The notes beneath the pieces are model-generated. The model did no database searches. It was not told the DNA's origin and saw only the letters and a program-made list of their open reading frames with translations. From an uncultured Verrucomicrobiae bacterium (GTDB lineage: Bacteria > Verrucomicrobiota > Verrucomicrobiia > Limisphaerales > UBA11358), in contig CAWAYP010000008.1 in the NCBI GenBank assembly GCA_963786375.1, positions 659 to 64,658 on the forward strand: 64,000 bases of DNA. Reading direction: 5' to 3'. Shown here piece by piece: positions 1 through 64,000 of the stretch; within the stretch, counting starts at the first letter, position 1, and each line of letters opens with the position of its first letter. The position numbers and the translations under genes are program-made.

Positions 1-1922
1 ACGCCGAGCTGAGCAGCATTACCAATCTATCCGTGCAATTTTCCGCCTACAACGGGAACCATCCTTTGCAGCAAGTTGATTTGTTTGTGGATGGGACGTA
101 TTACTGCACATTGACCAACCCGGTTCCGTGTCCCGGCAATCTATTGACCGTTATCCTGAATGGCTATCCCATCACTTACACAGTCCCCACCAACTCAACC
201 TTAAGCACAATCACAACCGGATTGGCGGCCCTCATCAACACCGACACCAACGCCACACAGGTCAAGGCCTTGAGTCATGGCGACCGTATTGAACTGCAAT
301 CCATCGCCGGCTATTCAACGTTGGCCCCGTTCTATGTCGCGGATAACACTCCCAAAATCCGCCGGGCCTCTCCTACAGCGTCAATTATCTGCCTGATTCA
401 ACCCCGCCGCAGATGCTGCCCGGTCGTCCTGGCACAAGCGGGGCCTTCACGATGGCGGCGGGGCCTTCCAGCGCATTGCCTTATGTAATTTTGGCCTCAA
501 CCAATTAATGGATTGGCTGCCCATCTACACGAACTCGGTGCCGGGGCTACTGAATTTTACCGATTTCGACTCCACGAACTATGCCGCGCGCTTTTATCGC
601 ATGACCTGGCCGGACGCGGATCGCCTACCGAATTGTCCGCGCCACAGTTTGTGGGTTCGGGCACATTCCAGTTGCATGTGGACAGTGTGGCTGGTTTGCC
701 GTGGGCCATCCAAACCTCCCCGGACCTTGTTAATTGGATGTCCATCTTTACCAATCAACTTGGCGGAGCGATGGACTTTGTTGATGGCAACGCGACGAAT
801 GTCGGCGGTGAAGTTTATCGGGTTTGGCATGTGCCGCCGACGCCGCCCGGCTTTACAGTGCTTGATTGACAACTAACCTCACCTTGGCCCGCGTGGACAG
901 TGCCGTGCAGCCTTACGTGGTTGAAGTCTCCACGAACCAAGGCCAATCTACCGTGCTGGCAACCAACTTTAACCTTGCCAATTTTAACCTTGGTGCAATT
1001 CAAACCACTGCCGCCAGTGGATGGAAGTGGAGAAAGTCTCGCAACTTTTCTGCGCGCCAGCCAACCCACCTTGCTGGCCTCGGGAGCGCTCGGTTTCCAG
1101 GAATCTTTGAGGTGCGCAATTCGATTCCCGCCAATTCTTGGATGGAGTTCACTTTTATCAAAACCAACGGCCAGTCTGTGGTCGTGGCCGTCACCAATCG
1201 GTCTTCTGGCAATTCCGTCGCGCTCGCCGCGCAACTGTTCACCTCGATAAACGCGAATTCCGCCTTGCAGGGCAGTGACGGTGTTGAGGCCGAGGATTAT
1301 ATTGTGAGCCAATACGGCACGTTCTTCTTCACCTCCTTTAATCTGTATGCCCGGAGTGCCGGCTACCAGGCTGCTGCAATACAAGCAATCCCCACTGTGT
1401 CGTCCTTCAGAGTTCCCTCGTTCACGTCGGGGGGCAGCACCCTCACCGCGAACCTGTCCGATCTTGAGCCTCGAAACCATCTTTACGTCACAGCCGGCGC
1501 GTCCAGTTTGTCCCTGACTTTCCCCTTGGACACCACAACCCTGCCTGACGGTTATCACACCTTGACGGCGGTCGCCTACGAAGGCAGCAACTGCGGACCG
1601 AAACCCAGGTGACAGTGCCCGTCACGATCCAAAATAGTTCCTTGAGCGCAACGTTGACGCTGCTCGACCTGACCAATCAAGCTCCAGTGCAAGGCACCTA
1701 CCACATCCAGGTTGATGCCAACACCAACACCGTGAGCTTGATCACCTTGTTCAGCAACGGCGGCGCGCTGGGCATGGCCACCAACTCACCCACGGCGGTC
1801 TTCCAGGTGAATGGAGCGGGTTTGGGGCCGGACTGCTCCCTTTCTATGCTCTCGTTCAGACTTCTGACGGACTCGAGTATCGCACGCAAACGCAATGGAT
1901 CCAACTGGGGTCCACGCCGTAG
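1..1922 (+). pseudogene. Frameshifted, window-truncated inverted duplicate of the large secreted protein gene at 15125..18142(-)
   Basis: nt 1-120 read identical to the reverse complement of 16936-17055. ORF pieces 33-488, 513-869, 866-1612 and 1609 onward carry the same peptide (QFSAYNGNHPLQQVDLFVDGTYYC...) in changing frames. The first break is a C4->C3 run difference at 351-353. Confidence 0.85.
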
Positions 1923-2016
1923 CGGGTTGAAACCTGCTTTCCGGGCAACCCGGCGGCGGAAGATTTGCCCGACTTCATCTTCCGCCAGTTTTGCATCGGC
2001 AAATAATGTTGAAGGT

Positions 2017-2321
2017 TCAACTCCACTTCTGGCCCATCCCGTCAATCCCGCTGCGCTTCAAGTCGTCCGGTGTCATCGCGATGCGAAATTCAACATCGGC
2101 CTGAAAGTCAGAAACCAGGGCTCTGCCAATACCGGGATTTTCGAAGTGTCGGGCAAATCCACAATGAGTACGGCCCCTCGCTGGCCGTTTTGCTCGGTGA
2201 AATAAACCGCCTCCGGTTTGATGGTTTCCAGAATTTTGTTCAACTTTGCTCCCACCGAACCGTTTTTGACCGCCGCGTTGAATGGTTGAGGGGGAATTCT
2301 GACATTCATTAACATACGCAT
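2017..2321 (-). pseudogene. Frameshifted copy of the 101-aa conserved hypothetical gene at 14725..15030
   Basis: The first 72 codons of ORF 2073-2321 are identical to the 14725-15030 product. An A4->A3 run difference at 2104-2106 shifts the frame before the C-terminus. Confidence 0.8.
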
Positions 2322-2534
2322 GATGATTCCTTTGGTTGATATTTAAATTAGACTAACTTTCCAAGTCTGACGGTGCAAAATTGAATAGCAAGCTCGAACG
2401 GCGGCGGAAGATTTGGTCATTCCGTTTTAGGTCAATTTGCATGGGGAAATAGTCACGCGAAGGAGACGATTTCGACTTTGTGCCTGGCAGAAAAGGTTTT
2501 CTGAAAAAGCCTTCGTGGCCTGCGCGTGACACTT

Positions 2535-3772
2535 TTACCAAACTTCCACCGGCCCTTTGGGCACGGGAATTTGTTCGCGTTGGTTGACGGCGGGTTCGTC
2601 GCGCATGAAGGACGCGACCATCGGCGGCGGACGGAAGCGCGGCTGCAATTCGCCGTTCTCGTCGAGAAATTGCCGCCGCCAGCGGATGTAGTTTTCCAGA
2701 ACGTCGTGAAATTCCGCGCGCGTGGAAATCTGCACGACGCGTTTGTTGAATTCGTGGCACGGGCCGAACCGCTTGGCATACCACGGCGCGACTTTGCGGA
2801 ACATCCGGCAGCCGAGTTCCTCGCCAAAAACTTCAATCATCAAATCCAGATGCCGGCACATCACGCGCACGCGCTCGGCAAAGGAAGGGTCAGAAGGGAT
2901 ATTCCTGTCTGTGCCGGAAGTTCGTTCAACGCGGTAGCGTCTTGGAGTGCGGCAGTCCTCTGGCACTTTTCGTGTGCGAACCGTCCATTTAAAATCGGCA
3001 GAGGACTGCCGCACTCCAAAATCTGACGGTTGTTCCGCCATTCAGATATTGCAGCGTGCGCTGGAAAATCCACGGATTATAAAATGCGCCGCGCCCGATG
3101 CTCACGCCGGCGCAGCCGGTTTCATCGAGCATTTTCTTCGCGGCCTGCGGCGTGATGATGTCGCCGTTGCCGATGACGGGAATGTGCTTCACGGCTTCGA
3201 CGACTTTGCGGATGCCGGCGAGGTTCACCGTGCCGCCGAAACCCTGTTCGCGCGTCCGGCCATGGACAAAAATGGCCGCGACGCCGGCATCTTCGAGCGC
3301 GCGCGCCAAATCCGGCGCGGTGAGATTTTCGTCGTCCCAGCCGAGCCGCATTTTGGCCGTCACGGGAATTTTCACGGCGTTGACCATGCCGCGGACGAGC
3401 GCGGCGGTTTTGTCGAGTTCGGTCATCATGGCCGAGCCGCCGCCGACGTTGCAGACTTTGCGGACGGGACAGCCCATGTTGATGTCAATGGAATCGACGC
3501 CGCAGTGCTTCGAGCATGAGCGCGGCGTCGCGCATTTCCTCCGGGCACGGAGCCGAAGAGTTGGACGGCCAGCGGCGAATCGGCCGGCCGGGTTTCAATG
3601 AGCTTGAACGCCTTGGGATTTTTTTCCAGCAGCGAGCGGGCGTTGACCAGATCGGTGGTGCAAAGGCCGACGCCGCCGATTTCGCGCACGACCAGGCGGA
3701 AGGGCAGGTTGGTGTAACCCGCCAGCGGCGAGAGAAACAGATTGGATTCGATGTCAGCGAACCGAGGCGCAT
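2535..3772 (-). pseudogene. dusB: tRNA-dihydrouridine synthase, frameshifted duplicate of 13274..14509
   Basis: ORF pieces 3485-3772, 3426-3689, 2989-3477 and 2535-3041 together tile the DusB peptide (MGCPVRKVCNVGGGSAMMTEL..., ...PVPKGPVEVW) in different frames. Confidence 0.85.
2942..3022. repeat. Family C long hairpin repeat (GGAGTGCGGCAGTCCTCTG...CAGAGGACTGCCGCACTCC) inside the left dusB copy
   Basis: Self-complementary arms are read directly. It is homologous to 14025-14105, 53930-54008 and 43801-43858. Confidence 0.8.
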
Positions 3773-3870
3773 GGTTTGATTATAGCAGATTGATTGACAT
3801 TGGCGAGAAAAGCGAATTCGCGCATTGCGGAAGCGAGAACGGCATGTTAGCTTGGCATGCCAAAGTAAAA

Positions 3871-5930
<2,060 letters not shown>

Positions 5931-5939
5931 GATTTTAAG

Positions 5940-6662
5940 TTACTGCGAACCTTCCGGTTCCAGCACCACCCGGAACCCGTAGTCGTTTTTGGTTTTGTCA
6001 GGAGCTGAATACTCACGAAAGGCAATCCGTGCATTGATGTCAATGTACGTGTCCCAGGCGCCGCCGCGCAAAACATGATAGGGTTTGTCCTGCGGATCAA
6101 GGCACCATTCCATGACGTTGCCGCGCGTGTCATAAAGGCCGAGATGGTTCGCCCCCAAACTTCCCACCGGCTCGGTGGAGGAACGGCGTTGCAAATTCAA
6201 GCTCGTCACCGCATCGCTCAGGGAAGCATCGTCCACGAGCTGTTCCCATTGGGCCTGCGTTGGCAAGGTATAGATGTAACCTTTCGGCAATTCTTCAGCC
6301 TTTTGTTCCTTCTCGGTCAGCATTTTGCAGAACGACGTGGCGTCGTTCCAGTTCACGGAGTCCACCGGATGATCTTCGCCTTGAAACGCACTGGGGTTGC
6401 CCGCCATTACTTTTTGATAGGACTTTTGCGTCACTTCATACATGCCGGCCCACAAGGTCGGTGAAATTTTCACCAGCACGATGCCGACGGTGTTGGTCAC
6501 CTGGTCGTTTTGGGCCATCAATTCCTTGAGTGTGGGCGGCGCGTTGGTGTCGCTGTCGGAGGTCGTCGTGTCCTGTGTGTCTTCCTGCGCGTGGCATAAG
6601 GCTGGCAGGGAAGACAGCAAAGCCATGGTCAAAAGTGCGATAATTCTCCGGTTTATTTTCAT
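5940..6662 (-). CDS. Secreted formylglycine-generating-enzyme (FGE/SUMF1)-type sulfatase-modifying-domain protein
   Basis: Intact ORF with signal peptide MKINRRIIALLTMALLSSLPALCHA and FGE-type motifs (HPVDSVNWNDATSFC, GNVMEWCLD, RVLRGGAW, YGFRVV). The ATG at 6662 is preferred over the ORF-track start at 6710. Confidence 0.75.
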   Translation of the reverse strand: MKINRRIIALLTMALLSSLPALCHAQEDTQDTTTSDSDTNAPPTLKELMAQNDQVTNTVGIVLVKISPTLWAGMYEVTQKSYQKVMAGNPSAFQGEDHPVDSVNWNDATSFCKMLTEKEQKAEELPKGYIYTLPTQAQWEQLVDDASLSDAVTSLNLQRRSSTEPVGSLGANHLGLYDTRGNVMEWCLDPQDKPYHVLRGGAWDTYIDINARIAFREYSAPDKTKNDYGFRVVLEPEGSQ

Positions 6663-6716
6663 AACGCAAACAAGCTTGTGGTTGGCAATCAAGGTCACAT
6701 AGCAAGCCACGTGCCG

Positions 6717-7241
6717 TTACGGGGAGTTTTCAGGGGGCTTCAAGTCCTCCGCCAAAAAACGGGCCACGTCCTTGAACCAGGCGGCGTTATCGGGATTCAC
6801 GGCCATAAGCGACTGATGGGCTTCCAGACAGGTGCGTGTGATTTCTCCGCGGGTCGGATTCGTGGAATTCGGTGTTTGCGTTTGGACATCATCAGGCAAC
6901 TGCAACGTCCCGCTGATTACTTTGAAAAGATGCAACACCCCCAGATTTTCAAGCAGGTCCGTGATGCGCGGGCTGGGATTCAGCAATTCAATCTCGCGTT
7001 TGTCCGGCGCGGTGGACTGATTCAGCTTCAATCCGAACCCGGCCAGGATGCCGAGAAACGTGCTGTCCATGAGCGCGCATTCGGACAGGTCAATGATGAG
7101 ATGGCCGTAACCCTTCTGTGCCAGTTCGGTCAGCAGCATTTTGAAATCGGGGCCGTACGTGAAATTGGCACGGCCCATGATTTTCACGCAGGCGAAACGC
7201 TCGCATGCCATTACCAGTATTTTTGCCGCCGAAGTTGCCAT
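6717..7241 (-). CDS. STAS-domain protein (anti-sigma-factor antagonist-like)
   Basis: Intact 174-aa ORF. The segment GHLIIDLSECALMDSTFLGILAGF followed by NPSPRITDLLENLGVLHLF is typical of SpoIIAA/STAS folds. Confidence 0.6.
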   Translation of the reverse strand: MATSAAKILVMACERFACVKIMGRANFTYGPDFKMLLTELAQKGYGHLIIDLSECALMDSTFLGILAGFGLKLNQSTAPDKREIELLNPSPRITDLLENLGVLHLFKVISGTLQLPDDVQTQTPNSTNPTRGEITRTCLEAHQSLMAVNPDNAAWFKDVARFLAEDLKPPENSP

Positions 7242-7258
7242 ATTTTAAATTCTTCCTT

Positions 7259-8403
7259 TTACGCGGCGGCGGCCTGCGGCGTGACGATTTGCACCAGGGT
7301 TTGCTGCAGGACCAACGTCTCGTCGAGGCCGCTGGACACCAGCCGCTGGTTGCAGCGCAGCAACAAATCCATCGCCCGGATCAATTCGGCCTCGGTATAA
7401 CGTTTCACCTGCGGCAGCGCTTTGAAAAGCACATACGGATTCAGTGCCAGCGGATTGAAACGGCGGTCGCCGGGCAGCTGGTCCGCCGGGACGCGCTCGA
7501 AGTTGCCCCTTGAAACGGTTGTAATCCGTCTCCGGCTTGATCCAGCCTTCGCGCAGCATTTCCTTCAACAACAGCATCGCGCGGACTTTGGCGATCAAAC
7601 CATAGAGCAGGCCGATTTCGGATTTCTTGCGAATCGAACTTTACCTCCCACAATTCCTCGTCCAGCCGCCGCAGCAAACGGGGCAAATCGCGGTCGCCCA
7701 GGGCGTCGCCGAGCGCAAAGGCCCGCGCCGTCTTGTTCCGGACGCAAACCGCATTGACGTCACCGGCCTCGATTTCTTTCGGTCGCCCGCGAACAAAGGC
7801 GAGTTTCTCAATTTCATTGTCGAGCTGGCGCGCGATTGGGTCCCACGCGGCTGACCAGTTCCGCCAGGGCTTCCTCGGAAATTTCCTTCTTGCGCTCGCG
7901 CACGGCTGTTCGCGCCGCAACTTCCGCGCGCTCCGCCCAGTCGCGGTCGTCGACCGACCAGCCGGCAAGGCTTTCGACCGAACCGATTTTGTCGAGCGTC
8001 TTGAAAAACGTTTTGCGTTTGTCCACCTTGCCCGCGCTGATCAAAAGCCGGATGCCGCTGTTGCCGACCACGCGAACGCCTTCAATTCCTCCGCCAGACT
8101 CGGCCAGCGATTCGGTGACCGCCTGGGCGGACGCCACCCGCTCCTCGCCGAGAAAATTGCAATCGCGCAGCCAGATGACCTTGCCCGTGCCGAAAAACGG
8201 CAGGGTTTGCAATGCTTCGCGCAAGACGGGCAATGGCGGCGAGGGCTTCGCCACTGTTGGAAACGGTGGCCTCGATGATTTCGTGATCCATGCCCCCGAT
8301 TTCCTCGCACCATTGCTGGTAGAGTTGTCTGGGCGCGCTGCTTGATGGCGAACTCGTCGTCACCACAAATGAGAGCCAGTGATGGGGTTTCGGCGGCGGG
8401 CAT
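7259..8403 (-). pseudogene. holA: DNA polymerase III delta subunit, frameshifted
   Basis: HolA-like peptide pieces (LALICGDDEFAIKQRA, LREALQTLPFFGTGKVIWLRDCNFL, KVDKRKTFFKTLDKIG, ARAFALGDALGDRDLPRLLRRLDEEL, IAKVRAMLLLKEMLREGW, ..LQQTLVQIV) lie in ORFs 8041-8403, 8082-8366, 7814-8254, 7441-7968 and 7245-7598, in shifting frames. Confidence 0.7.
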
Positions 8404-8404
8404 T

Positions 8405-8488
8405 TTATTCAGCCTCGCTGCCGGTTTCGTTGATCCGGTTCAGCACTTCGCTCATGTCCTCGACCTGCTCAAAGAGGGAGGCGGCCAC
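8405..8488 (-). pseudogene. 3'-terminal remnant (about 27 codons) of a bifunctional-nuclease (BFN/DUF151)-like gene, cut at the palindrome centre
   Basis: The reverse complement reads VAASLFEQVEDMSEVLNRINETGSEAE*. This parallels the tail of the right-arm copy (NALFEQVEDMSEILERINENGGETE*). Confidence 0.5.
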
Positions 8489-8489
8489 A

Positions 8490-8646
8490 AAAATCGTCGA
8501 GATTGACGCGCGCCCCAGCGATTGCCTGGCCCTGGCCACCGCGCAGAAAACGCCCCATTTACGTCACCAACGCGCTCTTCGAACAAGTCGAGGACATGAG
8601 CGAAATCCTCGAGCGAATCAATGAAAACGGCGGCGAGACCGAATAG
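8490..8646 (+). pseudogene. 5'-truncated, frameshifted bifunctional-nuclease (BFN/DUF151)-like gene fragment
   Basis: It reads KIVEIDARPSDCLALA, then after a frame change PIYVTNALFEQVEDMSEILERINENGGETE*. DaRPSDaiALA..aPIyV is the C-terminal signature I associate with BFN domains. Confidence 0.5.
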
Positions 8647-8649
8647 GAA

Positions 8650-9794
8650 ATGGCCCCATCTGCCGCAAGCAGTCTGCCCCGTGGTGCTGGTCTGCGGTGA
8701 GGATGAGTTTGCCGTCAAGCAGCGAGCCAAAGAGATTATACCGCAGTGGACGCGAGGAACTGGGCGGCATGGACCACGAAATCATCGATGCCGGCGTCTC
8801 CAACAGCGGCGAAGCCCTCAAGACCTGCGCCGACTGCGCGAGGCGCTCCAGACCCTGCCCTTCTTCGGCACCGCCAAGGCCATCTGGCTCCAGAACTGCA
8901 ATTTCCTCGGAGACGAACGAGTCGCCCTGGCGCCAGGATGTCACCGAATCCCTCGCCTACCTGGCGCAGGAACTCAAGGAGTTCTCCTGGCAAAACGTCC
9001 GCCTGCTCATCAGCGCCGGAAGGTGGACAAGCGCAAGGTTTTCTACAAAACGCTCGACAAGCTCGGCACCGTCGAGAATCTTCGCCGCGATGGTCCGTGG
9101 ATGACCGGGATTGGGCGAACCAGGCGGAAGCCTGGGCGCGCAAGGCGTTGCGCGCCCGCCAAAAGGAGATTTCCGACGAGGCCCTGGCCGAACTGGTCAA
9201 CCGGGTCGGCCCGAACGCCCGCCAACTGGACAACGAAGTCGAGAAGCTCGCGCCTCTACGTCGGCGACCGGCCAGGAAATCGAAATGGCGGACGTGGCGG
9301 CCGTTTGCACCCGGAACAAGACGGCGCGGGCCTTTGCCCTGGGCGATGCCCTGGGAGACCGGGACCTGCCGCGTCTGCTGCGGTGCCTGGACGAGGAGTT
9401 GTGGGAGGTAAAGCTCGATCCGCAGAAATCGGAAATCGGCCTGCTCTACGGCCTGATTGCCAAAGTGCGCGCGATGATCCTGCTGAAGGAGATGCTGCGC
9501 GAAGGCTGGATCAAGCCGAGAGGCGGATTACAACCGTTTCAAGGCCCAACTGGAGCGCGTCCCGGCGGAGCAGTTGCCCGCAAGACCGCCGTTTCAACCC
9601 GCTGGCGCTCAATCCTTATGTGCTTTTCAAAGCCCTGCCGCAAGTCAAGCGATACAGCGCAGGCCGAATTGATTCGGCGCGATGGAACTCCTGCTGCAGT
9701 GCAACCAGCGCCTGGTGTCCAGCGGCCTGGACGAATCGCTGGTGTTGCAGCAAGCACTGGTGCAGATTGTGGCGCCGCGGCGGCCGCCGCGTAA
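8650..9794 (+). pseudogene. holA: DNA polymerase III delta subunit, frameshifted (right-arm copy)
   Basis: HolA pieces (VVLVCGEDEFAVKQRAKEI, LREALQTLPFFGTAKAIWLQNCNFLGDERVA, KVDKRKVFYKTLDKLGTVENL, ISDEALAELVNRVGPNARQLDNEVEKLA, ARAFALGDALGDRDLPRLLRCLDEELWEV, MELLLQCNQRLVSSGLDESL) alternate among the frames of ORFs 8621-9799, 8697-9104, 8746-9411, 9111-9794 and 9682-9918. Confidence 0.7.
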
Positions 9795-9808
9795 GTTGAA
9801 AAGCAACC

Positions 9809-10332
9809 ATGGCGCGTCCCCGGCCAAAATCTCGGTCTGGCGGCGGGCACTTCGCCTGCGTCAGAATCACCGGCCGGGCCAATTTCACGTCCGGCCCCGA
9901 TTTCAAGACCCTCCTTGACGAACTGGCGCAAAGGGGCTACGGGCATCTCGTCCTCGACCTCTCCGAATGCACGCTCATGGACAGCACGTTTCTGGGCGTC
10001 CTGGCCGGATTCGGATTGAAGCTGAATCCAGTCCGCCGCGCCGGACAAACGCGAGATTGAATTGCTGAATCCCAGCCCGCGCATCACGGACCTGCTTGAA
10101 AATCTGGGGGTGTTGCATCTTTTCAAAGTAATCAGCGGGACGTTGCAGTTGCCTGATGATGTCCAAACGCAAACACCGAATTCCACGAATCCGACCCGCG
10201 GAGAAATCACGCGCACCTGTCTGGAAGCCCATCAGTCGCTTATGGCCGATGAATCCCGATAACGTCGCCTGGTTCAAGGACGTGGCCCGATTTTTCGCGG
10301 AGGACTTGAAGCCCCCTGAAAACTCCCCGTAA
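9809..10332 (+). pseudogene. STAS-domain protein, frameshifted duplicate of 6717..7241
   Basis: ORFs 9809-10060 and 10062-10262 plus a third frame reproduce the STAS peptide. One break is an extra C (aatccag versus aatcag) near 10026. The 3' half is identical in peptide to the left copy. Confidence 0.8.
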
Positions 10333-10388
10333 CGGCACGTGGCTTGCTATGTGACCTTGAATTGCCAACCACAGGCTTTGTTTGCGTT

Positions 10389-11115
10389 ATGAAAATAAAC
10401 CGGAAAGTTTCGCGTTTTTGGCCATGGCTGTGATGTTGTCCCTGCCGGCCTTTTGGCTCGCGCGCAGGAAGACACACAGGACACGACGACCTCCGACAGC
10501 GACACCAACGCGCCGCCCACACTCAAGGAATTGATGGCCCAAAACGACCAGGTGACCAACACCGTCGGCATCGTGCTGGTGAAAATCTCACCCGGACTTT
10601 GGGCCGGAAAATTTGAAGTGACGCAGGACGCCTATCAAAAGTTGATGCACTCCAATCCCAGCGCATTTCGCGGCGATGACAGGCCGGTGGATTCGGTGAG
10701 CTGGAACGACGCGATGGCGTTTTGCGGGAATGCTGACCAAAAGGAAAAAAAGGCTGAAGAATTGCCCGACGGTTATGTCTATTCGCTCCCGACGCAGGAT
10801 CAATGGTTCATGCTCATGGACGATGCTACCCTCGACCATGCCGTGATGAGCCTGAACCTCCAGCGCCACGTTCCTCAACCGAGCCGGTCGGCAGTCTGGG
10901 GGCGAACCAGCCTCGGCCTTTATGACACGCGCGGCAATGTCATGGAATGGTGCCTTGATCCGCAGGACAAACCTTATCGCGTTTTGCGCGGCGGCGCATG
11001 GGACACGTTCATTGACATCAATGCCCGGATTGAATTTCGTGATTACTCGCTCCGGACAAAACCAAAAACGACTACGGGTTCCGGGTGGTGCTGGAACCGG
11101 CAAGGTTCGCAGTAA
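10389..11115 (+). pseudogene. FGE/SUMF1-type domain protein, frameshifted and diverged duplicate of 5940..6662
   Basis: ATG at 10389 (MKINRK..) hits a stop after 14 codons. ORF 10453-11115 resumes with AQEDTQDTTTSDSDTNAPPTLKELMAQNDQVTNTVGIVLVKISP, identical to the left copy. The core is diverged and the C-terminus is out of frame (..KPKTTTGSGWCWNRQGSQ). Confidence 0.8.
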
Positions 11116-11312
11116 CTTAAAATCTCAAACCGGCGCGGGCGCCGGAGTGCCAAGACCGGGCAATTTCGGCGGCACGGGTTTGGGCGGTGTTTCAGGCAGG
11201 GGCGTGCCTGCCGGCGCGCCCATGATATTCCACTTTCGGCTTGGGCGGCGGCGGCGTGAATTTGCCGGTTTTGACAATTTCCTCGACTTGCGCCCGATCA
11301 AGCGTTTCGTGT

Positions 11313-12965
11313 TCAAGCAGCGCGCTGGCAATCAATTCCAGCTTGTCGCGGTTGGTCAAAATAATATTCTTGCGCCCGCTTGTAGCCATCATCAATGAGG
11401 CGCTTGATCTCCTCGTCAATTTCCCGCGCCGTGCTTTCGCTGTAAACCTTCGTGCGCGCCATTTCACGGCCGAGGAAAACAAACTCATCGTCACTGCCGT
11501 ATTGCACCATGCCGACCTTGTCACTCATGCCATACTGGCAAACCATTGCGCGCGCCAGATTCGTCGCCTGTTGGATGTCCATGGCCGCGCCCGTTGAAAT
11601 ATCGCCCGAAACAATTTCCTCGGCGATGCGCCCGGCCATGGTCACGGCGAGGTCGTCAAACATTTCCTTGCGCCGCCGGTTCAAAATATCCTTTTCCGGC
11701 AACTGCATGGTTGAGCCCAGCGACTGCCCGCGCGGAATGATCGTGACCTTGTGCAGGGGATGCGTGTGTTCCAGCAACACGTTCACCAGCGCGTGGCCGG
11801 CTTCGTGCCAGGCGGTGCATTTTTTCTCCTCGTCGGTCATCGCGAGGCTGCGGCGCTCGCGGCCCCAGCGGACCTTGTCGCGCGCCTCCTCCAGTTCTTC
11901 CATGCCGACGGATTTTTTATTAGTCCGCGCGGCGAGCAGGGCGGCTTCATTCAACAAATTCGCCAGCTCCGCGCCGGAATAACCCGGCGTGCCGCGCGCG
12001 ATGATGGACAAGTCCGCCTCCGGCGCGAGTTTTACGTTCTTGGCGTGGACTTTCAAAATTGCCTCGCGCCCGCGCACGTCCGGCAGATTGACCACCACCT
12101 GCCGGTCGAAACGGCCCGGACGCAACAGGGCCGGGTCGAGCACGTCCGGCCGGTTGGTCGCGGCGATGATGATGATGCCTTCCTGCGTGTCAAAGCCGTC
12201 CATCTCGACGAGCAACGCATTGAGGGTTTGTTCGCGCTCGTCATTGCCGCCGCCGAGGCCGTGCCCGCGCGAACGGCCGACCGCGTCAATTTCGTCAATA
12301 AAAACCAGGCACGGCGTGTTGCGGCGCGCCTGTTCGAACATATCGCGCACGCGGCTGGCGCCGACGCCCACGAACATTTCCACGAAATCCGAACCGCTGA
12401 TGCTGAAAAACGCCGCGTCCGCCTCGCCGGCGATGGCCTTGGCCAGCAGTGTTTTGCCCGTGCCGGGCGCGCCCACCATCAGGACGCCCTTCGGAATTCG
12501 TCCGCCTAGCTTTTGAAATTTCTTCGGGTCCTTCAAAAACTCCACCAGCTCGGAAACCTCTTCGATGGCTTCCTCGACTCCGGCCACCTCTTTAAACGTT
12601 GTTTTGTTCCGGTCCTTCGCCAGCATCCGGGCCTTGCTTTTGCCAAAACTCAGCGCGCCCTTCCCGGCGATTTTGATCTGCCGGATGAAGAAAAACCAAA
12701 ACAAAAGGGCGATCAACACAAACGGCGCGACACTCCAAAGCACACTCATCAACATCGTGTTGGGCTGGCTCGCGCTGATCTTGTCCGAGGCGAACAATTG
12801 GTCCTCCTTGTCCTGGCTGAGATAGGCGTTTTTGACCACAAACGGCACCTCCACCGGCTGGCCGTTTTGTTTGACAATATTTCCATCCTTGTCGGTCTGG
12901 TAATATGAACCGTTGATCTCCGTCAGGGGAGCCGTCTGCGGATTAAAACTGACCGTCGCCTGCAC
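11313..12965 (-). CDS. ftsH: ATP-dependent zinc metalloprotease FtsH (core ORF; the full locus 11125..13173 needs three +/-1 frame corrections)
   Basis: Motifs present: Walker [14 protein letters not shown], Walker [16 protein letters not shown], zinc site [11 protein letters not shown]2 [12 protein letters not shown]1 lies in ORF 12943-13173. The conserved C-terminal helix ([23 protein letters not shown]) and Pro-rich tail lie in ORFs 11192-11524 and 11125-11331. Confidence 0.85.
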
Positions 12966-13273
12966 GATCTGGCTGGCGGAACTTTTTGAAAAACTCGGCT
13001 TGAGACAGGGTGCCCACCTGCGTCGCCATGTGGTCGCGCAGCAGCATCAACGCCACAATGCTGCCAATGATGGCAATCCACGCCACCCACGTTGTCGGCG
13101 GCAATTTGAATCCACCCGCCGGCTTTTTGGGGCCACGATCGTTTTCTTTATTATTTTGATTCTCGTCGAACATTTTTACTTTGGCATGTCAAGCTAACAT
13201 GCCGTTCTGGCTTCCGCAATGCGGGAATTCGCTTTTCTCGCCAATGTCAAAATCAATCTGCTATAATCAAATC

Positions 13274-14509
13274 ATGCGCCTTGGCTTGTTGACGGTGCCG
13301 TCCAATCTGTTTCTGTCGCCGCTGGCGGGTTACACCAACCTGCCTTTCCGGCTCGTCGTGCGCGAAATCGGCGGCGTCGGCCTTTGCACCACCGATCTGG
13401 TCAACGCCCGCTCGCTCCTCGAAAAAAATCCGAGGGCATTCAAGCTCATCGAAACCCGGCCGGCCGATTCGCCGCTGGCCGTCCAGCTTTTCGGGTCCGT
13501 CCCGGAGGAAATGCGCGACGCCGCACTCCTGCTTGAAGCACAGGGTGTCGCCGCCATTGACATCAACATGGGCTGTCCCGTCCGCAAAGTCTGCAACGTC
13601 GGCGGTGGCTCGGCCATGATGACCGAACTGGCCAAAACCGCCGCGCTTGTCCGCGGCATGGTCAGCGCCGTGAAAATTCCAGTGACGGCCAAGATGCGGC
13701 TCGGCTGGGACGACGAAAATTTGACCGCGCCGGATTTGGCGCGTGCGCTCGAAGACGCCGGCATCGCGGCAATCTTTGTTCACGGGCGGACGCGCGAACA
13801 GGGTTTCAGCGGCACGGTGAACCTCGCCGGCATCCGCAAAGTCGTCGAAGCCGTGAAGCACATTCCCATCATCGGCAACGGCGACATCATCACGCCGCCG
13901 GCCGCAAAGAAAATGTTCGATGAAACCGGCTGCGCCGGCGTGAGCATCGGCCGTGGTGCTTTCTATAATCCGTGGATTTTCCAGCACACGCTGGAATACC
14001 TGAATGGCGCGAACAACCGTCAGATTTTGGAGTGCGGCAGTCCTCTGCCGCTTTTAAATGGGCGGTGCGCACACGAAAAGCGCCAGAGGACTGCCGCACT
14101 CCAAGACGCTACCGCGTTGAACGAAGCTTCCGGCACAGACAGGAATATCCCTTCTGACCCTTCCTTTGCCGAACGTGTGCGCGTGATGTGCCGGCATCTG
14201 GACTTGATGATTGAAGTTTTTGGCGAGGAACTCGGCTGCCGGATGTTTCGCAAGGTCGCGCCGTGGTATGCCAGGCGTTTCGGCCCGTGCCACGAATTCA
14301 ACAAACGCGCCGTGCAGATTTCCACTCGCGCGGAATTTCAAGATGTTCTGGAAAACTACATCCGCTGGCGCAGGCAATTTCTCGACGAGAACGGCGAATT
14401 GCAGCCGCGCTTCCGTCCGCCACCGATGGTTGCGTCCTTCATGCGCGCGCCGGCGGCAACAACGCGCGAACAAATTCCCGTGCCCAAAGGGCCGGTGGAA
14501 GTTTGGTAA
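13274..14509 (+). CDS. dusB: tRNA-dihydrouridine synthase B carrying an in-frame hairpin-repeat insert
   Basis: Intact ORF from MRLGLLTVPSNLFLSPLAGYTNLPFR, with INMGCPVRKV and IGRGAFYNPWIF. The ATG at 13274 is preferred over the track start at 13181. Confidence 0.85.
   Translation: MRLGLLTVPSNLFLSPLAGYTNLPFRLVVREIGGVGLCTTDLVNARSLLEKNPRAFKLIETRPADSPLAVQLFGSVPEEMRDAALLLEAQGVAAIDINMGCPVRKVCNVGGGSAMMTELAKTAALVRGMVSAVKIPVTAKMRLGWDDENLTAPDLARALEDAGIAAIFVHGRTREQGFSGTVNLAGIRKVVEAVKHIPIIGNGDIITPPAAKKMFDETGCAGVSIGRGAFYNPWIFQHTLEYLNGANNRQILECGSPLPLLNGRCAHEKRQRTAALQDATALNEASGTDRNIPSDPSFAERVRVMCRHLDLMIEVFGEELGCRMFRKVAPWYARRFGPCHEFNKRAVQISTRAEFQDVLENYIRWRRQFLDENGELQPRFRPPPMVASFMRAPAATTREQIPVPKGPVEVW
14025..14105. 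repeat. Family C long hairpin repeat translated in frame within dusB (..ILECGSPLPLLNGRCAHEKRQRTAALQD..)
   Basis: ggagtgcggcagtcctctgccgc ... gcgccagaggactgccgcactcc form roughly 20-nt complementary arms. The same element occurs intergenically at 53930-54008. Confidence 0.85.
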
Positions 14510-14724
14510 AAGTGTCACGCGCAGGCCACGAAGGCTTTTTCAGAAAACCTTTTCTGCCAGGCACAAAGTCGAAATCGTCTCCTTCGCGTGACTATTTCCC
14601 CATGCAAATTGACCGAAAACGGAGTTGAGCAAATCTTCCGCCGCCGTTCGGAGCTTGCTATTCAATTTTGCACCGTCAGACTTGGAAAGTTAGTCTAATT
14701 TAAATATCAACCAAAGGAATCATC

Positions 14725-15030
14725 ATGCGTATGTTAATGAATGTCAGAATTCCCCCTCAACCATTCAACGCGGCGGTCAAAAACGGTTCGGTGGGAGCAA
14801 AGTTGAACAAAATTCTGGAAACCATCAAACCGGAGGCGGTTTATTTCACCGAGCAAAACGGCCAGCGAGGGGCCGTACTCATTGTGGATTTGCCCGACAC
14901 TTCGAAAATCCCGGTATTGGCAGAGCCCTGGTTTCTGACTTTTCAGGCCGATGTTGAATTTCGCATCGCGATGACACCGGACGACTTGAAGCGCAGCGGG
15001 ATTGACGGGATGGGCCAGAAGTGGAGTTGA
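14725..15030 (+). CDS. Small conserved hypothetical protein (101 aa)
   Basis: Intact ORF MRMLMNVRIPPQPFNAAVKNG...; no family is recognised with confidence. Confidence 0.55.
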   Translation: MRMLMNVRIPPQPFNAAVKNGSVGAKLNKILETIKPEAVYFTEQNGQRGAVLIVDLPDTSKIPVLAEPWFLTFQADVEFRIAMTPDDLKRSGIDGMGQKWS

Positions 15031-15124
15031 ACCTTCAACATTATTTGCCGATGCAAAACTGGCGGAAGATGAAGTCGGGCAAATCTTCCGCCGCCGGGTT
15101 GCCCGGAAAGCAGGTTTCAACCCG

Positions 15125-18100
15125 CTACGGCGTGGACCCCAGTTGGATCCATTGCGTTTGCGTGCGATACTCGAGTCCGTCAGAAGTCTGAACGAGAGCA
15201 TAGAAAGGGAGCAGTCCGGCCCCTAAACCCGCTCCATTCACCTGGAAGACCGCCGTGGGTGAGTTGGTGGCCATGCCCAGCGCGCCGCCGTTGCTGAACA
15301 AGGTGATCAAGCTCACGGTGTTGGTGTTGGCATCAACCTGGATGTGGTAGGTGCCTTGCACTGGAGCTTGATTGGTCAGGTCGAGCAGCGTCAACGTTGC
15401 GCTCAAGGAACTATTTTGGATCGTGACGGGCACTGTCACCTGGGTTTCGGTCCGCACGTTGCTGCCTTCGTAGGCGACCGCCGTCAAGGTGTGATAACCG
15501 TCAGGCAGGGTTGTGGTGTCCAAGGGGAAAGTCAGGGACAAACTGGACGCGCCGGCTGTGACGTAAAGATGGTTTCGAGGCTCAAGATCGGACAGGTTCG
15601 CGGTGAGGGTGCTGCCCCCCGACGTGAACAAGGGAACTCTGAAGGACGACACAGTGGGGATTGCTTGTATTGCAGCAGCCTGGTAGCCGGCACTCCGGGC
15701 ATACAGATTAAAGGAGGTGAAGAAGAACGTGCCGTATTGGCTCACAATATAATCCTCGGCCTCAACACCGTCACTGCCCTGCAAGGCGGAATTCGCGTTT
15801 ATCGAGGTGAACAGTTGCGCGGCGAGCGCGACGGAATTGCCAGAAGACTGATTGGTGACGGCCACGACCACAGACTGGCCGTTGGTTTTGATAAAAGTGA
15901 ACTCCATCCAAGAATTGGCGGGAATCGAATTGCTAAGCTCCAAGTATTCCTGGAAACCGAGCGCTCCCGAGGCCAGCAAGGTGGGTTGGCTGGCGCGCAG
16001 AAAAGTTGTGAGACTTTCTCCACTTCCAATCGCACTGGCGGCAGTGGTTTGAATTGCACCAAGGTTAAAATTGGCAAGGTTAAAGTTGGTTGCCAGCACG
16101 GTAGATTGGCCTTGGTTCGTGGAGACTTCAACCACGTAAGGCTGCACGGCACTGTCCACGCGGACCAAGGTGAGGTTGGTCGTCACATCAAGCACTGTAA
16201 AGCCGGGCGGCGTCGGCGGCACATGCCAAACCCGATAAAATTCACCGCCGACATTCGTCGCGTTGCCATCAACAAAGTCCATCGCTCCGCCAAGTTGATT
16301 GGTAAAGATGGACATCCAATTAACAAGGTCCGGGGAGGTTTGGATGGCCCACGGCAAACCAGCCACACTGTCCACATGCAACTGGAATGTGCCCGAACCC
16401 ACAAACTGTGGCGCGGACAATTCGGTAGGCTGATCCGCGTCCGGCCAGGTCATGCGATAAAAGCGCGCGGGATAGTTCGTGGAGTCGAAATCGGTAAAAT
16501 TCAGCAGCCCCGGCACCGAGTTCGTGTAGATGGGCAGCCAATCCATTAAATTGGTTGAGGCCAAAATTACATAAGGCAATGCGCTGGGAATCCCCGCCGC
16601 CATCGTGAAGGCCCCGCTTGTGCCAGGACGACCGGGCAGCATCTGCGGCGGGGTTGAATCAGGCAGATAATTGACGCTGTAGGAGAGGCCCGGCGCATTT
16701 TGGGGAGTGTTATCCGCGACATAGAACGGGGCCAACGTTGAATAGCCGGCGATGGATTGCAGTTCAATACGGTCGCCATGACTCAAGGCCTTGACCTGTG
16801 TGGCGTTGGTGTCGGTGTTGATGAGGGCCGCCAATCCGGTTGTGATTGTGCTTAAGGTTGAGTTGGTGGGGACTGTGTAAGTGATGGGATAGCCATTCAG
16901 GATAACGGTCAATAGATTGCCGGGACACGGAACCGGGTTGGTCAATGTGCAGTAATACGTCCCATCCACAAACAAATCAACTTGCTGCAAAGGATGGTTC
17001 CCGTTGTAGGCGGAAAATTGCACGGATAGATTGGTAATGCTGCTCAGCTCGGCGTTGACGAGGTTGGTATCCCATTCTCCGTCACCCACCCGGGCAAAGG
17101 GCGCGGCCAGGGGTTCACCCACAATCAACCCAAGATACGGCGCATTGATGCTCTGATAATAGCTCTCGGCCAGACTGAAGCCGCGGGCCTGATAAAAATA
17201 ATCCTGGGGGTTGGGAAACTTCTGCGTGTCGTCTTCAGGCTCCACCACCGTGCCATAACTGCCGGCCGCGCCGGCATTGATGAAGGCCAGCAAGTTCGTC
17301 TGGCTGTTGGCGCCGAAAATGATGCCGCCGTAGGATGTCATACTGTCCGCAATGGCACCCGGAACAAAAGTGCTTTGCGGGACGCTGAATTGCGCCAGAC
17401 CCGTTTCATAGCCCAAGCAGCCGTTTGGCCACAAGACGGAATCGGTGTTGGTGCGCAGAATTGAGGAAACCCCCAGAATATTCACGTTGAAAATGGCATT
17501 GTCGAAAAACGGATAACGGATGTTCCGGAGTGTGTCGGAGCTTTTGGCCAAGACCACCGGTTGTTGGGGACGGGTCCCATCGCTTTCAACTCCCTGATCC
17601 ACCAATGCTTCCGCCTGGGCCAGTGAATCAGCCGTGATCATGGTGGTGAGAAAGGAATAGCCGGGCGCGCCGACGGGTGTCGCCTGGCGGAATACCGCTT
17701 CGCTGGCGGCATAACTGTTGGTGACACCCAATGGATCGCTCCCGTCACCCTGTCTGGAGCCATAGAACAAAGCCGAGGTCGTGCCGTTGACCACGGAGCC
17801 AAAGCTGGTCTGGAACGGGATATCCATCGAGAGAACAACGTAATCAATCTGGTTAGTCAACTGGCGGGCCGCCAGCATGTTCAACAAGGGCATTACCAGA
17901 TTGGTTTGAAGATCATTGCTGGCCCACAATGTGTTGCCGCCCGCCCAGTTGATGTATAACACATTTTGAGGCGGCACTTGGCGCTGTTCACAGAAGTAAT
18001 TGCCCAGTTCACATGAATTTGAACTGGCCTGGTTGATGACGACAACCGTGTTCAAGCCGCTGCCGCCAGCCTGTAGCCTGAATGCCAGGACACAATTCAA

Positions 18101-18142
18101 CAGAACCAGCGCCAGCATTCTTCGATGACGACTGCCGCTCAT
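15125..18142 (-). CDS. Large secreted protein of unknown function (about 1005 aa), beta-rich repetitive C-terminal half
   Basis: Long intact ORF. The ATG at 18142 gives a signal-like N-terminus MSGSRHRRMLALVLLNCVLAFRLQA and avoids overlap with the upstream gene. The ORF-track start at 18451 is unlikely. Confidence 0.75.
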   Translation of the reverse strand: MSGSRHRRMLALVLLNCVLAFRLQAGGSGLNTVVVINQASSNSCELGNYFCEQRQVPPQNVLYINWAGGNTLWASNDLQTNLVMPLLNMLAARQLTNQIDYVVLSMDIPFQTSFGSVVNGTTSALFYGSRQGDGSDPLGVTNSYAASEAVFRQATPVGAPGYSFLTTMITADSLAQAEALVDQGVESDGTRPQQPVVLAKSSDTLRNIRYPFFDNAIFNVNILGVSSILRTNTDSVLWPNGCLGYETGLAQFSVPQSTFVPGAIADSMTSYGGIIFGANSQTNLLAFINAGAAGSYGTVVEPEDDTQKFPNPQDYFYQARGFSLAESYYQSINAPYLGLIVGEPLAAPFARVGDGEWDTNLVNAELSSITNLSVQFSAYNGNHPLQQVDLFVDGTYYCTLTNPVPCPGNLLTVILNGYPITYTVPTNSTLSTITTGLAALINTDTNATQVKALSHGDRIELQSIAGYSTLAPFYVADNTPQNAPGLSYSVNYLPDSTPPQMLPGRPGTSGAFTMAAGIPSALPYVILASTNLMDWLPIYTNSVPGLLNFTDFDSTNYPARFYRMTWPDADQPTELSAPQFVGSGTFQLHVDSVAGLPWAIQTSPDLVNWMSIFTNQLGGAMDFVDGNATNVGGEFYRVWHVPPTPPGFTVLDVTTNLTLVRVDSAVQPYVVEVSTNQGQSTVLATNFNLANFNLGAIQTTAASAIGSGESLTTFLRASQPTLLASGALGFQEYLELSNSIPANSWMEFTFIKTNGQSVVVAVTNQSSGNSVALAAQLFTSINANSALQGSDGVEAEDYIVSQYGTFFFTSFNLYARSAGYQAAAIQAIPTVSSFRVPLFTSGGSTLTANLSDLEPRNHLYVTAGASSLSLTFPLDTTTLPDGYHTLTAVAYEGSNVRTETQVTVPVTIQNSSLSATLTLLDLTNQAPVQGTYHIQVDANTNTVSLITLFSNGGALGMATNSPTAVFQVNGAGLGAGLLPFYALVQTSDGLEYRTQTQWIQLGSTP

Positions 18143-18221
18143 AGGCTTAACCTGACATAACCAGGGGGACGTGCCTGCTGCCGGAGGGTTGTGACAACAT
18201 AAACAATCTTTTACTGATGTC

Positions 18222-18255
18222 TGCAAAGAAAACAAGCCGGTCATTGACCGGCTTG
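18222..18255 (-). terminator. Rho-independent terminator after the PEP-CTERM gene 18289..19179
   Basis: Hairpin caagccggtca-t-tgaccggcttg (18233-18255), followed on the minus strand by a T-rich run. Confidence 0.55.
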
Positions 18256-18288
18256 CTTCTGCTATTTTTACCAGAGATATTCCGGCCG

Positions 18289-19179
18289 TCAGGATGTCTG
18301 ACGGCTCCGCGCTAATCCCAAGGCACCCAAGCCCAGCGCGATTAAAGCCATGGTGGTCGGTTCCGGAACAGTCATAACTTTCAAGCCTTTGTCTTTGCTT
18401 ATGTCCTCCTCGTCGCCTGGGTTTAGCGTTGCGTCCCATTGGAACGCCCACGACACATCGCCAGTAACCGCCGAGGTATTGTCGCTGAGGTTGAAATTTA
18501 GACTAGCCGGGTTATTGAGTTCGTTCAGCGTTGTGGGGACCAGCGCAGCTTCGGCGTAGTTTGCGTTCGGTGATTCAATGACTTCAGCAATTCCCGTCCC
18601 GCCCGGCCCGCCAGTCGTTTGGAAGGCTGAGGTATACGCACCAGGATTGCCGGAAATGCTCACAGTATTGTTGTTGTTCTGCAGCAAATTGAAATTGGAA
18701 TATTGGTAGAAGTTCAAATCCACAATTTGATCGGAATAGTTATCGATCCATATGTACTCCATCATATCGGCAGATCCAGAGTTGGCGCCGTTACCGTGCA
18801 AAACGTAATCAACATTCACTTGCACTCCATTGGCTGCTCCATAGGTCACGGTAAGGTTATTGGGCCCGTTGTAGGAAGTGCTCAACTCGCCAAGTTGATC
18901 AATGGACAGCGGAGCGCTACCGTTGATTGAATACCAAAACCATTGTTGGTCCAACTGGCTCTGAGAAACGCCCCCCACAGTCCAGCTGTTCATCCCGATG
19001 CTGCCAGTGCCGCCAGAGCCGGCGCCTAGATTCAGTGTCGCCGCAGACCCTCCGTCACTAAGCGGGAAATTTTGAGCCATGCCCTTGCCTGGCAAAAGCA
19101 AAACTCCTGTCCCGACCAATGCGGCACACAGGAACGCGACGGCTCTACTTTTTAAATAAATTTCACGATGTGCTTTCAT
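18289..19179 (-). CDS. PEP-CTERM sorting-domain secreted protein
   Basis: Signal peptide plus C-terminal VPEPTTMALIALGLGALGLARSRQTS (the PEP motif, a TM helix and a basic tail). Confidence 0.8.
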   Translation of the reverse strand: MKAHREIYLKSRAVAFLCAALVGTGVLLLPGKGMAQNFPLSDGGSAATLNLGAGSGGTGSIGMNSWTVGGVSQSQLDQQWFWYSINGSAPLSIDQLGELSTSYNGPNNLTVTYGAANGVQVNVDYVLHGNGANSGSADMMEYIWIDNYSDQIVDLNFYQYSNFNLLQNNNNTVSISGNPGAYTSAFQTTGGPGGTGIAEVIESPNANYAEAALVPTTLNELNNPASLNFNLSDNTSAVTGDVSWAFQWDATLNPGDEEDISKDKGLKVMTVPEPTTMALIALGLGALGLARSRQTS

Positions 19180-19256
19180 AAAGCTCTCTGATTATTATTA
19201 ATACAAATTTAACTTAATTTGGTTTTACCGTAATCTGGAATGGAAGTCAAGCTCTT

Positions 19257-20117
19257 TTAGTTTCTTCGTCGCCTGCACACCAGGGCCACGGCCAACATTC
19301 CCGCCGAAACCAACGCCACGGACGAAGGTTCAGGCACCGTGATTGTTTGTGTTTGACTGATTGTAAATGAGCTGCCCCCCTGCAGGCCTGTCACATCCCA
19401 TTCATAGGCAAAAACCGCGTTCCCCGAAGCAGTGAGGGTTATGTCGTTAAGCGGATTGGGAGACCCATTCAATGGCCCAAATGGAGCCCCACCGTTGTCC
19501 GCCTGCATTTCGGTCGTAGCTCCTCCAATTGGTTGCAATAAATCTTGAAGCGACGCCCCTCCCCCGGTCTGATAGGCTTGGTATTGGGAAGGGTTGCTGA
19601 GAATGGACATTTGTACATTCTGGCTTCCCGAAACGTTTCCCAAGACAAAATCCGAGTATTGATAGAAAATTATGTTTGCGCTGCTGCTGGGATCATTGTT
19701 GTTGTTGATGTATATCGTAGGGGTCAAAGAATATGTATTGCCAGAAATACCTAGAACATAGTTGAAATTAGCCGTGAATCCTGAACCCAAATTATACCAG
19801 ACATTTAACTGATTATAGGATGACCCTACTCTTGACACGGCTTCTGAAGTAAACATGGAGCTATTTAACTCAGTTACTCCAGAACCCAAATTAAAATAAA
19901 ACGTTTCTTGGCTCAATTGATCCACGCCACTCACCGTCCAATAGTCCAACCCGGCATTGGGGTCGAACCCCAAATTGGAAATGTGGCCGCTGAGGCTTTT
20001 GGTAATGTTTGTAACCTGCGCCTCGCTTTGAACGACAAAGCCGGCGAGTAAAAACGCAAATAGAGCACCTTGAAACAACCGCGCCCTGCTTACGAATGAT
20101 TTCTTCAAAATCTTCAT
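19257..20117 (-). CDS. PEP-CTERM sorting-domain secreted protein (paralog-like neighbour)
   Basis: C-terminal VPEPSSVALVSAGMLAVALVCRRRRN. The likely start MKILKKSF is at 20117. Confidence 0.8.
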   Translation of the reverse strand: MKILKKSFVSRARLFQGALFAFLLAGFVVQSEAQVTNITKSLSGHISNLGFDPNAGLDYWTVSGVDQLSQETFYFNLGSGVTELNSSMFTSEAVSRVGSSYNQLNVWYNLGSGFTANFNYVLGISGNTYSLTPTIYINNNNDPSSSANIIFYQYSDFVLGNVSGSQNVQMSILSNPSQYQAYQTGGGASLQDLLQPIGGATTEMQADNGGAPFGPLNGSPNPLNDITLTASGNAVFAYEWDVTGLQGGSSFTISQTQTITVPEPSSVALVSAGMLAVALVCRRRRN

Positions 20118-20310
20118 AGCTTCGCTTGGTATTCTGGTAACCTGCATCCGTTATAGGCTATCCAAGTCAAAAGTCAAGACATTTATTGTCACGAAATGAT
20201 GCAAAAAAGGGATGGTGACTGGCCTTCCTAAGAGGTTCAAAGTCAACGGCTGGCCACAATTCCAAGGCCAGCCGGCCTTTGCATGGCCAATCACGCGAGG
20301 CCAGTGGCCG

Positions 20311-21759
20311 TTACTTTCCAATGCAAAACTGGCTGAAAATCGAGTCGAGCAAGTCCTCCGTCGCCGTTTTGCCGACGATTTCGCCGACGGCGTTGACGGC
20401 AATGCGCAAATCCAGTGCGGCCAGTTCCAAGGTCACGTTATCGCGCAGCGCGTCAATCGTCCGTTGTGTCGCCGCCCGCGCGCGGTTCAACGCGTCCTGA
20501 TGCCGGGAATTGATCATCGCCTGCAACATCCCGGCCTTGATTTCGCCGGACCAAATCAGTTCCTTGATGGCGTCCTTCAATGCTTCCATCCCCCGCCCGT
20601 TCAGGCAGCAAATGTCCGCGGTTACAGGTGGGGAAAAATTCCCCTCTCCCGTCCTGGCGGACACCCTCTCCCCGCTTTGCGGGGAGAGGGACGGGGTGAG
20701 GGGCTTGTTAAAAAACTCGTTGAGATTCAACCTTTGCGGCAAATCCATTTTGTTCCGGACCAGAATCCGTTTCTTGCCGGCAAACTCGTTGAGAAAATTT
20801 TCGTCCGCTTCCGTCAGCGGCTCGCTCGCGTCCAGCACGTGCAAAATGAACTCGGCCTTGGAAAGCGTTTCATGGCTGCGACGAATGCCTTCCTGCTCGA
20901 TCTCGTCGCGCGCCTCGCGCAAGCCCGCAGTGTCAATGAACACCACCGGCAGCCCGCGGATGTTCGCCGTCTCCTCAATCGTGTCGCGTGTCGTGCCGGG
21001 AATCGGCGACACGATGGCGCGGTCGCGCCCGAGCAGTTGATTGAGCAAACTCGACTTGCCCACATTGGGCCGGCCCACAATCGCCGCGCGGATGCCGCGG
21101 CGCAAAATCTGTCCCTCGTTCGCCGTCCGCAAAAGTTCGTTCATGAACATCACGCCGGCTTCCAGACGTTTCAGCAATTGGGCCTTGGTGTCGGGCGCGA
21201 TGTCTTCGTCGGGAAAATCAATATGCGCCTCGACGTGCGCCAGCGTCCTCATCATCTCATCACGCAATTCATTGACGCGTTGCGATAATTTGCCGGCGAG
21301 TTGCTCCTGGGCGGCGGCGAGCGCCAGTTCCGTGCGCGAATGAATCAAATCCACGACCGCCTCGGCCTGCGCCAGGTCAATGCGCCCGTTGAGAAATGCG
21401 CGCCGCGTGAATTCGCCGGGTTCGGCCAGCCGCGCGCCATTTTCCAAAAACGTGTCCAGCACCAGCTTCGCCGGCAAAAGGCCGCCGTGGCAGGTGATTT
21501 CGACGGTGTCCTCGCGCGTATAAGTGCGGGGCGAACGCAGGACGGCCAGCAACACCTCATCCACGTCCCGGCCCTGTCGGACAACCTTGCCGTACTGAAT
21601 CGTGTGCGTCGCCGCCGCAGAGGGTTTGAGTGAACATTTCCCAACCGGCAGAAAACCTTTGTCCGCAATGGTGAGGGCTTGCGGACCGGAAATCCGGACG
21701 ACGGCCAATCCGCCTTCGCCGAGCGGCGTGGCAATGGCGGCAATCGTGTCGTCAAACAT
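20311..21759 (-). CDS. mnmE: tRNA uridine-5-carboxymethylaminomethyl modification GTPase MnmE
   Basis: Motifs present: MFDDTIAAIATP..GGLAVVRISG, GRPNVGKSSLLN, DTAGLR, NKMD, SARTGEG and C-terminal CIGK. Confidence 0.9.
   Translation of the reverse strand: MFDDTIAAIATPLGEGGLAVVRISGPQALTIADKGFLPVGKCSLKPSAAATHTIQYGKVVRQGRDVDEVLLAVLRSPRTYTREDTVEITCHGGLLPAKLVLDTFLENGARLAEPGEFTRRAFLNGRIDLAQAEAVVDLIHSRTELALAAAQEQLAGKLSQRVNELRDEMMRTLAHVEAHIDFPDEDIAPDTKAQLLKRLEAGVMFMNELLRTANEGQILRRGIRAAIVGRPNVGKSSLLNQLLGRDRAIVSPIPGTTRDTIEETANIRGLPVVFIDTAGLREARDEIEQEGIRRSHETLSKAEFILHVLDASEPLTEADENFLNEFAGKKRILVRNKMDLPQRLNLNEFFNKPLTPSLSPQSGERVSARTGEGNFSPPVTADICCLNGRGMEALKDAIKELIWSGEIKAGMLQAMINSRHQDALNRARAATQRTIDALRDNVTLELAALDLRIAVNAVGEIVGKTATEDLLDSIFSQFCIGK
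20662..20704. repeat. Family D hairpin repeat (CACCCTCTCCCCG-loop-CGGGGAGAGGGACGGGGTGAGGGG) inside mnmE
   Basis: Matches the reverse complement of 32312-32353 except in the loop. It is translated as PLTPSLSPQSGER between the G4 and G5 motifs. Confidence 0.8.
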
Positions 21760-21836
21760 AAGTTGAGTGGCGGGCGTCCAAGAACGAAGGATGAGAGCCG
21801 TTTTTTTGTCCTCGACTCCCGGCCCCCGGCCCTCGA

Positions 21837-22250
21837 CTAATTCAAATGCCGGCCATTGCCGGCCGCATTCCCGGCCTCGCGGCCCTGTAAAAACAGCCGG
21901 GCTTTTTGGTAACTTTTCTTGTGCAAATAATGCAGCAGTGTGGGGTCGGCGTCGCGCGGCAATTGTTTGGCCAGCTCGTCAATCCGCGCAAAAAGCTTGA
22001 GCAAATCCAGTTTGGGATTGGCCGACGGCATGGCTTGCACGGCGGCATCCAATTCCACCAGCGTGTTCAGCAAATTCTTTTCCGACAACGTGTCCACAGC
22101 GCAGAGTAATACCGATTTGCCGGCATCCTGACAATATAATCCGCATTGACGTGTGTCCACGGTCCTTGAATGCGCGCCGCGAAGGCGGAAGGACTGGCAC
22201 ATTCCAAAACCTGTCGGCAGATCGAATGTTTCCCAAAAACACGCGCTCAT
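21837..22250 (-). CDS. Hypothetical small helical protein (start uncertain; a GTG at 22097 is plausible)
   Basis: ORF only. The C-terminal part LLNTLVELDAAVQAM...DPTLLHYLHKKSYQKARLFLQGR looks like real protein sequence. Confidence 0.4.
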   Translation of the reverse strand: MSACFWETFDLPTGFGMCQSFRLRGAHSRTVDTRQCGLYCQDAGKSVLLCAVDTLSEKNLLNTLVELDAAVQAMPSANPKLDLLKLFARIDELAKQLPRDADPTLLHYLHKKSYQKARLFLQGREAGNAAGNGRHLN

Positions 22251-22291
22251 CAGTGATTGCTTTTGGGCGTCGGCAAGGTAGTTTTAACAAC

Positions 22292-22639
22292 ATGAAACGG
22301 ATTGCTCTGGCCTTGCTGGCAACGCTGCTCTTTGCCGGATGCATCACGCAAAAAGTGGACTGGCAGGCGCGCGTCGGCCAATACACACAGGATCAGGCCA
22401 TCACGGATCTGGGCCCGCCGGACAAATCCGCAAAACTGTCCGACGGCACCGTCGTGGACGAATGGCTCACGCAATCCAGCCGTGTCATCGTCGGGCCGGA
22501 GCCGTATTTTCTTGGCCCCGGATGTTATTTCGGCCCATCCACGCCCGGCTACACCGAGACATTCGTGCCTGCCTGTTTTCTGCGGCTGACATTCGGCTCC
22601 GACGGCCGGCTCAAGTCGTGGAAAACCTTCGCCAGATAA
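22292..22639 (+). CDS. Small lipoprotein
   Basis: MKRIALALLATLLFAGC lipobox at the internal ATG 22292. Confidence 0.65.
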   Translation: MKRIALALLATLLFAGCITQKVDWQARVGQYTQDQAITDLGPPDKSAKLSDGTVVDEWLTQSSRVIVGPEPYFLGPGCYFGPSTPGYTETFVPACFLRLTFGSDGRLKSWKTFAR

Positions 22640-22681
22640 ATCTGCTTCCGCCCGCGCGACGCCCGTGCTTAACTCGCCGCG

Positions 22682-22999
22682 ATGAATGTCAATCTCGGCG
22701 TTTGGAGTATTTTGACGAAACTGGCCGTGGCCCTGGTCGTCTTGGCCCTGCTATTGCTGATCAGCCTGAAGTTTCTGCCGCTGCTCCAACAAAACGAGCG
22801 GATGCGCGCGGACATCTTGCGGCTGCAAACCCAGCTTCAGATTGAAGAAGCCAAATCCAGGGAGCTTCAGGCCCAGATTGACGAGCTGCGGAACGATCCC
22901 GCCGCCGTCGCGCGCCTAGCCCGTGAAAAACTCGGCTACGCCAAGCCCGGCGAAACCGTCGTTCATTTTGAACCCGCCACCAACAGCCCGCCGCGGTGA
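22682..22999 (+). CDS. ftsB: Septum formation initiator (FtsB/DivIC family)
   Basis: N-terminal TM helix, a coiled coil, then DPAAVARLAREKLGYAKPGE, typical of FtsB/DivIC. Confidence 0.75.
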   Translation: MNVNLGVWSILTKLAVALVVLALLLLISLKFLPLLQQNERMRADILRLQTQLQIEEAKSRELQAQIDELRNDPAAVARLAREKLGYAKPGETVVHFEPATNSPPR

Positions 23000-23052
23000 C
23001 TCCTTTACGATGTAGCGGCGCTCTGCGAGCACCGCAAACGGCTGAACCTCTC

Positions 23053-23080
23053 AAAAAATGCGGCGGTCACAGCCCGCCGC
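23053..23080 (-). terminator. Rho-independent terminator downstream of frr
   Basis: Stem gcggcgg/ccgccgc (23060-23066 and 23074-23080) with an A6 run on the plus strand, which is a T6 run after the hairpin on the minus strand. Confidence 0.5.
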
Positions 23081-23135
23081 TGCATTTACCATCGAATCCC
23101 CATCTGCCATCTCCCAACTGCCATCTCCGAATCCT

Positions 23136-23696
23136 TCACACCGTCATGATTTCCTTTTCCTTGTGCGTGACGTGCGTGTCAATCTTGGCGGTGTACTGGT
23201 CGGTGAGCTTCTGCAAATCCTTTTCCGCCTGCTTTTCCTGGTCCTCGGTGATGCCGCTGTCGTGGCCATGTTTCTTCAACTGTTCCATCGCGTCGCGGCG
23301 CACGTGCCGGATGGCCACGCGCCCGTCCTCCGCCATTTTCTTGATGAGTTTGACGAACTCCTGCCGCCGTTCCTGGCTCAATTCGGGAAACGCCAGCCGG
23401 ATGATTTTGCCCTGGACCGCCGGGTTCAGGCCGATGTTCGACTTTTGAATCGCCTTTTCAATCGGATGCAGCGAGTTCGCGTCCCAGGGTTGCACCACCA
23501 ACATGCGCGGCTCCGGCGTGGTGATGCCCGCCAATTCCCGGATGCGCATTTGCGAGCCATAGACTTCCACCATGATGTTCTCGACCAGCGAAGCCGATGC
23601 CTTGCCCGTGCGCACGCCGGCGAATTCGTTGATGACCACCTGCTCGGTCTTGATCATCTTGTCTTCCGCTTCCAGTAAAATATCGTCGGGTGTCAT
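23136..23696 (-). CDS. frr: Ribosome recycling factor
   Basis: 186 aa with the typical Frr sequence (INEFAGVRTGKASASLVENIMVEVYG...RHVRRDA...). Confidence 0.9.
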   Translation of the reverse strand: MTPDDILLEAEDKMIKTEQVVINEFAGVRTGKASASLVENIMVEVYGSQMRIRELAGITTPEPRMLVVQPWDANSLHPIEKAIQKSNIGLNPAVQGKIIRLAFPELSQERRQEFVKLIKKMAEDGRVAIRHVRRDAMEQLKKHGHDSGITEDQEKQAEKDLQKLTDQYTAKIDTHVTHKEKEIMTV

Positions 23697-23880
23697 AGCT
23701 GGTTTCCTTTTTGCCCGTTTTCCAGCTTGCTGTATAGCGTAAAAACGGATGCAAAAAGGCTGCCGTCAGGCTAGCAAGGCCGCTGCGCCGGGTCGAATGA
23801 AAATTAACCTGACATCACCCGGGCAAGAAAATACGATTTTTCAATGAGATTGAAGTCGCAGGGTAAAACCCGGAGGAGCC

Positions 23881-24378
23881 ATGGCGGAGGCTAAGGCAGA
23901 GGACACGCTGGTCGTCATCAAACCGGATTCGTTCTGGCGCAACCTGAACGGTCAGGTCGAGGCCCGCCTAAAGGCATTGGGATTAAGCGTGGTGGCAGAA
24001 TGCATACTCGCTCAAGGTGAGAACCTTCCGGAGGAAAAATGGCGGGAATTTTATTTTCCGGCCATCGGAGACCGGCCCCCGTGTCTGGAGGGAACGTCGA
24101 AGTACATGGCTTACGGCCCGGTGAAGGTCATTCATTTTAGGGGAGTTGGCGCCATTCAGAAGGTTCGCCAGGCAGTGGGCGCGACCAGGCCGTGGCAGGC
24201 CGATCAAGGCACCATTCGTGGAGACTTCTGGCCGGGCGCCGTGGAAGCGAACGCTGCGTACCGGCTGAAATTCCAGCAACCCGGCGACGACCAATTTCTG
24301 TTTAACATGATTCACGCCTCGGACTCGGAAAAGAGTTTTGCGCGGGAAATTATGTTCTTTGATAAGTTGCATGATTGA
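23881..24378 (+). CDS. Nucleoside-diphosphate-kinase-like protein (divergent)
   Basis: TLVVIKPD near the N-terminus, GTIRGDF, and IHASDS in place of the NxxHGSDS active-site segment. Confidence 0.55.
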   Translation: MAEAKAEDTLVVIKPDSFWRNLNGQVEARLKALGLSVVAECILAQGENLPEEKWREFYFPAIGDRPPCLEGTSKYMAYGPVKVIHFRGVGAIQKVRQAVGATRPWQADQGTIRGDFWPGAVEANAAYRLKFQQPGDDQFLFNMIHASDSEKSFAREIMFFDKLHD

Positions 24379-24457
24379 AAAACCCGATTGGGAACACAGC
24401 CAATCACGTCCACTGGTTGGCGTTGCCATTGCGCCCGGGTTTGGCCGTGGTTAGACT

Positions 24458-26158
24458 GTGAGCGTGGCGGACATTGTTTTAACCACGCTCAACGCGAAAT
24501 ACATCCACGCCGCGTTCGGCCTGCGTTACCTGCTGGCCAATCTGGGCGAACTCCGCCCGCGCGCCTGCCTCGCCGAGTTCGACATCAATCAGCGTCCGCT
24601 CGACATTGTGGAAATCCTGCTCGCGCGAAATCCCAAAATCATCGGCTGCGGCATTTACATCTGGAATGTTGAGCCAACCACCGAAGTCATCGCCGCCATC
24701 AAACGCGTCCGGCCCGACATCAAAATCATTCTCGGCGGACCGGAAGTCAGTTACGAAGCTGAAGAACAAAACATCGTCCAACTGGCCGACCATGTCATCA
24801 CCGGCGAAGCGGACTTGAAGTTCGCGGAGGTGTGCCGGGTGTTATTAAGCCGAATCAAATCAAAGGGCGTCAAAGAACAAACGAAAGTTCGAAACCCCCT
24901 CGCCCCGTCCCTCTCCCCCGTTGCCAACGGGGGAGAGGAGGTGCAACTCCCCAAAATCATTCCCGCCGAACCGCCGGAATTTTCACAACTTGCATTGCCC
25001 TACGATCTTTACACCGACGACGACATTGCGCATCGCATTATTTACGTCGAGGCGTCGCGCGGCTGTCCCTTCACGTGCGAGTTTTGCCTGTCGTCACTCG
25101 ACATTCCGGTGCGGCAGGTTCCACTGGAAAAAACTCTGGCGGAATTGCAGCGCCTGCTCGATCGCGGCGTGAAACAGTTCAAATTCGTTGACCGCACATT
25201 CAACCTCAACCTCGCCGTCAGCAAAACCATCCTCGAATTTTTTCGCGCGCGTTTTCAACCCGGCCATTTCTTTCACTTCGAAATGATTCCCGACCGGCTG
25301 CCGGAATCGTTGCGCGAGATCATCGCCAAATTTCCGCCCGGCGCTCTGCAATTCGAGGTCGGCATCCAGACGTTCAACGACGAAGTCAGCCATCTAATCA
25401 GCCGGCGGCAGGATTACGAAAAACTCGCCGATAATTTCCGTTACTTGCGCCACGAAACCGGCGTGCATATCCACGCCGATTTGATTGCCGGATTGCCCGG
25501 GGAAACGCTGGCAGATTTTGCCGCCGGGTTCGACCGGCTGATCGCGCTCGGTCCGCAGGAAATCCAGGTCGGCATTTTGAAACGGCTGCGTGGCACGCCG
25601 ATTGTCCGGCACGACGCCGAATGGAAGATGGTCTATAGCCCGCATCCGCCGTACGACATTTTGCAGAACAAACTGATTGATTTCGCCACGATGCAAAAAC
25701 TCAGACGGTTCGCGCGCTACTGGGACCTGGTCGGCAACAGCGGCAATTTCATCGAGACCACGCCGCTGATTTGGAATCCTGGAGGGAACCGCTCCGTCGC
25801 TTCCCAAACTTCTTTGGAAAGTCAGGGCACTGACAAAGGAGTGCCCTCCCAGGCGGTCACCCAGTCCTCCCCATTCTATTCATTCCTGCGCTTCAGCGAA
25901 TGGCTGTACGCCCGCACCGGCCGCACGGACGGCATCGCGCTGGCGCGGCTGATGGAACTGCTGTTAAAATTTCTTACCGGCGAACTCCGGCTTGACGCCC
26001 GGCCGGTGGCCGAGGCGCTTTGGCGCGATTACCGGCGCGGCGGCCGCCATGACCAACCGGGTTTTCTGAAGGATTTTCTGCCCGCGGACGAAACCGTGAT
26101 TCCATTGCGGAAAACCAAATCCATCCTGCCCAAACGCCAGGCCCGGCATTTGGTGTAA
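24458..26158 (+). CDS. B12-binding-domain radical SAM protein (DUF4080-like C-terminus)
   Basis: N-terminal [18 protein letters not shown] and the radical SAM cluster motif [11 protein letters not shown]. Confidence 0.75.
24896..24940. repeat. Family D hairpin repeat inside the radical SAM gene
   Basis: ccccctcgccccgtccctctcccccg-ttgccaa-cgggggagaggag, translated as [15 protein letters not shown]. This is the same element frame as in mnmE. Confidence 0.75.
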
Positions 26159-26519
26159 ACCTGATTGTGGAGAATAGGTTGTTAATAAATTTCCGTTTTT
26201 TTCCTTTATCCATTAACGGTCTTTGCTAAAAATATGCGGACGGTAATCCATTATCGCGCCAAAGAATAGAAAACTGACGGAAAATATAATTTCCCTCATC
26301 CTCTTGGGAATTATTGTTTCTTCGGGCGCCCTACTGGCCATTTTTTTGCTTTTGTCGCCATCCTTGCAATAGCCCGGCATTGGGAAGTCGGGGGGCCTCT
26401 CCGGGGCATTCAAAACGGCATTTTTACGACGGCTTCTGCGTCCCTTTTTTTGCCGGCTTAAGTCCTTGACCTTTCGCACCTTGGTCTGAAGACCTTGTTT
26501 TTAACATTCCAAAATTAGC

Positions 26520-26547
26520 TTGCAACGACCAAAGAATCAGTTATTAT
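26520..26547 (+). promoter_or_regulatory. Candidate sigma70-type promoter for the RRM protein gene
   Basis: TTGCAA, a 16-nt spacer, then TATTAT, lying about 135 nt upstream of the ATG at 26682 in an AT-richer spacer. Confidence 0.35.
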
Positions 26548-26681
26548 TTGGCCGCCTGTGAGATAACTTGTCTCTTTACGGTCATGGAAAATCTTCAAGT
26601 GAACTTGGTTCAGTGATGATTTGAAACCCGGCAGTCGGGAACAGTCCGCGAAAGGCAGCGAGTTGAACAGCAAATCATCAA

Positions 26682-27041
26682 ATGAGCACGAAATTGTTTG
26701 TAGGAAATCTTTCCTTCAACACGACAGAAAATGACCTGCAAGAGGCGTTTGCCGCCCATGGCACGGTCGTGGAAGCCAACCTCATGATGGACCGGATGAG
26801 CGGCCGCTCGCGCGGCTTTGCTTTTGTCACCATGTCCACGCCCGAGGAAGCACAGAAGGCGATTGCCGCCATGAACGGCGCGACGCTCGGCGACCGCGCC
26901 CTCACGGTGAACATCGCGCGCCCGAAAGAGGAGCGTCCGCGCGGCGACCGCGGCCCGCGCCGTGAATTTCGCGGCGGCGGCGGTGGCGGTGGCGGTGGCG
27001 GTGGCGGTGGCGGCGGCGGCGGCCATCGGGAACGTTATTAA
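26682..27041 (+). CDS. RRM-type RNA-binding protein with a Gly-rich tail
   Basis: RNP2 [12 protein letters not shown]1 RGFAFVTM and a C-terminal poly-Gly run. Confidence 0.85.
26972..27022. repeat. (GGC/GGT)17 microsatellite encoding poly-Gly
   Basis: Read directly: gcggcggcggcggtggcggtggcggtggcggtggcggtggcggcggcggcggc. Confidence 0.9.
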
Positions 27042-27117
27042 TCACAGCAAATAAGTTTGGCGGGGCGACGTCTGAAATGGGCGTCGCCCTTGTTTTTACG
27101 TCCGCCAATAGTCTGTC

Positions 27118-27330
27118 ATGGAAGAACACATAGAAGTCGAAGGGCGTATCACCTCGGTACTGGCCGGGACGATGTTCCGCGTTGAACTGGACAACAAACA
27201 TCAGGTGCTCGCCACCATTTCCGGCAAGATGCGAAAACGGTTCGTCCGCCTCACCATCGGCGACCGCGTGAGAATGGAAATGTCCCAATACGACTTGAAC
27301 AAGGCGCGCATCGTCTGGCGGCTGGGGTAA
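27118..27330 (+). CDS. infA: Translation initiation factor IF-1
   Basis: 70 aa; IEVEGRITSVLAGTMFRVELDNKHQVLATISGKMRKRFVRLTIGDRV is the typical S1-like IF-1 sequence. Confidence 0.9.
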   Translation: MEEHIEVEGRITSVLAGTMFRVELDNKHQVLATISGKMRKRFVRLTIGDRVRMEMSQYDLNKARIVWRLG

Positions 27331-27475
27331 CCACCCGCCAAAACCCCGGTGACGGGCGCTCCCCATTTGAACCAGCCGCTGATTTTTGGAATTTGTTCGG
27401 ACGGTTGGCCCGCGCCCATGGCATTGACTTAATGAAATTGTCAACGGGCGGCCGCAACGATAAGCTCTGGCAGCT

Positions 27476-30304
27476 ATGATGATGCCTGCCCAGCAGATGG
27501 CCACGTTGAATGCGGCAAATTGCGAGGTCGCCTTCGACAATCTGACACGGCAGCTCTACGCCACGGACGCATCACCTTATCAGATTGTGCCGCTGGCGGT
27601 CGCCTTTCCAAGGGGCGCGGCGCAGGCCAGTTCCATCATCCAGGCGGCGGCGCAGGCGGGCATCTCAGTCATTCCCCGCGGCGCGGGCACGGGGCTTGCC
27701 GGCGGCGCCATTGGCGAAGGCCTGGTCATTGATTTTGCGCGGGACAACCGGCGCATCAGCAATTTCGACCCGCAACGCCGCAGCATCCGCGTCGGCGCGG
27801 GCGTGGTGCTGGATCAATTGAACGATTTCCTCCGACCGCAGGGATTTTGTTTCGGCCCGGACGTGGCGACCAGTTCGCGCGCGACGCTGGGCGGCATGAT
27901 TGCCAGTGATTCATCGGGCGCGTACGCGCCGTTTTACGGCACGACAGGAATGCACGTCAATGAACTGAGGATCGTCCTGGCTGATGGCGAGGTGTTGAAA
28001 GTCGGCGCCGACCGCGACACCCTGCAACGACAGCGCCTGGTGCTTGAAGACGTCCTTGCGCTCAATACCCTGCAAATCGCCGAACGTTTTCCGCCGGGCC
28101 TGTTGAAGCGGTGGCCCGGCTACGCGCTGGCCCGGGCGATGAATGAACCCGGCAATCTGGTCCATATCCTCTCCGGCAGCGAGGGCACGCTCGCGGCGAT
28201 CATTTCGGCCGAACTGAAAATCGTTCCACTGCCCGCCGAGCGCGGGGTGGGTCTGCTGTTTTTCGCGTCCGTGGCCGAGGCGATGCAGGCCACGGAGGAA
28301 TTGCTCGATTTGATGCCGGCGGCAATTGAGCACATTGACCGCCCGCTGTTTGACCAGACACGCGGCCAGCGTGAGTTTCAGGCCGTGCGCGATTTGCTCG
28401 AACTCGACGTCAAGCCGTGCGAGGCAATTTTAATCATCGAGTTTTTTGAGGACGCCCAGGACCGGCTCGCGCAGTTGCAGCAACACAAACTGGGCCTGCG
28501 CAAATTGATTTTGCGGACCCAGGCAGAAGCCGACCTGGTGTGGGCAATGCGCCGGGCGGGGCTGTCCTTATTGACCGGTTGCAAAGGCGCCGCGAAACCC
28601 GCCTGTTTCGTGGAAGACACGGCGGTGCGTCCGCGCGATTTGCCGGCCTATTTTGCCGGCTTGCAACAGTTGATGGTCCGCGCGGGGGTCCAGGCCTCGT
28701 ATTACGGCCATGCGGCGGCGGGCCTGCTGCACGTGCGGCCGGTGCTCGATTTGCACAGCGCGGATGATTTGAAAAAATTCCGCCAAATTGCCGGCGAAGT
28801 GGCCGCGCTGGTTTCACAGTTCAAGGGCACGCTGGCCGGCGAACATGGCGTCGGCATCGCCCGCAGCGAGTATCTCAAAGATCATGTCGGCGAAGAACTT
28901 TATCAGTTGATGCGGCAAATCAAACAGTCCTTCGATCCGGACAATTTGTTCAACCCGGGCAAAATCATCTCGGACGGCCGCTACAAAATTGACAGTCATT
29001 TGCGGCTGGGCGCGGGTTATTCGCTGAAATTGCCGTTTGAACCGCGGCTCGCATTCGCGGCCAGGGACGGCTCGTTCACCGCCAATCTGGAACAGTGCAA
29101 CGGCTGCGGCGGCTGTCTCAAGCAAACCCCGACGATGTGCCCCACGTTCCTCGCCACCGGCGGGGAAATCATGTCCACCCGCGGACGCGCGAACGCCATC
29201 CGCGCGGTCCTGGAACTGCGCGAAATCAAGGGCGACCCGCTGCGCTCGCGGGAGCTGGAGGCGGCCTTGAGCAACTGTTTGTCCTGCAAAGCCTGCACCA
29301 CGGAATGTCCGTCCAATGTGAACCTGGCGCTGTTGAAGGCGGAATTGCTGAATGCGCGCATTCGCCGCGACGGTTTGAAGTGGCGCGAACGATTGTTCAG
29401 TTCGGTGGATCAACTGGGCCGCTGGGGTTGCAAAATGCCGCGCCTGGCCAACGCGCTGCTGGATTTCTTTCCGGTGCGCTTGATGAGAAACCGGCTTTTG
29501 GGCCTGACCACCCGGCGCCCATTGCCGCGCTTTGCGCGAATGCGGTTCGATCATTGGTTCGCCAGGCATCAACCCTCCGCGCCCGCGACCCGCAGCCGGG
29601 TGATTCTCTGGGACGACACCGTCACGCGTTATTACGAGCCGCACGTCGGCATGGCCGCCGTGACGGTGCTTGAAGCGGCCGGCTTTCAAGTCACGGTGGT
29701 GGCGCAGCGCGAATGTTGCGGACGGCCCGCCTTCAGCCAGGGCAACCTGGACGAAGCCGCCAAATCGGGCCGGCACAACCTTGCGCTGTTGAACCAGGAC
29801 ACCGACGGCGCGCCCATTATCTTTCTTGAACCTTCCTGCTTTTCAATGTTCGCGGAGGATTACCGGGAGTTGAAGTTGCTGGGCGTGGAAAACGTCGCCC
29901 GGCGCTGTTTTTTGTTCGAGGATTTCATTGAAAACTTCCTGAGTTGGGAGCCGGGCGGACTCCAATTCAACAACCGCGCCGGACGATTGATCATTCATCC
30001 GCATTGTCATGCCCGGGCGCTGGCCAATCCCAACCTCATGCGCCAACTCGCCGAGCGCCTGCCGGAAAAGACGGTGACCTTGCTGGATGCGGGCTGCTGC
30101 GGCATGGCGGGCACGTTCGGGATGCTGGAATCAAAATACGACCTTTCGGTGAACGTCGCGGAGCCGCTCATTCAAAAAATCAGAAATCAACCGTTTGGGA
30201 CCACCGTGGTCGCCTCCGGCGCAAGCTGCCGCCAACAAATTCAACACCTGGCAACCGTGAGGCTGCGTCACATGGCCGAAGTCCTGGCCGAATCGCTCGC
30301 GTGA
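27476..30304 (+). CDS. FAD-binding oxidase fused to an Fe-S/CCG domain (GlcD/GlcF-like, D-lactate or glycolate-type dehydrogenase family)
   Basis: N-terminal FAD-binding domain (VIPRGAGTGLAGGA), two ferredoxin-like cysteine motifs (CNGCGGCLKQTPTMCP, CLSCKACTTECP) and a Cys-rich C-terminal half. Confidence 0.75.
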   Translation: MMMPAQQMATLNAANCEVAFDNLTRQLYATDASPYQIVPLAVAFPRGAAQASSIIQAAAQAGISVIPRGAGTGLAGGAIGEGLVIDFARDNRRISNFDPQRRSIRVGAGVVLDQLNDFLRPQGFCFGPDVATSSRATLGGMIASDSSGAYAPFYGTTGMHVNELRIVLADGEVLKVGADRDTLQRQRLVLEDVLALNTLQIAERFPPGLLKRWPGYALARAMNEPGNLVHILSGSEGTLAAIISAELKIVPLPAERGVGLLFFASVAEAMQATEELLDLMPAAIEHIDRPLFDQTRGQREFQAVRDLLELDVKPCEAILIIEFFEDAQDRLAQLQQHKLGLRKLILRTQAEADLVWAMRRAGLSLLTGCKGAAKPACFVEDTAVRPRDLPAYFAGLQQLMVRAGVQASYYGHAAAGLLHVRPVLDLHSADDLKKFRQIAGEVAALVSQFKGTLAGEHGVGIARSEYLKDHVGEELYQLMRQIKQSFDPDNLFNPGKIISDGRYKIDSHLRLGAGYSLKLPFEPRLAFAARDGSFTANLEQCNGCGGCLKQTPTMCPTFLATGGEIMSTRGRANAIRAVLELREIKGDPLRSRELEAALSNCLSCKACTTECPSNVNLALLKAELLNARIRRDGLKWRERLFSSVDQLGRWGCKMPRLANALLDFFPVRLMRNRLLGLTTRRPLPRFARMRFDHWFARHQPSAPATRSRVILWDDTVTRYYEPHVGMAAVTVLEAAGFQVTVVAQRECCGRPAFSQGNLDEAAKSGRHNLALLNQDTDGAPIIFLEPSCFSMFAEDYRELKLLGVENVARRCFLFEDFIENFLSWEPGGLQFNNRAGRLIIHPHCHARALANPNLMRQLAERLPEKTVTLLDAGCCGMAGTFGMLESKYDLSVNVAEPLIQKIRNQPFGTTVVASGASCRQQIQHLATVRLRHMAEVLAESLA

Positions 30305-30410
30305 ATCGCAAGCAGCCCGGACCGGCCAACTTTTAGGGAGAACATCGAACGTCCAGTGCTCTGGCAGGCATTACGCGGGCAGGAACTTTGATTTTCAGTG
30401 CTCCTGTCCG

Positions 30411-31325
30411 CTATCCGTAAATGTCGCTCAACGCGCCGCGCAATTCGGGAAATTGAAACTTGAAGCCGAGTTTGAGGAAACGCCTGGGCGCGCAACGCCG
30501 GCCGGTCAACGCCAGCGACGGGTCGGTTCGCATCAACCACGAGCCGAGCCGCACCGCCCAAACCGGCGCGGGCGGACACCGGGGACGGTGCAACGCCCGC
30601 CGCAGTTCAGCCATGAACTCCGCGTTCGTGACCGGGTTTGGCCCCGTGGCATTGAACACGCCAATCACCTCGCCCCGTTCGATGGAGTCCATCATCATTT
30701 GAGTCATGTCCGCCAGATGAATCCAGCTGACATACTGCCCCCCGCTGCCCGCTGCTCCGCCCAGAAACCATCTGGTCAATTTTCCCAGCACGGAAAGCGC
30801 GCCGCCATCGCGCGCCAGCACAAGGCCGGTTCGCAGCAACACGCGACGGGTGTTGGCCAACGGCACGGTTTTGAACGCAGTTTCCCAAAGCCGGCAGGTT
30901 TCCACCGCTTCACCCTGGCCGGACGGTGTGCCTTCCTCGCACCATCGGTCGTCCAAATCGCCATAGAACGCGAGCGCCCCCGCCTGCACCCACACGCGCG
31001 GCGGATCTGCCACGCTGTGAACCGCCGCGGCCAAAGCGTTCACGGAATTAATGCGTGATTCATTGATCTCGCGGACATTCTCCGGCGTGTGCCGGCAATT
31101 CACACTGCGCCCGGCAAGATTGACCATCGCGTGGGCGCCTTCCACAGATTGCACCCAATCGCCCAGCGTCCTCCCATTCCACGCCACTTCCTTGACGCCA
31201 TCGTCGCGCCCGCGCGGCAAACGCGTCAGCACCACCACCTCGTAATTTTTCAGGAGCAAATTCCGGGCGAGCGCCCGGCCGAGGAAACCGCTGCCGCCTG
31301 CGAGCACGACCCGTTTTTTATTCAT
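30411..31325 (-). CDS. NAD-dependent epimerase-family protein (TIGR01777/YfcH-like)
   Basis: Rossmann motif VVLAGGSGFLGRAL and a DUF1731-like C-terminus. Confidence 0.65.
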   Translation of the reverse strand: MNKKRVVLAGGSGFLGRALARNLLLKNYEVVVLTRLPRGRDDGVKEVAWNGRTLGDWVQSVEGAHAMVNLAGRSVNCRHTPENVREINESRINSVNALAAAVHSVADPPRVWVQAGALAFYGDLDDRWCEEGTPSGQGEAVETCRLWETAFKTVPLANTRRVLLRTGLVLARDGGALSVLGKLTRWFLGGAAGSGGQYVSWIHLADMTQMMMDSIERGEVIGVFNATGPNPVTNAEFMAELRRALHRPRCPPAPVWAVRLGSWLMRTDPSLALTGRRCAPRRFLKLGFKFQFPELRGALSDIYG

Positions 31326-31776
31326 GGCCGGTCCTTTCCAGTTTCAATTCCGGCGCGGTTTGGTCCGTCAACGGATTGACGCCAAACTGCGTCCGCTCCA
31401 GCTCTTTCAGCCATTTTCGGGCCAATGTACCCACGGTCTCCAGGTTCAAATGTTCATGCACGCGCGGATATTTTTCGAAGTTTGCACAGGCGAGCTTGAA
31501 CAGCGCGGCGGCGGGCGGCGGACGGTTTTTTTGCAGGTGTACGAACGCGCCGGCCAGTTGAATCAGCCCCTTGTAAAACGCGCCGTTCGCGCCATGCTTG
31601 TCCTTGAGCCATAAATTTTCCAGCACCTCATGCGCTTCGTAAAATTGCCGGCGATTGAAACAATCAAAATAACCAAGATAATGGGGGTCCAGTTTCCGCC
31701 CGTGATGATGGCCCACCATTTCGGCAATGCGTTTGCTCTTGCGGCTCACGCAGGCAGGGTAATGTCCAAAATCCAA
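31318..31776 (-). CDS. DUF309-domain protein
   Basis: FNRRQFYEAHEVLENLWL is the motif typical of DUF309. The ORF overlaps the downstream gene by 8 nt. Confidence 0.6.
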   Translation of the reverse strand: MDFGHYPACVSRKSKRIAEMVGHHHGRKLDPHYLGYFDCFNRRQFYEAHEVLENLWLKDKHGANGAFYKGLIQLAGAFVHLQKNRPPPAAALFKLACANFEKYPRVHEHLNLETVGTLARKWLKELERTQFGVNPLTDQTAPELKLERTGHE

Positions 31777-31808
31777 AGTCTAAAGCCCAAAGTCGCGTGG
31801 AGTTGAAA

Positions 31809-31930
31809 GGTAGGGACGGCGCGCCGCGCCGTCCGCGCCGCGTTCAGCGGCGCAACTCCCTGCGTGAACCTTGGACGTTCATTCCGCCCGCTCCACGCGG
31901 GCGGGGACATCGCAGCGCGATGTCCCTACC
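31809..31930. repeat. Family A composite hairpin module (GTAGGGAC...GTCCCTAC), solitary copy
   Basis: ggtagggacggcgcgccgcgccgtcc / gcgccgcgttcagcggcgc / linker / ccgcccgctccacgcgggcgg / ggacatcgcagcgcgatgtccctacc. The architecture matches modules at 55.9-56.3 kb and 59.3-59.6 kb. Confidence 0.8.
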
Positions 31931-32064
31931 CACACTATTGCGTCTCCCTTTTCCAGAAACAAATTTCCTCCCCCATAAAATAAAACAGCCGCGACGGTTA
32001 AATCGCGGCTGCATCGCAATGCGTTAAAACTTTTATGTCACCATGTGGCTTCGCGCCCGGGGAA

Positions 32065-32121
32065 GTAGGGCGGTGCTGCTGCGCCGCCGATATTTGGGCT
32101 GCGGAGCACCGCAGCCCTACC
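32065..32121. repeat. Family A variant hairpin (GTAGGGCGGTGCTGC...GCAGCCCTAC)
   Basis: GTAGGG/CCCTAC clamp with a self-complementary interior. It contains ccgatatttggg, also seen at 59507-59518. Confidence 0.55.
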
Positions 32122-32245
32122 ATTCCTCGAATCGGTGCCGGACGTGGACGCCAAGCTCAAAGCGCCCAACATGGCGGATGACAAGTTTGAGGACGTGGTG
32201 AAATCGGCACAGGATGCGGCGGTGCTCGTTTTGGTTTACTGACTG

Positions 32246-32292
32246 TCTCCCTCTCCGCCAACGAAGTTGGGGGAGAGGTTGGGGTGAGGTGG
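32246..32292. repeat. Family D hairpin repeat, left copy of an inverted pair
   Basis: tctccctctccgcc-aacgaagtt-gggggagaggttggggtgaggtgg. Confidence 0.7.
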
Positions 32293-32311
32293 TGCTTGTT
32301 TCAGCTAAAAT

Positions 32312-32353
32312 CCCCTCACCCCGTCCCTCTCCCCGTTTGGCGGGGAGAGGGTG
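32312..32353. repeat. Family D hairpin repeat, right copy of an inverted pair
   Basis: cccctcaccccgtccctctccccg-tttgg-cggggagagggtg. Confidence 0.8.
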
Positions 32354-32509
32354 AAATATCTGCGGCGGTGCTGGTTTTGGTTTATTGATTAGGGAAGGCA
32401 GGAAACAATGAACTGGTTTTTCCTGACTTCGTGTTTTCCTTATTAAATTGAAAACGAGACGACCCTGCCAAACATTGACAACTTCCCCGTCCTGCGACAC
32501 TCTGCCCGC

Positions 32510-33442
32510 ATGGCGAAACCTGCTTTGGGACGCGGCCTCGGCGCGCTGTTGGGCGGCAGTCCGGTTTTGACTCAACCCGCCCCGGCACCAAGTGTTCAGT
32601 CCCCTCCTGCAATCCCGGACCCCGCGCCCGGCCCGCGCGAGCATGTGCAGCGCGTGCCCCTGGACCGCATCCGGCCGTGCCCCCTCCAGCCGCGCAAGGA
32701 TTTCTCCGCCGAGGCCCTGCGCGAACTGGCTGATTCCATCCGCGAACAAGGCATTGTGCAACCGCTCATCGTCCGTGAGCGCAACGGTTATTTCGAATTG
32801 ATCGCCGGCGAACGCCGCTGGCGCGCCGCGCAGTTGTTGCAACTGCCGGAGGCGCCCGTCATCGTCCGCCAGGCCGACGACCGCGCCGTGCTCGAACTGG
32901 CGCTCATCGAAAATCTCCAGCGCGAAAACCTCAACGCCATCGAGGAAGCGCACGGCTACGCGCAACTCGCCGAACAATTCCAGCTCACCCAGGAGGAGAT
33001 TGCCGGCAAGGTGGGCAAAAGCCGCGCCGTGGTGGCCAACGCCCTGCGGCTGCTCAAACTCCCGCTGGCCCTTCAAAATTTCATCCGCGACGGACGGCTT
33101 TCCGTCGGTCACGCCAAGGTCATTCTCGGCCTGGCGAGCGGGAAGGACCAAACACTCGTCGCCGAGCGCGTCATCAAGGAAGGCCTGAACGTCCGCCAAA
33201 CCGAAGGTTTGCTCGCCCGGCTGCACCAGCGCGGTTCGCGCCAGACCGCGCCCCGGCCGGAATCCCTGGCCGCGCCCGCCGGCGACCCGCACGTGGCGGA
33301 TTTGGAGGACCGTCTGCGCGAAGTCTTCGCCACCAAGGTGCAACTCCACTACACAGAGGGCAAAGGCACGGTGGAAATTTCCTTTTTCAGCGACCAGGAA
33401 CTGGAGCGGATTCTGCAAATTCTCGGCGTCGCCGCCGGTTAA
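32510..33442 (+). CDS. parB: Chromosome partitioning protein ParB/Spo0J
   Basis: Motifs present: LGRGLGALLG, PLQPRKDF, GIVQPLIVRE, ELIAGERRWRAAQL and an HTH segment. Confidence 0.9.
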   Translation: MAKPALGRGLGALLGGSPVLTQPAPAPSVQSPPAIPDPAPGPREHVQRVPLDRIRPCPLQPRKDFSAEALRELADSIREQGIVQPLIVRERNGYFELIAGERRWRAAQLLQLPEAPVIVRQADDRAVLELALIENLQRENLNAIEEAHGYAQLAEQFQLTQEEIAGKVGKSRAVVANALRLLKLPLALQNFIRDGRLSVGHAKVILGLASGKDQTLVAERVIKEGLNVRQTEGLLARLHQRGSRQTAPRPESLAAPAGDPHVADLEDRLREVFATKVQLHYTEGKGTVEISFFSDQELERILQILGVAAG

Positions 33443-33484
33443 AAATTGCGCGCGTCCCCCGGTTTCTGCAAAACTTCATGACGA

Positions 33485-34615
33485 ATGAACACACCTGAAT
33501 TACGCGAACAATGCGCCCGGCAACTCCTCGCCGGCGCCGATGCCGCCGGGCGCCTGACGGCTTTTGTGGGACTGGACGGCTTTGTGGATGAAATCCTCCA
33601 TGTCGTGGACAAGCGCGACAGCGCCGATTCGTTTCAACGGCTGGCGACGATTCCCCAACTGGCCGCGCGCGTGGCCGCGGCGGCGGGCAAAAGCACCAAC
33701 ATCGAAATCGTCAACCGCGTCACCAAGCTCGGCGGCAACGGCCCCATCATGGCCAACGCCCTCGCGAGCTTCGGCTTGAAGGTCACCTACCTCGGCACCC
33801 TCGGCTGGCCGGATTTGCATCCCGTCTTTGCCGCCTTCGCCAAACGCGCCGAAGTCCATTCCATCGCCGAACCCGGCCACACCGACGCCTTGGAGTTCGA
33901 CGACGGCAAAGTCATGCTCGGCAAAATTTCGTCGCTCAAGGACGTGAACTGGCCGAACATTGAAGCGCGTTTTGGCCGCGACCAATTCGCCGCCCAATTT
34001 TCCAGCGCCGATCTCGTCGGCTTTGTGAATTGGACCATGCTGACCCACATGAATGAAATTTGGGAGGCGGCGCTCCGGGAAATTTGTCCGGGCATGACCG
34101 GCAAACGCCGCTTGATGTTTTTTGATCTGGCCGACCCCGAAAAACGCAAACCGGACGACATCCGGCAGGCGCTGAACACGATTGCCCAATTCGGGAGGTT
34201 TTTCGATGTCATCCTGGGCTTGAATGAAAAGGAAGGCTGCGAAATCGGCGACGTGCTGGGGCTGAACACCCGCGACCGCTCGCCCGGCGGGCTGGGCAAG
34301 CTCGCCGTGGAAATCAACCGGCGCGTGCCGGTAAACACCCTCGTCATCCATCCCGTCAGCTACGCGCTGGCCGTGAGCCAGGGCATGGTTTCCCTGGTCG
34401 AAGGCCCGTTCACGCCCAAACCCGTCATCACCACCGGCGCGGGCGACCATTTCAACTCCGGCTTTTGCCTCGGCAAATTGCTCGGATTGGACAACGCGCA
34501 ATCCGTCCTGACCGGCGTCGCCACCAGCGGCCATTACGTCCGCACCGCGCAAAGTCCAACCATCCCGGACTTGGCCAAAATGCTCCGGTCCTGGCCGAAA
34601 GAAAGTGACAGGTGA
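33485..34615 (+). CDS. PfkB-family carbohydrate kinase
   Basis: C-terminal TTGAGDHFNSGF (the PfkB GAGD signature). Confidence 0.65.
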   Translation: MNTPELREQCARQLLAGADAAGRLTAFVGLDGFVDEILHVVDKRDSADSFQRLATIPQLAARVAAAAGKSTNIEIVNRVTKLGGNGPIMANALASFGLKVTYLGTLGWPDLHPVFAAFAKRAEVHSIAEPGHTDALEFDDGKVMLGKISSLKDVNWPNIEARFGRDQFAAQFSSADLVGFVNWTMLTHMNEIWEAALREICPGMTGKRRLMFFDLADPEKRKPDDIRQALNTIAQFGRFFDVILGLNEKEGCEIGDVLGLNTRDRSPGGLGKLAVEINRRVPVNTLVIHPVSYALAVSQGMVSLVEGPFTPKPVITTGAGDHFNSGFCLGKLLGLDNAQSVLTGVATSGHYVRTAQSPTIPDLAKMLRSWPKESDR

Positions 34616-34630
34616 CCAGTGACCAATGAC
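34605..34630. repeat. GTGAC-rich low-complexity repeat, left flank of the four-helix-bundle cassette
   Basis: gtgacaggtgaccagtgaccaatgac; it is complementary in motif to 35033-35068. Confidence 0.6.
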
Positions 34631-35077
34631 GGAAAATCAACCAACGCGGCGAATGCAGACCGGCTGGAGTCTTTTGGAATTTACCAACCGGCGGGGCAAT
34701 TGTTCGACGACTTTTGGCTCGACGCTGACGGTATGGAAAAAGATTTTCGCGGGCGCGAACTGGCCCGGCAACAAGTGCGAAGTTTGGATTCCATCTGCGC
34801 CAGCATCGAAGAGGGCTTTGGCCGGGGTTTTGGAAAAGAACTGCCGCGGCACTTAAAAATCGCGCGGGGCGAGGCGCGGGAAAGTCAGGGGCGGTACAAA
34901 CGATGCCGGCATCTGCTCAATGGAGAAATCATCAGTAACCGGGTTGCCACGCTGGACCACATCATCGGCGGTTTGACCAAAACCATTTCAACCATTGAAG
35001 GACGGCAAAAAAATACCAGAAACGCGCCGGCTGTCACTTCCCGTCACCCGTCACCCGACACCCGTCACTCCCCATGA
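34619..35077 (+). CDS. Four-helix-bundle protein (23S rRNA intervening-sequence protein family)
   Basis: SICASIEEGFGRGFGKELPRHLKIARGEARESQ matches the core I associate with the IVS/four-helix-bundle family. Confidence 0.6.
   Translation: MTNDGKSTNAANADRLESFGIYQPAGQLFDDFWLDADGMEKDFRGRELARQQVRSLDSICASIEEGFGRGFGKELPRHLKIARGEARESQGRYKRCRHLLNGEIISNRVATLDHIIGGLTKTISTIEGRQKNTRNAPAVTSRHPSPDTRHSP
35033..35068. repeat. GTCAC-rich repeat, right flank of the four-helix-bundle cassette
   Basis: gtcacttcccgtcacccgtcacccgacacccgtcac. Confidence 0.6.
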
Positions 35078-35643
35078 TTCTGCCCGTTGTCAAATACGGC
35101 CACCCCGTCCTCCGGCAAAAAGGCGCGCGCATCGAACGCGTCACGCCGGAAATCAAAAAACTGGCGGCGGACATGCTCGAAACCATGCACGCCAGCAACG
35201 GCGTCGGCCTGGCCGCGCAGCAAATCGGCCGGGCGCTGCAACTCACGGTCCTTGATGTGCGCGAAGCCAAGGACCGCCCGTCCTGGCTCGAACTGGATGG
35301 CCAGCCCGCCGACGTGAACGGCCTCATGCCGCTCGTTTTGATCAATCCCGAAATCAAACCCTTCGGCGATTCCGTCGCCGGCGGCGAAGGCTGTCTAAGT
35401 TTCCCCGAAATTTTCGGGGAAATTGTGCGGCCCGGAAACGTGGACGTAAAAGCGTTGAATGAAAAAGGCAAGCCGGTTGAATTCCGCTGCGGCGGATTGC
35501 TCGCGCGTGCCATTCAACACGAAGTGGACCACCTCAACGGAATTTTGTTTATCGACCGGATGGACAAAAGCACCAAGGAAGAACTGCGTCCGCAGTTGGA
35601 TGCCCTCCAAGCCGCAACCAAGGCGGAACTGCAAAAAAAATAA
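35074..35643 (+). CDS. def: Peptide deformylase
   Basis: The three deformylase motifs GVGLAAQQIG, EGCLSFP and QHEVDHLNG are present. Confidence 0.9.
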   Translation: MILPVVKYGHPVLRQKGARIERVTPEIKKLAADMLETMHASNGVGLAAQQIGRALQLTVLDVREAKDRPSWLELDGQPADVNGLMPLVLINPEIKPFGDSVAGGEGCLSFPEIFGEIVRPGNVDVKALNEKGKPVEFRCGGLLARAIQHEVDHLNGILFIDRMDKSTKEELRPQLDALQAATKAELQKK

Positions 35644-35783
35644 TTGCATTTCTCCCCCTTTCCGCGTTGCGAAGCAATGGGAGGGTACCTGCCAGCCGGG
35701 TGAGGGATTTAGCTTGCTAAGATGCCGCCTAACAGGGCGCGAGGCTGTGCAAAAAGTCTGGCGGAGCGGTCAGCAAAAGTTTT

Positions 35784-35817
35784 GCCGGCGGTTCGAAAGT
35801 TTGGGCCGCCGGTTTTT
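35784..35817 (+). terminator. Candidate rho-independent terminator downstream of def
   Basis: Stem ccggcgg/ccgccgg (35785-35791 and 35806-35812) followed by TTTTT. Confidence 0.35.
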
Positions 35818-35951
35818 GCTTTCCGGAGTCGGAATCGGGTCGGATAATAGCCGGGGACGATTATAGGTTCGGCGGACGGGAAAATGGGTGTTGCCGCCCG
35901 GTTCAGACTCGTTGCGGGACTTTGACCTTTCCCACCGCTGACTGGGCAGGG

Positions 35952-36797
35952 TTACATTGCGCTTTCACCTACTTGAAATCGCACAAACCGGCGGACGGTA
36001 ATTTCGTCGCCGAGCTGCTTGGCAATTTGGGCAACATGCTCCTTCACACTCACTTCGGAATTTCGCTTCACAAATCCCTGATCCACGAGGCAGTAAGTCT
36101 GGTAAAACTTGTCCAGAACGCCCTGCAGTATTTTCTCCATCGCCTGCGCCGGCTTGCCTTTGAAGCGGTCGGATTGCGAGGCGATCTCGCGTTCCTTGGC
36201 GATGACGTCCGCGGGAACCTGTTCGCGGGAGACGGCGTGGGGATGTCCCGCCGCGATTTGCAGCGTGATGTCCTTGACGAGCTGTTTGAATTCGTCCTTG
36301 GCGGCGGTTTCGGCCTTGCCCGCTCCCACTTCCACGAGCACGCCCACTTTCGCGCCGGTGTGGATGTAGGCGGCAATCAGCCCGTTGCCGTTGACTTCCA
36401 TTTTCGCGTGCCGGGCAATTTTGATGTTCTCGCGGATTTTGGCGACCATCGCCTCGCGTTCCGCTTCGAGGTCCGGACCGGCCCCGGTCGCGTAACGTTT
36501 TGCCACCTCGTCGCAAAACGCCCGGAAGGTTTCATTGCGCGCGACAAAGTCCGTCTCGCTGTTCACCTCCACAAGCACGCCCAATTTTCCGCCCGGCGCG
36601 ATGTATTGGGCAATCGCGCCCTCCTTCGCCTCGCGCGCCGATTTCACGGCGGCGGTCGCCTGGCCCTTTTTGCGCAGAATTTCCACGGCGGCATCGAGGC
36701 CGCCTTTGGCTTCAACGAGCGCCCTTTTGCAGTCCATCATGCCCGCCCCGGTCATTTCGCGGAGCTTGGCAACGTCAGCAGAATTAATTTCAGCCAT
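35952..36797 (-). CDS. tsf: Elongation factor Ts
   Basis: N-terminal UBA-like VAKLREMTGAGMMDCKRALVEA, in the tsf-rpsB arrangement. Confidence 0.9.
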   Translation of the reverse strand: MAEINSADVAKLREMTGAGMMDCKRALVEAKGGLDAAVEILRKKGQATAAVKSAREAKEGAIAQYIAPGGKLGVLVEVNSETDFVARNETFRAFCDEVAKRYATGAGPDLEAEREAMVAKIRENIKIARHAKMEVNGNGLIAAYIHTGAKVGVLVEVGAGKAETAAKDEFKQLVKDITLQIAAGHPHAVSREQVPADVIAKEREIASQSDRFKGKPAQAMEKILQGVLDKFYQTYCLVDQGFVKRNSEVSVKEHVAQIAKQLGDEITVRRFVRFQVGESAM

Positions 36798-36843
36798 ATA
36801 AATGGGTTAAGAGTTGAGAGTTAACAGTTGAAAGCGCCCGGCA

Positions 36844-37689
36844 TCAAGCCGGCCGCGGTACGGCCCCGGTTACGACCGGGGCGGCCGCCGCCGCAGTTTG
36901 AGCGGCGGGCACTTCGGCCGGGACGGTTTCTTCCGGCGCGGGCCGGCGCGCGTGTCTGGCCTCAAATTCGGCGTGCGCCTGCGTGATGGCCTGGCCAATC
37001 GTCGCCAGGATCATGCGCACGGAGCGGATGGCGTCATCGTTCGCGGCAATGGGATAATCCACCAGGTCGGGATCGCAATTGGTGTCCACCAGCGCGACGA
37101 GCGGCAGCTTGAGCTTGCGCGCCTCGGCAACGGCGTTGTGCTCGCGCTTGATGTCCACGACAAACATCGCGGCGGGAATCCGGTCCATCGCGCGGATGCC
37201 GTCAAAATACTTTTGCAACCGGCCGGCTTCGCGGCGGATGACGGCTTGTTCCTGCTTGCCGTAATGGGCCAGCGTGCCATCGGCGTCCATCTTCTCGATT
37301 TCCTTGAGGCGCCCGATGGAGCGTTTGATGGTGTTGAAATTCGTCAACGTGCCGCCGAGCCAGCGTTCGGTGACATAAAACTGGCCGCAATTTTGGGCCG
37401 TTTCCTTGATGCACTGCTGCGCCTGCTTTTTGGTGCCAACAAAAATCACCTTTCCGCCCTTGCGGACCGTCCCGGACAAAAAATCGCAGGCCGCTTCCAG
37501 TTGGACGAGCGTCTTGCTGAGGTCAATGATGTGAATGCCGTTGCGCGCGTCGAAGATGAACGGCTTCATCTTGGGGTTCCAACGCCGCGTTTGGTGTCCG
37601 AAATGGACACCGGACTCCAATAATTCTTTGATGCCAATGCTGAGCACAAGTTTCCTTTGGTTGAGGCCCCGAATTTTTCGCAGCGGCAC
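36844..37689 (-). CDS. rpsB: 30S ribosomal protein S2 (true start probably internal, near 37640)
   Basis: LLESGVHFGHQTRRWNPKM is present, with a C-terminal Ala/Pro-rich extension. Confidence 0.9.
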   Translation of the reverse strand: MPLRKIRGLNQRKLVLSIGIKELLESGVHFGHQTRRWNPKMKPFIFDARNGIHIIDLSKTLVQLEAACDFLSGTVRKGGKVIFVGTKKQAQQCIKETAQNCGQFYVTERWLGGTLTNFNTIKRSIGRLKEIEKMDADGTLAHYGKQEQAVIRREAGRLQKYFDGIRAMDRIPAAMFVVDIKREHNAVAEARKLKLPLVALVDTNCDPDLVDYPIAANDDAIRSVRMILATIGQAITQAHAEFEARHARRPAPEETVPAEVPAAQTAAAAAPVVTGAVPRPA

Positions 37690-37945
37690 TTTGTGAGCGC
37701 CGCTTTTCGGCGGTCATAGACCGCCGCCGCATTTCAGGGCATCCCGCGGAACACGGGATTCAGTTTGATGTTGTTGCGGCCTCCGCCTTCACTCAAAGGC
37801 GGAAATTGAGGCCGTTTTTCCCCCCGCCAATTCCGGCGAAAAGATGGGTGAGCATAGCAAAACCATAGAAAGTAGCAATGGTTATTTTCGCGAAATCCGG
37901 CCCCGTTCGCTTGTCAAAATCCGGCCGTTGCATTACTTTCCAAAA

Positions 37946-38917
37946 ATGTCGTTGAACAAGCATCTTGTTTTGCTGGCCCTGCTCTGCGGCGGCCTGACCG
38001 GCGCCTCCGCCGACACGATCCACCTCCAGGGCAACGACGCGGTCACCGGCAAAATCCTGGCGGAAAAACCGGATGCCGTGGTGGTGGACGTGGGATACAC
38101 GGTGCTGGTTGTGCCGCGCAGCGCCATTGTCAATATTTCCCAGGCCGGCAACGCGTTGGCCCGGCTGGCCGCGACCTCCAGCCCGTTGCTGAACGCCAAC
38201 CCGCCGGCGCAATTCTACTCCACCGACGGGGGGCGCGCGGCCGCGGCCAGCGACGTGCGCGACCTCGTCAAACAAATCGGCGAGGCCGTCGTGCAGGTGC
38301 GCACCCCGGGCGGGCTGGGTTCGGGATTTTTCATCAACGCGGACGGTTATCTGATCACCAATTTTCACGTCATTGAGGGCGAGACGGAAATCAGCGTCGA
38401 GGTTTACCGGCATGTGGACGGGCAGCTCGACCGGGAGACGTACCGGCAGGTGCGCATTGTGGCCATCAACAAATTTCAAGACCTGGCGTTGTTGAAAATC
38501 GAGGACCAGAACGCGCCCAAATTCAAATACGTCACGCTCGGCAGCACGGACACGTTAAACGTGGGCGACGCGGTTTTCGCCATTGGCAGCCCGATGGGGC
38601 TGGAGCGCACGGTGACTTCGGGCATCATCAGCACCAAGACGCGCGAATTGGAGGGCCAGCTTTATTTGCAGACGACCGCGCAGATCAATCCCGGCAACAG
38701 CGGCGGCCCGCTGTTCAACATGGCGGGCCAGGTCGTTGGCGTGACGAACATGAAAATCATGTTCGGTGAAGGCCTGGGTTTTGCCATTCCAATTGAGCTG
38801 GTGAGAAACTTTCTCGATCACCGCGACGCCTTCGCCTATTCCACCGACAACCCCGGCAGCCCGTATCGTTATCTGCCGCCGCCCGGCAACCTGCTCCAGA
38901 AAGCCACGAAGGAATGA
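37946..38917 (+). CDS. Secreted trypsin-like serine protease (S1C/HtrA-like, no PDZ seen)
   Basis: Signal peptide MSLNKHLVLLALLCGGLTGASA. The catalytic triad contexts are TNFHV, DLALLK and GNSGGPLF. Confidence 0.75.
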   Translation: MSLNKHLVLLALLCGGLTGASADTIHLQGNDAVTGKILAEKPDAVVVDVGYTVLVVPRSAIVNISQAGNALARLAATSSPLLNANPPAQFYSTDGGRAAAASDVRDLVKQIGEAVVQVRTPGGLGSGFFINADGYLITNFHVIEGETEISVEVYRHVDGQLDRETYRQVRIVAINKFQDLALLKIEDQNAPKFKYVTLGSTDTLNVGDAVFAIGSPMGLERTVTSGIISTKTRELEGQLYLQTTAQINPGNSGGPLFNMAGQVVGVTNMKIMFGEGLGFAIPIELVRNFLDHRDAFAYSTDNPGSPYRYLPPPGNLLQKATKE

Positions 38918-40911
38918 ACGATTTGTTTTTGGCGCAACGCCGGCCGCAGCTGATTTCCCGCCGGTTATTTATGATCGCGTCCCTCTTCCGTCTCCCGCGC
39001 CAACGCGCCACCGGAATTCTTCTGGCCGGGTGCTTGACGCTGCTGGCCCCGGCGTCCCTGCGGGCGGCCATTCCGCCCGCGGAAAATCTGCTGCCAAGGG
39101 ACACCTTGCTGGTCCTCACCGTGCCCGATTTTGCCGCGCTGCGGGCCGACGCGCGCCAGTCGCCGCAGTGGCAGTTCTGGAACGACCCGGCGATGAAACC
39201 GTTTCGCGACAAATTCATGGCCCAGTGGAATGAAAGTTTCGTTGCGCCGCTCGAACGCGATCTGGGCGTCAAACTCGGCGACTTCACCGATTTGCCGCAG
39301 GGCCAGTTGACTTTTGCCGTCACTCAAAACGGCTGGAATGGCGGCGACGACAGCCCGCCGCCCGGCCTCCTGGTGCTCCTTGACGCCAAAGACAAAAGCA
39401 ACCTGCTCACAACGAACCTGGCCAAACTCCGCCAAAAATGGCGGGCGGCGGGCAAGCCCATCCACACGGAAATGGTCCGGGGCATTTCATTTTCCGTGGC
39501 GCCACTGGCAAGCAATGACGTTCCGCCAACCCTCGCGTTCCTGTTTCCCCAGAGCCAGCCCGTTCAGGAACTGGGCCGGAAAACCACGGTCCCCAAGCCC
39601 GGCGAACTGGTGATCGGCCAGTTTGGGTCCCTGTTGATTGCCGGCAACTCCCTCAAGGCGGTCGAACCCGTCGCGGCGCGGTTGACGGGCGGCGCGTGGC
39701 CGCCGTTGAGCGACAACCCGGTTTTTGCCGCCGACCGGCCGGCGCAGTTTCACGGCACGCCGCTGTATTATGGCTGGTTCAACGCCAAAACCGTTTTGGA
39801 CGTGCTCGCGCACATTTCCCCGCCGCAGCCAAATCCCGAAGCGCCAAGTCCCCTGCCCCAAGTTCCCTGGAACCAGGTCCTCGACGCCTCCGGCCTGACC
39901 GGCTTGAGATCGGTCAGCCTCAGCTATTACGAATCCCACGCCGGGGCGCAGTTCAACGTGTTCCTGTCCGTGCCGGCGGCCGCCCGGCAGGGCATTCTCC
40001 AAATGATTGCCGCCGCGCCGAAGGACGCGAACCCGCCGGGTTTTGTGCCCGCCGACGCGGTGAAATTCTTCCGTTGGCGGATTGACGGCCAGCGGGACTG
40101 GGCCGGGTTCCAAAAAATGCTGGGAAACATCTCGCCCGCCGCCCTGAACAGCCTCAATTCCGTGCTCGATATCGCCAACGCCGCCGCGCAGCAAAAGGAC
40201 CCGAACTTTGACATCCGCCAGAACCTCTTCGCCAACCTCGGCGATGATTTCATCAGCTATCAAATGGCGCCCAAAGGAACCAGCCCGGCCGATTTGAACA
40301 ACACCCCTTCCCTGCTCCTGTTTGCCGCATCCAATCCCGACCAGACGGCCCTGGCCATCAAAAACATCGGGTCCATGCTGCCTTCGGAACAAAACCCGCC
40401 GGAACCGCGCCTTTTTCTGGGGCGAAAAATTTACACAATTCCCCTGCCCCACCGCCGCGCGCCGGAAGGCTCCAATCTGGTTTCGCGTTCCCTGTACTGC
40501 GCCGCCAGCGGCGGTTACGTGGCCCTGACGATGGACGTTTCACTGCTGGAAAATTATTTGCGCAGCGACGAAGGCCACGTCAAACCCCTGCGCGGAATCT
40601 CCGGACTGGCCGATGCCGCGCAACGCGTCGGCGGCACCGGCAACGGCCTGTTTGGTTACGACAACCAACGCGAACTCATGCGGATGCTGTTCACCACCTT
40701 GAAAAATGAGCCCGCCGGCGGTGCCAACCCGCTGGCCACCCTGCCGATGGTCTCCCCGGGCATGAATTTCAGCCAATGGATGGATTTCTCGCTGTTGCCG
40801 GATTACGACCAGGTTTCCAAATATTTTTATTTCACCGTTTATGGCGGCAACACCACCGTGAACGGGCTGTCGTTCAAATTTTTCACCCCGCGCCCGCCGC
40901 AGTTGAATTGA
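38914..40911 (+). CDS. Hypothetical secreted protein (665 aa)
   Basis: Long intact ORF with an ATGA overlap with the protease gene and a signal-like LLAGCLTLLAPASLRA. Confidence 0.6.
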   Translation: MNDLFLAQRRPQLISRRLFMIASLFRLPRQRATGILLAGCLTLLAPASLRAAIPPAENLLPRDTLLVLTVPDFAALRADARQSPQWQFWNDPAMKPFRDKFMAQWNESFVAPLERDLGVKLGDFTDLPQGQLTFAVTQNGWNGGDDSPPPGLLVLLDAKDKSNLLTTNLAKLRQKWRAAGKPIHTEMVRGISFSVAPLASNDVPPTLAFLFPQSQPVQELGRKTTVPKPGELVIGQFGSLLIAGNSLKAVEPVAARLTGGAWPPLSDNPVFAADRPAQFHGTPLYYGWFNAKTVLDVLAHISPPQPNPEAPSPLPQVPWNQVLDASGLTGLRSVSLSYYESHAGAQFNVFLSVPAAARQGILQMIAAAPKDANPPGFVPADAVKFFRWRIDGQRDWAGFQKMLGNISPAALNSLNSVLDIANAAAQQKDPNFDIRQNLFANLGDDFISYQMAPKGTSPADLNNTPSLLLFAASNPDQTALAIKNIGSMLPSEQNPPEPRLFLGRKIYTIPLPHRRAPEGSNLVSRSLYCAASGGYVALTMDVSLLENYLRSDEGHVKPLRGISGLADAAQRVGGTGNGLFGYDNQRELMRMLFTTLKNEPAGGANPLATLPMVSPGMNFSQWMDFSLLPDYDQVSKYFYFTVYGGNTTVNGLSFKFFTPRPPQLN

Positions 40912-40917
40912 CCGCCG

Positions 40918-43245
40918 TCATTCGTGCGGATAGACCAGAATCCGGTCGTGCACCACCACGATCAGGTCGTTTTTCCCGTCGCCGGTGACATCCTTGACCA
41001 GGGCCTCGCGCGGCTCCGGCAGGCCATTCATTTCCCCGCGGAACGTGTGTTCCTCAAACACCTTCCAGCGAATGGCCGGCACGAGCTTGTGATGGGAATC
41101 AAAGCGGACGATATCGAGATAATGCTGGGCGGTTTCCAGAAAAACCAGTTCCTTGCGCCCGTCGCCGTTCAGGTCGCCGCTGGTCACGTCATTCAAGAAA
41201 CCATCCTTGATGGGTGTGTCGTACCCGTCCAGTTCGCTCAAGTTCCAAGTCCTGCCCGCCAGCGGCATCCAGGCGACCGCGTTCTGGCCGGAAAACACCA
41301 CGCTTTGAGCGCCGGCGCCGCCCAGCATGACCGTTTGCAGGCCGTTGAATCCTCCGACCGGCAGGGGAAGGTTGCGCGCCACCCGCCAGACCCCCAGGTT
41401 GTCCCGCTGGCAAAGCGTCAATTCCTGGTGCTCCGCGTCCAGCAGAAAGATTGAAGGCGTCCGGTTCGTGCCGTTGGCAACCGTGCAGGCGCCCACAATT
41501 TGCGAGTCACTCGCCGCGCCATTGATCTGGTCCTTCACCCGGAACACCCATTGCGGCTGATTGGTGGGGGCGAGCGTCTCCAGTTGCTTTTCCAGCACCA
41601 CCGCGCGCACAAAATTCTTCCCGGCCAGCAGCAATTCCGGCTTGCCGTCGCCGTCCACGTCCATCGCAGCCAGCCAGGGCTGCGCCATCACGCCGCCCGG
41701 CGGATCCACCTCCTCCTCGTCAAAGCTCCCGTCCGTTTTCTGCAGCAGCACCTTGATTTTGTCATAGGGAATCAGCACCACCAAATCCGCCAGCCCGTCC
41801 TGATCCACATCCTGGATGGCCATGGTGGCCGGCAGGTCGGTGAAACTCTCGCTGAGCTTTTGCGTCCGCGTTTTGCCGTCAAAGCTGCGCGTCACCAGAT
41901 AACGCTGTCCGTTCTTGTCCACGATGAGACACAGGACGGGCTTGGCGCCGTGGCGCAGCGGACCGACCGCCATGACCAGCGGCTTGCCATCAATCGGCAG
42001 GATGGTGGGAAACGGCAGCCGTCCGTCCTTGCCGAATTGCGCCACCCCCACCGCCCCTTCTCCCTGGCTCAACAGGAAAATTTCCGGCTTGCCGTCGCCA
42101 TTCCAGTCCGCCGCCGCGATCTGGCTTACACCGGCCAGGGTCGGAAAGGTTTCGGGCGCGGCCAGCGAACCGTCCGGTTGCTGCAAATAGACGGAGATTT
42201 GACCGCTGTCCGGCTGCGCCACGAGCAAATCGGGGCGGCCGTCGCCATTGACATCGGTCCACAGGATGCCGCGCTGGGCGGCGTCCGTCTTGTTCAACGG
42301 CAGGACTTGAAATTGCCCGCGCGCCAGCGCCCCGGACAAACGCTCCGCCGGTTCCTGGACAAATTGCGAGACCGCCGCGCGCCCGGAATTTTGGGCGATG
42401 GTCACGACATAGGTTTTGGCATTGCCCTCCAGATTGTCCGCGCAATACGAGCGGATGGGCTGGGTTTTGAAATAGATTTCGGGGCCCAGCTGGCCGGCGG
42501 CGTCCTGAAACCGGACCCGGAACGGCGTCGGACTGTCCCAGTCCACCAGCAGCAAGTCCTTCCGTCCGTCGCCGTTGACATCCACAATCTGCGCGGCGCC
42601 GGGCGTGCCCGAATAGGGAATCTTTTCGGGATCGGCCAGGGTGCGGTCTTTTTTCTGCCGGAGATAATACAGCGAACCGTTGTCGCCCAGCAAAGCCAGA
42701 CCCGGGCGGCCGTCACCATTCAAATCGCCGGCGGTCAGCGCGTTTGGATTCATCTGTCCGTCATCAATGGTCCAGGTTTTCGGATCGCTCCAGCCGTTGG
42801 TGCCCTCGTTATAAATCACCTCAAGATTATGCGAATCGCCGTAGAAGGCGATGTCGGGGCGGCCATCGCCATTGAGATCGGTCACCACCATCGAGGCGAT
42901 GTGCTCGTCCACGGGAATGGAATCAATCCGAAAACGCGAGCCGGGCGGCAATTGATTGATGTCCAGCGGCTGCGCGGGGGGCGCGCTGGCGGCCCAGTTG
43001 GTTTTGCCCGTCTCATTGTAAAGCAGGACAATCTTCGAGCGCAGATTGTCGGCGATAATCAGGTCGTTCAAACCGTTGCCATTCAAATCCGCCGCGTGCA
43101 AGTCGCTGATTTGCTGGTCAATGGGAAAAATCTCCGGGCCGCCGAACCAGAAACCATTGGTGCCACCCCTGCCCTGGACCGAAGAAACAAAATTCAAAGC
43201 CAGCGCCGCCAAGGCGACGCACCGCAAAAAATTCATGGTTCGCAT
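40918..43245 (-). CDS. FG-GAP/VCBS-repeat secreted protein
   Basis: Repeated DLNGDGRPD / DVNGDGRKD / DWNGDGKPE / DVDGDGKPE calcium-loop motifs. Signal peptide from MRTMNFLRCVALAALALNF. Confidence 0.75.
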   Translation of the reverse strand: MRTMNFLRCVALAALALNFVSSVQGRGGTNGFWFGGPEIFPIDQQISDLHAADLNGNGLNDLIIADNLRSKIVLLYNETGKTNWAASAPPAQPLDINQLPPGSRFRIDSIPVDEHIASMVVTDLNGDGRPDIAFYGDSHNLEVIYNEGTNGWSDPKTWTIDDGQMNPNALTAGDLNGDGRPGLALLGDNGSLYYLRQKKDRTLADPEKIPYSGTPGAAQIVDVNGDGRKDLLLVDWDSPTPFRVRFQDAAGQLGPEIYFKTQPIRSYCADNLEGNAKTYVVTIAQNSGRAAVSQFVQEPAERLSGALARGQFQVLPLNKTDAAQRGILWTDVNGDGRPDLLVAQPDSGQISVYLQQPDGSLAAPETFPTLAGVSQIAAADWNGDGKPEIFLLSQGEGAVGVAQFGKDGRLPFPTILPIDGKPLVMAVGPLRHGAKPVLCLIVDKNGQRYLVTRSFDGKTRTQKLSESFTDLPATMAIQDVDQDGLADLVVLIPYDKIKVLLQKTDGSFDEEEVDPPGGVMAQPWLAAMDVDGDGKPELLLAGKNFVRAVVLEKQLETLAPTNQPQWVFRVKDQINGAASDSQIVGACTVANGTNRTPSIFLLDAEHQELTLCQRDNLGVWRVARNLPLPVGGFNGLQTVMLGGAGAQSVVFSGQNAVAWMPLAGRTWNLSELDGYDTPIKDGFLNDVTSGDLNGDGRKELVFLETAQHYLDIVRFDSHHKLVPAIRWKVFEEHTFRGEMNGLPEPREALVKDVTGDGKNDLIVVVHDRILVYPHE

Positions 43246-43378
43246 AAGCACTGGCAACCTGCCATTCCCCGCCGTCATTGGCCAGTTTATTCGCACCCCA
43301 ATCATCCCCGTCCTCGTAATCGTAACCGGAAAATCAAATCGAGGACGGGAACGAGGGCGGGAACGCCGGGAGCGAAAA

Positions 43379-43801
43379 TCATTCGCCGATGAAATGCCAT
43401 GCCATGCGGCGGGCGTGCCCGTGGCGGCGGTGTTCCCACAGGTAAATCCCCTGCCACGCGCCCAACGCCAGCCGGCCGCCGCGCACGGGAAGGCCCAGAT
43501 TCACCGTCGTGAGGGCTGTGCGGATATGCGCCGGCATGTCGTCGTCACCTTCCAGCGTGTGTTCGAACAGCGGGTCGCCATCGGGCACCAGCCGGTTGAA
43601 GAAGGCCTCCAAATCACGCCGCGCGTCGGGACTGGCGTTTTCCTGGATCACCAGCGAAGCCGACGTGTGTTGCAGATGAATCGTCAGCAATCCTTCCTTG
43701 AATTGGTTCCGCCCCACCCAGGCCTCGACTTCGCGCGTGAACTCGTACAGGCCGCGACCGCGCGTCGTGATGGTTAATTCATGTGAAAGTTGGCGAAGCA
43801 T
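43379..43801 (-). CDS. yjbQ: YjbQ/UPF0047 family protein (secondary thiamine-phosphate synthase-like)
   Basis: LTIHLQHTSASLVIQEN and DDMPAHIRTALT...LGAWQGIYLWEHR are typical of the family. Confidence 0.75.
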   Translation of the reverse strand: MLRQLSHELTITTRGRGLYEFTREVEAWVGRNQFKEGLLTIHLQHTSASLVIQENASPDARRDLEAFFNRLVPDGDPLFEHTLEGDDDMPAHIRTALTTVNLGLPVRGGRLALGAWQGIYLWEHRRHGHARRMAWHFIGE

Positions 43802-43858
43802 TTTGGAGTGCGCGGATACGTCCGCGCTTTCAAAGCGGCGACAGGTCGCCGCAGTCCA
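43801..43858. repeat. Family C related double-hairpin repeat
   Basis: ttttggagtgcgcggatacgtccgcgctttcaaagcggcgacaggtcgccgcagtcca. Confidence 0.6.
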
Positions 43859-43870
43859 TGATTATATTTT

Positions 43871-45718
43871 TTACGGATTCGCCGGCGCGCCCTTTTCGTT
43901 CAGCATTTTTTCCAGGGCCGGGTTGCGCGGCTGGCCGTCGGCGAGCGCCTTTTCATAATGCCAGCGCGCCAGTTCAACCATCGGCGGCTGCTGCGTGAGG
44001 TAAATCACCGCCAGATTGTTGTGCGCCGCGGCGTAATGCGGGTCCAGTTGCACCGCCCGGCGCAACGCCGTTTCCGCCTGCGCGCGCAAGCCTTTCTCCG
44101 CCAGCGCCACCCCCAGGTAATTTTCAATGTCCGGGTTTTGCGGATTGAGTTTTGCCGCGCGGCTCAACGCGTCGAGCGCCTCGTCATATCTGGCCTCGCT
44201 GAACCGGATGCGGCCCAAAACCGTCAGGTTGTAGGCATCATTCGGACTCTGCGCGAGCGCCGCCTGGATGTGTTTGTCCGCGTCGTCCAGCTTGTTTTCC
44301 TCCAGCTCGATCTCGGCCAGATTGGCCAGGGCCAGCCCGTTGTTTTGGTCGTGCCGCAAAATTTCCTGATAATCGGCCTCGGCCTTGGCGTATTCCCGGG
44401 CGGAAAAATAATTCTGCGCCTCGGCCGCCAGCGAAGCCGCGCCGCCGGGCAATTCGCGAACGGACTTCTTTTCCGCGTCGGAATTGGCCGCCAGTTCGGG
44501 CGCCGATGGCTTGAACAAGGCCAGTTCTTCCGGCGTGTAGGGAACCGGCTGCGCCTCATCCACCGCGATGCGCGCGCGCAACGTGTCCACCTCCCGCGCC
44601 AGCGTGTCAATCTGCGCCGCCGCGTCCTGGCCCTTGCCGCCGTAAAGCCGCTTGTTGGCGTCACCCAGGCGCGCCATCAATTCATCGCGTTCCTGCTCCA
44701 GCTCATGGATGCGCGCCTCGTTTTCCGCCTGGCTTGGCCCGGTTGCCGCCGGCGCCGGGTTCACCGCCACGCCCTGCAATTGCCTCACGCGATTTTCCAG
44801 CGCCATTTTCTCAAGCGAACCTATCTCCGCCGCCGATTGCAGGGCGGCAATTTGCGTCCGCGCCCTCGCCAGTTCGGCATCCGCGCTGGTGGCATCCATT
44901 GTGGCCGGCGGCGCGGACTTGAGGCTGGCCACCTGTTGCTTGAGCAATTCATTTTCCTGGCGCAGGGCCTCGGCGGCGTCCGCGCTGGCCAGCAACGATT
45001 GCAGGCGCGATTGCAGCACCTGATTTTCCAACGTCAGCTTGTCGGCGCGCGCCGTTTGGACGGCCAGTTTCTGGTTGGCCTCGGCCAGCGCCTGTTTTAA
45101 CTGTTCCACCGCCTGGGTATCCACGCCCGCCGCCATGCCGCCCGGTCCCCGCGCCAGGCTCACCTTCAACAGATCATTTTCCTTCATCAAGGACCGGAGC
45201 TGCTCCTGCACCTGGGCAAATTCGCCCGGCGACACCGCCGCCGGCTGCACCGCCAGCGCCTCCTTGAGTTTGGACTGCAACGTTTCGTTGTCGGTCTGCA
45301 ATTGCCTGATCTGTTCATGCAAGGCGCCGAGCTGCGACTCCAGTTCGGCTTGCGCCGCCGCCGCCGCCGTGGCCGGGGTCGCGGGAACCGATGCCGCCGC
45401 CGGAGCTGTGCCGCCCTGCGGGATGGCCGGAAGCCTGGCGGTCACCTCGGTGATTTTGTCCGCGAGATAACTCAGCCGGAAACTGACGATCTTGGGATAC
45501 CAATCCGGGAACACCCGGTGGAACTTTTCCAGATTGGTTTGCGCCTCGGTATAGTCATCCAGCGCCCGGCGTGGTTCTCCTGAATTATTAAACACGTCCC
45601 CCTGCTGGATGAGGGCGTAAATGACGAGGTATTGATCGTCGGGATTTTCCTGCGCGCGCGCCGCCGGCGACAGCAACAGCGTCAAAACCAAAAAAGCAAA
45701 TACAGCCAGGCGTTTCAT
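43871..45718 (-). CDS. Secreted TPR plus long coiled-coil protein
   Basis: Signal peptide MKRLAVFAFLVLTLLLSPAARA at ATG 45718. The middle is Q/A/L-rich coiled coil and the C-terminus carries TPRs. Confidence 0.65.
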   Translation of the reverse strand: MKRLAVFAFLVLTLLLSPAARAQENPDDQYLVIYALIQQGDVFNNSGEPRRALDDYTEAQTNLEKFHRVFPDWYPKIVSFRLSYLADKITEVTARLPAIPQGGTAPAAASVPATPATAAAAAQAELESQLGALHEQIRQLQTDNETLQSKLKEALAVQPAAVSPGEFAQVQEQLRSLMKENDLLKVSLARGPGGMAAGVDTQAVEQLKQALAEANQKLAVQTARADKLTLENQVLQSRLQSLLASADAAEALRQENELLKQQVASLKSAPPATMDATSADAELARARTQIAALQSAAEIGSLEKMALENRVRQLQGVAVNPAPAATGPSQAENEARIHELEQERDELMARLGDANKRLYGGKGQDAAAQIDTLAREVDTLRARIAVDEAQPVPYTPEELALFKPSAPELAANSDAEKKSVRELPGGAASLAAEAQNYFSAREYAKAEADYQEILRHDQNNGLALANLAEIELEENKLDDADKHIQAALAQSPNDAYNLTVLGRIRFSEARYDEALDALSRAAKLNPQNPDIENYLGVALAEKGLRAQAETALRRAVQLDPHYAAAHNNLAVIYLTQQPPMVELARWHYEKALADGQPRNPALEKMLNEKGAPANP

Positions 45719-45915
45719 GCTGGCACAATACTCCAAGCGAACGCGATTTGGCAACGCCGGCGGCGGGGCACCTGACTTTTGATTTCTTAACCTTGATCCT
45801 CCGGCGGAACGATCACGATGAAGGGCAAGATTACGAGCAGGATACCGCCATCCCAATTCGCGCGTTGACCTGTCCCGCCGGTTCTGTTACCGTCCGGCGC
45901 ACCTGAAATGCGCCT

Positions 45916-46536
45916 ATGAACACCGCGCTGAACCAGCATGTGCTTGTGTTAAACCGCTTGTGGCAGGCGGTCAACGTCTGCACCACCCGGCGCGCGCTCA
46001 CCCTGTTGTTCCAAGGCCACGCGCAGGCGGTCCTCGACGACAAAGACGGTTCCTTCCGCACGTTTGATTTCGAGGAATGGCGCGACCTTTCGGCCAGCGC
46101 GCCGCACGAGGAATCGGTCCGCGCCATTTCCTTCCGCATCCGCGTGCCGCGCATCATTCTGCTGCTCATCTACGACCGGCTGCCGAAAAAGGAAGTGAAA
46201 TTCACGCGCCACAACATTTTCGAGCGCGACAAGAACACTTGCCAATACTGCGGCCGGGTGTGCGACCGGAAGGATTTGAACCTGGACCACGTGATTCCGC
46301 GCGACCGCGGCGGGCCGACGACATGGGAAAACATCGTCTGCTCCTGCATCGAGTGCAACACCCAGAAGGCCAACCGCACGCCGCAGGAAGCCGGATTGCA
46401 TCTCATCCGCAAACCCAAGCGCCCGAAATGGCGGCCGTTCGTGCAGATCAACTTCAGCCTGCACCGGCACGACAGTTGGAAGCACTTCATTGACCTCGCC
46501 TATTGGAACGTCGAGCTGGGCGAAGACGTCGGGTGA
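45916..46536 (+). CDS. HNH endonuclease family protein
   Basis: CQYCG...LNLDHVIPRDRGG...WENIVCSCIECNTQK is a zinc-finger HNH motif. Confidence 0.75.
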   Translation: MNTALNQHVLVLNRLWQAVNVCTTRRALTLLFQGHAQAVLDDKDGSFRTFDFEEWRDLSASAPHEESVRAISFRIRVPRIILLLIYDRLPKKEVKFTRHNIFERDKNTCQYCGRVCDRKDLNLDHVIPRDRGGPTTWENIVCSCIECNTQKANRTPQEAGLHLIRKPKRPKWRPFVQINFSLHRHDSWKHFIDLAYWNVELGEDVG

Positions 46537-46658
46537 TTTAATTTGCGATTTGCGAATCCCTTCCGAATTTGGACACGCGCGCAAATCGTATATCGTAAAT
46601 TGGAAATGATCAGCGCCAACATCCCGACAGCATGTCCAATGCGGGGTCGGCACCAATA

Positions 46659-46686
46659 TTGACAGGTTGTCCACGGCAACTATAAC
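46659..46686 (+). promoter_or_regulatory. Candidate sigma70-type promoter of tRNA-Glu
   Basis: TTGACA (46659-46664), a 16-nt spacer, then TATAAC (46681-46686), 11 nt before the tRNA 5' end. Confidence 0.45.
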
Positions 46687-46697
46687 ATGGCTCGCGT

Positions 46698-46772
46698 GGC
46701 GTGTTCGTCTATCGGTTAGGACGCTGGATTCTCAATCCGGAAAGACGGGTTCGATTCCCGTACGCGCTACCA
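46698..46772 (+). tRNA. tRNA-Glu (anticodon CUC), CCA encoded
   Basis: Hand-folded cloverleaf. Acceptor ggcgtgt/acgcgct; D arm gtc-tatcggttag-gac; anticodon arm ctgga-ttCTCaa-tccgg; variable loop aaag; T arm acggg-ttcgatt-cccgt; discriminator a; cca. Confidence 0.85.
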
Positions 46773-46938
46773 TTTTGGCCCTGCCTGGGAAATGACACGA
46801 GCGTGAAGTGCCGTGGACGGGTTTGGTCCCCGGAAAAAAGCAAAAATCAGTCTTGCTCGAAGGAATTGAAACCATGTGTGATCCGACACGAAAAACGAAG
46901 TCCCGACCGGGGGCGACCCTTTTCACTCGTCACACCGC

Positions 46939-49842
46939 GTGGACCTCTCCTATCATGGGGTCAACCTCATGAGCCCATGGTCGAAGCAGATAACCGGATC
47001 AGGCAAAGTGGATGCCGTGCATTTGAGCGCGTCTGATTCGCCGTCGGTTGAAACGCCGGGAAACACCCGTTCCCGCCCGCCCGAGGCCGGCAGCCGGCCG
47101 GCCGGTTGGCCAAATCGCTGGGCGGTTTTTGGCGTCTGTATTTTTCTGGTGGTGATGGTCTGGGTGATTTTCGGCCAAACGCAGGGATTCGGCTTTGTCA
47201 ATTACGACGACAACGTGTATGTCTATCAGAATTCAATAGTTCAGGCCGGGCTGACCTGGACAGGCCTCAAGTGGGCGTTCACCACGATGGACATGGCCAA
47301 CTGGAATCCACTCACCTGGTTGTCCTTCATGCTCGATTGCCAGTTATTCGGCCCGAACGCCGGTGGATGTCATCTGGTTAATGTCCTCCTCCACGCAGCC
47401 AACGCCGCTCTGTTATTGGTGTTGCTCTGGCGGCTGACCAGCCGCCTCTGGCCCAGTGCGTTCGTCGCCGCTCTGTTTGCCTGTCATCCGCAGCACGTGG
47501 AATCGGTGGCCTGGGTGGCCGAACGCAAGGACGTGCTTTCGGCCTTCTTCGGATTGCTGGCCTTGCTGGCCTACGTGGGTTATGTCCGGAAACGGTCGGA
47601 GGCCGAGAGTCGGGGGCCGGGCGCGGGCGTTGCGATGCCGGCCCGCGATCCCCGCCTTGCCGCCCCCGACTATCCTTTGGCGCTTTTCTTCTATGCCTGC
47701 GGACTCATGGCCAAACCGATGCTGGTGACGTTGCCCTTCGTGTTGCTGTTGCTGGATTACTGGCCGTTGCAGCGGGTGCCCAATTTTGAATTGCGATGGT
47801 CCCATTGGGCCCGGCTGATTCGCGAGAAATGGCCGTTCTTTGTACTGACCATTGCTTCCTGTATGGTGACCTCTATCGCCCAGCAACGCAGCATGGCATT
47901 TGTCGCTTCGAGCAATTATTCACTGCCTTCGCTGCCGGCCCGCGTTGGCAACGCGGCGATGGCGTATGTCAAGTACCTGTTCCAGAGCGTCTATCCGGTG
48001 AATTTGGCGGTGCTTTATCCGCTGCCCAAGGAGATGGCCTGGGGGCAAGCAGCCGGGGCCGGGCTGGTCTTGATGGTGATGACCGGGCTGATTTGGCGGG
48101 CACGCCGGCGATGCCCGTATTTGTTGACGGGTTGGTTGTGGTATTTGGGGATGCTGGTGCCGGTGATTGGCTTGGTGCCGGTGGGGGCAGGCCTTCAAGC
48201 GATGGCCGATCGCTACACGTACCTGCCGCAGATTGGGTGGTATCTGCTGGTGACGTGGGGGGCGATGGAACTGTGCGCGGGCTGGCGGCATCGCCGCGTG
48301 GTGCTGGGCGGCATCGCCGCAGTCATTCTGGTGGCTTTGATTGGCTGCGCGCGCACCCAGGTTTCGTATTGGCGGAACAGCGAAACGCTATGGACTCACA
48401 CGCTCGCCTGCACCTCTGACAATGCGACAGCCCTCAACAATCTCAGTGTCGTACTGTTCGAAAAAGGCGAAGTGGACCAAGCGATGGCCGATTGCCAAAA
48501 GGCGCTGCAAATCAATCCCAACGACCCGAACGCCTGGAACAACCTCGGCAACGTACTGCTCCAGGAGGGCAGGCTGGATGAGGCGATTCCATATTTCCAA
48601 AAGGCGCTGCAAATCAATCCCAACTACGCGGAGGCCCACAACAACCTCGGCAACGTACTGCTCCAAAAAGGCAGAGCGGACGAGGCGATTGCCCAATTCC
48701 AAAAGGCCCTGCGCTTCAATCTCGATGTCGCGAAAACCTACTGCAACCTCGGCAACGCCCTGCTCCAAAAGGGCGAAGTGGATGAAGCGATTGCCCAATA
48801 CCAAACGGCCCTGCAAATCAACCCCAACTCCGCGGAGGCCCACAACAACTTCGGCCGGGTGCTGTTCCACGAAGGCGAATTGGACCAGGCGATTGCCCAA
48901 TACCAAACAGCCCTGCAAATCAAGCCTGACTTCGCGGAAGCCCACAACAACCTGGGTATTGTGCTGTTTCAGAATGGCGAAGCAGACGAGGCGATTGCGC
49001 ACTTTCAAGAGGCGTTGCAAATCAAACCTGATTTCGCGGGGGCCCGCAACAACCTCGGCAACGCCCTGCTCCAGGAAAACAAAGTGGACGAGGCGATTGC
49101 CCAATTCCAAAAGGCCCTGCAAATCAATCCCGACAACGCTGACGCCCAGAACAACCTCGGCAACGCCCAGCTCCAAAAGGGCCAGGTGGACGAGGCGATT
49201 GCCCATTACCAGAAGGCCCTGCAAATCAATCCCAACAATCCGAATATCTGCAACAACCTCGGCAACGCCCAACTCCAAAAAGGCAAGTTCGATGAGGCGA
49301 TTGTGCATTTCCAAAAGGCGTTGCAAATCAAACCGGACTTCGTGGAGGCCCACGTCAACCTCGGCAAGGCCCTGCTCGAAAAAGGGCGCCTGCCGGAGGC
49401 CGTCCAGCATTTTCAGCGTGCCCTGGCCATGCGCCCGGACGACCCTGGCATTGAGATGGACCTGGGCTACGCCTGGTCGCGCCAGGGACAATTCGAACCG
49501 GCCATTGAGCATTATCAAGCCGCCCTCAAGCTGCAGCCAAACAATGCAGCCTTTCTGAACAACCTCGCATGGCTTTTGGCTACGTGTCCGGAGGCGCGTT
49601 CTCGCAACGGCCAGCAGGCCGTCCAACTGGCCGAACGGGCTTGTCAGTTGACCGATTTCAAGCAGCCGCAACTGATTGGCACTTTGGCCGCTGCTTATGC
49701 CGAAGCGGGACGCTTTGACGATGCGGTGGCAGCCTCGGAAAAGGCCCACGATTTGGCGCTGGCGCTTGGACAACAAACGCTGGCGCTCAAGAACCAAAAG
49801 TTGCTGCAACTTTTTAAGGCCCACCAACCCTGCCGGGAATAA
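46939..49842 (+). CDS. Polytopic membrane domain (TMTC/PMT-like glycosyltransferase-type) fused to a long TPR array
   Basis: About 430 aa of multiple TM helices, followed by more than 12 TPR units (AEAHNNLGNVLLQKG..DEAIAQFQKALQINP). The start codon is uncertain. Confidence 0.65.
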   Translation: MDLSYHGVNLMSPWSKQITGSGKVDAVHLSASDSPSVETPGNTRSRPPEAGSRPAGWPNRWAVFGVCIFLVVMVWVIFGQTQGFGFVNYDDNVYVYQNSIVQAGLTWTGLKWAFTTMDMANWNPLTWLSFMLDCQLFGPNAGGCHLVNVLLHAANAALLLVLLWRLTSRLWPSAFVAALFACHPQHVESVAWVAERKDVLSAFFGLLALLAYVGYVRKRSEAESRGPGAGVAMPARDPRLAAPDYPLALFFYACGLMAKPMLVTLPFVLLLLDYWPLQRVPNFELRWSHWARLIREKWPFFVLTIASCMVTSIAQQRSMAFVASSNYSLPSLPARVGNAAMAYVKYLFQSVYPVNLAVLYPLPKEMAWGQAAGAGLVLMVMTGLIWRARRRCPYLLTGWLWYLGMLVPVIGLVPVGAGLQAMADRYTYLPQIGWYLLVTWGAMELCAGWRHRRVVLGGIAAVILVALIGCARTQVSYWRNSETLWTHTLACTSDNATALNNLSVVLFEKGEVDQAMADCQKALQINPNDPNAWNNLGNVLLQEGRLDEAIPYFQKALQINPNYAEAHNNLGNVLLQKGRADEAIAQFQKALRFNLDVAKTYCNLGNALLQKGEVDEAIAQYQTALQINPNSAEAHNNFGRVLFHEGELDQAIAQYQTALQIKPDFAEAHNNLGIVLFQNGEADEAIAHFQEALQIKPDFAGARNNLGNALLQENKVDEAIAQFQKALQINPDNADAQNNLGNAQLQKGQVDEAIAHYQKALQINPNNPNICNNLGNAQLQKGKFDEAIVHFQKALQIKPDFVEAHVNLGKALLEKGRLPEAVQHFQRALAMRPDDPGIEMDLGYAWSRQGQFEPAIEHYQAALKLQPNNAAFLNNLAWLLATCPEARSRNGQQAVQLAERACQLTDFKQPQLIGTLAAAYAEAGRFDDAVAASEKAHDLALALGQQTLALKNQKLLQLFKAHQPCRE
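48425..49440 (+). repeat. Tandem 102-nt (34-codon) TPR repeats of high mutual similarity
   Basis: About ten consecutive units with recurring ..EAIAxFQKALQI(N/K)P(N/D)xAEAHNNLGNxLLQKGxxD.. Confidence 0.8.
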
Positions 49843-49951
49843 CCGGCGCGCCGGCGGGAGAATCAATCCGGCTGTTCAGCGATTTGCGCCAATGATGGCA
49901 CCAATCGCCGGGCTTGACTTTCAACCTTCAACTTTCAACCCTCAACCCTTA

Positions 49952-50317
49952 ATGACCGCCTTTCAAATCATCTTCACGCCGACGAGCGCCGCCGAACTGG
50001 CGCGGATGCCCAAGGAACTGCAGTTGCAAATCCTCGGCGACTTTCGCGGCCTGCCCCAACAGGTGCGCGGCACGGAACTGGACGAATTCGGCAAGCTGGA
50101 ACGGGGCGGGCGCGTCCTGCACCGCTTTCGCGTCGGCGACTACCGCGTCTATTTTGAACGGCACGAACTGGGCGTGCTCGTGCACCGGATCCTCAACCGG
50201 CACACGCTCAAGGATTTCTACTTCCGGTCCGGCCTCAAGACCGCCGAGGACGAAGCGCTCCAGGAAAATCCCAAGTTTTGGGAACTGATGGAAGCGGCCA
50301 GGACCTCGGCAAAATAA
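49952..50317 (+). CDS. RelE/ParE-like toxin-family protein with a C-terminal extension; no partner antitoxin seen
   Basis: Core LHRFRVGDYRVYFERHELGVLVHRILNR resembles the RelE/ParE beta-sheet core. The internal ATG at 49952 is preferred. Confidence 0.4.
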   Translation: MTAFQIIFTPTSAAELARMPKELQLQILGDFRGLPQQVRGTELDEFGKLERGGRVLHRFRVGDYRVYFERHELGVLVHRILNRHTLKDFYFRSGLKTAEDEALQENPKFWELMEAARTSAK

Positions 50318-50389
50318 AGCCGCCAGTGGCGAGTAACGGGACAATCCAGTCCGGTGTGAACCTCGGTGGTGGTACATTTTGCAACTTTC

Positions 50390-50516
50390 GGTGGGGCAAG
50401 CGTCCTCGCAAGCCGCAGCACTATTACCCCGGCTCGTCAGCAGCCTCGCCCCACCAAAAGCATGGCCCACCAGGGTGAAGTCCTACCACCGGTGGGGCGA
50501 GCGTCCTCGCGAGCCG
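50390..50516. repeat. Family B repeat cluster (GGTGGGGCGAGCGTCCTCGCGAGCCG), three units in +,-,+ orientation
   Basis: Units at 50390-50416, 50431-50455 (inverted) and 50491-50516, immediately upstream of the first RAYT gene. Confidence 0.8.
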
Positions 50517-50573
50517 GGGTAAAGGGGAAATTCAAACTTTCAAACGCTTTGTTCAACCAATAATTTCGAAAAC

Positions 50574-51095
50574 GTGAACCGGTATCAAGACAACCAATTT
50601 CCTCAACGCCAAAATCCTTCACCCGGCGTCCATATCCAATTGGGCCAATCCAACATGGTCCTGCTGACGATTACCACCGAAAAGCGCGAACCCTGGCTGG
50701 CCAATGAAGGAGCACATCAGCTTCTTCACCAGACCTGGTCAGAAGCGACTGCCTGGTTGGTCGGCGATTACTTGCTGATGCCGGACCATTTTCACTTGTT
50801 TTGTGCACCGGGAGATTTGCACTTCACCATTGAAACGTGGATTTCCTATTGGAAGCGCGAATTCGCGCTAAAGCAAAAACAGCTCGCGAGGACGCTCGCC
50901 CCACCAAAAAGCGTCGTCCCGCCAGAATGGAAATTTCAGTCACGCGGCTGGCATCATCGGCTGCGTGATGGTGAAAATTATTCGGAGAAGTGGGTTTACG
51001 TGCAGGAAAATCCGATCCGTAAAGGATTGGTTAAACGAATTGAAGACTGGCCATTCAAAGGTCGAGTGTTTGATTTGATTTGGACTGGAAAGTGA
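50574..51095 (+). CDS. REP-associated tyrosine transposase (RAYT, IS200/IS605 Y1 HUH family), copy 1
   Basis: HUH motif LMPDHFHLF and tyrosine motif WVYVQENPIRKGLV...DWPF. GTG start. Confidence 0.75.
   Translation: MNRYQDNQFPQRQNPSPGVHIQLGQSNMVLLTITTEKREPWLANEGAHQLLHQTWSEATAWLVGDYLLMPDHFHLFCAPGDLHFTIETWISYWKREFALKQKQLARTLAPPKSVVPPEWKFQSRGWHHRLRDGENYSEKWVYVQENPIRKGLVKRIEDWPFKGRVFDLIWTGK
50883..50906. repeat. Family B repeat unit inside RAYT copy 1
   Basis: gctcgcgaggacgctcgccccacc, translated as LARTLAPP. Confidence 0.7.
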
Positions 51096-51152
51096 CTTCA
51101 CATGACGGCTAGAGCCTTTCCATAAAACATGTAGCTTTACACATGCGGTGCG

Positions 51153-51566
51153 GTGTGGCAGGGTGTCGTCATGCGCGCCATTCCTCTACCGATCCGCGAA
51201 CGAATCATCCACCTCTATGAACAGGGCAAAGGCACCGGCGAAATTGCGGAGTTCTTTGGTTTCTGTGTTGCCGCCGTGCGGCGGGTTCGGCAGCAGTTCA
51301 AGGCGCGCGGCACGCTGCAACCCCAAACTCATCAATGCGGGCGCAAGACACTGTTGACCGCCCGCCGGAAAGCCCGCCTGCAAAGACTGGTGGCCCAGCA
51401 ACCCGACGCCACTCTGGCTGAACTGGGAACCCGCCTGGATCGCCCCTTTCGGACTTCGACGGTGGACTTATGGCTGCGGCGGCTGGGGTTGACGTATAAA
51501 AAAAACGCTGCACGCCGCCGAACAAAATCGCCCCGACGTGGCCGCAAAACGGGCTGGCTGGCATGA
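51153..51566 (+). CDS. IS630 transposase, N-terminal HTH part (orfA)
   Basis: IRERIIHLYEQGKGTGEIAEFFGFCVAAVRRV helix-turn-helix. It ends shortly after an A8 run at 51497-51504. Confidence 0.75.
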   Translation: MWQGVVMRAIPLPIRERIIHLYEQGKGTGEIAEFFGFCVAAVRRVRQQFKARGTLQPQTHQCGRKTLLTARRKARLQRLVAQQPDATLAELGTRLDRPFRTSTVDLWLRRLGLTYKKNAARRRTKSPRRGRKTGWLA

Positions 51567-52101
51567 GTCGCTGGCCGGAGAATCCCCGGCGCAGATGGTG
51601 TTCGTGGATGAAAGCGGAGCCAACACGCGGATGACCCGCTGGCGTGGCCGCGCGCCAACAGGCCAACGGCTCGTCGCCCGGATTCCGCACGGCCATTATC
51701 AGACCAGCACCCTGATTGCCGGGGTCGGCCTGCGCGGAGCCTGCGCCCCGTGGTTGTTTGACGGGGCCATGGACGGGGAGATGTTTTTGGCGTGGGTGCG
51801 GCAGGGATTGGCGGCCGTCCTACAGTTCGGCGATCTGGTCATCATGGACAATCTGGCCACACACAAGGTGGCCGGGGTGCGTGAGGCCATTGAAGCCGTC
51901 GGCGCCCGGCTGTTGTATCTGCCGCCCTATTCGCCGGACTTCAACCCCATTGAAAACATGTGGAGCAAGATCAAACAGGCGCTGCGCAGCCGCTCCCCGC
52001 GCACCCAGACGGAGTTGCTGATCGCCGCCGCCCTGGCGTTTGATTCCATTTCATCCGCTGACTGCCTCGGTTTCTTTTTGCACGCCCGATACGCTATATG
52101 A
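51538..52101 (+). CDS. IS630 transposase, DDE catalytic part (orfB)
   Basis: Motifs VFVDESG, IMDNLATHK and LPPYSPDFNPIENMWSKIK. The frame is continuous with orfA if one A of the A8 run is skipped. Confidence 0.8.
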   Translation: MAAKRAGWHESLAGESPAQMVFVDESGANTRMTRWRGRAPTGQRLVARIPHGHYQTSTLIAGVGLRGACAPWLFDGAMDGEMFLAWVRQGLAAVLQFGDLVIMDNLATHKVAGVREAIEAVGARLLYLPPYSPDFNPIENMWSKIKQALRSRSPRTQTELLIAAALAFDSISSADCLGFFLHARYAI

Positions 52102-52125
52102 TTTATGGAAATGCTCTAGCGCTCC

Positions 52126-52150
52126 GGCTCGTCAGTAGCCTCGCCCCACC
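52126..52150. repeat. Family B repeat unit just right of the IS630
   Basis: ggctcgtcagtagcctcgccccacc. Confidence 0.7.
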
Positions 52151-52179
52151 AACTTTGTGTTCCTTTGCGTCTCTGGGTT

Positions 52180-52205
52180 AAAAAAACCGCCTTGCGGGAC
52201 CCGCA
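52180..52205 (-). terminator. Candidate terminator downstream of cysC
   Basis: ccgc-cttg-cgg stem, preceded on the plus strand by an A7 run, which is a T7 run after the hairpin on the minus strand. Confidence 0.35.
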
Positions 52206-52223
52206 TCCTTCGCGCGAGACGAT

Positions 52224-52760
52224 TCAAATCGCGAAATCACTGAGCTGGGCCTGGGCCAGTTCCAGGATGGAATTGTAACAGCCCTCCACGTTTTGCGCCA
52301 CGGTGTCTATGTAGTTTTCCCGTTCCTGCGGGCGGGGCACTTCGAATGGAAAATCCAGCAAATCCGGCACGCTCCCCGTCTTGGCCCGCTGGTAAAGCCC
52401 CTTGGGATCCCGCGTTATGCAGACATCCAATGGCGCATGAATGTAAATCCAGGCCAGGCGCTTGCCCAAAACTTTGGCCACCACGTCCCGTTGATTATGT
52501 TCAGGCGCCATGGTGGCAACGACCACGTTCATTCCCTGATCGAGCGCCAGCTTGGCCACCTCGGCAATCCGCCGGTGGTTTTCCACCCTGGCTTCCGTGG
52601 AGAAACGCAGATCGGAGCAAAGGCCCGACCGCATGTCGTCCCCATCCAGAAAAAACACCGGGATGTCCCGGTCGGCAAACCCATCGCGCAGCTTCCGCGC
52701 CAGGGTGGTCTTGCCCGCGCCACTGCGTCCGAAGAGCCAAAATACCCGGGTGAGTCTCAT
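52224..52760 (-). CDS. cysC: Adenylyl-sulfate (APS) kinase
   Basis: P-loop GRSGAGKTTLA, FLDGDDMR and the RRIAEVAKL region are typical of CysC. Confidence 0.8.
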   Translation of the reverse strand: MRLTRVFWLFGRSGAGKTTLARKLRDGFADRDIPVFFLDGDDMRSGLCSDLRFSTEARVENHRRIAEVAKLALDQGMNVVVATMAPEHNQRDVVAKVLGKRLAWIYIHAPLDVCITRDPKGLYQRAKTGSVPDLLDFPFEVPRPQERENYIDTVAQNVEGCYNSILELAQAQLSDFAI

Positions 52761-52927
52761 ACGCGAGACTGCAATGGCCAGGCCGCTTCGTCAAGAAAGA
52801 AGGCTGGAGCGGGCGATGATTCTTTCGCTGGGCGGGCAACCCGCGAGGCCACTGCGCATGTTTGACAGCACTCCCCCCGACTCCCCTGCAAAGGGCCTCC
52901 TAATCCAAAATGGCAGGCGAATTCAGA

Positions 52928-53296
52928 TCAATCGCCCAAAGGCAAAAGCCGCAACCGCGATTTGTGCCCCTTGACTGTAATCAATGCGCCGCGTTGAAGG
53001 TTGTCCTTATGCTGTTCCAAAATCAGGCACACGTCTTCGCCAATGCTTTGGGGGCGCACGTCATCCAATCGGAGTTGGATGACACTGGGCAAAACTCCGC
53101 GGCTTTGAAAAAGCAATTTTGTGAAATCGAGGTCTTGCGTAAGAACCACCGCATGATTTTGACTCGCCCAGCGCATAATCTCCGCGTCGGGGGCGTTGCG
53201 GGGACCGAGTTCGCGCCAGTGGCGGGCGACGTGGCCATGTTGGCGGAGAAATTCGATCCATGAAAGCGGCAGGCAGTTGTCAATAACGATGGTCAC
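52928..53296 (-). CDS. PIN-like toxin (DUF5615 family)
   Basis: VTIVIDNCLP...EIMRWASQNHAVVLTQDLDF. A GTG start at 53296 overlaps the upstream stop (GTGA). The partner is DUF433. Confidence 0.6.
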   Translation of the reverse strand: MTIVIDNCLPLSWIEFLRQHGHVARHWRELGPRNAPDAEIMRWASQNHAVVLTQDLDFTKLLFQSRGVLPSVIQLRLDDVRPQSIGEDVCLILEQHKDNLQRGALITVKGHKSRLRLLPLGD

Positions 53297-53526
53297 GCGG
53301 GCTGAAGCTCGATTTCGCGCTCGCGCGTGAGCCAGGCGGCATAAGCCATGCACGCTTTGATGTCGTCTGGTTCGAGATCGGGATAATCAGTCAGAATTTC
53401 CTTTTCCGTCGCGCCGGCAGCCAGCAGGCCAAGAATGGTAGTGGCCGGAATTCTCATGCCGCGAATACAGGGCAACCCCGTCATGACCGCCGGATTCACC
53501 GTGATGCGCTTCAAAAGCTCTTTCAT
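53293..53526 (-). CDS. DUF433-domain antitoxin-like protein
   Basis: ITVNPAVMTGLPCIRGMRIPATTILGLLAAGATEKEILTDYPDLEPDDI is typical of DUF433. Confidence 0.65.
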   Translation of the reverse strand: MKELLKRITVNPAVMTGLPCIRGMRIPATTILGLLAAGATEKEILTDYPDLEPDDIKACMAYAAWLTREREIELQPA

Positions 53527-53590
53527 GCCTTTATTCTACCACTGAACGGGAAATATCCAAAGTCAATTCCAAGACCTTCGACCACACAAG

Positions 53591-53718
53591 AGCTTCCGCG
53601 CCAGGGTGGTCTTGCCTGCGCCACTGCGTCCGAAGAGCCAAAATACCCGGGTGAGTTTCATACGCGAGGCTGGAAAAATTGCGCCACAGCGTCAAGGAAG
53701 AAGAAGGCGATTACGACT
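53591..53718 (-). pseudogene. Duplicated 5' end plus upstream region of cysC (about 25 codons), orphaned by the TA cassette
   Basis: agcttccgcgccagggtggtcttgcc[t/c]gcgccactgcgtccgaagagccaaaatacccgggtgagt.tcatacgcgag is shared with 52690-52770. Weaker similarity continues to about 52815 and 53718. Confidence 0.75.
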
Positions 53719-53929
53719 GATAATAGCCCGGCGTTTCAACGCCGGGACGCCGGCCGTTGTCGGTCAAGTCCCGAAGGGACGGTTGAATCAATCCCACAAA
53801 TACCGCTCGTCGTATTCAAGGTCGGGTCGGTTCAGCAACGCCAAAAATTCCGCCTGGAAACTCCGGCTGGAGCATTTTGATAAAAACTGTGGCCGTTATT
53901 TGAAAGCCCGACGGGAAAATTCCGCAAGG

Positions 53930-54008
53930 TTTTGGACTGCGGCGGCCCTCTGCCGCTGTTGAAAGCCAGGCGCGCACGAAAGCGGCAGAGGGCTGCCGCA
54001 GTCCAAAA
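53930..54008. repeat. Family C long hairpin repeat, intergenic copy
   Basis: ttttggactgcggcggccctctgccgc ... gcggcagagggctgccgcagtccaaaa. Confidence 0.8.
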
Positions 54009-54295
54009 CGCTGGCGCGCGGTCCGGCCACATCCTGTACGTGGACGGCTGCAGAATTTTTGAAACTGCTCTGTGGTCAGGCATCCCTTCGGGATCCATTC
54101 TCTCTGGCAGTTCCACTTAACATTGGCACAGGCGATTATTCGGCAGGGCTGACCTGCCGGTCAGCCAACCGGCGGCGCAGCAGCGCCGCCCCACCGTGTG
54201 TGTGTGTCAAAGTCATTGTGATTTGCCATAAAATCGGCGTGCGACGATTTTTCATGGCCTCCGGCAATCATGGCGTTTATGATTTTACGGCCATC

Positions 54296-55846
54296 ATGAA
54301 GTTGAAGCGACAATCGTTGGTTTCTCCCGGTTCCATCTCCCGCATGTTGCAAGCCGCGGAACAGGCCTGGAAACGCCGGGATTTCCCGCAAAACCTCGAG
54401 CTGCTGGAACGCGCCAGCCGGCTGGACCCGGCCAATCCAGCCATCCTGCTGCAATTGGGCCGGAGCCACGGGCTGGGTTTCGATTATGCCGCCGCCGAAC
54501 AATGTTTTGAACGGGCCATCCGCGTTACCTCGCGTAAGACCGAGACACTCGCGGCAGCGGGAATCCATAGCCGCGATTTCCGCAACCCGGAACTGGCCGA
54601 ACGCTACTTCCGGCGGGCCGCCGAACAAAAAGATGCCCCGCCCGAGGCGCTGATTTATCTGGCCGAGCTTTACGAACGTCTCCGCCGCGGAGCCGAGGCC
54701 GCCCAATTGATTGACCGGGCGCTGCAATTGAACGGCGCCTGCCCGCCGGCCCTGCTCGCGCGCGCCCGGCTGGAACGCCAGGCCGGCCAACTGGCAGAGG
54801 CCGAACAGCGGTTGCGCTCCATTCCCAAAACCGCCGACCGGGACACGCGGGTGCGGAGCCTTTACGAACTGGGCGCCGTCCTCGACCGCCAGGGCCGGTA
54901 CGATGAAGCCATGACCGCCTTCCTTGAGGCCAAGTCCATGCTGCGCCAGGATGCGACGGGCTGGCTGGCGGAATTAATGGTCGTTCGCGACCGCTTGAAG
55001 GTCATGCGGGCCAACATTACGGCCGAACTGTTTCAAAAGTGGTTCGACACCGCCCCGGCGCTGGCGCCCGCCCGGAGAATCGCCCTGCTCTGCGGCCATC
55101 CCCGCTCCGGCACCACCCTGCTCGAACAGGTCCTGGACTCCCACCCGGACATCATCTCCGCCGAGGAGACGGAACTGTTCCATGACTACGCCTACATGCC
55201 GGTGATGCGAGGTTCGCCGGAAGGCGCGCTCATGCTGCCCGTTTTGGAATCGGCGCCAACCGACTTGCTGAAACATGCGCGCGACCGATATTTCCGGCAA
55301 ACGGAATTGCTCCTGGGCCGGCCAATCAAAGGCCGGTTGCTCATTGATAAAAATCCGTCGCTCACTTTTTTCATCCCCGCCATCCTGCGCGTGTTTCCCG
55401 AATTAAAACTCCTGATTGCGTTGCGCGATCCGCGGGACGTGGTCCTGAGCTGTTTCATGCAGGCCTTTGTTCCCATCGGGCAAGTCACCGCCGCCTACCT
55501 GACCCTGGAAGGCACCGTGGACGAATATGCCGCCCTGGTGGGCATCTGGCAGACCCTGGCTCCGCTGCTGCAAGGCCATTATCTCGAACTGCGTTACGAG
55601 GACATGGTGGACGATTTGGAATCCGTCTCCCGAAAGTCGCTGGATTTTCTGGGCGTTCCGTGGGACGCCAACGTGCTGCATTTTGACGAACACGCGCGGC
55701 AGAAACAGGTGCGCTCGCCCACGTACGCCGACGTGGCCAAACCGGTATTCAAAACCGCCGTCGGCCGCTGGCGGAATTATCAGAAATATCTGGAGCCGTT
55801 CCTGCCCAAATTGGAGCCGTTTGTGAAGGCATTTGGATATGAGTAG
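54296..55846 (+). CDS. TPR-domain sulfotransferase, paralog 1
   Basis: N-terminal TPRs, PAPS-binding-like CGHPRSGTTLLEQ and RDPRDVVLSCF. The ATG at 54296 matches the starts of the paralogs. Confidence 0.75.
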   Translation: MKLKRQSLVSPGSISRMLQAAEQAWKRRDFPQNLELLERASRLDPANPAILLQLGRSHGLGFDYAAAEQCFERAIRVTSRKTETLAAAGIHSRDFRNPELAERYFRRAAEQKDAPPEALIYLAELYERLRRGAEAAQLIDRALQLNGACPPALLARARLERQAGQLAEAEQRLRSIPKTADRDTRVRSLYELGAVLDRQGRYDEAMTAFLEAKSMLRQDATGWLAELMVVRDRLKVMRANITAELFQKWFDTAPALAPARRIALLCGHPRSGTTLLEQVLDSHPDIISAEETELFHDYAYMPVMRGSPEGALMLPVLESAPTDLLKHARDRYFRQTELLLGRPIKGRLLIDKNPSLTFFIPAILRVFPELKLLIALRDPRDVVLSCFMQAFVPIGQVTAAYLTLEGTVDEYAALVGIWQTLAPLLQGHYLELRYEDMVDDLESVSRKSLDFLGVPWDANVLHFDEHARQKQVRSPTYADVAKPVFKTAVGRWRNYQKYLEPFLPKLEPFVKAFGYE

Positions 55847-56398
55847 GTAAGGACACGTCGCCGACGTGTCCGCGCCCCAACCGGGCGCAACCTTCCGGCG
55901 GCTTTTCCGCCGGAGACATCGCAGCGCGATGTCCCTACCAAATCACATTCATCCGACAATGGCAGAATGGCGCGCCGCGCCGTCCGAGCGCCGCGTCCAG
56001 CGGCGCAATCGCGGATTCAAAAACCTTGCACCCTCGTTCCGCCCGCTGGACGCGGGCGGGGACGGGTAGGGACACGTCGCCGACGTGTCCGCGCCCCAAC
56101 CGGGCGCAACTTTCCGGCGGCTTTACCGCCGGGAACATCGCAGCGCGATGTCCCTACCAAATCACATTCATCCGACAATGGCAGGATGGTTCGCCGCGCC
56201 GTCCGAGCGCCGCGTCCAGCGGCACAATCGCGGATTCAAAAACCTTGCACCCTCGTTCCGCCCGCTGGACGCGGGCGGGGACGGCTGGGGCCAGCCGTCC
56301 CTACCGGGTAGGGACACGTCGCCGACGTGTCCGCGCCCGAACCGGGCGCAATTCCGGCGGCGTTACCGCCGGGGACATCGCAGCGCGATGTCCCTACC
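55847..56398. repeat. Family A repeat array 1 (three four-hairpin units alternating with two long modules)
   Basis: Recurring gtagggacacgtcgccgacgtgtcc gcgccccaaccgggcgc ..tccggcggctttaccgccgga gacatcgcagcgcgatgtccctacc. It starts at the stop codon of paralog 1. Confidence 0.85.
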
Positions 56399-56399
56399 A

Positions 56400-56432
56400 G
56401 AACCGTTTGTAAAGGCGTTTGGATACAAGTAA
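56400..56432 (+). pseudogene. Orphan 3' tail (last about 10 codons plus stop) of a sulfotransferase paralog
   Basis: gaaccgtttgtaaaggcgtttggatacaagtaa encodes EPFVKAFGYK*. Compare LEPFVKAFGYE* at the ends of both intact paralogs. Confidence 0.7.
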
Positions 56433-56450
56433 GGTGGTCGAGAGACAAGG

Positions 56451-56527
56451 GCTGCGGCTCGTCAGTAGCCTCGCCCCACCACCATATGGTCACATCAGGT
56501 GGGGCGAGCGTACTCGCGAGCCGCAGC
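56451..56527. repeat. Family B inverted pair forming a long hairpin
   Basis: gctgcggctcgtcagtagcctcgccccacc, a 17-nt spacer, then ggtggggcgagcgtactcgcgagccgcagc. Confidence 0.8.
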
Positions 56528-56598
56528 TAATTGTGTGAGTCCCTGTGGATTTTCTCCGCTTGCGCGGGAAACCAGAGCCTTTATGATTTCGGCACATC

Positions 56599-58194
56599 AT
56601 GAAGTTGAAGCGCCCACAGTTGGTCCACCACAGTTCCGTCGTTAAATTGTTCCAGGCCGCCGAGCAGGCGCTGCAACGCAAGGATTTCCAGCAAAATTTC
56701 GAGCTGCTCGAACGCGCCCGCAGCCTGGACCCGGCCAATCCCGCCATTCTGCTGCAATTGGGCCGGAGCCACGGGTTGCGCTACAATTATACCGCCGCCG
56801 AGGAATGCTTTGAAAAAGCCATCCAGCTTGCCCAAAACAAAACCCAAATCATGGCAATGGCCGGCGCGCAAAGCTGCGATTTTTTCAATCCGGAGTTGGC
56901 GGAGCGTTATTTCCGGCGGGCCGTGGAACAAAAGGACGCCACCGTTGGAATGCTGGTCCAATTGGCGGAGATTTATGAAATGTTCTTCCACCGCATGGCC
57001 GAGGCCAGTCAAATGATTGATCGGGCGCTGCAAATGGATCCCACTTTTCAGAGGGCCTTGCTGACGCGCGCCCGGCTGGAGCGCCAGGCCGGCCATTTGG
57101 AAGAAGCCGAGAAATTGCTGCGCTCCATTCTCGCAACGACTGATCAGGAGACGCGCATCCGGGCCTATTATCAGTTGGGCGCCGCCCTGGATCGTCAGGG
57201 GCGATATGATGAAGCGATGGCGGCTTTCATCGAGGCCAAGGCGCCTTTTCAGGCGCAGAGCGGGGCATTCTTTCTTCAACGTCAAATTGCCGGCGCGCAT
57301 TTGCGGGAGATACTCACCAGTATTTCCGCCGAAACTTTCCAGCGCTGGTTTGATTTTGGCCGGGAACTACAACCACCCCGGCGGCTGGCCATGCTTTGCG
57401 GCCATCCCCGCTCCGGCACCACCTTGCTGGAGCAGGTGCTGGATTCGCATCCGGACATCATTTCCGCCGAGGAAACGACTGTTTTCTATGAGTCTGTGTA
57501 TCTGCCTTTGGCGCGCACGCAACCGCCGCCAGCACCTCGCCCAGGCCTGCCCCCACAATTCCAAATGTCCGATCAAGTAGAACTTTCGGTGCTGGAAGCC
57601 GCCCCGAAGGATTTGTTGCAGCAATTGCGGGAGAATTATTTCCAAACCATGGAGCGTTGCCTGGGAAAACCCATTGACAACCGGCTGTTAGTTGACAAAA
57701 ACCCGGCGCTCACGCTGCTGCTCCTCGGTTTCCAGCGCGTCTTCCCGGAAGTCAAACTCATCGTCGCACTGCGCGACCCGCGAGACGTGGTCTTGAGTTG
57801 TTTCATGCAGAATTTTGCGGTTCTTGCCCCAAGACATACCGCCTTCTTCAACTTGAAGGACACAGTCGAGCAATATGTCGAGGAAATGAACATCTGGCGG
57901 ACGCTGGCGCCCATGATTCCGGGCCGGTATCTCGAAGTCCGGTACGAGGACATGGTGGAGGATTTGGAATCCGTTGCCCGCAGGACGCTGGATTATTTGG
58001 GCGTTTCCTGGGACGTCAAGGTGGTGCATTTTTACGAACGGGCGCGGCAGAGACGGGTGCGCACGCCCGGTTACGCGGACGTAGGCAGGCCGGTCTTCAA
58101 AACCGCGCGGGGCCGCTGGCGGAATTATCAGAAATATCTGGAGCCGTATCTGTACCGGCTGGAGCCGTTTGTAAAGGCGTTTGGATATGAGTAG
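56599..58194 (+). CDS. TPR-domain sulfotransferase, paralog 2
   Basis: Same architecture and motifs as paralog 1 (CGHPRSGTTLLEQ, RDPRDVVLSCF, ..LEPFVKAFGYE*). Confidence 0.75.
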   Translation: MKLKRPQLVHHSSVVKLFQAAEQALQRKDFQQNFELLERARSLDPANPAILLQLGRSHGLRYNYTAAEECFEKAIQLAQNKTQIMAMAGAQSCDFFNPELAERYFRRAVEQKDATVGMLVQLAEIYEMFFHRMAEASQMIDRALQMDPTFQRALLTRARLERQAGHLEEAEKLLRSILATTDQETRIRAYYQLGAALDRQGRYDEAMAAFIEAKAPFQAQSGAFFLQRQIAGAHLREILTSISAETFQRWFDFGRELQPPRRLAMLCGHPRSGTTLLEQVLDSHPDIISAEETTVFYESVYLPLARTQPPPAPRPGLPPQFQMSDQVELSVLEAAPKDLLQQLRENYFQTMERCLGKPIDNRLLVDKNPALTLLLLGFQRVFPEVKLIVALRDPRDVVLSCFMQNFAVLAPRHTAFFNLKDTVEQYVEEMNIWRTLAPMIPGRYLEVRYEDMVEDLESVARRTLDYLGVSWDVKVVHFYERARQRRVRTPGYADVGRPVFKTARGRWRNYQKYLEPYLYRLEPFVKAFGYE

Positions 58195-58530
58195 GTAGGG
58201 ACACGTCGCCGACGTGTCCGCGCCCCAACCGGGCGCTACGTTCCGGCGGCTTTACCGCCGGAGACATCGCAGCGCGATGTCCCTACCAAATCACATTCAT
58301 CCGACTATGGTAGGGATGGCGTGCCGCGCCGTCCGAGCGCCGCGTCCAGCGGCGCAATCGCGGATTCAAAAACCTTGCACCCTCGTTCCGCCCGCTGGAC
58401 GCGGGCGGGGACGGCTGGGGCCAGCCGTCCCTACCGGGTAGGGACACGTCGCCGACGTGTCCGCGCCCCAACCGGGCGCAACTTTCCGGCGGCTTTACCG
58501 CCGGAGACATCGCAGCGCGATGTCCCTACC
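58195..58530. repeat. Family A repeat array 2
   Basis: Same units as array 1. It spans from the stop codon of paralog 2 to the stop codon of RAYT copy 2. Confidence 0.85.
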
Positions 58531-59218
58531 ATTCAAACTGAGGGCGTTGGCCGTCAGCAAAATAAACGAACGGCCAGTCTTCGGGGCGTGGGGCCAGTTC
58601 TTTCCGCACGGGATTTTGCAGGATGTAATCTGCCTTTTCACGGCGACTTTCCTCATGCCTCAACCGATGTTCGAAAAAATCACGTTGCCATTGGATGCCC
58701 AATTGCCGGGCTGTCCACCGTTTCCAAGAACTCACGACCTCCTGCAACGTGCGTTCCGCCCGCTGAACGCGCGCGGGGACGCCTCGGCGAGACATCCCTA
58801 CCGGGTAGGGACACGTCGCCGACGTGTCTGCGCCCCCGGCGGGCGCAGTTCCGGCAGCTTTACCGCCGGAGATCTCCCGGCCTGGCGTTCCTACCGGATT
58901 CGTTGGTAGGGACATCTCGCCGAGATGTCCGCCCTCCTCCCGGACGCCTGAGCCAGGCGTCCCTACCATGAGATTTGCGGGTGGAAAGGCAATCAAGGCA
59001 TGAACATGGTCGGGCATGAGGAGAAATAAATGGGCAAACCAGATGAATTGTTCGTTGCGGAAACGGACGCTGTCCAGCAATGGCCCGGCAACGTCGGGCC
59101 TGGCAAGATGATTGATTTCCCGGGGCTGGCAATTGACGGTGACGAAGCAAATTTCCAGTTGAGGATCAACCCACAACGGAATTTCGTGCGGCAACATCTT
59201 CCTGCGGGGAACAAACAC
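58526..59218 (-). CDS. REP-associated tyrosine transposase (RAYT), copy 2, carrying an in-frame family A repeat insert
   Basis: N-terminal LPHEIPLW...ICFVTVN, HUH motif LMPDHVHALI and tyrosine motif ADYILQNPVRKELA..DWPF. About 72 codons (58752-58968) are repeat-derived. Confidence 0.75.
   Translation of the reverse strand: MFVPRRKMLPHEIPLWVDPQLEICFVTVNCQPREINHLARPDVAGPLLDSVRFRNEQFIWFAHLFLLMPDHVHALIAFPPANLMVGTPGSGVREEGGHLGEMSLPTNPVGTPGREISGGKAAGTAPAGGADTSATCPYPVGMSRRGVPARVQRAERTLQEVVSSWKRWTARQLGIQWQRDFFEHRLRHEESRREKADYILQNPVRKELAPRPEDWPFVYFADGQRPQFEW
58752..58968. repeat. Family A repeat block inside RAYT copy 2
   Basis: Contains gggtagggacacgtcgccgacgtgtc..., ggtagggacatctcgccgagatgtcc and ggacgcctgagccaggcgtccctacc. 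Confidence 0.8.
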
Positions 59219-59270
59219 GGAAAAATAGTAGGACCGTCAAAAATGAGACGCAACGCCAAAGTATTTTTAT

Positions 59271-59642
59271 GGTAGGGCCAGCGCGCTGCGCCGTCCGCGC
59301 CCCAAGGGCGCAACGTTCCGGCGGCTTTACCGCCGGGGACATCGCAGCGCGATGTCCCTACCACTTTGCAATGGTTCGGTAGGGACATCTCGCCGAGATG
59401 TCCTGCGCCGTGTTCAGCGGCGCAATTGAAGATTCGGAAAGTCACGCGCTTTCGTTCCGCCCGCTCTGCGCGGGCGGGGACGGCTGAGCCAGCCGTCCCT
59501 ACCAAGCCGATATTTGGGTAGGGACATTTCGCCGAGATGTCCTGCGCCGCCTTCAGCGGCGCAATTGAAGGTTCGGGAAGTCGCGCGGTTTCGTTCCGCC
59601 CGCTCTGCGCGGGCGGGGACGGCGCAGCGCGCCGTCCCTACC
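59271..59642. repeat. Family A repeat array 3
   Basis: One four-hairpin unit followed by two long modules (59379-59504 and 59516-59642), ending in gtccctacc. Confidence 0.85.
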
Positions 59643-59649
59643 TTGAAAT

Positions 59650-59680
59650 AAAAAAACCCGCTCTTCCTCGGAAGAGCGGG
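59650..59680 (-). terminator. Rho-independent terminator of the PEP-CTERM gene 59715..60338
   Basis: cccgctcttc-ctcg-gaagagcggg (59657-59680) with a T run after the hairpin on the minus strand. Confidence 0.65.
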
Positions 59681-59714
59681 AATTCTGAAAAAAGCAACTT
59701 GATTGCCTTTTAAC

Positions 59715-60338
59715 TTAGGCCTGTTTGCGGCGGAACAGCATCAGCGCTGCCAAACCCAAACCACCCAACGCCATCGTCGTTGGCTCTGGCACTGGTGAGC
59801 CTGTCAGCACCACGCCCGGCATATTCGCCGCATAATCAGGTGGTAGAGCAGTTGACGTGAGTCCAAAACCACCAGCAGCGGTAGTTTCCTGCCACAAGGC
59901 TGAATAGCCTTTGACCGTAGCTAGGGCAAAAGTTGCTCCCGTCGTCGTGTCCCAAGCTTCATACATGAACGTCACGTTGCCCGAACTCCATCCGGTTATA
60001 ATCTGGTTTCCCGCAGAGAAGAATCCGCCAGGACCGACACCATAAGTGGCACCAGCATTTGCGCTAGTGCTGATAAACCCAGTGATGCCTGCCGTGGATG
60101 ACCCAGCGAAAGATGCCGCGCTGGTGCTGACAGTGCCAAGCTCGTAGAATAACTGAACTTCCACGCTTGCGCTGTCAACGTTGTTACCAACGGTATACCC
60201 GCTATTGGCACCCCACGTCACTTGGTCTGTCGTATAGGTGGCCGAGGAATAGTTGTTGAATAAGATTTGCCCTTGCCCAAAGGCGGCAATGCCCGAGGCT
60301 GCGATTCCAAGTACTGATAATACGATTGCTTTTTTCAT
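59715..60338 (-). CDS. PEP-CTERM sorting-domain secreted protein
   Basis: Signal peptide MKKAIVLSVLGIAASGIAAFG and C-terminal VPEPTTMALGGLGLAALMLFRRKQA. Confidence 0.8.
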   Translation of the reverse strand: MKKAIVLSVLGIAASGIAAFGQGQILFNNYSSATYTTDQVTWGANSGYTVGNNVDSASVEVQLFYELGTVSTSAASFAGSSTAGITGFISTSANAGATYGVGPGGFFSAGNQIITGWSSGNVTFMYEAWDTTTGATFALATVKGYSALWQETTAAGGFGLTSTALPPDYAANMPGVVLTGSPVPEPTTMALGGLGLAALMLFRRKQA

Positions 60339-60393
60339 ACTAGTTTTTTTTTGGTTTTAGGTTTGTTTCTTTAAATTGTTTATTCGGTTAATT

Positions 60394-61053
60394 CTAGCTG
60401 CTGGGCAAACTCTGAATCAGAGTGGCTCCAGCAGTCGGCGGAGTGATGAAGAAACCTTGGCCCACCGAAATACTGAAAACACTTGGAGTCCAAACACCAC
60501 CGAGTTTCTCAGTGCTGCTATAGGTGGAACTGCCAGGATTCCAGACACTAATGGTGGTCTTGTTTGGCAAAGTTCCAAGATCAATGTTGCTGGTATCAGC
60601 CAATGTCCCTGAATACGGAATCGGGCTGCAAATCAACGACTGCACACTGCCGGCATAGGTATTGGTAACGCTGGCACCTACGTTCGCAGTAACAGTCCCG
60701 ACAAATGTGTTTGTCTGAGCTCCCGCTGACGCGGAGGTTTGAATGAAGAACCCTTGACCAACAGCTATCTGAGGATCACTCGGAGTCCACACGCCACCGA
60801 GCTTTTCTGTAGATGCAAACGTGCTGCCAGTCCATGTGGCAATGGTTGTTTTATTCGGCAGGGTGCCCAATAGTGTGGCGACGTCGTTCGAGGTGCCGTT
60901 AATCAATTGGTTGCCCACCAAGGTCTGCTGACCCGCAACCAACGGAATATTGTAATATCCCACCACATTGGCGGAATAAACCGGTGAAGCGTTTGAAGAA
61001 ACCACGCCTGCGGCAAGGGCCGCCGCCGCAAATAATAGTATTTTTGTTCTCAT
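60394..61053 (-). CDS. Secreted protein with two tandem internal domain repeats
   Basis: Signal peptide MRTKILLFAAAALAAGVVSSNA at ATG 61053. The block LGTLPNKTTI..W..GS..STEKLGGVWTPS...VGQGFFI occurs twice. Confidence 0.65.
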   Translation of the reverse strand: MRTKILLFAAAALAAGVVSSNASPVYSANVVGYYNIPLVAGQQTLVGNQLINGTSNDVATLLGTLPNKTTIATWTGSTFASTEKLGGVWTPSDPQIAVGQGFFIQTSASAGAQTNTFVGTVTANVGASVTNTYAGSVQSLICSPIPYSGTLADTSNIDLGTLPNKTTISVWNPGSSTYSSTEKLGGVWTPSVFSISVGQGFFITPPTAGATLIQSLPSS

Positions 61054-61144
61054 TTGTGTTTTGTTTTGTTTTACCGTGTGTGTCATCAATAGAGCTAAGG
61101 AGTTTGTTCGAATTCCTGCCGGTGCACAAGTCGGTTGAGTAGTA

Positions 61145-61169
61145 TCAAAAGTAGTATTACGTTGCCTGA
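61145..61169. repeat. Left copy of an imperfect direct repeat flanking the integrase module
   Basis: tcaaaagtagtattacgttgcctga versus tcaaaagtagtaacacgttgcctgg at 63310-63334 (22 of 25 match). Similarity extends a few nt on each side. Confidence 0.6.
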
Positions 61170-61474
61170 CGCTGTGCGAGCGCGACGCGGCGGGTGTCTG
61201 GCAGGTCAAACGCAACGTGGATTTGCCGGTGGCTGATTTTAATGGCCTGCGATCAGTATCCCTCGGTGGGCCGAACATGCAGAGCATCGCGTTTCTCGGC
61301 CAGAATGCCGTTGCCTGGATGCCGCTGGGCGGCGAAGTCTGGCATCTGGAAGCGCTTGATGGATACGACACGCCCGTCAAAGACGGTTATTTGAATGACG
61401 TGACCACCGGCGACGGGAAAAACGATCTGATCGTGGTGGTTCACGACCGGATTCTCGTTTATCCGTCCAAATAG
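61163..61474 (+). pseudogene. Diverged 3' fragment of an FG-GAP protein gene (paralog of 40918..43245) with an internal deletion
   Basis: LTLCERDAAGVW...GQNAVAWMPLGGEVWHLEALDGYDTPVKDGYLNDVTTGD-GKNDLIVVVHDRILVYPSK* parallels the last roughly 170 residues of the 795-aa ORF, minus the segment between its two GD-G sites. Confidence 0.75.
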
Positions 61475-61657
61475 AGAACCAGTTGATCGCTTTCTCTCTT
61501 CGCGCTTTGGGAAGTTAACCCATCTTCCCCAGTTCGAGGAACCGTGAAAGCGATTTGCAGGCGTTTTTGAGCCGTCACGAAACGGGGGGCGCGGGTGCGG
61601 CGCAAGCCGGGTGGGCAGGTAAAGCAGCGTCAAGAACCCCGAATAAAACCTTTTCTG

Positions 61658-61833
61658 CTACTTTTTACGCGCGGCGGCGAGAAGCGCGTTGCTCAGCCAG
61701 TCTGGTCTTCGTTTGGCCGGAAGCACGGACAGCCGCCGTCCACGTCCTGCGCTTCTTCGGGCGGCAATCGAACGGCAAAGAGAACTGCGACGCCCTTTTT
61801 GGACAGCCGGGGCCGGCCCATTTTCTTTTTCAT
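61658..61833 (-). pseudogene. Small ribbon-helix-helix-like DNA-binding gene, apparently with two frameshifts
   Basis: MKKKMGRPRLSKKGVAVLFAVRLPPEEAQDV.., then in other frames AAVRASGQTKT and WLSNALLAAARKK*. It is divergent from the integrase. Confidence 0.4.
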
Positions 61834-61845
61834 AGAAACTTAGAT

Positions 61846-61859
61846 ATTTGTTAACAAAT
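61846..61859. promoter_or_regulatory. Perfect 14-nt palindrome ATTTGTTAACAAAT between the divergent RHH-like gene and the integrase (candidate operator)
   Basis: Read directly. It lies 13 nt upstream of the RHH start and just before a TTGACA at 61863-61868. Confidence 0.4.
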
Positions 61860-61907
61860 GTCTTGACACCATCCGATTTTCGTTAACATAAGTCTAGTCT
61901 CGACAAT

Positions 61908-63371
61908 TTGAGTCTGAGTTGTGCCAGAACAACACCCGCACGTCCCTGTCAAGACAAGCGGACCAAGGACACCAGGCGCGAATCGGTGCGGGCAATAGAA
62001 AGACTAGCAATGAAAGCATGTTCACACAAGGTCGAAAGACGCGGTTCATGGGATGAGCAACCGCCGGGAGGCGGCGGCGTGACGTTTCCAAGGGAAGTCG
62101 ACAGAAACGCGTTAGAGGCGACGCCGCCGATATTTCAACGGATCGGTGATTGTCTTTACCGGAAAGGTGGTGCCATTTACGCCCGTGTGCGGCTGAATGG
62201 CAAACCGAATTGGCGCAGCACGGGCACCGACAATCCAGCGGAAGCCCGGAAGTGGCTCGAAAAATGGCGTGGCGAGAAGTGGATGCAGGAACACGGCATT
62301 GAGGCAAAGGGTGTCATGCTACATCGCCAGCGCGTCACGGTGGGCGAATTGATGGACAGCTACGTTAGAGACGGGATGCGAACACGCAAGGGGCGCCCGA
62401 AAAGTCCGGCCACACTCAAGAATGAGCAAGCCTATCTAAAGCCATTGCGGAAATATTTCGGAAGTAAACAAGCGGCGGCAGTGTCGTTGGCGGATTGTGA
62501 CGGATACCGCGATTGGAGAATCAGCGGCGGATATCAAGCCGATGCGGAGACGGATGATATACGGAAGAAGAGGCAACGGTTGCGAGCGGGTACGCCCAGC
62601 GTTGACTTGGAGCTGACAATTTTGAGCAACGTGTTTAGTCTGGCCGTGCGGCGGGTGGTGCTTAAATCAAACCCATTGGCGGGCAGAGGCCGTTACAGTG
62701 TAGCAGAGGACACCCGGCATTGCCGAGAAGTTGCGCCGACACCGGAAGGATTAAAGCAAATTGAACACTCGCTGCGGGCAAGGAATGAGCATGGCATGGC
62801 GGACGTGGTTTGTTTCCTTGCCTACAGTGGATTGAGGATTGGTGAGGCTTTGCCGTTGGATTGGGATGCGGTGGATTGGGAACAAAAGATTTTGAAGGTC
62901 AAAAGGGAGAAACGCGGCATCATGCCCTGGGTGCCGATTCTACCCGAAATGGAGGCTTTGCTGCGCCGGATGCGGAAGCGAACCACCGGCCACTTGCTGT
63001 TTCCATCGCCATATCACCCTGACACGCCGCGCGCTGGTTCGGCAGTCAGAAATCGCCTTACGGCGGCTTGCCGTGAGCTCGGGCTGGGGCATGTAACGCC
63101 GCACGGTCTACGCTCGTACTTTGTCACGCAGGCACGTCAAAGCGGGCTTTCTGACGCCGAAATCGCCATGCTGATAGGCGACAAGACCGGCCCGGCAATC
63201 ATCGCCAAAATCTACGGTGATGTGCGGCCTGATCATTTGTTCCGGCAAGCACAGCGAATCCGGCTAACGGTGCAATCCGGCCAGGATGGTGAAAGGCAAA
63301 CGAGCAGTGTCAAAAGTAGTAACACGTTGCCTGGTGTTTCACCGTGTCCCATCGTGACGCCGGAGGCTTAA
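61908..63371 (+). CDS. Tyrosine-type site-specific recombinase/integrase (start probably internal, e.g. 62010)
   Basis: Catalytic-domain contexts GLRIGEAL, HVTPHGLRSYFVT and IAKIYGDVRPDH, with an N-terminal SAM-like arm. Confidence 0.8.
   Translation: MSLSCARTTPARPCQDKRTKDTRRESVRAIERLAMKACSHKVERRGSWDEQPPGGGGVTFPREVDRNALEATPPIFQRIGDCLYRKGGAIYARVRLNGKPNWRSTGTDNPAEARKWLEKWRGEKWMQEHGIEAKGVMLHRQRVTVGELMDSYVRDGMRTRKGRPKSPATLKNEQAYLKPLRKYFGSKQAAAVSLADCDGYRDWRISGGYQADAETDDIRKKRQRLRAGTPSVDLELTILSNVFSLAVRRVVLKSNPLAGRGRYSVAEDTRHCREVAPTPEGLKQIEHSLRARNEHGMADVVCFLAYSGLRIGEALPLDWDAVDWEQKILKVKREKRGIMPWVPILPEMEALLRRMRKRTTGHLLFPSPYHPDTPRAGSAVRNRLTAACRELGLGHVTPHGLRSYFVTQARQSGLSDAEIAMLIGDKTGPAIIAKIYGDVRPDHLFRQAQRIRLTVQSGQDGERQTSSVKSSNTLPGVSPCPIVTPEA
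63310..63334. repeat. Right copy of the direct repeat, lying within the integrase 3' end
   Basis: See 61145-61169. Confidence 0.6.
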
Positions 63372-63452
63372 ATTGTCACAAAGACCAAAATTTACAAGGG
63401 GTTTGATGCGATTTGTTGAAGTGAAATGCCCGTCGAGGCTGCTACGGACAAT

Positions 63453-63481
63453 AAAAAAAGGCTCCGAATTGCTTCGGAGCC
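63453..63481 (-). terminator. Rho-independent terminator (minus strand)
   Basis: ggctccgaa-ttgc-ttcggagcc with an A7 run on the plus strand, which is a T7 run after the hairpin on the minus strand. Confidence 0.6.
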
Positions 63482-63516
63482 TTCTTACGAAATACTATCT
63501 ACTTGCCCTATCCGCT

Positions 63517-63590
63517 TATTTGCGGCGACGGAAAGCCAACAGTGAGGCAATGCCCAGACCCGCCAGCGCGAACGTGGCCGGGACCGTGCG
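63517..63590 (-). pseudogene. Remnant of a PEP-CTERM anchor (C-terminal about 24 codons only)
   Basis: The reverse complement reads TVPATFALAGLGIASLLAFRRRK*. The body of the gene is absent. Confidence 0.4.
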
Positions 63591-63652
63591 GCAACCGGCA
63601 AGCAACTTCCGCTTGCGCCGGAAACAGCGGCATCTATGATTTTGTGGTCATC

Positions 63653-64000
63653 ATGAAGTTGAAACGCCAGTCATTGGTTTCCCAGGGCTCCATTCCCGCA
63701 TGTTGGAGACCGCCGGGCAGGCGGCTTCGCGCGGCGACCACCAACAAAGCGTCGAGATTTTGGAACGGGCCAGCCGTCTGGACCCCGGCAATCCCAATTC
63801 TCCTGCACCTGGGAGCGTTTATGGCAAGCGTTACGATTCCGCTGCCGCCGAAGGTTGTTTTGAAAAGGCCGTTCGCTTTACGACCCGGAAAACGGAGTTG
63901 CTCGCCTGGCCGGGAAGCATTGCCGGGATTTTGGAAACTATGCGTTGGCCGAACGCTAGCTTCAGCGCGCCGTGGAGCAAAACGATGCCCCGCCGGAAGC
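63653..64000 (+). pseudogene. TPR-sulfotransferase paralog 3, 5' part, with frame disruptions; runs off the window
   Basis: Same leader and start as paralogs 1 and 2 (tatgattt..catcATGAAGTTGAA). The peptide MKLKRQSLVSQGSI.. continues as MLETAGQAASRGDHQQSVEILERASRLDPGNP.. and ..GKRYDSAAAEGCFEKAVRFTTRKTE only after frame changes. Confidence 0.65.

Follow-up and report, generated by a model that had tools for sequence, protein, structure and literature searches.

Introduction

In living cells, palindromes and tandem inversion duplications (TIDs) arise by snap-back at quasi-palindromes near breaks, as in the Salmonella TIDs, the Tetrahymena rDNA palindrome and the fold-back inversions of yeast and tumours. 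Mixed or diploid assemblies are prone to haplotype switch errors and to retained duplicate haplotigs, and chimeras of the MDA type have slightly offset junctions that share a short microhomology. Fold-back (inverted-repeat) chimeric reads are a known long-read artefact that accounts for 0.18-7.33% of the reads of ligation libraries, seeds palindromic contig ends and is reported to tangle assembly graphs (PMC13141652, PMC12870357). Palindromic (inverted) chimeras are also made in vitro by strand-displacing or template-switching polymerases, e.g. in MDA (PMC13265396), and PMC13273997 deals with haplotype-mixed assemblies.

Here we analysed a window of 64,000 nucleotides (the whole stretch of DNA under study) from an uncultured Verrucomicrobiae bacterium, which lies on a contig of 93,806 nt and begins with a long inverted repeat. 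As in a fold-back chimeric read, a sequence and then its reverse complement are linked by a junction that the true genome would lack; unlike in such a read, the arms are not the two strands of one molecule but carry two haplotypes reciprocally, and instead of turning bluntly at the end of a fragment, the junction is asymmetric, with an 8-nt microhomology and a 55-nt spacer. Like MDA-type chimeras, the locus is joined in inverted orientation at a short, slightly offset microhomology, and template switching between molecules could place one haplotype on one side and the second on the other; there was, however, no sign of an amplified sample. As with retained haplotigs, two alleles of one locus were assembled, switches fall at similar stretches and the minor haplotype has the poorer consensus, although the duplicate is here attached inverted to the primary contig and does not form a separate one. 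The short inverted repeat, single-copy spacer and long inverted arms are also those of biological snap-backs, whose arms are identical at birth and come from one genome, whereas the present arms are 72-100% identical, derive from two lineages and form a structure that is missing from same-strain assemblies.

Results

Extent of the repeat and identity of its arms

Using blastn, positions 1-8496 were aligned to the reverse complement of 8489-17055 with 90.3% identity over 8661 columns (E=0; 720 mismatches and 93 gap openings), and the inverted duplication of ~8.5 kb per arm described in an earlier note on this DNA is thus present in the sequence. The gene content and order are the same in both arms, as had been stated: nuclease tail, holA, STAS, FGE-like gene, ftsH, dusB, a 101-aa gene and a large secreted protein, the nuclease tail being the 3' part of the BFN (bifunctional nuclease) gene. 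At position 1 the left arm is cut by the edge of the window, inside which 8496 nt of it lie. The perfect match previously seen between nt 1-120 and the reverse complement of 16936-17055 is even longer, with 1-357 being 100% complementary to 16699-17055. Identity between the arms is ~100% at 1-2400, 91-95% in dusB and ftsH and, in the inner 2.5 kb, 72-86% apart from an island of 98% at 6715-6964; by gene it ranges from 72% to 98%, and divergence reaches 28%. The graded divergence proposed earlier was not borne out, as the pattern is that of a mosaic and has no smooth gradient.

Two haplotypes in reciprocal arrangement

We denote as haplotype X the sequence equal to that of the sister assemblies, and as haplotype Y a diverged lineage 82-91% identical to it. 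At 709 of the 740 inter-arm substitution sites (96%), exactly one arm matches the same-strain reference. The right arm is non-reference (Y) at 8640-11101 and reference (X) from ~11290 on, and the left arm is the opposite, so that outward of the switch in the 3' end of ftsH the left arm is Y and the right X, and inward the right is Y and the left X. The arms are therefore reciprocal patchworks of two haplotypes, rather than two diverged copies. The switches lie at about 5900 (left) and about 11200 (right); the latter is ragged, with X and Y alleles interleaved at 11152-11288 and no clean crossover. Isolated departures from the pattern occur at 11326-11724 (right arm) and 8669-9933 (left arm), some of which may be private SNPs.

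Features of the two arms and the axis (window coordinates, strand):
1..1922, plus: large secreted-protein gene, 3' two-thirds, left copy; X-like, 9 one-base gaps and 18 mismatches against the reference
2017..2321, minus: 101-aa gene, left copy; broken by one 1-nt deletion, 0 mismatches and 1 gap against reference locus L001
2535..3772, minus: dusB, left copy; haplotype Y, frameshifted, 84 mismatches and 16 gap columns against L001
3871..5930, plus: ftsH, left copy; haplotype Y, many 1-nt indels, 189 mismatches and 21 gap columns against L001
5940..6626, minus: FGE-sulfatase-like gene, left copy; haplotype X, intact, 1 mismatch and 0 gaps against L001 (ORF 5940-6710)
6717..7211, minus: STAS gene, left copy; haplotype X, intact, 2 mismatches and 0 gaps against L001 (ORF 6717-7241)
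7259..8403, minus: holA, left copy; X-like, frameshifted, 30 mismatches and 9 gap columns
8405..8496, minus: BFN 3' tail, left copy; ends at the equivalent of L001 3838
8487..8496, no strand: fold-back junction (ACAAAAATCG); the 8-nt AAAAATCG is common to both arm alignments
8489..8646, plus: BFN 3' tail, right copy; haplotype Y
8497..8551, plus: single-copy 55-nt spacer, the putative snap-back loop; Y-type BFN coding sequence
8648..9794, plus: holA, right copy; haplotype Y, heavily frameshifted, 260 mismatches and 31 gap columns against L001
9837..10332, plus: STAS gene, right copy; haplotype Y, 3' half 98% identical to X
10424..11115, plus: FGE-like gene, right copy; haplotype Y, frameshift near the 3' end, 70% amino acid identity to the X protein
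11101..11290, no strand: haplotype switch zone at the 3' end of ftsH; interleaved X and Y alleles
11125..13173, minus: ftsH, right copy; haplotype X except for the 3' ~170 nt, 9 Y alleles at 11780-12578
13274..14509, plus: dusB, right copy; haplotype X, 0 mismatches and 0 gaps against the reference
14725..15030, plus: 101-aa gene, right copy; identical to the reference
15125..17055, minus: large secreted-protein gene, right copy, part in the repeat; 1 mismatch and 0 gaps, ORF 1108 aa

The right-arm gene for the large secreted protein extends to 18451, beyond the repeat. Indels in the switch zone, together with one inserted nucleotide at 12977, disrupt the right-arm ftsH and leave an ORF of 550 aa compared with 682 aa in L001. 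In the left-arm holA, about half of the deviations are Y alleles, and quality drops towards the axis. Frameshifts had been ascribed to both arms, which is correct for holA and ftsH, broken in each; the left-arm STAS (6717-7211) and FGE (5940-6626) genes, by contrast, are intact and essentially identical to the reference.

Substitutions in Y are biased to third codon positions (25/17/91 at codon positions 1/2/3 in ftsH and 16/17/54 in dusB), an enrichment of 3-5 times. At 145 of the 284 X/Y differences of the outer segment, the Y allele is one common to 8 other relatives; in this segment, Y is 85% and X 85-87% identical to other relatives. Given the third-position bias and the Y alleles found in other relatives, Y is a genuine lineage and not noise. 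It was not found as an independent organism in proteins, GTDB genomes or JGI contigs: no Y-type FGE above 71-73% identity was detected among 5.8 billion proteins (best non-self match 71%) or GTDB representative genomes (best 73%), and neither of two Y-specific 26-mers occurred in JGI metagenome contigs.

The locus in same-strain assemblies and relatives

In two same-strain assemblies, ENA ERZ25039529 contig_10664 (504 kb) and NCBI GCA_049686435.1, the block is present in single copy with all genes intact (holA 342/379 aa, ftsH 682 aa, dusB 411 aa), and complete BFN, KTSC and metH genes lie upstream of it. Outside the Y stretches of the arms, the window is 99.9% identical to these assemblies over ~50 kb (9 mismatches and no gap along 21,131 nt; 13 mismatches and 2 gaps along another 14,490 nt), and the right arm has 0 mismatches to the same-strain reference along most of its span. 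Loci L001 and L002 run continuously through metH-KTSC-BFN-holA across the position of the axis. Synteny comparison, proposed earlier as a check, gave the single-copy order in 28 related genomes and the inverted repeat in none; BFN, with KTSC and metH beyond, is continuous in 27 of the 28, and the remaining short locus (L028) spans only FGE and ftsH. No inverted repeat of at least 300 bp was found in 85 loci. No intact holA or ftsH remains in the window, where the X-type copies are frameshifted too; in the same-strain assemblies both are intact.

Distribution of one-base indels

Nearly all length differences between the arms are of 1 nt. It had been claimed that every traced shift is a one-base change in a short run; the size holds for almost all, but only about half lie in short runs, the rest having a non-repetitive context. 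The ~8.6 kb made up of Y sequence and the surroundings of the axis contain ~105 indel columns, compared with ~3 in ~49 kb elsewhere, i.e. rates of ~1% against ~0.006% in the flanks, a difference of ~200 times. Y carries 44 private indel events, mostly of 1 nt, compared with 0-4 in X and other relatives, where several are multiples of 3; the indels are private to this contig. In the left arm, the segment 1244-2241 contains 4 deletions and 1 substitution, and such 1-nt deletions nearly without substitutions in the outer left arm are a signature of error and not of evolution. Three short-read Logan contigs, which come from other runs, align gap-free to the right-arm version with 99.9-100% identity, but their alignment to the left-arm version opens 5-8 gaps. 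For the secreted-protein gene, L001 and L002 likewise align gap-free to the right-arm version and with 5-8 gap openings to the left-arm one. The frameshifts in the arms are most probably errors.

Anatomy of the axis

The repeat is asymmetric at its axis, with an 8-nt microhomology and the 55-nt single-copy spacer. In L001, AAAAATCG (3775-3782) and CGATTTTT (3838-3845) form an 8-nt inverted repeat, and the axis looks like a snap-back turn. It sits within BFN and thereby cuts short a gene whose conservation among relatives is 84-99%. The mismatches of the left-arm X copy, counted per 250 nt outward from the axis, are 17, 4, 6, 2, 1, 2, 0 and 0, and degradation towards the axis is expected if reads were clipped at a false join. 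Quasi-palindrome snap-back junctions occur in living cells too, and a short quasi-palindrome with a single-copy spacer is also seen in in-vitro snap-back artefacts, thus the junction anatomy does not discriminate a genuine duplication from an artefact.

Discussion

We consider it very probable (roughly 0.86) that the palindrome is a sequencing or assembly artefact and no structure of a genome, produced by a fold-back together with the mixing, in a metagenome assembly, of two related populations of soil Verrucomicrobia. One of the two options in the earlier note was an assembly that is folded back or strain-chimeric and has unpolished indels, and our analysis supports both of its parts together, the first through the junction and the second through the two haplotypes with a phase switch. 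On this reading the true locus exists once, in the order metH-KTSC-BFN-holA-STAS-FGE-ftsH-dusB-101aa-big protein. A long chimeric molecule or read, presumably from long-read data, may have snapped back within BFN at the natural 8-nt inverted repeat, either in the library or in the assembly graph, so that the assembler could continue the contig back across this locus as its reverse complement. A second, rarer related population (Y) would also be present in the sample, and the redundant copy of the locus was presumably filled by Y-derived sequence of probably low coverage and the other by the abundant X. X and Y trade arms at a single place, the 3' end of ftsH, and this phase switch makes the arms reciprocal X/Y mosaics. 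The indels breaking holA, ftsH, dusB and other genes would be uncorrected long-read errors in the poorly supported Y sequence and beside the false junction. A simple fold-back read would be expected to give one haplotype in both arms, so X opposite Y needs extra steps, for which haplotype sorting or phase switching during consensus, or in-vitro template switching between molecules, are candidates.

The best of the alternatives, a real strain-specific palindrome in which an 8.5-kb block of a sister species (Y) is joined head-to-head to the resident X, seems to us unlikely. It would require template switching at the 8-nt quasi-palindrome of BFN, a later crossover in ftsH inverting the centre, and decay of the redundant Y genes. 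The junction anatomy is that of a biological snap-back or fold-back inversion, one crossover between inverted repeats would exchange the inner parts reciprocally, exactly as seen, the majority of frameshifts are in Y copies, and Y is not known as a free-living lineage. Against this, the window contains no intact ftsH or holA, both essential, even the X-type copies being frameshifted; the switch is unclean, with interleaved alleles and off-pattern single sites on both arms; the outer left arm differs by 1-nt deletions nearly without substitutions; and the X copy degrades nearing the axis. Moreover, the conserved neighbours BFN, KTSC and metH would have to be deleted or displaced, and the structure is absent from same-strain assemblies that are 99.9% identical.

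That the arms are the same sequence, with all differences being raw noise in a single fold-back read and no second haplotype, is highly improbable. The ~1% of 1-nt indels in random context would fit, as would an outer left arm that differs from the right almost solely by deletions, but noise explains neither the enrichment of substitutions at third codon positions nor an identity that varies with the gene, nor that half of the outer-segment Y alleles occur in other relatives, to which Y is as near as X. Noise alone is thus refuted for 2400-8496 and 8497-11150 and remains the likely account of 1-2400.

The other option of the earlier note, that an inverted segmental duplication is real and old and that both of its arms have diverged where they stand and are in decay, is contradicted by the data and scarcely credible. 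The arms do differ by 10% overall with third-position-biased substitutions, and both contain frameshifts; yet the sister assemblies, which are only ~0.04-0.1% different outside the Y stretches, have a single intact copy and another left neighbour, and the 28 relatives are single copy as well. A duplication younger than the split from the sister assemblies could not have gained 10-28% of selection-filtered divergence in place, the divergence of the arms (up to 28%) exceeding that from the sister assemblies (at most 0.1%), and since one arm equals the reference at 96% of variable sites, divergence of both arms in place is impossible. If a linear replicon ended in a covalently closed hairpin telomere, reading round it would also yield a palindromic contig end, but this is vanishingly improbable, as the axis falls within the coding part of BFN, a gene that in the two same-strain assemblies and 27 of 28 relatives is uninterrupted and has KTSC and metH beyond it, and the arms carry different haplotypes.

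We accordingly regard a fold-back within a mixture of two populations as the best account of the locus. Should one strain physically carry the 8.5-kb block from an unsampled sister species, captured head-to-head at the quasi-palindrome in BFN and with the centre then flipped by a crossover in ftsH, which we hold to be very unlikely, its chromosome would contain a hetero-specific palindrome, with frameshifts now eliminating the redundant copies.

Results

Identity profile of the two arms

A seed-and-extend search within the window linked 1-8500 with 8500-17055 through 44 collinear pairs of inverted matches, and blastn returned a single alignment of 1-8600 against 17055-8451 (8661 columns, 90.3% identity, 720 mismatches, 93 gap openings), both confirming the large inverted repeat claimed in the earlier note. 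At its outer end, 16699-17055 is 100% complementary to 1-357. The gene content named there was likewise recovered by Pfam matches and the gene calls of related contigs. From the axis, the fold-back junction at about 8490, the arms carry outward:

3' tail of a bifunctional nuclease gene (BFN)
holA (DNA polymerase III delta)
STAS-domain gene
FGE-sulfatase-like gene (FGE)
ftsH
dusB
101-aa gene
large secreted protein gene

The divergence, earlier described as graded, proved to be a mosaic with an island of 98% identity. A smooth gradient produced by gene conversion was ruled out, since identity is mosaic and alleles are shared at scattered single sites instead of along tracts.

Table. Arm-to-arm identity by segment.
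1-2400: ~100%
dusB and ftsH: 91-95%
ftsH, N-terminal part: 83-85%
FGE: 75-87%
6715-6964 (STAS 3' half): 98%
holA: 72-78%

The locus in sister assemblies and relatives

An exact look-up of the 101-aa protein yielded two sister assemblies, ENA ERZ25039529 contig_10664 (504 kb; L001) and a 35-kb contig of NCBI GCA_049686435.1 (L002). In both, the block occurs once with all genes intact, in the order metH-KTSC-BFN (150 aa)-holA (342/379 aa)-STAS-FGE-ftsH (682 aa)-dusB (411 aa)-101aa-large protein-PEP-CTERM protein-...-mnmE. Compared with contig_10664, window 23485-44615 shows 9 mismatches and 0 gaps over 21,131 nt, and 46599-61088 shows 13 mismatches and 2 gaps over 14,490 nt; outside the diverged (Y, see below) stretches of the arms, window and sister assemblies share 99.9% identity. 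On sequence identity, both assemblies represent the strain of the window. In the 21-kb stretch, seven of the nine mismatches are packed into about 570 nt (36725-37291), perhaps a small patch of recombination or a spot that varies among strains.

The same single-copy order was found in 28 species-level relatives (Verrucomicrobiia or Limisphaerales-like MAGs) wherever the locus covers those genes, and an inverted repeat of at least 300 bp occurred in none of the 85 related loci fetched. The BFN that the palindrome truncates has 84-99% amino-acid identity across these relatives. Several GTDB representative MAGs with the Verrucomicrobia-type syntenic block (loci L014, L016, L017, L018 and L032) are titled Bifidobacteriaceae, Sulfopaludibacter, Limnocylindrales or Methylomirabilota, which suggests mis-binned contigs or mislabelled bins.

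Reciprocal mosaic of two haplotypes

In a four-way alignment we compared the two sister assemblies (the reference) with both arms, the left one reverse-complemented. Between the outer end and about 11290 it is the right arm that matches the reference, most 250-nt blocks showing 0 mismatches, and the left arm that diverges; between about 11100 and the axis the roles are reversed, the left arm matching (0-6 mismatches per block) and the right arm diverging. Exactly one arm is identical to the reference at 709 of the 740 substitution sites (96%). We refer to the reference-like haplotype as X and to the diverged one as Y. The switch is unclean, with X and Y alleles interleaved over 11152-11288, and isolated single-site departures from the main pattern occur in the right arm (11326-11724) and the left arm (8669-9933); some of these may be private SNPs and not exchanges. 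Furthermore, the right-arm ftsH, of X type, has nine Y alleles (11780-12578) dispersed among about 60 X/Y differences, and its frame is broken by a 1-nt insertion at 12977. Overall, consensus-level mixing is a better fit to the pattern of alleles than one crossover or unbroken conversion tracts.

At the 284 X/Y differences of the outer segment, the majority of eight other relatives share the Y allele at 145 and the X allele at 121. In this segment Y shares 91% identity with X and about 85% with the other relatives, the latter being 85-87% identical to X; in the inner segment the values for Y are 82% (with X) and about 75% (with the others), and the Y-type and X-type FGE proteins share 70% identity. 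Y is a genuine lineage. Among 5.8 billion proteins, the next best non-self matches of the Y-type FGE reached 66-71%, its best match in a scan of GTDB representative genomes was 73%, and two Y-specific 26-mers had no match in JGI metagenome contigs.

Substitutions and one-base indels

Arm-to-arm substitutions at codon positions 1/2/3 number 25/17/91 in ftsH and 16/17/54 in dusB, and because of this strong third-position bias we attribute them to evolution under purifying selection and not to read noise. Length differences between the arms are scattered and nearly all 1 nt, as noted before, but the earlier placement of them in short runs holds only in part, about half lying outside homopolymer runs. 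When ten genomes were aligned, 44 indel events proved private to Y, most of them 1 nt long, compared with 0-4 for X and the other relatives, where several are multiples of three. Gap columns were also counted per gene for each arm separately against the reference.

Table. Gap columns per gene, each arm against the reference.
holA: right arm 31 (Y); left arm 9 (X-like, adjoins axis)
STAS: right arm 3 (Y); left arm 0 (X)
FGE: right arm 9 (Y); left arm 0 (X)
ftsH: right arm 4 (X with switch zone); left arm 21 (Y)
dusB: right arm 0 (X); left arm 16 (Y)
101-aa gene: right arm 0 (X); left arm 1
Large protein: right arm 0 (X); left arm 9

With about 3 gaps in about 49 kb outside the repeat, the indel rate in the Y segments and at the axis is roughly 200 times the background. 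The outer left arm (1244-2241) has four deletions against one substitution, and three short-read Logan contigs from other runs aligned gap-free to the version in the right arm and with 5-8 gap openings to that in the left; judged from these alignments, both observations are an error signature. The X copy of the left arm worsens steadily as the axis is approached: counted from the axis outward in 250-nt steps, its mismatches number 17, 4, 6, 2, 1, 2, 0, 0, about half of them being Y alleles. Such degradation is what read clipping at a false junction produces. The apparent pseudogenisation of holA, ftsH and dusB is an error.

The junction

Alignment of the left arm with the reference extends down to L001 position 3840 and that of the right arm begins at 3775, window 8489-8496 being common to both alignments. 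In the reference, BFN contains AAAAATCG (3775-3782) and CGATTTTT (3838-3845), an 8-nt inverted repeat with a 55-nt spacer, and the window reads rc(...3846)-AAAAATCG-spacer-... across the junction. As read from this order, the junction is the exact product expected of a 3' end that snapped back on the short inverted repeat and was then extended. The junction alone is non-discriminating, such junctions being formed at breaks in living cells as well as in in vitro polymerase steps. Sequence to its left is X-type; the spacer and everything rightward are Y-type, and the partner octamer in Y is degenerate (CCATTTAC). Both a snap-back on an X molecule, whose right-hand slot would later have been overwritten by Y-derived consensus, and a switch between molecules within a mixed DNA preparation would fit the junction.

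Other features of the window

14027-14104: hairpin element of about 80 nt with perfect 21-nt arms (TTGGAGTGCGGCAGTCCTCTG and complement), in frame inside dusB, translating as ...LECGSPLPLLNGRCAHEKRQRTAALQDA...
2942-3019: its left-arm copy
53932-54006: its third copy
18289-19179 and 19257-20147, - strand: two 296-aa PEP-CTERM proteins in tandem (G+C of the stretch 0.49-0.51 versus about 0.58)
about 54059-55846 and 56599-58194, + strand: TPR-sulfotransferase paralogues in tandem (parts of the copies 82-95% similar at nucleotide level)
59715-60338: third PEP-CTERM protein
61908-63371: tyrosine integrase (PF00589)

The Pfam Dus match ends just upstream of the hairpin element, which looks like a REP/MITE-like insertion tolerated in coding sequence and is presumably also present in the same-strain reference, since the right-arm dusB is identical to L001. 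Collinearity with contig_10664 stops at 61088, where that contig carries DDE transposases and a different integrase; window 61089-64000 looks like a strain-specific mobile element.

Discussion

The inverted repeat is almost certainly not a real genomic feature. The single-copy sister assemblies, the X/Y mosaic and the indel distribution support the second option of the earlier note, a fold-back and strain-chimeric assembly with unpolished indels. By the route that we infer, the real locus would be single copy, and a fold-back chimeric molecule or read, presumably from long reads, would have led the assembler back over it. A rare related population (Y), presumably of low coverage, together with poorly supported sequence, would then fill the redundant copy and the abundant X the other, with the assignment to arms switching once. 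This is the simplest account. Among documented artefacts of long-read sequencing are fold-back or inverted-repeat chimeras, which make up 0.18-7.33% of ligation-library reads (PMC13141652) and are reported to tangle assembly graphs (PMC12870357). An inverted De Bruijn-graph loop at a palindromic k-mer (PMC9528984) was considered unlikely, as the microhomology is only 8 nt and the random 1-nt indel profile points to long reads.

Among the alternatives, a real strain-specific, hetero-specific palindrome (a foreign arm, a snap-back junction and then a crossover in ftsH) survives best, yet we consider it very improbable, because it fails to explain why X-type holA and ftsH, both essential, are frameshifted, why the switch is ragged, why the outer left arm differs by deletions only and why quality declines as the axis is approached. 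Read noise alone as the source of all arm differences probably describes 1-2400, but is excluded for 2400-11150 by the codon-position bias and by Y alleles common to other relatives. The other option of the earlier note, an old inverted duplication whose arms decay in place, is excluded, as the sisters, nearly identical outside the Y stretches, carry a single copy that agrees site by site with one arm or the other. A hairpin telomere is excluded because the axis lies inside BFN, which is continuous there in the two same-strain assemblies and 27 of the 28 relatives.

In practice, contig positions 1-8496 (window numbering) should be removed, and about 8497 to 11290 flagged as belonging to another population than the remaining contig. 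Left uncorrected, the artefact inflates duplication and contamination estimates of the genome bin, creates false pseudogenes of essential genes, suggests a spurious rearrangement and masks the true neighbours BFN, KTSC and metH. Reads of a minor related population can settle in a false copy, which then resembles a diverged paralogue, and the reciprocal X/Y pattern is a useful diagnostic of such a false second locus copy in an assembly. The biological weight of the finding is small, the locus being an ordinary conserved housekeeping block of soil Verrucomicrobiia.

Follow-up and report, generated by a model that had tools for sequence, protein, structure and literature searches.

Organization of the locus

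The window analysed here, a stretch of 64 kb from an uncultured Verrucomicrobiae bacterium, opens with a gene cluster that is present twice in opposite orientation. According to the Pfam-based annotation, the right arm carries holA (weak match), STAS, an FGE-sulfatase-like gene (FGE), ftsH on the minus strand, dus, an ORF of 101 aa (p101) and a large ORF (big), followed by two PEP-CTERM genes. The left arm (1–8496, minus strand) contains the inverted series holA-STAS-FGE-ftsH-dus-p101-big, the last gene only in part, and corresponds to positions 8136–16627 of the reference record L082 with an identity of 95.6%. In a self-alignment, positions 1–17055 behave as one imperfect palindrome which matches its own reverse complement over the full length with 90.6% identity; the 43 inverted pairs reported by the repeat finder are merely a split of this single structure. 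The identity between the arms drops from ca. 100% in the outer 2.5 kb to ca. 72% near the centre and is patchy in between, and the centre of the self-alignment (its last bin) is not palindromic. At window position 1 the left arm is still 100% identical to the right arm, i.e. it leaves the window there.

The turning point of the palindrome is located at 8489–8555, about 90–150 nt upstream of holA, where the left arm breaks off (reference position 8136) and the right arm sets in (reference position 8071). The fold-back junction itself (8489–8496) consists of the 8 nt AAAAATCG, with which the left arm ends (reference 8143–8136, minus strand) and the right arm begins (reference 8071–8078). Base-level alignments place these 8 nt, as a short inverted repeat with a loop of 57 nt, within the 3′ end of the BFN-domain gene of the reference. 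The unpaired centre or “loop” (8497–8554, plus strand; reference ~8079–8135) is present as a single copy in right-arm orientation, and reference position 8136 is reached again at window position 8555 on the right arm. A stable hairpin was not found at the junction, the reference stretch being unremarkable (z = −1.66). With its 8-nt stem and 57-nt loop, the junction has the anatomy of snap-back priming. Overlap-based assemblers do not merge sequences on 8 nt, and the junction thus suggests a chimera that existed physically, as a molecule or read, rather than an overlap join made by the assembler.

The single-copy reference locus

The reference is provided by independent assemblies of the same Verrucomicrobiia strain (records L081/L087 and L082/L086), and all indel counts given below were measured against L082. 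The locus is single and lacks an inverted copy both in NCBI GCA_049686435.1 (JBAVIA010000148.1, 35 kb) and in ENA ERZ25039529 (contig_10664, 504 kb, locus at 423,992–448,072), two records which are only 2 nt apart in 20.7 kb. The gene order is metH-KTSC-BFN-holA (379 aa)-STAS (164 aa)-FGE (228 aa)-ftsH (682 aa, minus strand)-dus (411 aa)-p101 (101 aa)-big-PEP-CTERM, and all genes are intact. Between ~13.2 kb and position 24,509 the window deviates from the reference by two substitutions, and between 11.4 and 13.2 kb by 13 substitutions and one 1-nt insertion. The near-identity over ~13–24.5 kb, with 0–1 differences in the comparison with L081/L087 and L082/L086, indicates that the window and the reference assemblies derive from the same strain. 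In the reference, holA is preceded by BFN, KTSC and metH, and the genes upstream of the hinge are found nowhere in the 64-kb window.

The series holA-STAS-(FGE)-ftsH-dus-(p101)-big is also native and single-copy in 12 more distant Verrucomicrobiota genomes. A scan of GTDB genomes revealed no close relative and served for synteny and as a source of outgroups. The protein encoded by the left-arm FGE gene was found by protein search to be 100% identical to P0001 (NCBI MGB7769269.1) of a Verrucomicrobiia MAG, and this version of the gene is present on five independent contigs, among them the two reference contigs named above. Two side observations concern holA. Its start is called differently in same-strain records of nearly identical DNA (L082, 8340–9368, 342 aa; L081, 8229–9368, 379 aa), the 379-aa call being the one of orthologue length, and the holA-STAS pair is conserved in 72 of 80 related Verrucomicrobiota loci (L001–L080).

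Distribution of clean and altered stretches

Compared with the reference, both arms are composed of reference-identical stretches which alternate with altered ones. The outer left arm (1–2416, minus strand), with p101 and part of big, differs little from the reference, by 17 substitutions with a dN/dS of ~1 and by 12 deletions of one base each; it has the character of an unpolished consensus, with plain noise superimposed on the sequence of the strain itself. It is followed by an altered part (2417–6026, minus strand) covering ftsH′ and dus′, with ~260 substitutions, mostly at third codon positions, and ~35 indel runs. The adjacent clean island (6027–7497, minus strand) comprises the 3′-terminal 240 nt of holA, STAS, FGE and the spacers, and differs from the reference by 4 substitutions in 1470 nt and by no indel. 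The agreement includes synonymous and intergenic sites, the two spacers being devoid of substitutions, and the short contigs L084 and L085 match the island at 99.4–99.5% without gaps. The longest indel-free run of the left arm extends over 1819 nt (window 7497–5679). The innermost left arm (7498–8496, minus strand) with the 5′ part of holA and the 3′ end of the BFN gene is again mostly reference-like (30 substitutions) but contains 11 one-base indels, by which the left-arm holA is broken.

At the level of genes, the preliminary description of this DNA had noted that FGE and STAS of the left arm are uninterrupted amidst fragmented neighbours, and the comparison with L082 bears out both parts of this statement. 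FGE (ORF 5940–6710, true gene 5940–6626, 228 aa) and STAS (ORF 6717–7241, true gene 6717–7211, 164 aa) are each free of indel bases and align to their orthologues in one frame, whereas left-arm holA and ftsH carry 11 and 29 indel bases, dus 10, p101 one and big 9; holA, ftsH, dus and p101 are frame-split in tblastn alignments.

In the right arm, the altered part comes first (8489 to ~11380, plus strand) and spans the 3′ end of the BFN gene, holA′, STAS′, FGE′ and the 3′ end of ftsH; it shows 64 indel runs and ~390 substitutions, the majority of them at third codon positions. From 11381 to at least 24509 (plus strand), the right arm and the unique DNA that follows are clean; this stretch comprises the rest of ftsH, dus, p101, big and what lies beyond, and shows few substitutions and one stray additional C at ~12977. 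The indel bases per gene amount to 43 in holA, 5 in STAS, 17 in FGE and 4 in ftsH, and to none in dus, p101 and big. The right-arm copies of STAS and FGE are hence frameshifted, as had been described, and require two or three frames relative to their orthologues; likewise, the earlier statement that dus, p101 and big are intact only on the right was found to be correct. The ORF at 8621–9799 (plus strand, 392 aa) looks like an intact holA but lies mostly off the true frame, the HolA homology being spread over three frames. The wrong frame stays open because of the high G+C content, and ORF length alone is therefore misleading in this window. Four 1-nt indels leave right-arm ftsH with 550 of its 682 aa; relatives have 678–685 aa.

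The additional C at ~12977 (plus strand; GGCTGG-C-GGAAC) sits in an otherwise reference-identical stretch and removes the first ~65 codons of right-arm ftsH. An indel at the corresponding reference position, 12549, is present in the left arm as well, and mixed reads may have confused the consensus at this site. Right-arm FGE′ is represented by an ORF at 10453–11115 (plus strand, 220 aa), the translation of which is deposited as P0092 and forms its own singleton cluster (NCBI, ENA). Among 15 billion proteins it occurs on one contig only, a contig of 93,806 nt which is evidently that of the window itself; P0092 is an artefactual, frameshift-derived protein entry.

The two arms complement each other, one tending to be clean where the other is altered. 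Each arm deviates by ~4% from the reference and by ~9.5% from the other arm, the difference densities of the arms are anticorrelated (Spearman −0.56, p = 0.001) and only 28 of ~700 substituted sites are common to both. The indel runs (55 on the left, about 64–65 on the right) cluster almost exclusively in the complementary altered stretches. An association of the indels with homopolymers was not detected, the mean adjacent run measuring 2.25–2.29 compared with 2.17 at random positions. The clean arm changes near the boundary between FGE and ftsH (reference ~10,650–10,950). As to the reciprocal retention of genes postulated earlier, it holds for STAS, FGE, dus, p101 and big but not for holA and ftsH, which are broken in both arms so that the full protein is encoded by neither.

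Nature of the altered sequence

The substitutions in the altered stretches accumulate at third codon positions, the counts for positions 1/2/3 being 54/31/135 in holA′, 30/22/116 in ftsH′, 16/12/55 in dus′ and 21/17/48 in FGE′. Accordingly, the dN/dS values between the arms are low (holA 0.15, FGE 0.28, ftsH 0.11, dus 0.14, STAS 0.31), and the comparison of intact and broken copies gives no indication of relaxed constraint, the broken copies showing strong purifying selection. At sites where the altered arm and the reference differ, outgroup genomes more often share the base of the altered arm. Moreover, when the indels are projected out, the altered genes are free of stop codons and as similar to their orthologues as the reference proteins. 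The third-position bias, the outgroup alleles and the stop-free frames together show that the substitutions stem from functional orthologues of related organisms and not from decayed pseudogenes. The same three features led us to reject the idea that the arms represent two noisy passes of one molecule.

The indels require a different explanation. In the altered stretches they occur at a frequency of ~1 per 40–100 nt and at a ratio to substitutions of ~1:6, which does not agree with neutral decay in view of the codon-position bias. Indels of evolutionary origin would imply a long phase of neutral decay, which this bias contradicts, and those of the altered stretches are best read as consensus errors of low-coverage long-read data.

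The source of the altered haplotype was sought in public data. Protein searches gave no close match, the best hits reaching 83% (reconstructed holA′) and 90% (ftsH′), and an exact 26-mer of FGE′ had no match in JGI metagenome contigs. The dS values are heterogeneous between adjacent genes, ranging from ~0 (big) over 0.15–0.33 up to 0.76 (holA), and indicate that no single coherent second genome underlies the altered sequence. This heterogeneity, combined with the lack of close matches to holA′, ftsH′ and the FGE′ 26-mer in these searches, led to the rejection of a coherent second genome “B” as the source. The altered haplotype may originate from an unsampled relative or, more likely, from a blended consensus. 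Public metagenomes contain thousands of HolA and FtsH relatives at ~80% identity; the clade is extremely diverse, which makes cross-mapping of related reads plausible.

Origin of the palindrome

On the basis of these data, we consider it very likely that the genome contains no duplication here and that the 17-kb palindrome arose when a metagenome contig built from long reads was misassembled by fold-back, probably at its end. The reciprocal pattern is real in the sequence but is an assembly artefact and not biology. Of the two explanations offered earlier for the intact 1.3 kb, locally different consensus quality is thus the one that agrees with the data, reference-identical stretches alternating with altered ones in a complementary manner between the arms.

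Starting from the palindrome and its junction, the single-copy reference locus, the map of clean and altered stretches and the nature of their substitutions and indels, all of which are directly observed, we infer a chimeric read and a step of read placement or graph traversal. A chimeric fold-back molecule or read would have turned at the 8-nt inverted repeat and run back over the same locus on the opposite strand, and the assembler would have extended the contig with this read. Fold-back reads account for ~0.55–0.6% of ONT genomic DNA reads (PMC12870357) and whole-genome amplification frequently yields palindromic chimeras (PMC6218980 / 10.1101/173872). With the locus now present twice in the draft, reads of the abundant strain might accumulate on just one arm at each place and polish that arm to the true sequence. 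The other arm would be left at draft level or be “polished” by cross-mapping reads of related, rare Verrucomicrobiota, and the losing arm might thereby acquire real orthologous differences together with many random indels. An equivalent route would be a path through the assembly graph that uses each branch of a strain bubble once only. Randomly placed multi-mapping reads would polish both arms equally, and the complementarity therefore needs either winner-takes-all mapping or such a once-per-branch graph path. The switch of the winning arm near the FGE/ftsH boundary would explain on which side each gene appears intact, the left for STAS and FGE, the right for dus, p101 and big. Near the hinge and at the switch, both arms retain some altered positions, which accounts for the damage to holA and ftsH in both.

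As an alternative, a break followed by snap-back at the short inverted repeat might have produced the palindrome in vivo, in a related strain or in a sub-population of low abundance; the mosaic seen in the arms would be a consensus artefact in this case as well. The 8-nt stem and 57-nt loop of the junction are what snap-back priming should produce, and in-vivo palindromes initiated at short inverted repeats are known (Tanaka et al. 2002, as cited in PMC12870357). However, an identical junction anatomy also arises in vitro during end repair or amplification, and fold-back reads are a documented ONT artefact that affects ~0.5% of reads (PMC12870357). Furthermore, a replacement of everything upstream of holA entails the loss of metH and its neighbours unless the palindrome forms a linear end, and the structure is not found in the independent assemblies. 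We consequently regard an in-vivo origin as improbable. The same applies, to a slightly stronger degree, to its more specific form. Here snap-back would have created a real palindrome, with arms of more than 8.5 kb each, in an infrequent cell lineage of a Verrucomicrobiia population from soil or sediment; one long read would have captured it, and the mosaic would again be artefactual.

A genuine inverted duplication, the copies of which decay differentially under selection for one working copy per gene, had been the other explanation offered initially. It would conform to the complementary, non-random arrangement of clean and altered stretches and to the presence of intact STAS and FGE only on the left and of intact dus, p101 and big only on the right. 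The evidence as a whole nevertheless makes it very unlikely. holA is normally a single-copy, essential gene, and neither arm contains an intact copy of it or of ftsH. The island equals the reference also at synonymous and intergenic sites, which are beyond the reach of selection on protein function. Broken copies with dN/dS values of 0.11–0.31, stop-free once their indels are disregarded, do not fit pseudogenes that have suffered one indel per 40–100 nt, and a divergence of ~0 in the fast-evolving big is difficult to reconcile with a dS of 0.76 in holA. Finally, the duplication is missing from the independent same-strain assemblies, which contain the locus in single copy. Selection for one working copy per gene is accordingly abandoned.

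That the 1.3 kb without frameshifts arose by chance, as a gap left by sequencing errors placed at random, as might be argued from the facts that few events make long gaps and that ~20 frame changes seen by tblastn lead to an expected longest gap near 1.1 kb, can be dismissed on the exact indel map against the reference, for which, with 55 left-arm events placed uniformly over 8.5 kb, the probability of a longest gap of at least 1819 nt is 1.4 × 10−4 (1 × 10−5 for the degraded inner left arm only), and in which the substitutions vanish together with the indels, a uniform spread of the 308 left-arm substitutions predicting ~53 in the 1470-nt island and only 4 being observed, in accordance with the earlier judgement that such a stretch is unlikely by chance.

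Comparison with known systems

Fold-back misassembly relates the window to chimeric ONT reads and palindromic contig ends; as in these, the structure takes the place of the true upstream sequence, and independent assemblies are devoid of it. It differs from them in that the arms do not represent one molecule read twice with noise but show orthologue-like substitutions. A further consensus step fed by different read populations is therefore needed beyond the ONT fold-back. In palindromic chimeras generated by MDA, the displaced strand primes itself and gives rise to artificial palindromic long reads (Pacasus paper, PMC6218980 / 10.1101/173872). The junction of the window, a short inverted repeat with a small loop, fits this self-priming mechanism; there is, however, no sign that the sample of the window was amplified.

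Strain or haplotype switching in metagenome assemblies likewise produces dominant-strain stretches that alternate with alleles of related populations, and low-coverage stretches that retain indel errors. In the window, by contrast, the switching is reciprocal between two copies in one contig and becomes visible only through the fold-back. Genuine large palindromes with arm-to-arm gene conversion resemble the structure in their inverted arms, the short asymmetric centre and the junction at a short inverted repeat. Of real palindromes, one would not expect essential genes to be frameshifted on both arms, and the window further deviates from them in that its divergence is like that of orthologues in some genes but nil in the gene that evolves fastest, and in that the structure is absent from same-strain assemblies.

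Consequences and additional observations

About 11 kb of the deposited MAG contig (93.8 kb, NCBI and ENA) have to be considered untrustworthy, namely the false inverted copy, which accounts for 8.5 kb, and another 2.9 kb in which the sequence is degraded. The artefact generates spurious ORFs, including the 392-aa “holA” ORF and the FGE-like P0092 of 220 aa in protein databases, and makes holA and ftsH look pseudogenic although the real genes of the organism are intact. Fold-back and mixed-population consensus in combination can thus mimic a “reciprocal gene retention”, and a codon-position bias between the arms is no proof of a real duplication. The case is mainly of value as a warning and offers no biological novelty.

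Beside these results, a 41-nt direct repeat was found in three copies (14606–14646, 15056–15096 and 20326–20366, plus strand) which are 78–80% identical and end with ...CAAATCTTCCGCCGCCG. They are located near gene ends around p101, big and mnmE, and may reflect a chance match or a shared short motif. The two PEP-CTERM genes (18289–19179 and 19257–20147, minus strand) encode adjacent proteins of 296 aa which are distant paralogues with 31% identity over 249 aa. The pair adjoins the large ORF at 15125–18451, which is devoid of Pfam domains and corresponds to 997–1005 aa in the reference gene calls.

Follow-up and report, generated by a model that had tools for sequence, protein, structure and literature searches.

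The gene at positions 50574–51095 (+ strand) of the window, as the whole 64-kb stretch of DNA analysed here is called, is very probably a vertically inherited RAYT/TnpA-REP gene that is bracketed by inverted copies of its own REP family, i.e. a REPtron, and carries one further unit of that family in frame inside its coding sequence. The gene (RAYT1) encodes a 173-aa HUH/Y1 nuclease of the RAYT/TnpA-REP kind, as judged by a family HMM, motifs and an orthologue profile. The repeats around and within it are referred to as family B. The window includes one copy each of two RAYT types, RAYT1 and RAYT2. The arrangement seen in RAYT1 is already known from other tnpA-REP subclasses and is not new.

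The NCBIfam model REP_Tyr_transpos matched the RAYT1 ORF with an E value of 2.7e-19 and a score of 69.5 bits, as compared with a curated cut-off of 80. Scores for NF047646 were 69.5 bits for RAYT1, 66.3 bits for RAYT1 minus the insert and 68.4 bits for a 160-aa orthologue, whereas an insert-free orthologue of the RAYT2 type clears the cut-off of 80 with 86.8 bits. Thus, RAYT1, which remains below 80 bits with or without the insert, is a diverged relative rather than a curated equivalog. No Pfam model, including Y1_Tnp, matched RAYT1 or RAYT2 at E ≤ 0.01. A profile built from RAYT1 orthologues matched PDB entry 4ER8 (E. coli TnpA-REP) with an E value of 8.8e-6. The HuH motif of RAYT1 is PDHFH (residues 70–74; H72 codon at 50787–50789), and the catalytic-type Tyr142 lies in YVQENP (codon at 50997–50999), which is aligned with YIYINP of 4ER8. 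H72, Y142 and P147 do not vary among 34 RAYT1 orthologues; H74 is nearly invariant, as is N146 (90% or more). The AlphaFold2 model computed from the 34-sequence alignment was of poor quality (mean pLDDT 53.6). Purifying selection acts on the gene, with dN/dS values of 0.05–0.16 for insert-bearing orthologues and 0.08–0.16 for RAYT1 against its close orthologues. Given this selection and the intact catalytic motifs, RAYT1 is predicted to be still functional.

Two subtypes of the family B unit, B1 (GGTGGGGCGAGCGTCCTCGCGAGCCG) and B2 (GGTGGGGCGAGGCTNCTGACGAGCCG), are present in the window. A scan allowing up to 3 mismatches found seven units in the 64 kb, as compared with none expected from 100 shuffles, and five of the seven lie inside 1.76 kb around RAYT1. 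Three of these precede the gene in alternating orientation. The first (50390–50415, +) is a B1 unit with 2 mismatches that opens a '+ then -' doublet whose units are 14 nt apart; the second (50430–50455, −) is a B2 unit that forms a long imperfect hairpin with its B1 partner. The third (50491–50516, +) is an exact B1 unit located 58 nt upstream of the RAYT1 start, and is a conserved 5' flanking unit found at the same position in the orthologues L122–L126. The internal unit (50880–50905, −) is B1 with 1 mismatch and is translated as (Q)LARTLAPP within the RAYT1 frame; the unit on the 3' flank (52125–52150, −) belongs to B2. The two remaining units make up the sole family B copy of the window away from RAYT1, a dispersed doublet at 56455–56523 composed of B2 (56455–56480, −) and B1 (56498–56523, +) and forming a long hairpin (dG −33.6, z −7.6). 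A first-pass annotation of this DNA had reported the alternating upstream units, the in-frame unit and the separated 3' unit, and its coordinates were all correct to within 1–3 nt.

Each family B unit starts with GGTGG, which is followed by GGC-GA-GCG, a loop and CGC-GA-GCC. This hairpin is the minimum-energy fold of B1 and of the related unit B3, and the inner-stem pairs differ on both sides, being C-G and G-C in B1 versus A-T and C-G in B3. The folding energies of single B1, B2 and B3 units, −2.5 to −5.5 kcal/mol, are no lower than those of shuffled sequences (z −0.9 to +0.5); the doublets fold strongly (z −6 to −7.6). A unit of family A, the second repeat family of the window, folds significantly alone (z −4.6).

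Family B is dispersed over many Verrucomicrobia MAGs, with at least 207 units in at least 119 stretches; the stretches listed all belong to assemblies other than that of the window. Among the matches listed, all 77 adjacent pairs are oriented '+ then -' with median gaps of 10–20 nt, and this is the commonest REPIN-type arrangement of the family in that set. A RAYT1 match was present in three of the 119 repeat-bearing stretches listed, one complete and two partial. The family does not keep to the extragenic rule, as 32 of the 108 evaluable clusters listed (~30%) sit in reading frames that stay open over 80 codons or more in both directions. This intragenic share agrees with the published Verrucomicrobia exception to extragenic REPs.

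The association of RAYT1 with its own repeat family, proposed in the first-pass annotation, was confirmed in Verrucomicrobia metagenomes, from which 80 related loci were compared. Family B, far from lacking enrichment in these relatives, is ~30-fold denser near the RAYT1-type gene than in the surrounding DNA (23 long loci, P = 3e-49). In orthologues with at least 66% identity, a unit occurs within 200 nt of the gene in 64 of 64 and on both sides in 52 of 64. The five homologues examined with 65% identity or less carry a sister variant, GGTGGGGCGAGACTCCGTCGAGCC, with compensatory changes in the inner stem. The 3' unit starts 13–14 nt past the stop codon in the orthologues and would start at 22 nt in the window if an intervening insertion sequence (see below) were removed. 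The orthologues make up a graded series in which repeat and enzyme diverge together (B1/B2 versus B3).

The internal unit corresponds to residues 103–111 of RAYT1, between H74 and Y142, and occupies a variable insertion site that is preceded by the WKREFALK helix and followed by the WKFQSRGWHH strand. It is identical to the flanking unit at 25 of 26 nt, with 0 matches expected by chance. Thirty-six of the 64 orthologues have no internal segment and display a clean empty site (...AAACGG|ACGGAATGG), as compared with the filled site AAA CGG CTC GCG GGG ACG CTC GCC CCA CC. The segment had been described as much shorter in the second RAYT copy, and a correspondingly short form is found in intact insert-free orthologues, where the WKREF-to-WKFQ spacing is 8 residues, versus 15 to 41 residues in filled genes and 21 in the window. 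The smallest insert adds 21 nt and the longest add more than 90 nt; in intact genes, the insert lengths are always multiples of three. Extra units, in either orientation, adjoin the internal unit in L131, L134, L138, L139, L144, L157 and L199. The last of these is an exception to the intact-frame pattern, in that a deletion of the 3' half of the gene ends at the internal unit. Filled and empty sites are too diverged to fix the exact junction or a target duplication. The internal site is a long-lived variable position that at times holds two or more units. From the profile alignment with 4ER8 and the published variable regions, it is likely to be a surface loop between alphaC and beta4.

As many orthologues at dS 0.4–2 also have the internal unit, it is not recent in this genome. 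The synonymous distance from the window gene is 0.86 for the insert-free L143 and about 2 for several insert-bearing genes. Neighbour-joining trees required 8 changes of insert state (6–14 over 200 bootstraps versus 15–27 for shuffled states), a weak signal from 152 residues in which bootstrapping inflates the counts. Family B or its sister variant already flanks the gene in insert-free orthologues (e.g. L006 and L146) and in more distant homologues; hence the repeat is older than the insert. The earlier suggestion that RAYT1 had been invaded by its own repeat is borne out, although the event is an old one, and in-frame REP insertions of this type had been described before (Quentin et al. 2018).

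At the DNA level, the internal unit is far more conserved than the codons next to it. The majority base accounts for 94.7% at third-codon positions inside the unit versus 64.9% in the flanking codons. Variation within the unit clusters at positions 10–12, which is nonsynonymous and falls in the hairpin loop and its closing pair rather than at wobble positions. A rare CGTAC variant is common to the internal and flanking units in four of four loci and in none of 22 others. The synonymous conservation, together with rare variants held in common with the flanks, indicates that the internal copy either still takes part in the repeat population as a live unit or is itself selected. These two features go beyond the literature compared here, and they make it testable whether RAYTs prefer acting in cis on nearby DNA.

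The second of these options, that the unit is selected as a cis-element at the DNA or RNA level, is considered rather unlikely. The unit would then be a RAYT site through which the enzyme acts on its own gene or transcript by repression or cleavage, giving feedback control or a self-limiting rearrangement of the kind seen in L199, or else a protected master copy that ensures co-inheritance of enzyme and repeat; selection of the in-gene unit as the target of the enzyme, including as a founder copy that keeps the diverging enzyme and repeat matched, is given an equally small chance. The pattern of third-codon conservation, the placement of variation in the loop and closing pair, the variants common to internal and flanking units, the retention of the unit in orthologues that are as far apart as a dS of about 2, and the rearrangement end-point in L199 are all consistent with such a role. 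However, approximately half of the orthologues do without the unit and are equally conserved, a single unit has no significant fold (z −0.4), and the same conservation would follow from gene conversion by neighbouring units or from their repeated re-insertion. Furthermore, ~30% of the listed dispersed clusters are likewise situated inside long open frames that belong to unrelated genes, and so survival in frame requires no special function.

Between RAYT1 and its 3' flanking unit lies an IS630-family insertion sequence of 1005 bp (51112–52116, +), as had been noted. Its terminal inverted repeats at 51112–51135 and 52093–52116 are 24 nt long and match at 21 of 24 positions, and the TA target duplication, read directly from the sequence, is at 51110–51111 on the left (target CTAG) and at 52117–52118 on the right. 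The transposase is split over two frames (51153–51566 and 51538–52101) at an A8 run at 51498–51505; the ORFs matched DDE_3 (E 1.9e-33) and, for the C-terminal ORF, transpos_IS630 (128.6 bits). The element resembles the IS630 family in its DDE_3 transposase, terminal inverted repeats and TA duplication at CTAG, and differs from it in the split of the window transposase by one extra A in the A8 run and in a length of just 1005 bp. Its insertion beside RAYT1 is incidental.

The insertion, which has pushed the 3' flanking unit 1 kb away, could also be read together with the internal repeat as a mark of coming loss, RAYT1 then being a decaying relic and family B immobile in this genome. Few family B copies are found away from the gene in the window, and relatives have become pseudogenes (L163 by a stop at the catalytic Tyr, L184 by a frameshift, L191 and L193 by truncation, and L199 by its deletion). 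RAYT1 itself, however, has an intact ORF that retains both the HuH and the Tyr motif, its dN/dS values against close orthologues range from 0.08 to 0.16, and the flanking units are exact or near-exact copies of the family consensus. Decay of the window gene is thus quite improbable.

A native protein loop LARTLAPP with a chance or convergent likeness to the repeat, or a repeat family born from this piece of the gene, is rejected as having hardly any likelihood, for although many orthologues have the segment and the protein tolerates it, the 25 of 26 nt identity is not matched by chance, the empty site is clean in 36 of 64 orthologues, additional units occur in either orientation at the same site, and insert-free orthologues and distant homologues are already flanked by the repeat. 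The first-pass annotation had allowed that the unit might be a conserved native segment in orthologues, and its absence from approximately half of them speaks against this. An assembly artefact was likewise rejected, as the structure, including the IS630 element, is present in two assemblies, and the architecture is present in dozens of metagenome contigs.

The preferred reading, that of a RAYT gene accompanied and entered by its own repeat family, suggests the following sequence of events. Like E. coli TnpA-REP and the TnpA of IS200/IS605, RAYT1 would act as an HUH/tyrosine nuclease; both its catalysis and its mobilisation of family B are presumed by analogy. It would recognise family B in single-stranded DNA by the 5' GTGG foot and a small, imperfect predicted hairpin, and cutting and rejoining at the units would spread single units and inverted doublets (REPINs) across the genome. 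One unit probably entered the gene of the enzyme itself at the putative alphaC-beta4 surface loop, by a route proposed from the present structure, and survived because the reading frame was kept. The internal unit would have stayed in the repeat population, its DNA sequence being held constant and following the variant of the flanking units, while more units join beside it and, in L199, it marks the end-point of a deletion. The IS630 element would be a later, unrelated arrival, its CTAG target lying past the stop codon and ahead of the 3' flanking unit.

The second RAYT type, RAYT2 (58526–59218, − strand; 230 aa; HMM match and motifs DHVH / WQ / YILQNP), lies 7.4 kb from RAYT1 and parallels it, with family A as its repeat. 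Family A consists of GGTAGGGAC and a hairpin and forms arrays on both sides of RAYT2, and in-frame cores are located inside the gene at 58804 (+), 58905 (+) and 58959 (−), in agreement with the earlier pairing of this gene with a repeat family of its own. The RAYT2 insert follows directly after the HuH strand, and 157-aa homologues are without the segment that bears family A. The synteny of RAYT2 orthologues is conserved, with a PEP-CTERM gene on one side and a TPR-sulfotransferase gene on the other. The feet of the two families differ, being GTGG in family B and GTAG in family A. Two RAYT types ~7 kb apart with separate repeat families provide a convenient natural comparison.

RAYT1 resembles E. 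coli TnpA-REP (RAYT, YafM; 4ER8; Messing et al. 2012, PMC3479197) in belonging by profile to the HUH/Y1 fold family, in being flanked by its cognate REPs, and in the form of the REP as a GT[AG]G foot followed by a hairpin. It differs in that the two share only about 25% sequence similarity and in that the family B unit has a GTGG foot and a short hairpin with a 2x2 G-A/A-G internal loop. With the Pseudomonas REPIN-RAYT systems (Bertels & Rainey 2011, PMC3116915; Bertels, Gallie & Rainey 2017, PMC5581495), the locus has in common dispersed inverted doublets, repeats of its own family on the flanks of a RAYT gene, the occurrence of several RAYT/REPIN pairs in one genome, and a probable vertical inheritance with conserved synteny, the latter seen here for RAYT2 orthologues. 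Both of these papers call the repeats extragenic and report no units inside the RAYT gene; unlike the Pseudomonas REPINs, ~30% of the listed dispersed clusters of family B are in open reading frames. [quoted passage not shown] In the text-format supplementary files of that paper the word 'transposase' was not found, and 'RAYT' was found just in the RAYT/TIRYT alignment file.

The closest precedent is the tnpA-REP set of Quentin et al. (2018, BMC Genomics 19:475, PMC6006769), in which REPs likewise flank the gene and sit inside it with the frame unbroken, in-frame cases being described for TnpAY1 subclass 2.4 and some of 2.7/2.8. In that work GTGG is an accepted REP foot, and beta3:alphaC and alphaC:beta4 are the variable sites, of which the alphaC:beta4 side holds just fixed short insertions in subclasses 2.2 and 2.6. 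No DNA-level conservation of an internal unit or co-variation with flanking units is reported there, and the phylum of the present hosts, Verrucomicrobia (Limisphaerales-type MAGs), is not mentioned in the text. The RAYT2 motifs match the subclass 2.7 signature [ND]HVH / WQ / YI[LR][NQ]NP, whereas DH[FL]H / W-H / YVQENP of RAYT1 is an exact fit to no published signature. By motif comparison only, RAYT1 is not of subclass 2.4 (NH[IFV]H / WQ / YIxNNP, insert at beta3:alphaC), as it has DHFH / GWHH / YVQENP and its insert, unlike that of subclass 2.4, is on the alphaC:beta4 side, immediately before the conserved W. The locus also explains why such genes score under the curated HMM cut-offs, differ in length and are often annotated with a wrong start that runs across upstream repeats. 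It adds to the published in-frame cases an example from the Verrucomicrobia and, with alphaC:beta4, a second site of insertion.

Sequence and pattern searches found seven copies of the 26-nt family B unit in the window, against none expected from 100 dinucleotide-preserving shuffles. The units form two subtypes with identical ends and a differing 9-nt centre, and were located by pattern search: B1, GGTGGGGCGAG-CGTCCTCGC-GAGCCG, at 50390(+), 50491(+), 50880(-) and 56498(+), and B2, GGTGGGGCGAG-GCTNCTGAC-GAGCCG, at 50430(-), 52125(-) and 56455(-). The region of RAYT1 contains five of the seven, and the units that the first-pass annotation had placed upstream of this gene, inside it and beyond an IS630 element were all recovered (50390, 50430, 50491, 50880 and 52125). 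The hairpins formed by opposed B1/B2 pairs are long and imperfect, at dG -42.5 and -33.6 kcal/mol (z -6.3 and -7.6, respectively); single units folded no better than shuffled sequence. The family B doublet at 56455-56523 is abutted by an array of family A, the repeat surrounding the second RAYT type (RAYT2), at 55931-56398, so that one intergenic spot is common to both families.

The RAYT1 ORF (50574-51095(+), 173 aa) gave no match in the Pfam search. Against the NCBIfam profile REP_Tyr_transpos it scored 69.5 bits (E 2.7e-19; curated cut-off 80), and RAYT1 without its insert (66.3 bits) and a 160-aa orthologue (68.4 bits) were also under the cut-off. A profile of RAYT1 orthologues matched TnpA-REP of E. 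coli (PDB 4ER8) with E 8.8e-6. The PDHFH (HuH) and YVQENP (tyrosine) motifs are present in RAYT1, with key residues that show little or no variation across 34 orthologues. RAYT1 belongs to a divergent RAYT-like lineage and is no curated equivalog. A 504-kb ENA contig and a MAG at NCBI named "Verrucomicrobiia bacterium" encode an identical protein, and the same IS630 is present in each. The ORF directly upstream of the repeat cluster (49676-50317) gave no match in the Pfam search, and its 5' end is over-called (121 and 141 aa in the gene calls of two assemblies). Several database orthologues of RAYT1 are likewise mis-started across upstream repeats, with N-terminal GGASVLASR or RLVSSLAPP peptides.

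The IS630 that had been noted between RAYT1 and the downstream unit could be delimited to 51112-52116 (1005 bp). Its terminal inverted repeats (51112-51135 and 52093-52116) match at 21 of 24 nt, and it is flanked by TA at both ends, the target being CTAG. With the element taken out, B2(-) begins 22 nt past the RAYT1 stop codon, and in three orthologous loci (L123-L125) it lies 13-14 nt past the stop; hence IS630 inserted between RAYT1 and its 3' flanking repeat, leaving both intact. This is an unrelated event. The transposase is broken into two frames at an A8 run (51498-51505) in both assemblies with the locus. By-eye translation of the downstream frame gave KKTLHAAEQNRPDV, which we take to resemble the usual IS630 transposase sequence at that point; a frame continuing as KKTLHAAEQNRPDVAAKRAGW requires one A less. 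The extra A could be a long-read homopolymer error, a real frameshift or a site of transcriptional slippage. Farther downstream, an 82-bp direct repeat (52690-52771 and 53591-53672, 96% identical) has its first copy across the 5' end (P-loop region) of a minus-strand APS kinase gene; the other copy, a duplicate 0.9 kb off, stands isolated.

When one genome per species was scanned, family B turned up in more than 119 stretches, almost all of them belonging to MAGs of Verrucomicrobia subdivision 3/Limisphaerales, and of the 119 listed only three had a RAYT match (one complete, two partial). The dispersed units were mostly '+ then -' doublets with 10-20 nt gaps (at least 77 pairs among the matches listed). 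Many doublets and few RAYT matches are what one would expect of a dispersed family of REPINs (inverted REP doublets) whose RAYT gene is rare. The converse sample comprised 80 metagenome loci encoding RAYT1 relatives. A family B unit lay within 200 nt of the gene in all 64 loci at ≥66% identity, and on both sides in 52, the usual order being B1(+) upstream and B1(-) or B2(-) downstream. The proposed association of family B with this RAYT type extends to relatives, as 77 units fell within 300 nt of the gene in 23 long loci (25 kb altogether) versus 14 in the other 142 kb, a 30-fold enrichment (binomial P = 3e-49). No B1 or B2 unit was found at ten homologues of ≤65% identity. A sister unit, GGTGGGGCGAGACTCCGTCGAGCC(C), brackets the five of these distant homologues examined (L188, L190, L192, L195 and L200, at ~3700-4800 in each) as perfect inverted copies. 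This unit has the same foot, outer stem (GGC/GCC) and internal loop (G-A/A-G) as B1, and both inner stem pairs are altered on both sides (C-G/G-C to A-T/C-G), a compensatory change. The enzyme and its repeat have diverged in step.

The unit inside RAYT1 is B1(-) at 50880-50905, read (Q)LARTLAPP between WKREF and WKFQ. Protein alignment and DNA comparison of the orthologues revealed a single variable site here. In 36 of 64 complete orthologues the site is cleanly empty (...AAA CGG/ACG GAA TGG, the slash marking the point of insertion), with 8 residues from WKREF to WKFQ; the much shorter segment that the first-pass annotation saw in copy 2 (RAYT2) agrees with this, and the unit is not a conserved native segment. 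The remaining orthologues have B1(-) at the identical place and frame (AAA CGG CTC GCG GGG ACG CTC GCC CCA CC), the smallest gain being 21 nt. Straight after it stands a further B2(+) in L131 and L134 or B1(+) in L138, L139, L144, L157 and L199, and L187 has a (+) unit where the intact (-) unit would be. Inserts in intact genes comprise whole codons without exception, which is not merely a gene-caller filter because the loci were gathered by tblastn, although badly broken genes would score lower in such a collection. Pseudogenes among the orthologues have a stop at the catalytic Tyr (L163), a frameshift (L184) or a truncation (L191 and L193). The repeat is involved only in L199 (Ga0335085_10001192, 4250-4430), where the RAYT ends exactly at the internal B1(-)/B1(+), followed by B2(-) and dnaK; thus its 3' half was deleted with end-points in repeats.

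Insert-bearing genes differ from RAYT1 of the window by dS 0.4-2.2 with dN/dS 0.05-0.16. With the insert in place the gene still functions, and the insert is an old one common to many orthologues rather than recent in this genome. A neighbour-joining tree from which the variable segment was left out places the insert-bearing genes in several groups, and parsimony gave 8 changes (6-14 in 200 bootstraps) versus 15-27 with shuffled states. At synonymous sites RAYT1 is nearer to the insert-free L143 (dS 0.86) than to the insert-bearing L130, L133 and L141 (dS ~2). This scatter on a short tree points to repeated gain at a single site or precise loss.

In 26 non-redundant insert-bearing loci, the majority base at third codon positions had a frequency of 94.7% in the unit versus 64.9% in 66 flanking codons, a comparison slightly biased because the matching threshold left out decayed or interrupted inserts (L178 and L127). 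First and second positions were similar inside and outside. Variation in the unit is concentrated at positions 10-12, the hairpin loop and closing pair, and is nonsynonymous (G, R or E). Such constancy might reflect a function of the internal unit itself, which we regard as unlikely. A rare CGTAC centre occurs in the internal units of L152, L165, L171 and L179 and also in a flanking unit in all four, and in the flanks of none of the other 22 loci; by simple arithmetic this sharing has a chance of ~1 in 15,000. Third-position constancy and the common variant indicate that the internal unit and the neighbouring repeats undergo concerted evolution, the more likely reading, which could come from conversion, re-insertion or selection acting at the DNA level. 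In the papers searched, no report was found of synonymous-site conservation of an in-gene unit or of variants common to it and its flanks, and this constancy is a mildly novel point.

RAYT2 (58526-59218(-), 230 aa) scored 72.7 bits on REP_Tyr_transpos and has only the catalytic motifs in common with RAYT1. The family A unit consists of GGTAGGGAC and a 9-bp hairpin (z -4.6). Arrays of it flank RAYT2 on both sides and units lie inside the ORF, bearing out the claim of a second RAYT invaded by its own repeat family. Most homologues have 157 aa and lack the inserted segment. The insert site is length-variable and immediately past the HuH strand (after FPPS), in a different loop from that of RAYT1. 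Four orthologous loci have family A flanks; one of them has internal units, and three keep the neighbour types of the window, a TPR-sulfotransferase on one side and PEP-CTERM on the other where identifiable (L204). A 338-bp family A composite (56065-56399) recurs adjoining RAYT2 at 58194-58531 (95% identical), and an isolated inverted pair far from RAYT2 (31809-31930), just 3' of the ORF at 31318-31776, appears intergenic. In two other metagenomes (L202 and L203, 1-300), a Y1_Tnp gene fragment with B-like units (GGTGGGGCGAGCGTTCTCG...) lies ~1.4 kb from a RAYT2 orthologue; nearness of two Y1 genes with different repeats may recur.

The RAYT1 locus is best explained as a REPtron, a RAYT gene bracketed by inverted cognate REPs, whose enzyme gene would have acquired its own repeat at a permissive loop, with IS630 unrelated. 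What the first-pass annotation observed is confirmed and its interpretation is supported; it needed correction on the age of the insert and on novelty, a RAYT with its own repeat in frame being an already published phenomenon. The REPIN/RAYT papers searched gave no report of such in-gene REP inserts. Among the matches listed (L003-L121), about 30% of the dispersed family B clusters (32 of 108) sit within frames that stay open for 80 codons or more in both directions, with open stretches of 207 to 1,242 codons in total. Landing in coding regions and surviving in frame is ordinary for family B, and the RAYT gene merely has the highest local repeat density. The six-frame readings (GGASVLASR, VGRASSRA, WGERPREP, RLARTLAPP, SRGRSPHQ and AREDARPT) make useful markers for segments of Verrucomicrobia proteins that derive from the repeat. 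Quentin et al. 2018 (PMC6006769) reported REP units set in frame within tnpA-REP genes and described beta3:alphaC and alphaC:beta4 as the two variable core regions; the motifs of RAYT1 are an exact fit to none of their signatures, and those of RAYT2 (DHVH / WQ / YILQNP) fit signature 2.7. The presence of family B in open frames agrees with Di Nocera et al. 2013 (PMC3733652), who found REPs lying in frame inside many genes, above all in the verrucomicrobium Opitutus terrae.

Follow-up and report, generated by a model that had tools for sequence, protein, structure and literature searches.

The GTAG superfamily of REPs, which includes Verrucomicrobia, is characterised by HH/TT heterodimers and structured spacers (PMC3733652). 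Binding and cleavage by the REP-associated tyrosine transposases (RAYTs) require both the GTAG and the hairpin (PMC3479197). For REPs that are perfect palindromes, with an 8-bp stem and a GCT loop, the G of the loop is indispensable, and cleavage is almost lost when the middle of the stem carries a mismatch (PMC8266576). The repeats described here were read within a stretch of 64 kb (plus 5 kb) of genome, the 64 kb being hereafter called the window. Very probably, they are GTAG-tagged REPs organised in head-to-head heterodimers with structured spacers, BIME- or REPIN-like, with their cognate RAYT encoded nearby. They constitute an element of a known kind and no new biology is needed to account for them. 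In the current annotation the transposase is a 'hypothetical protein' and the repeats carry no annotation at all.

The modules begin with GTAGGGAC and end with GTCCCTAC. The 8-mer GTAGGGAC was counted 21 times in the window for an expected 0.37 ± 0.58, and none of 100 shuffled sequences reached this count. About 25 REPs are gathered in 5 clusters within the 64 kb, 4 being intergenic and 1 located inside an ORF (Table 1). Two kinds of modules were distinguished: S modules of 90-92 nt from GTAG to CTAC (an earlier sequence-only reading of this DNA had put the unit at about 97 nt) and L modules of about 105-125 nt. In the arrays, an S+L unit recurs every 219-243 nt. The S modules of the window measure 92, 92, 90, 92, 92, 92 and 90 nt, corresponding to a fixed short REP-REP spacing, and a related locus (L002) contains eight modules of 94 nt. 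The extent of 55847-56398 proposed earlier for array 1 is correct, its end being at 56397/8.

Table 1. Coordinates of the repeat arrays, their modules and the associated genes in the window
Feature	Position	Strand	Description
Solitary L module	31810..31929	+	Intergenic
TPR-sulfotransferase gene	54059-55846		Stop TAG 55844-55846; array 1 head GTAAGGAC begins at 55847
Array 1	55847..56398		S - linker - truncated L - S - linker - L - S; directly 3' of TPR-sulfotransferase gene stop
S module	55847..55938	+	REP (head GTAAGGAC, stem ACGTC, loop GCC) + GCGCCC hairpin + CCGGCGG hairpin + inverted REP (stem ATCGC)
L module	55962..56065	+	Degenerate head, GCAGAAT in place of GTAGGGAT; right-hand REP gone via 23-nt deletion
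S module	56066..56157	+	92 nt, four hairpins
L module	56181..56304	+	Degenerate left REP, GCGCCGC hairpin, ~32-nt linker, CCGCCCGC hairpin, inverted REP GGCTGGGGCCAGCC
S module	56308..56397	+	90 nt
Relic of the sulfotransferase gene's last 11 codons	56399..56432	+	GAACCGTTTGTAAAGGCGTTTGGATACAAGTAA
Paralogous sulfotransferase gene	56599-58194		Array 2 directly 3'
Array 2	58195..58529		S 58195-58286, L 58310-58434, S 58438-58529; between paralogous sulfotransferase gene and RAYT-A 3' end
RAYT-A, REP-associated tyrosine transposase	58526..59197	-	223 aa; HUH = HVH; catalytic Tyr in KADYIL
In-frame block of family-A REP modules in RAYT-A	58751..58966		216 nt: partial L, S 58805-58896, short dimer 58906-58966
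Array 3	59272..59641		Upstream of RAYT-A; S 59272-59361, L 59379-59502, L 59518-59641

Each REP consists of an unpaired GTAG followed by a perfect stem of 9-10 bp (GGAC-N5 ... N5'-GTCC) and a loop of 3 nt, rarely 4, starting with G (GCC or GCT). It is paired with an adjacent auxiliary hairpin of 7-8 bp. A module is formed by two such half-units facing each other, with the GTAG tags outside and unlike stems, resulting in a head-to-head heterodimer of four hairpins. Folding the 92-nt S module as single-stranded DNA gave exactly the four hairpins that the sequence-only reading had listed. The minimum-free-energy and centroid folds both correspond to four separate hairpins, and the arms of the two REPs differ (e.g. 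ACGTC vs ATCGC). L modules of 120-124 nt follow the S layout with a weak fifth hairpin added in the linker. The z-scores of the module folds were comprised between -5.3 and -6.9, and 0 of 200 shuffled sequences folded equally well. The proposal of multi-hairpin modules is confirmed. The auxiliary hairpins might have been independent genomic targets, as for T. roseum GTAG-23. We rejected this for the window, where 23/23 copies lie inside modules.

The GTAG is invariant in 21/21 exact copies and unpaired in the predicted folds, and GGAC forms the base of the local stem. The GTAGGGAC/GTCCCTAC pair, previously taken as a clamp closing the module, is really the tag of a REP on each strand, together with the base of its stem. 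Among GGAC-N13/14-GTCC sites, all those flanked by GTAG or CTAC have 5-6 of 6 interior Watson-Crick pairs, compared with 0-4 at the background sites (n=22). The fixed elements are GTAG, the four base pairs of the stem foot and loop bases 1-2, and the five remaining stem pairs are variable provided that they pair. The earlier statement that both halves always stay complementary is slightly overstated: one copy contains a G.T wobble (59518), about 7 of the ~25 REPs have one stem-base mismatch (GTCT or GTTC), and four REPs are degenerate (55847, 58310, 58777 and 59272).

With their 8-nt inverted termini, the modules could also be considered as DDE-transposon MITEs, GTAGGGAC/GTCCCTAC serving as the terminal inverted repeats, and IS5/IS1182-type DDE transposase genes are indeed found a few kb off, together with a tyrosine integrase. 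However, these termini are part of local hairpins and not of a long terminal repeat, no target-site duplication was seen at the solitary module (aaag | ... | ccac) or at the arrays, and the gene flanked by the repeats encodes an HUH Y1 transposase instead of a DDE enzyme. Integron attC sites would have a GTTRRRY core site and cassette ORFs, neither of which was found; a CRISPR-like array is likewise contradicted by the lack of unique spacers of constant length and of cas genes. We regard this whole set of readings as extremely improbable.

The gene in question, RAYT-A, lies at a distance of 2 kb from array 1. Family-A arrays border it at either end, and the GTAG of the flanking REP contains its stop codon TAG. 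The sequence-only reading had missed this gene, as well as the segmental and tandem duplication behind much of the repetition. Searched as encoded, the ORF (58526-59218, minus strand) scored 72.7 bits with the NCBIfam model NF047646 (REP_Tyr_transpos), for a cut-off of 80, and yielded no match with Pfam because a REP-derived insert of 72 residues splits the domain. Once this insert was removed in silico, the NF047646 score rose to 81.3 bits. We retrieved 816 homologues, many of them named RayT, and RAYT-A is homologous to E. coli TnpA_REP (PDB 4ER8, E = 4.4e-7). The PDHVH and KADYIL motifs are invariant in the RAYT alignments, the predicted core is confident (pLDDT about 90) and the gene is under purifying selection. 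This selection and the intact predicted core suggest that RAYT-A is an active enzyme. Its presence identifies the repeats as the REPs of a REPtron. The ORF located beside the solitary module (31318-31776) was also considered as another RAYT and rejected, as it matched no family.

We then compared 72 related RAYT loci, almost all of which come from Verrucomicrobiota MAGs. At least one GTAG-hairpin was detected in 48 of the 72; by the criterion used, none was found in the other 24. In the 23 related loci that were inspected directly, inverted GTAG-hairpins flank the RAYT, with stems varying from genome to genome and GTAG always kept. The closest match in the species-representative genome collection is the RAYT of locus L037, with 86% identity over the N-terminal half. 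Six syntenic orthologous loci share a PEP-CTERM gene, the RAYT and a convergent sulfotransferase, which indicates that the RAYT is vertically inherited; a common gene order around it was observed in the window, L037, L074, L075 and L076.

The sequence-only reading had reported that the interior of the GGAC...GTCC hairpin changes from copy to copy with its pairing conserved, and had deduced from it a selection on structure. Covariation might instead be a by-product of copying, through palindromic duplication, arm-to-arm correction or the amplification of a few masters by segmental duplication. Array 1 is indeed a near-copy of the 58195-58529 array with one extra tandem unit, array 2 being probably its source. 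Since segmental and tandem duplication made most of array 1, the copies within 55847-56398, and identical copies in general, are not independent. The relic of the sulfotransferase gene at the end of array 1 is there because the gene end and the array were duplicated in together. REP stems and auxiliary hairpins are moreover mixed and matched across modules, which suggests recombination or conversion.

Nevertheless, covariation was recovered in a much larger sample and when distinct sequences alone were counted. The enlarged sample comprised 224 GTAGGGAC sites from 43 sources, picked on the 8-mer alone and not on the interior. Among them, 162 close with GTCC in the 13-nt register, with 5/5 interior pairs in 126 sites, 4/5 in 31 and 3/5 in 5. 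The outcome that would have refuted the sequence-only reading, a larger sample rich in non-complementary interiors, was therefore not encountered. When only distinct sequences were retained, the paired fraction was 0.895 vs 0.509 after shuffling, with 19 distinct perfect stem interiors. Single mismatches are mostly intermediates of the transition type (16 of 23 being G.T or A.C), as expected from mutation followed by compensation. In the 91 distinct sequences picked only by GTAGGGAC, 84.6% of the cells were paired vs 69.9% in shuffled data. Their covariation score was 0.423 vs 0.169, a value reached in 0 of 500 shuffles, and changes were observed on both sides in 5/5 interior pairs. Slid-partner controls, in which relatedness is kept, dropped to scores of 0.07-0.16. 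The orthologous L modules of the window and of L037 provide a direct case: their stems differ by compensatory changes, and the auxiliary hairpin is identical. Added to the published loss of RAYT cleavage upon a stem mismatch (PMC8266576), these results make an origin by copying very unlikely. The covariation is correctly read as selection acting on structure and not on sequence, and it fits the published need of RAYTs for GTAG and an intact hairpin.

Homology and the published biochemistry suggest how this selection could operate. The modules would be non-autonomous elements. The RAYT / TnpA_REP HUH tyrosine transposase encoded at 58526-59197 would recognise them in the form of folded single-stranded DNA, and may bind, cleave and mobilise them. 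Enzymes of this class require GTAG, a stem without disruption and a particular base in the loop; they cut at a nearby CT and are able to transfer strands. Only copies with a perfect hairpin would remain substrates and be propagated, and because of this the stem interiors would drift through compensatory pairs only, GTAG, the stem base and the loop G/C staying fixed. The arrays also enlarge by ordinary tandem and segmental duplication, the origin of most of array 1. The role of the auxiliary hairpin is not explained by known RAYT biochemistry.

The same covariation would be expected if the hairpins were mainly RNA elements selected by the host, i.e. 3'-UTR stem-loops stabilising or terminating the sulfotransferase and neighbouring transcripts. 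Arrays 1 and 2 begin right after stop codons on the coding strand and are therefore probably transcribed, and the RNA fold of a whole array is very stable (z = -12.4). In other bacteria, REPs reportedly influence termination and the stability of mRNA (PMC3733652). Against such a primary role, the modules hold REPs in both orientations and occur either way round relative to genes, also upstream of genes and within an ORF. The conserved GTAG and loop G are strand-specific features of a RAYT DNA substrate, and in dozens of genomes RAYT genes have the same repeats at their flanks. The hairpins are not followed by a T-tract and the terminator scan found only a separate hairpin at 59657-59680, so that REPs as intrinsic terminators were rejected. 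A scan with Rfam 15 gave no relevant match in the arrays, whether at gathering or at permissive thresholds (best scores of 16-28 bits vs cut-offs of 41-218), only a tRNA elsewhere reaching the gathering score, and the promoter scan detected promoter-like sites at chance level. We consider this explanation improbable; an RNA role may exist as a secondary effect and does not explain the family. The RAYT substrate reading remains the one we retain.

The REP-derived insert of RAYT-A raises a further question. Its intragenic REP is identical in four genomes despite synonymous differences in the neighbouring codons. The enzyme could therefore use its own gene or mRNA as a substrate or an operator, which would provide autoregulation or a hot spot for self-directed insertion; or else the loop encoded by the REP may have joined the protein. 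Judging from sequence divergence (dS about 1-2), the in-frame copy may have been kept since before the divergence of at least six genomes, and it may sit just before a putative DNA-binding helix. We propose tentatively, as a rather doubtful extension, that the building block of this clade is bipartite, a REP plus a dedicated auxiliary hairpin, of which the RAYT gene retains an ancient, perfect, in-frame copy. Our literature search found no REPs inside RAYT genes, which is not a proof of novelty. The long-lived, conserved, in-frame REP within the RAYT gene offers a testable handle on the mutual regulation of domesticated transposases and their repeats.

The window also contains a second, distant RAYT with its own, different REP family and an in-frame copy of that REP within the gene. 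A second repeat family of the window (GGTGGGGCGAGCG...) looks more REPIN-like.

From a phylum known almost exclusively through metagenomes, this locus contributes a well-resolved REP-RAYT system, and it provides a clean natural experiment on the features that a RAYT reads. Such arrays break up short-read assemblies and generate spurious ORFs. They can also reshape the ends of genes: two stop codons are directly adjacent to a REP, another falls within one, and the 3' end of one gene is duplicated.

Among described systems, the repeats can be compared with the subterminal hairpins of IS200/IS605 elements (IS608, ISDra2). These are also single-stranded DNA hairpins with a 5' tetranucleotide, served by an HUH Y1 transposase and without target-site duplication. 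They bound an element carrying its own transposase, whereas in the present case dispersed hairpins go with a single, immobile transposase gene. The E. coli BIMEs (Y/Z REPs; L, S, l, r and s linkers) similarly alternate two REP types in orientation, with few fixed linkers and tandem amplification behind genes, and their TnpA_REP (PDB 4ER8) is a homologous transposase (PMC3479197). E. coli REPs are however imperfect palindromes with a bulge. The perfect palindromes found here, of unrelated sequence, match neither the Y/Z REP consensus nor the named BIME linkers, and the likeness is architectural only.

In REPINs (Bertels and Rainey 2011, PMC3116915), the repeated unit also consists of two inverted REPs at fixed spacing. 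Their RAYT is a single-copy gene with vertical inheritance at a conserved locus, as observed here per locus, the window containing a second distant RAYT. The arms of REPINs are complementary and form one long hairpin, whereas our modules have arms with different stems and four separate hairpins. A four-hairpin layout, with a small separate stem-loop at each end of the spacer, is found in the CGTC-3 REP dimers of Agrobacterium tumefaciens (PMC3733652, Figure 4), which differ by belonging to the CGTC superfamily, by having no associated transposase and by their unrelated sequence. The earlier view that the present layout is more elaborate than classical single-hairpin REPs is only half true: inverted dimers are also known for classical REPs (BIMEs, REPINs), and there are published spacers that contain two stem-loops (PMC3733652).

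The Group 3 REPtron of Stenotrophomonas maltophilia (Corneloup et al. 2021, PMC8266576) likewise combines GTAG, a perfect stem of 8-9 bp and a 3-nt loop starting with G (GCT). Its requirements, namely GTAG for cleavage, a G in the loop and a stem free of interruptions, match the invariants of the present repeats (GTAG, stem base, loop positions 1-2) as well as their variable part, the stem interior, the stem sequence being different and the likeness being drawn from sequence.

The agreement with the GTAG REPs and REPtrons (Nunvar 2010; Ton-Hoang 2012; Di Nocera et al. 2013, PMC3733652) extends to many features. Both have an unpaired GTAG beside a short GC-rich perfect palindrome, the stem of 9-10 bp and loop of 3 nt found here being inside the published range (stem 5-13 bp, loop 2-20 nt). 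Both form inverted dimers with GTAG outside ('HH') and two different stems, with spacers of 20-100 bp and clusters in which dimers and flanking DNA are reiterated in tandem. They share a location downstream of ORFs with some in-frame intragenic copies, the flanking of the RAYT gene with overlap of its 3' end, and a presence in Verrucomicrobia (Opitutus terrae) (all PMC3733652). The GGTAGGGAC-N13-GTCC family, from an uncultured Verrucomicrobiia host, is not among the 24 GTAG families described, as far as the accessible part of the source goes. Unlike in the GTAG REPs described, each REP is here coupled to a conserved auxiliary hairpin, which makes the dimer a four-hairpin structure.

The TPR-sulfotransferase gene upstream of array 1 (Pfam matches to Sulfotransfer_3 and TPR) ends in a stop codon that directly abuts the array, in which short (S) and long (L) four-hairpin modules of the GTAG-tagged REP repeats (family A) alternate. 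Folded as single-stranded DNA, the S module detailed in the table formed exactly its four listed hairpins, with an energy of -34.7 kcal/mol against -18.2 +/- 2.4 for shuffled sequences (z = -6.9). The L modules (120-124 nt; z about -6.4) share this layout but have different stems and a linker of 26-33 nt. GTAGGGAC was counted 21 times in the window for 0.37 expected, in five clusters, and about 25 REPs were found when one head mismatch was allowed. Every GGAC-N13/14-GTCC frame with GTAG or CTAC outside had 5 or 6 of 6 interior Watson-Crick pairs, whereas the 22 background GGAC...GTCC frames had only 0 to 4. From this pairing and enrichment, we conclude that the repeats are real and far beyond chance. 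The array noticed in the sequence-only reading was thus confirmed by enrichment, paired interiors and four-hairpin folds, but its unit measures 90-92 nt and not about 97 nt, and the fixed clamp read at the module ends was not upheld. As to the claim that both halves always stay complementary, the interiors do pair, but several copies have one stem-foot mismatch and four are degenerate. MITE, attC and CRISPR readings were ruled out on anatomy. A third hairpin family in the window is unrelated to family A.

Coordinates of repeats, genes and inserts in the window and in RAYT loci of genomes or contigs (L numbers)
Feature	Source	Coordinates	Description
TPR-sulfotransferase gene	window	54059-55846	stop TAG 55844-55846
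Paralogous sulfotransferase gene	window	56599-58194
GTAGGGAC cluster	window	31810-31929
GTAGGGAC cluster, array 1	window	55847-56398
GTAGGGAC cluster, array 2	window	58195-58529
GTAGGGAC cluster, RAYT-A insert	window	58751-58966
GTAGGGAC cluster, array 3	window	59272-59641
S module (92 nt), part 1	window	56066-56157	GTAG, hairpin GGACACGTC-gcc-GACGTGTCC
S module, part 2	window		hairpin GCGCCC-caacc-GGGCGC, aacttt
S module, part 3	window		hairpin CCGGCGG-cttta-CCGCCGG, ga
S module, part 4	window		hairpin ACATCGC-agc-GCGATGT, end CCCTAC
Repeated sulfotransferase gene end	window	56399-56432	3' of array 1
RAYT-A ORF	window	58526-59218 (-)	RAYT-A gene 58526-59197 (-)
Second RAYT-like gene	window	50574-51095 (+)
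Second REP family	window	50390-50520, 50880-50913, 52138-52150, 56447-56530	last: inverted pair right after array 1
Third hairpin family	window	20664-20690, 24910-24938, 32325-32351	11-13-bp perfect stems CCCTCTCCCCG(C)...(G)CGGGGAGAGGG
Large inverted repeat	window	1-7204, 9843-17055	2.6-kb centre
Sulfotransferase stop/REP junctions	window	55844-55849, 58192-58197	GAG TAG, directly then GTA(A/G)GGAC
RAYT stop/REP-head site	L002	3496-3501	...TGG TAG
RAYT stop/REP-head site	L075	3568-3573	...TGG TAG
RAYT insert	L002	3229-3279
RAYT insert	L037	3220-3560
RAYT insert	L074	3253-3412
RAYT insert	L075	3240-3350
RAYT insert	L076	3253-3300
Independent REP dimer in RAYT gene	L008	3080-3150
Intragenic REPs with ATAGGGAC	L074	3280-3304, 3355-3380
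Deleted RAYT	L064	790-1040
DDE transposase gene copies	L001	1271-2644, 5474-6847	second is about window 62350-63725
Tyrosine integrase gene	L001	4324-5319

Repeats were sampled for covariation by GTAGGGAC alone, in the window and all loci, with the bases that follow, which avoids selection on the interior. In a first set of 91 distinct 25-mers with the structure ....(((((((((...))))))))), 84.6% of cells were paired, against 69.9 +/- 1.0% when the 3' letters were shuffled, and the covariation score was 0.423 against 0.169 +/- 0.012; none of 500 shuffles reached either observed value. Sliding the partner by 1-3 columns, a control that retains relatedness, gave scores of 0.07-0.16. Both sides changed at all five interior pairs, for instance GC 30, CG 24 and UA 14 at column pair 10-20, and GC 32, UA 30 and CG 10 at 12-18. 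The set was then enlarged with three further orthologous loci to 224 sites from 43 sources. GTCC closes 162 of these in a register of 13 nt, and a further 23 in one of 14 nt. Among the 162, 126 had 5 of 5 interior pairs, 31 had 4, 5 had 3 and none fewer. Perfectly paired interiors were of 19 different kinds, and the paired fraction over distinct sequences was 0.895, against 0.509 for shuffled ones (maximum 0.584 in 2000 shuffles). An artefact of copying explains neither these 19 perfect stems nor the outcome of the slid-partner controls. Single mismatches were G.T or A.C in 16 of 23 cases, the intermediates expected when a transition precedes its compensation, and loop positions 1-2 (G, C) were nearly fixed.

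Paired changes were also seen when L modules of the window were compared with their L037 orthologues, in the first REP stem (GGCGC/GCGCC against ATCAC/GCGAT) and in the second (ATCTC/GAAAT against ATCCC/GGGAT), the auxiliary hairpin between them being identical. Auxiliary hairpins show paired changes too, with two G-C to C-G flips in one case (CCGGCGG/CCGCCGG and CCGCCCG/CGGGCGG) and GCGCCC/GGGCGC against GCGCCGC/GCGGCGC in another. Covariation and structural constraint therefore hold in the larger sample, which did not reveal the many non-complementary interiors that would speak against them.

The RAYT-A ORF, a REP-associated tyrosine transposase gene absent from the sequence-only reading, lies 2 kb downstream of array 1, between arrays 2 and 3. 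Its product carries PDHVHAL (HUH motif) and KADYILQNP (catalytic tyrosine), and the 72 residues between its two halves are family A repeats translated in frame. A Pfam search of the whole ORF gave no match. The NCBIfam profile REP_Tyr_transpos (NF047646) scored 72.7 bits in two pieces on the ORF as encoded and 81.3 bits with the insert removed (cut-off 80 bits). A database search with the spliced protein gave 816 relatives (57-76% identity), many of which carry the name 'REP element-mobilizing transposase RayT', and several come from Verrucomicrobiota MAGs; the only related solved structure was E. coli TnpA_REP (PDB 4ER8, E = 4.4e-7). The exact protein is also found on a 504-kb metagenomic contig (ENA ERZ25039529 contig_10664), and a 230-aa member of its cluster, from a Verrucomicrobiia MAG, has been deposited under the label 'hypothetical protein'. 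The stop codon of RAYT-A is the TAG within the GTAG of the adjacent REP (58526-58529), an overlap noted for other RAYT genes in the Figure 8 legend of a published survey (PMC3733652). RAYT genes of other loci also end with TAG inside GTAGGGAC, and both sulfotransferase genes have a comparable junction (see table).

REP-derived in-frame inserts of 17-110 residues were found at one site, after FPPS, in 8 of the 120 closest RAYT proteins, including RAYT-A and its nearest relatives. All six syntenic or closely related genes (RAYT-A and those of L002, L037, L074, L075 and L076) have it. Outside the insert, pairwise dN/dS was 0.06-0.20 at dS of 0.9-1.9, so the insert is old and purifying selection acts on the proteins. 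Of the three frames of the 216-nt insert in the window, only the one used is open throughout. The AlphaFold model has a confident core (pLDDT about 90), and insert residues 78-144 (pLDDT below 50) are predicted to form a disordered loop between the HUH strand and the following long helix. Four genomes have exactly the same last intragenic REP, GGTAGGGACGGCTGGCCCAGCCGTCCCCGCCCG, despite synonymous differences in the neighbouring codons. At another site, near residue 30, the L008 RAYT gene independently carries a REP dimer in frame (about 23 residues). Two intragenic REPs of L074 have ATAGGGAC for GTAGGGAC, with stems still perfect (9/9). None of the literature searched was found to describe REPs within a RAYT gene, which does not in itself establish novelty; RAYT genes with their own REP inside are somewhat more interesting than the repeats themselves.

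Scanning species-representative genomes with the RAYT alignment retrieved 72 loci, nearly all from Verrucomicrobiota MAGs. At least one GTAG-hairpin, defined as GTAG and, after it, a perfect hairpin with 8 bp or more, was present in 48, and none by this criterion in 24. The 23 loci inspected exhibit inverted hairpins on both sides of the RAYT gene, which spans about 3001-3420 in locus coordinates; the hairpins usually lie near 2900 and 3430-3500. Stems vary between genomes and GTAG is constant (GGACGCCTCG, GGTCGCCTCG, GGACGGCTC-tcc, GGGCAGCTC-ccc, CCGCCGCTG-tcc, GGGCGCAAT). The gene order of the window (PEP-CTERM protein gene, terminator, REP modules, RAYT and convergent TPR-sulfotransferase) recurs at five loci: L037, L074, L075, L076 and, in less complete form, L002. 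Such conservation indicates a conserved, vertically inherited RAYT locus. The half-unit of REP plus auxiliary hairpin was found only in close relatives of the window (L002, L004, L008, L037 and L075), other genomes of the family having bare REP dimers; the four-hairpin layout is thus a lineage-specific elaboration. In L064, the RAYT has a large internal deletion with REPs still on its flanks and is probably a pseudogene. Just past the RAYT locus of L001, a tyrosine integrase gene and a peptidase gene lie between two copies, in inverted orientation, of the gene for a 457-aa DDE transposase (DUF772/DDE_Tnp_1).

The alignment of array 1 to array 2 takes in roughly the final 100 nt of the paralogous sulfotransferase gene and continues through S, linker, L and S; array 1 then has one extra linker-L-S unit (period 219-242 nt, tandem units 96% identical). 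On the 3' side of array 1 the last 11 sulfotransferase codons recur in a slightly different copy that ends in TAA, and the present, REP-abutting end of the upstream gene matches that of its paralogue. It follows that 'gene end plus array' passed between the paralogues, from the second gene to the first or the reverse, leaving the old end behind. The first L copy of array 1 lost its right REP by a 23-nt deletion between short CGG repeats. This deletion takes out exactly one REP hairpin, CGGCTGGGGCCAGCCGTCCCTAC (56060-56066 compared with 58404-58437), and looks like slippage across the hairpin. Array 1 being made by duplication, its copy number says little on transposition, and the independent evidence is that of the other clusters and other genomes.

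The second RAYT-like gene scored 69.5 bits against NF047646 and is 37% identical to RAYT-A. Its own REP family has a GTGG head (GGTGGGGCGAGCG... / GGTGGGGCGAGCGTCCTCGCGAGCCG) and about 7 copies; one of these REPs sits in frame within the gene, where it adds about 13-15 residues when compared with the RAYT-A profile. Separately, the first 17 kb of the window form one large inverted repeat with arms of at least 7.2 kb that reach the window edge. Between the arms, identity is 99-100% at the outer ends and declines inwards to about 84-87%. Either a genuine inverted duplication or a foldback artefact of assembly would account for this.

The REP is bound by TnpA_REP in folded, single-stranded form, via the stem foot and the 5' GTAG; any change of the GTAG abolishes cleavage, and the cut is made at a CT near the hairpin (PMC3479197). 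The perfect-palindrome REPs of S. maltophilia have GTAG, an 8-bp stem and a GCT loop whose first base G is essential; complementary block changes of the stem are partly tolerated and a mid-stem mismatch almost eliminates cleavage (PMC8266576). Family A is of like design: GTAG precedes a perfect stem of 9 bp that carries a GCY loop. Its conservation pattern fits the published cleavage needs of both systems. An intact-hairpin substrate is thus the most economical account of the covariation. By analogy, RAYT substrates would be intact hairpins only and selection would act on how the element propagates, perhaps with reinforcement from uses that the host makes of the hairpins. The anatomy, enrichment and covariation of the repeats, the adjacent conserved RAYT and the like arrangement in relatives are themselves direct observations. 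A purely RNA-level role of the hairpins leaves unexplained both orientations, the strand-specific GTAG, the intragenic copies and the RAYT link, and there was no T-tract at the REPs in a terminator scan and no Rfam match. A secondary effect on mRNA 3' ends is plausible.

By the nomenclature of Di Nocera et al. (PMC3733652), each module is a heterodimer of GTAG REPs joined head to head, its spacer being conserved and structured, and the clusters reiterate modules together with flanking DNA. The same survey already reported GTAG REPs in Verrucomicrobia (Opitutus terrae), heterodimers with different stems, REP spacers of 20-100 bp, A. tumefaciens CGTC-3 spacers with two stem-loops and intragenic in-frame REPs coding 20-82 residues. 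Given these published dimers with two spacer stem-loops, the layout of four hairpins was not upheld as novel, and the proposal that it is more elaborate than classical single-hairpin REPs is only half right. The modules are not strict REPINs, their two arms being non-complementary and forming no single long hairpin. They resemble E. coli BIMEs in two REP types, fixed linkers and tandem amplification, without shared sequence. The repeats are therefore of the already known GTAG-REP/RAYT type, to which they add a member.
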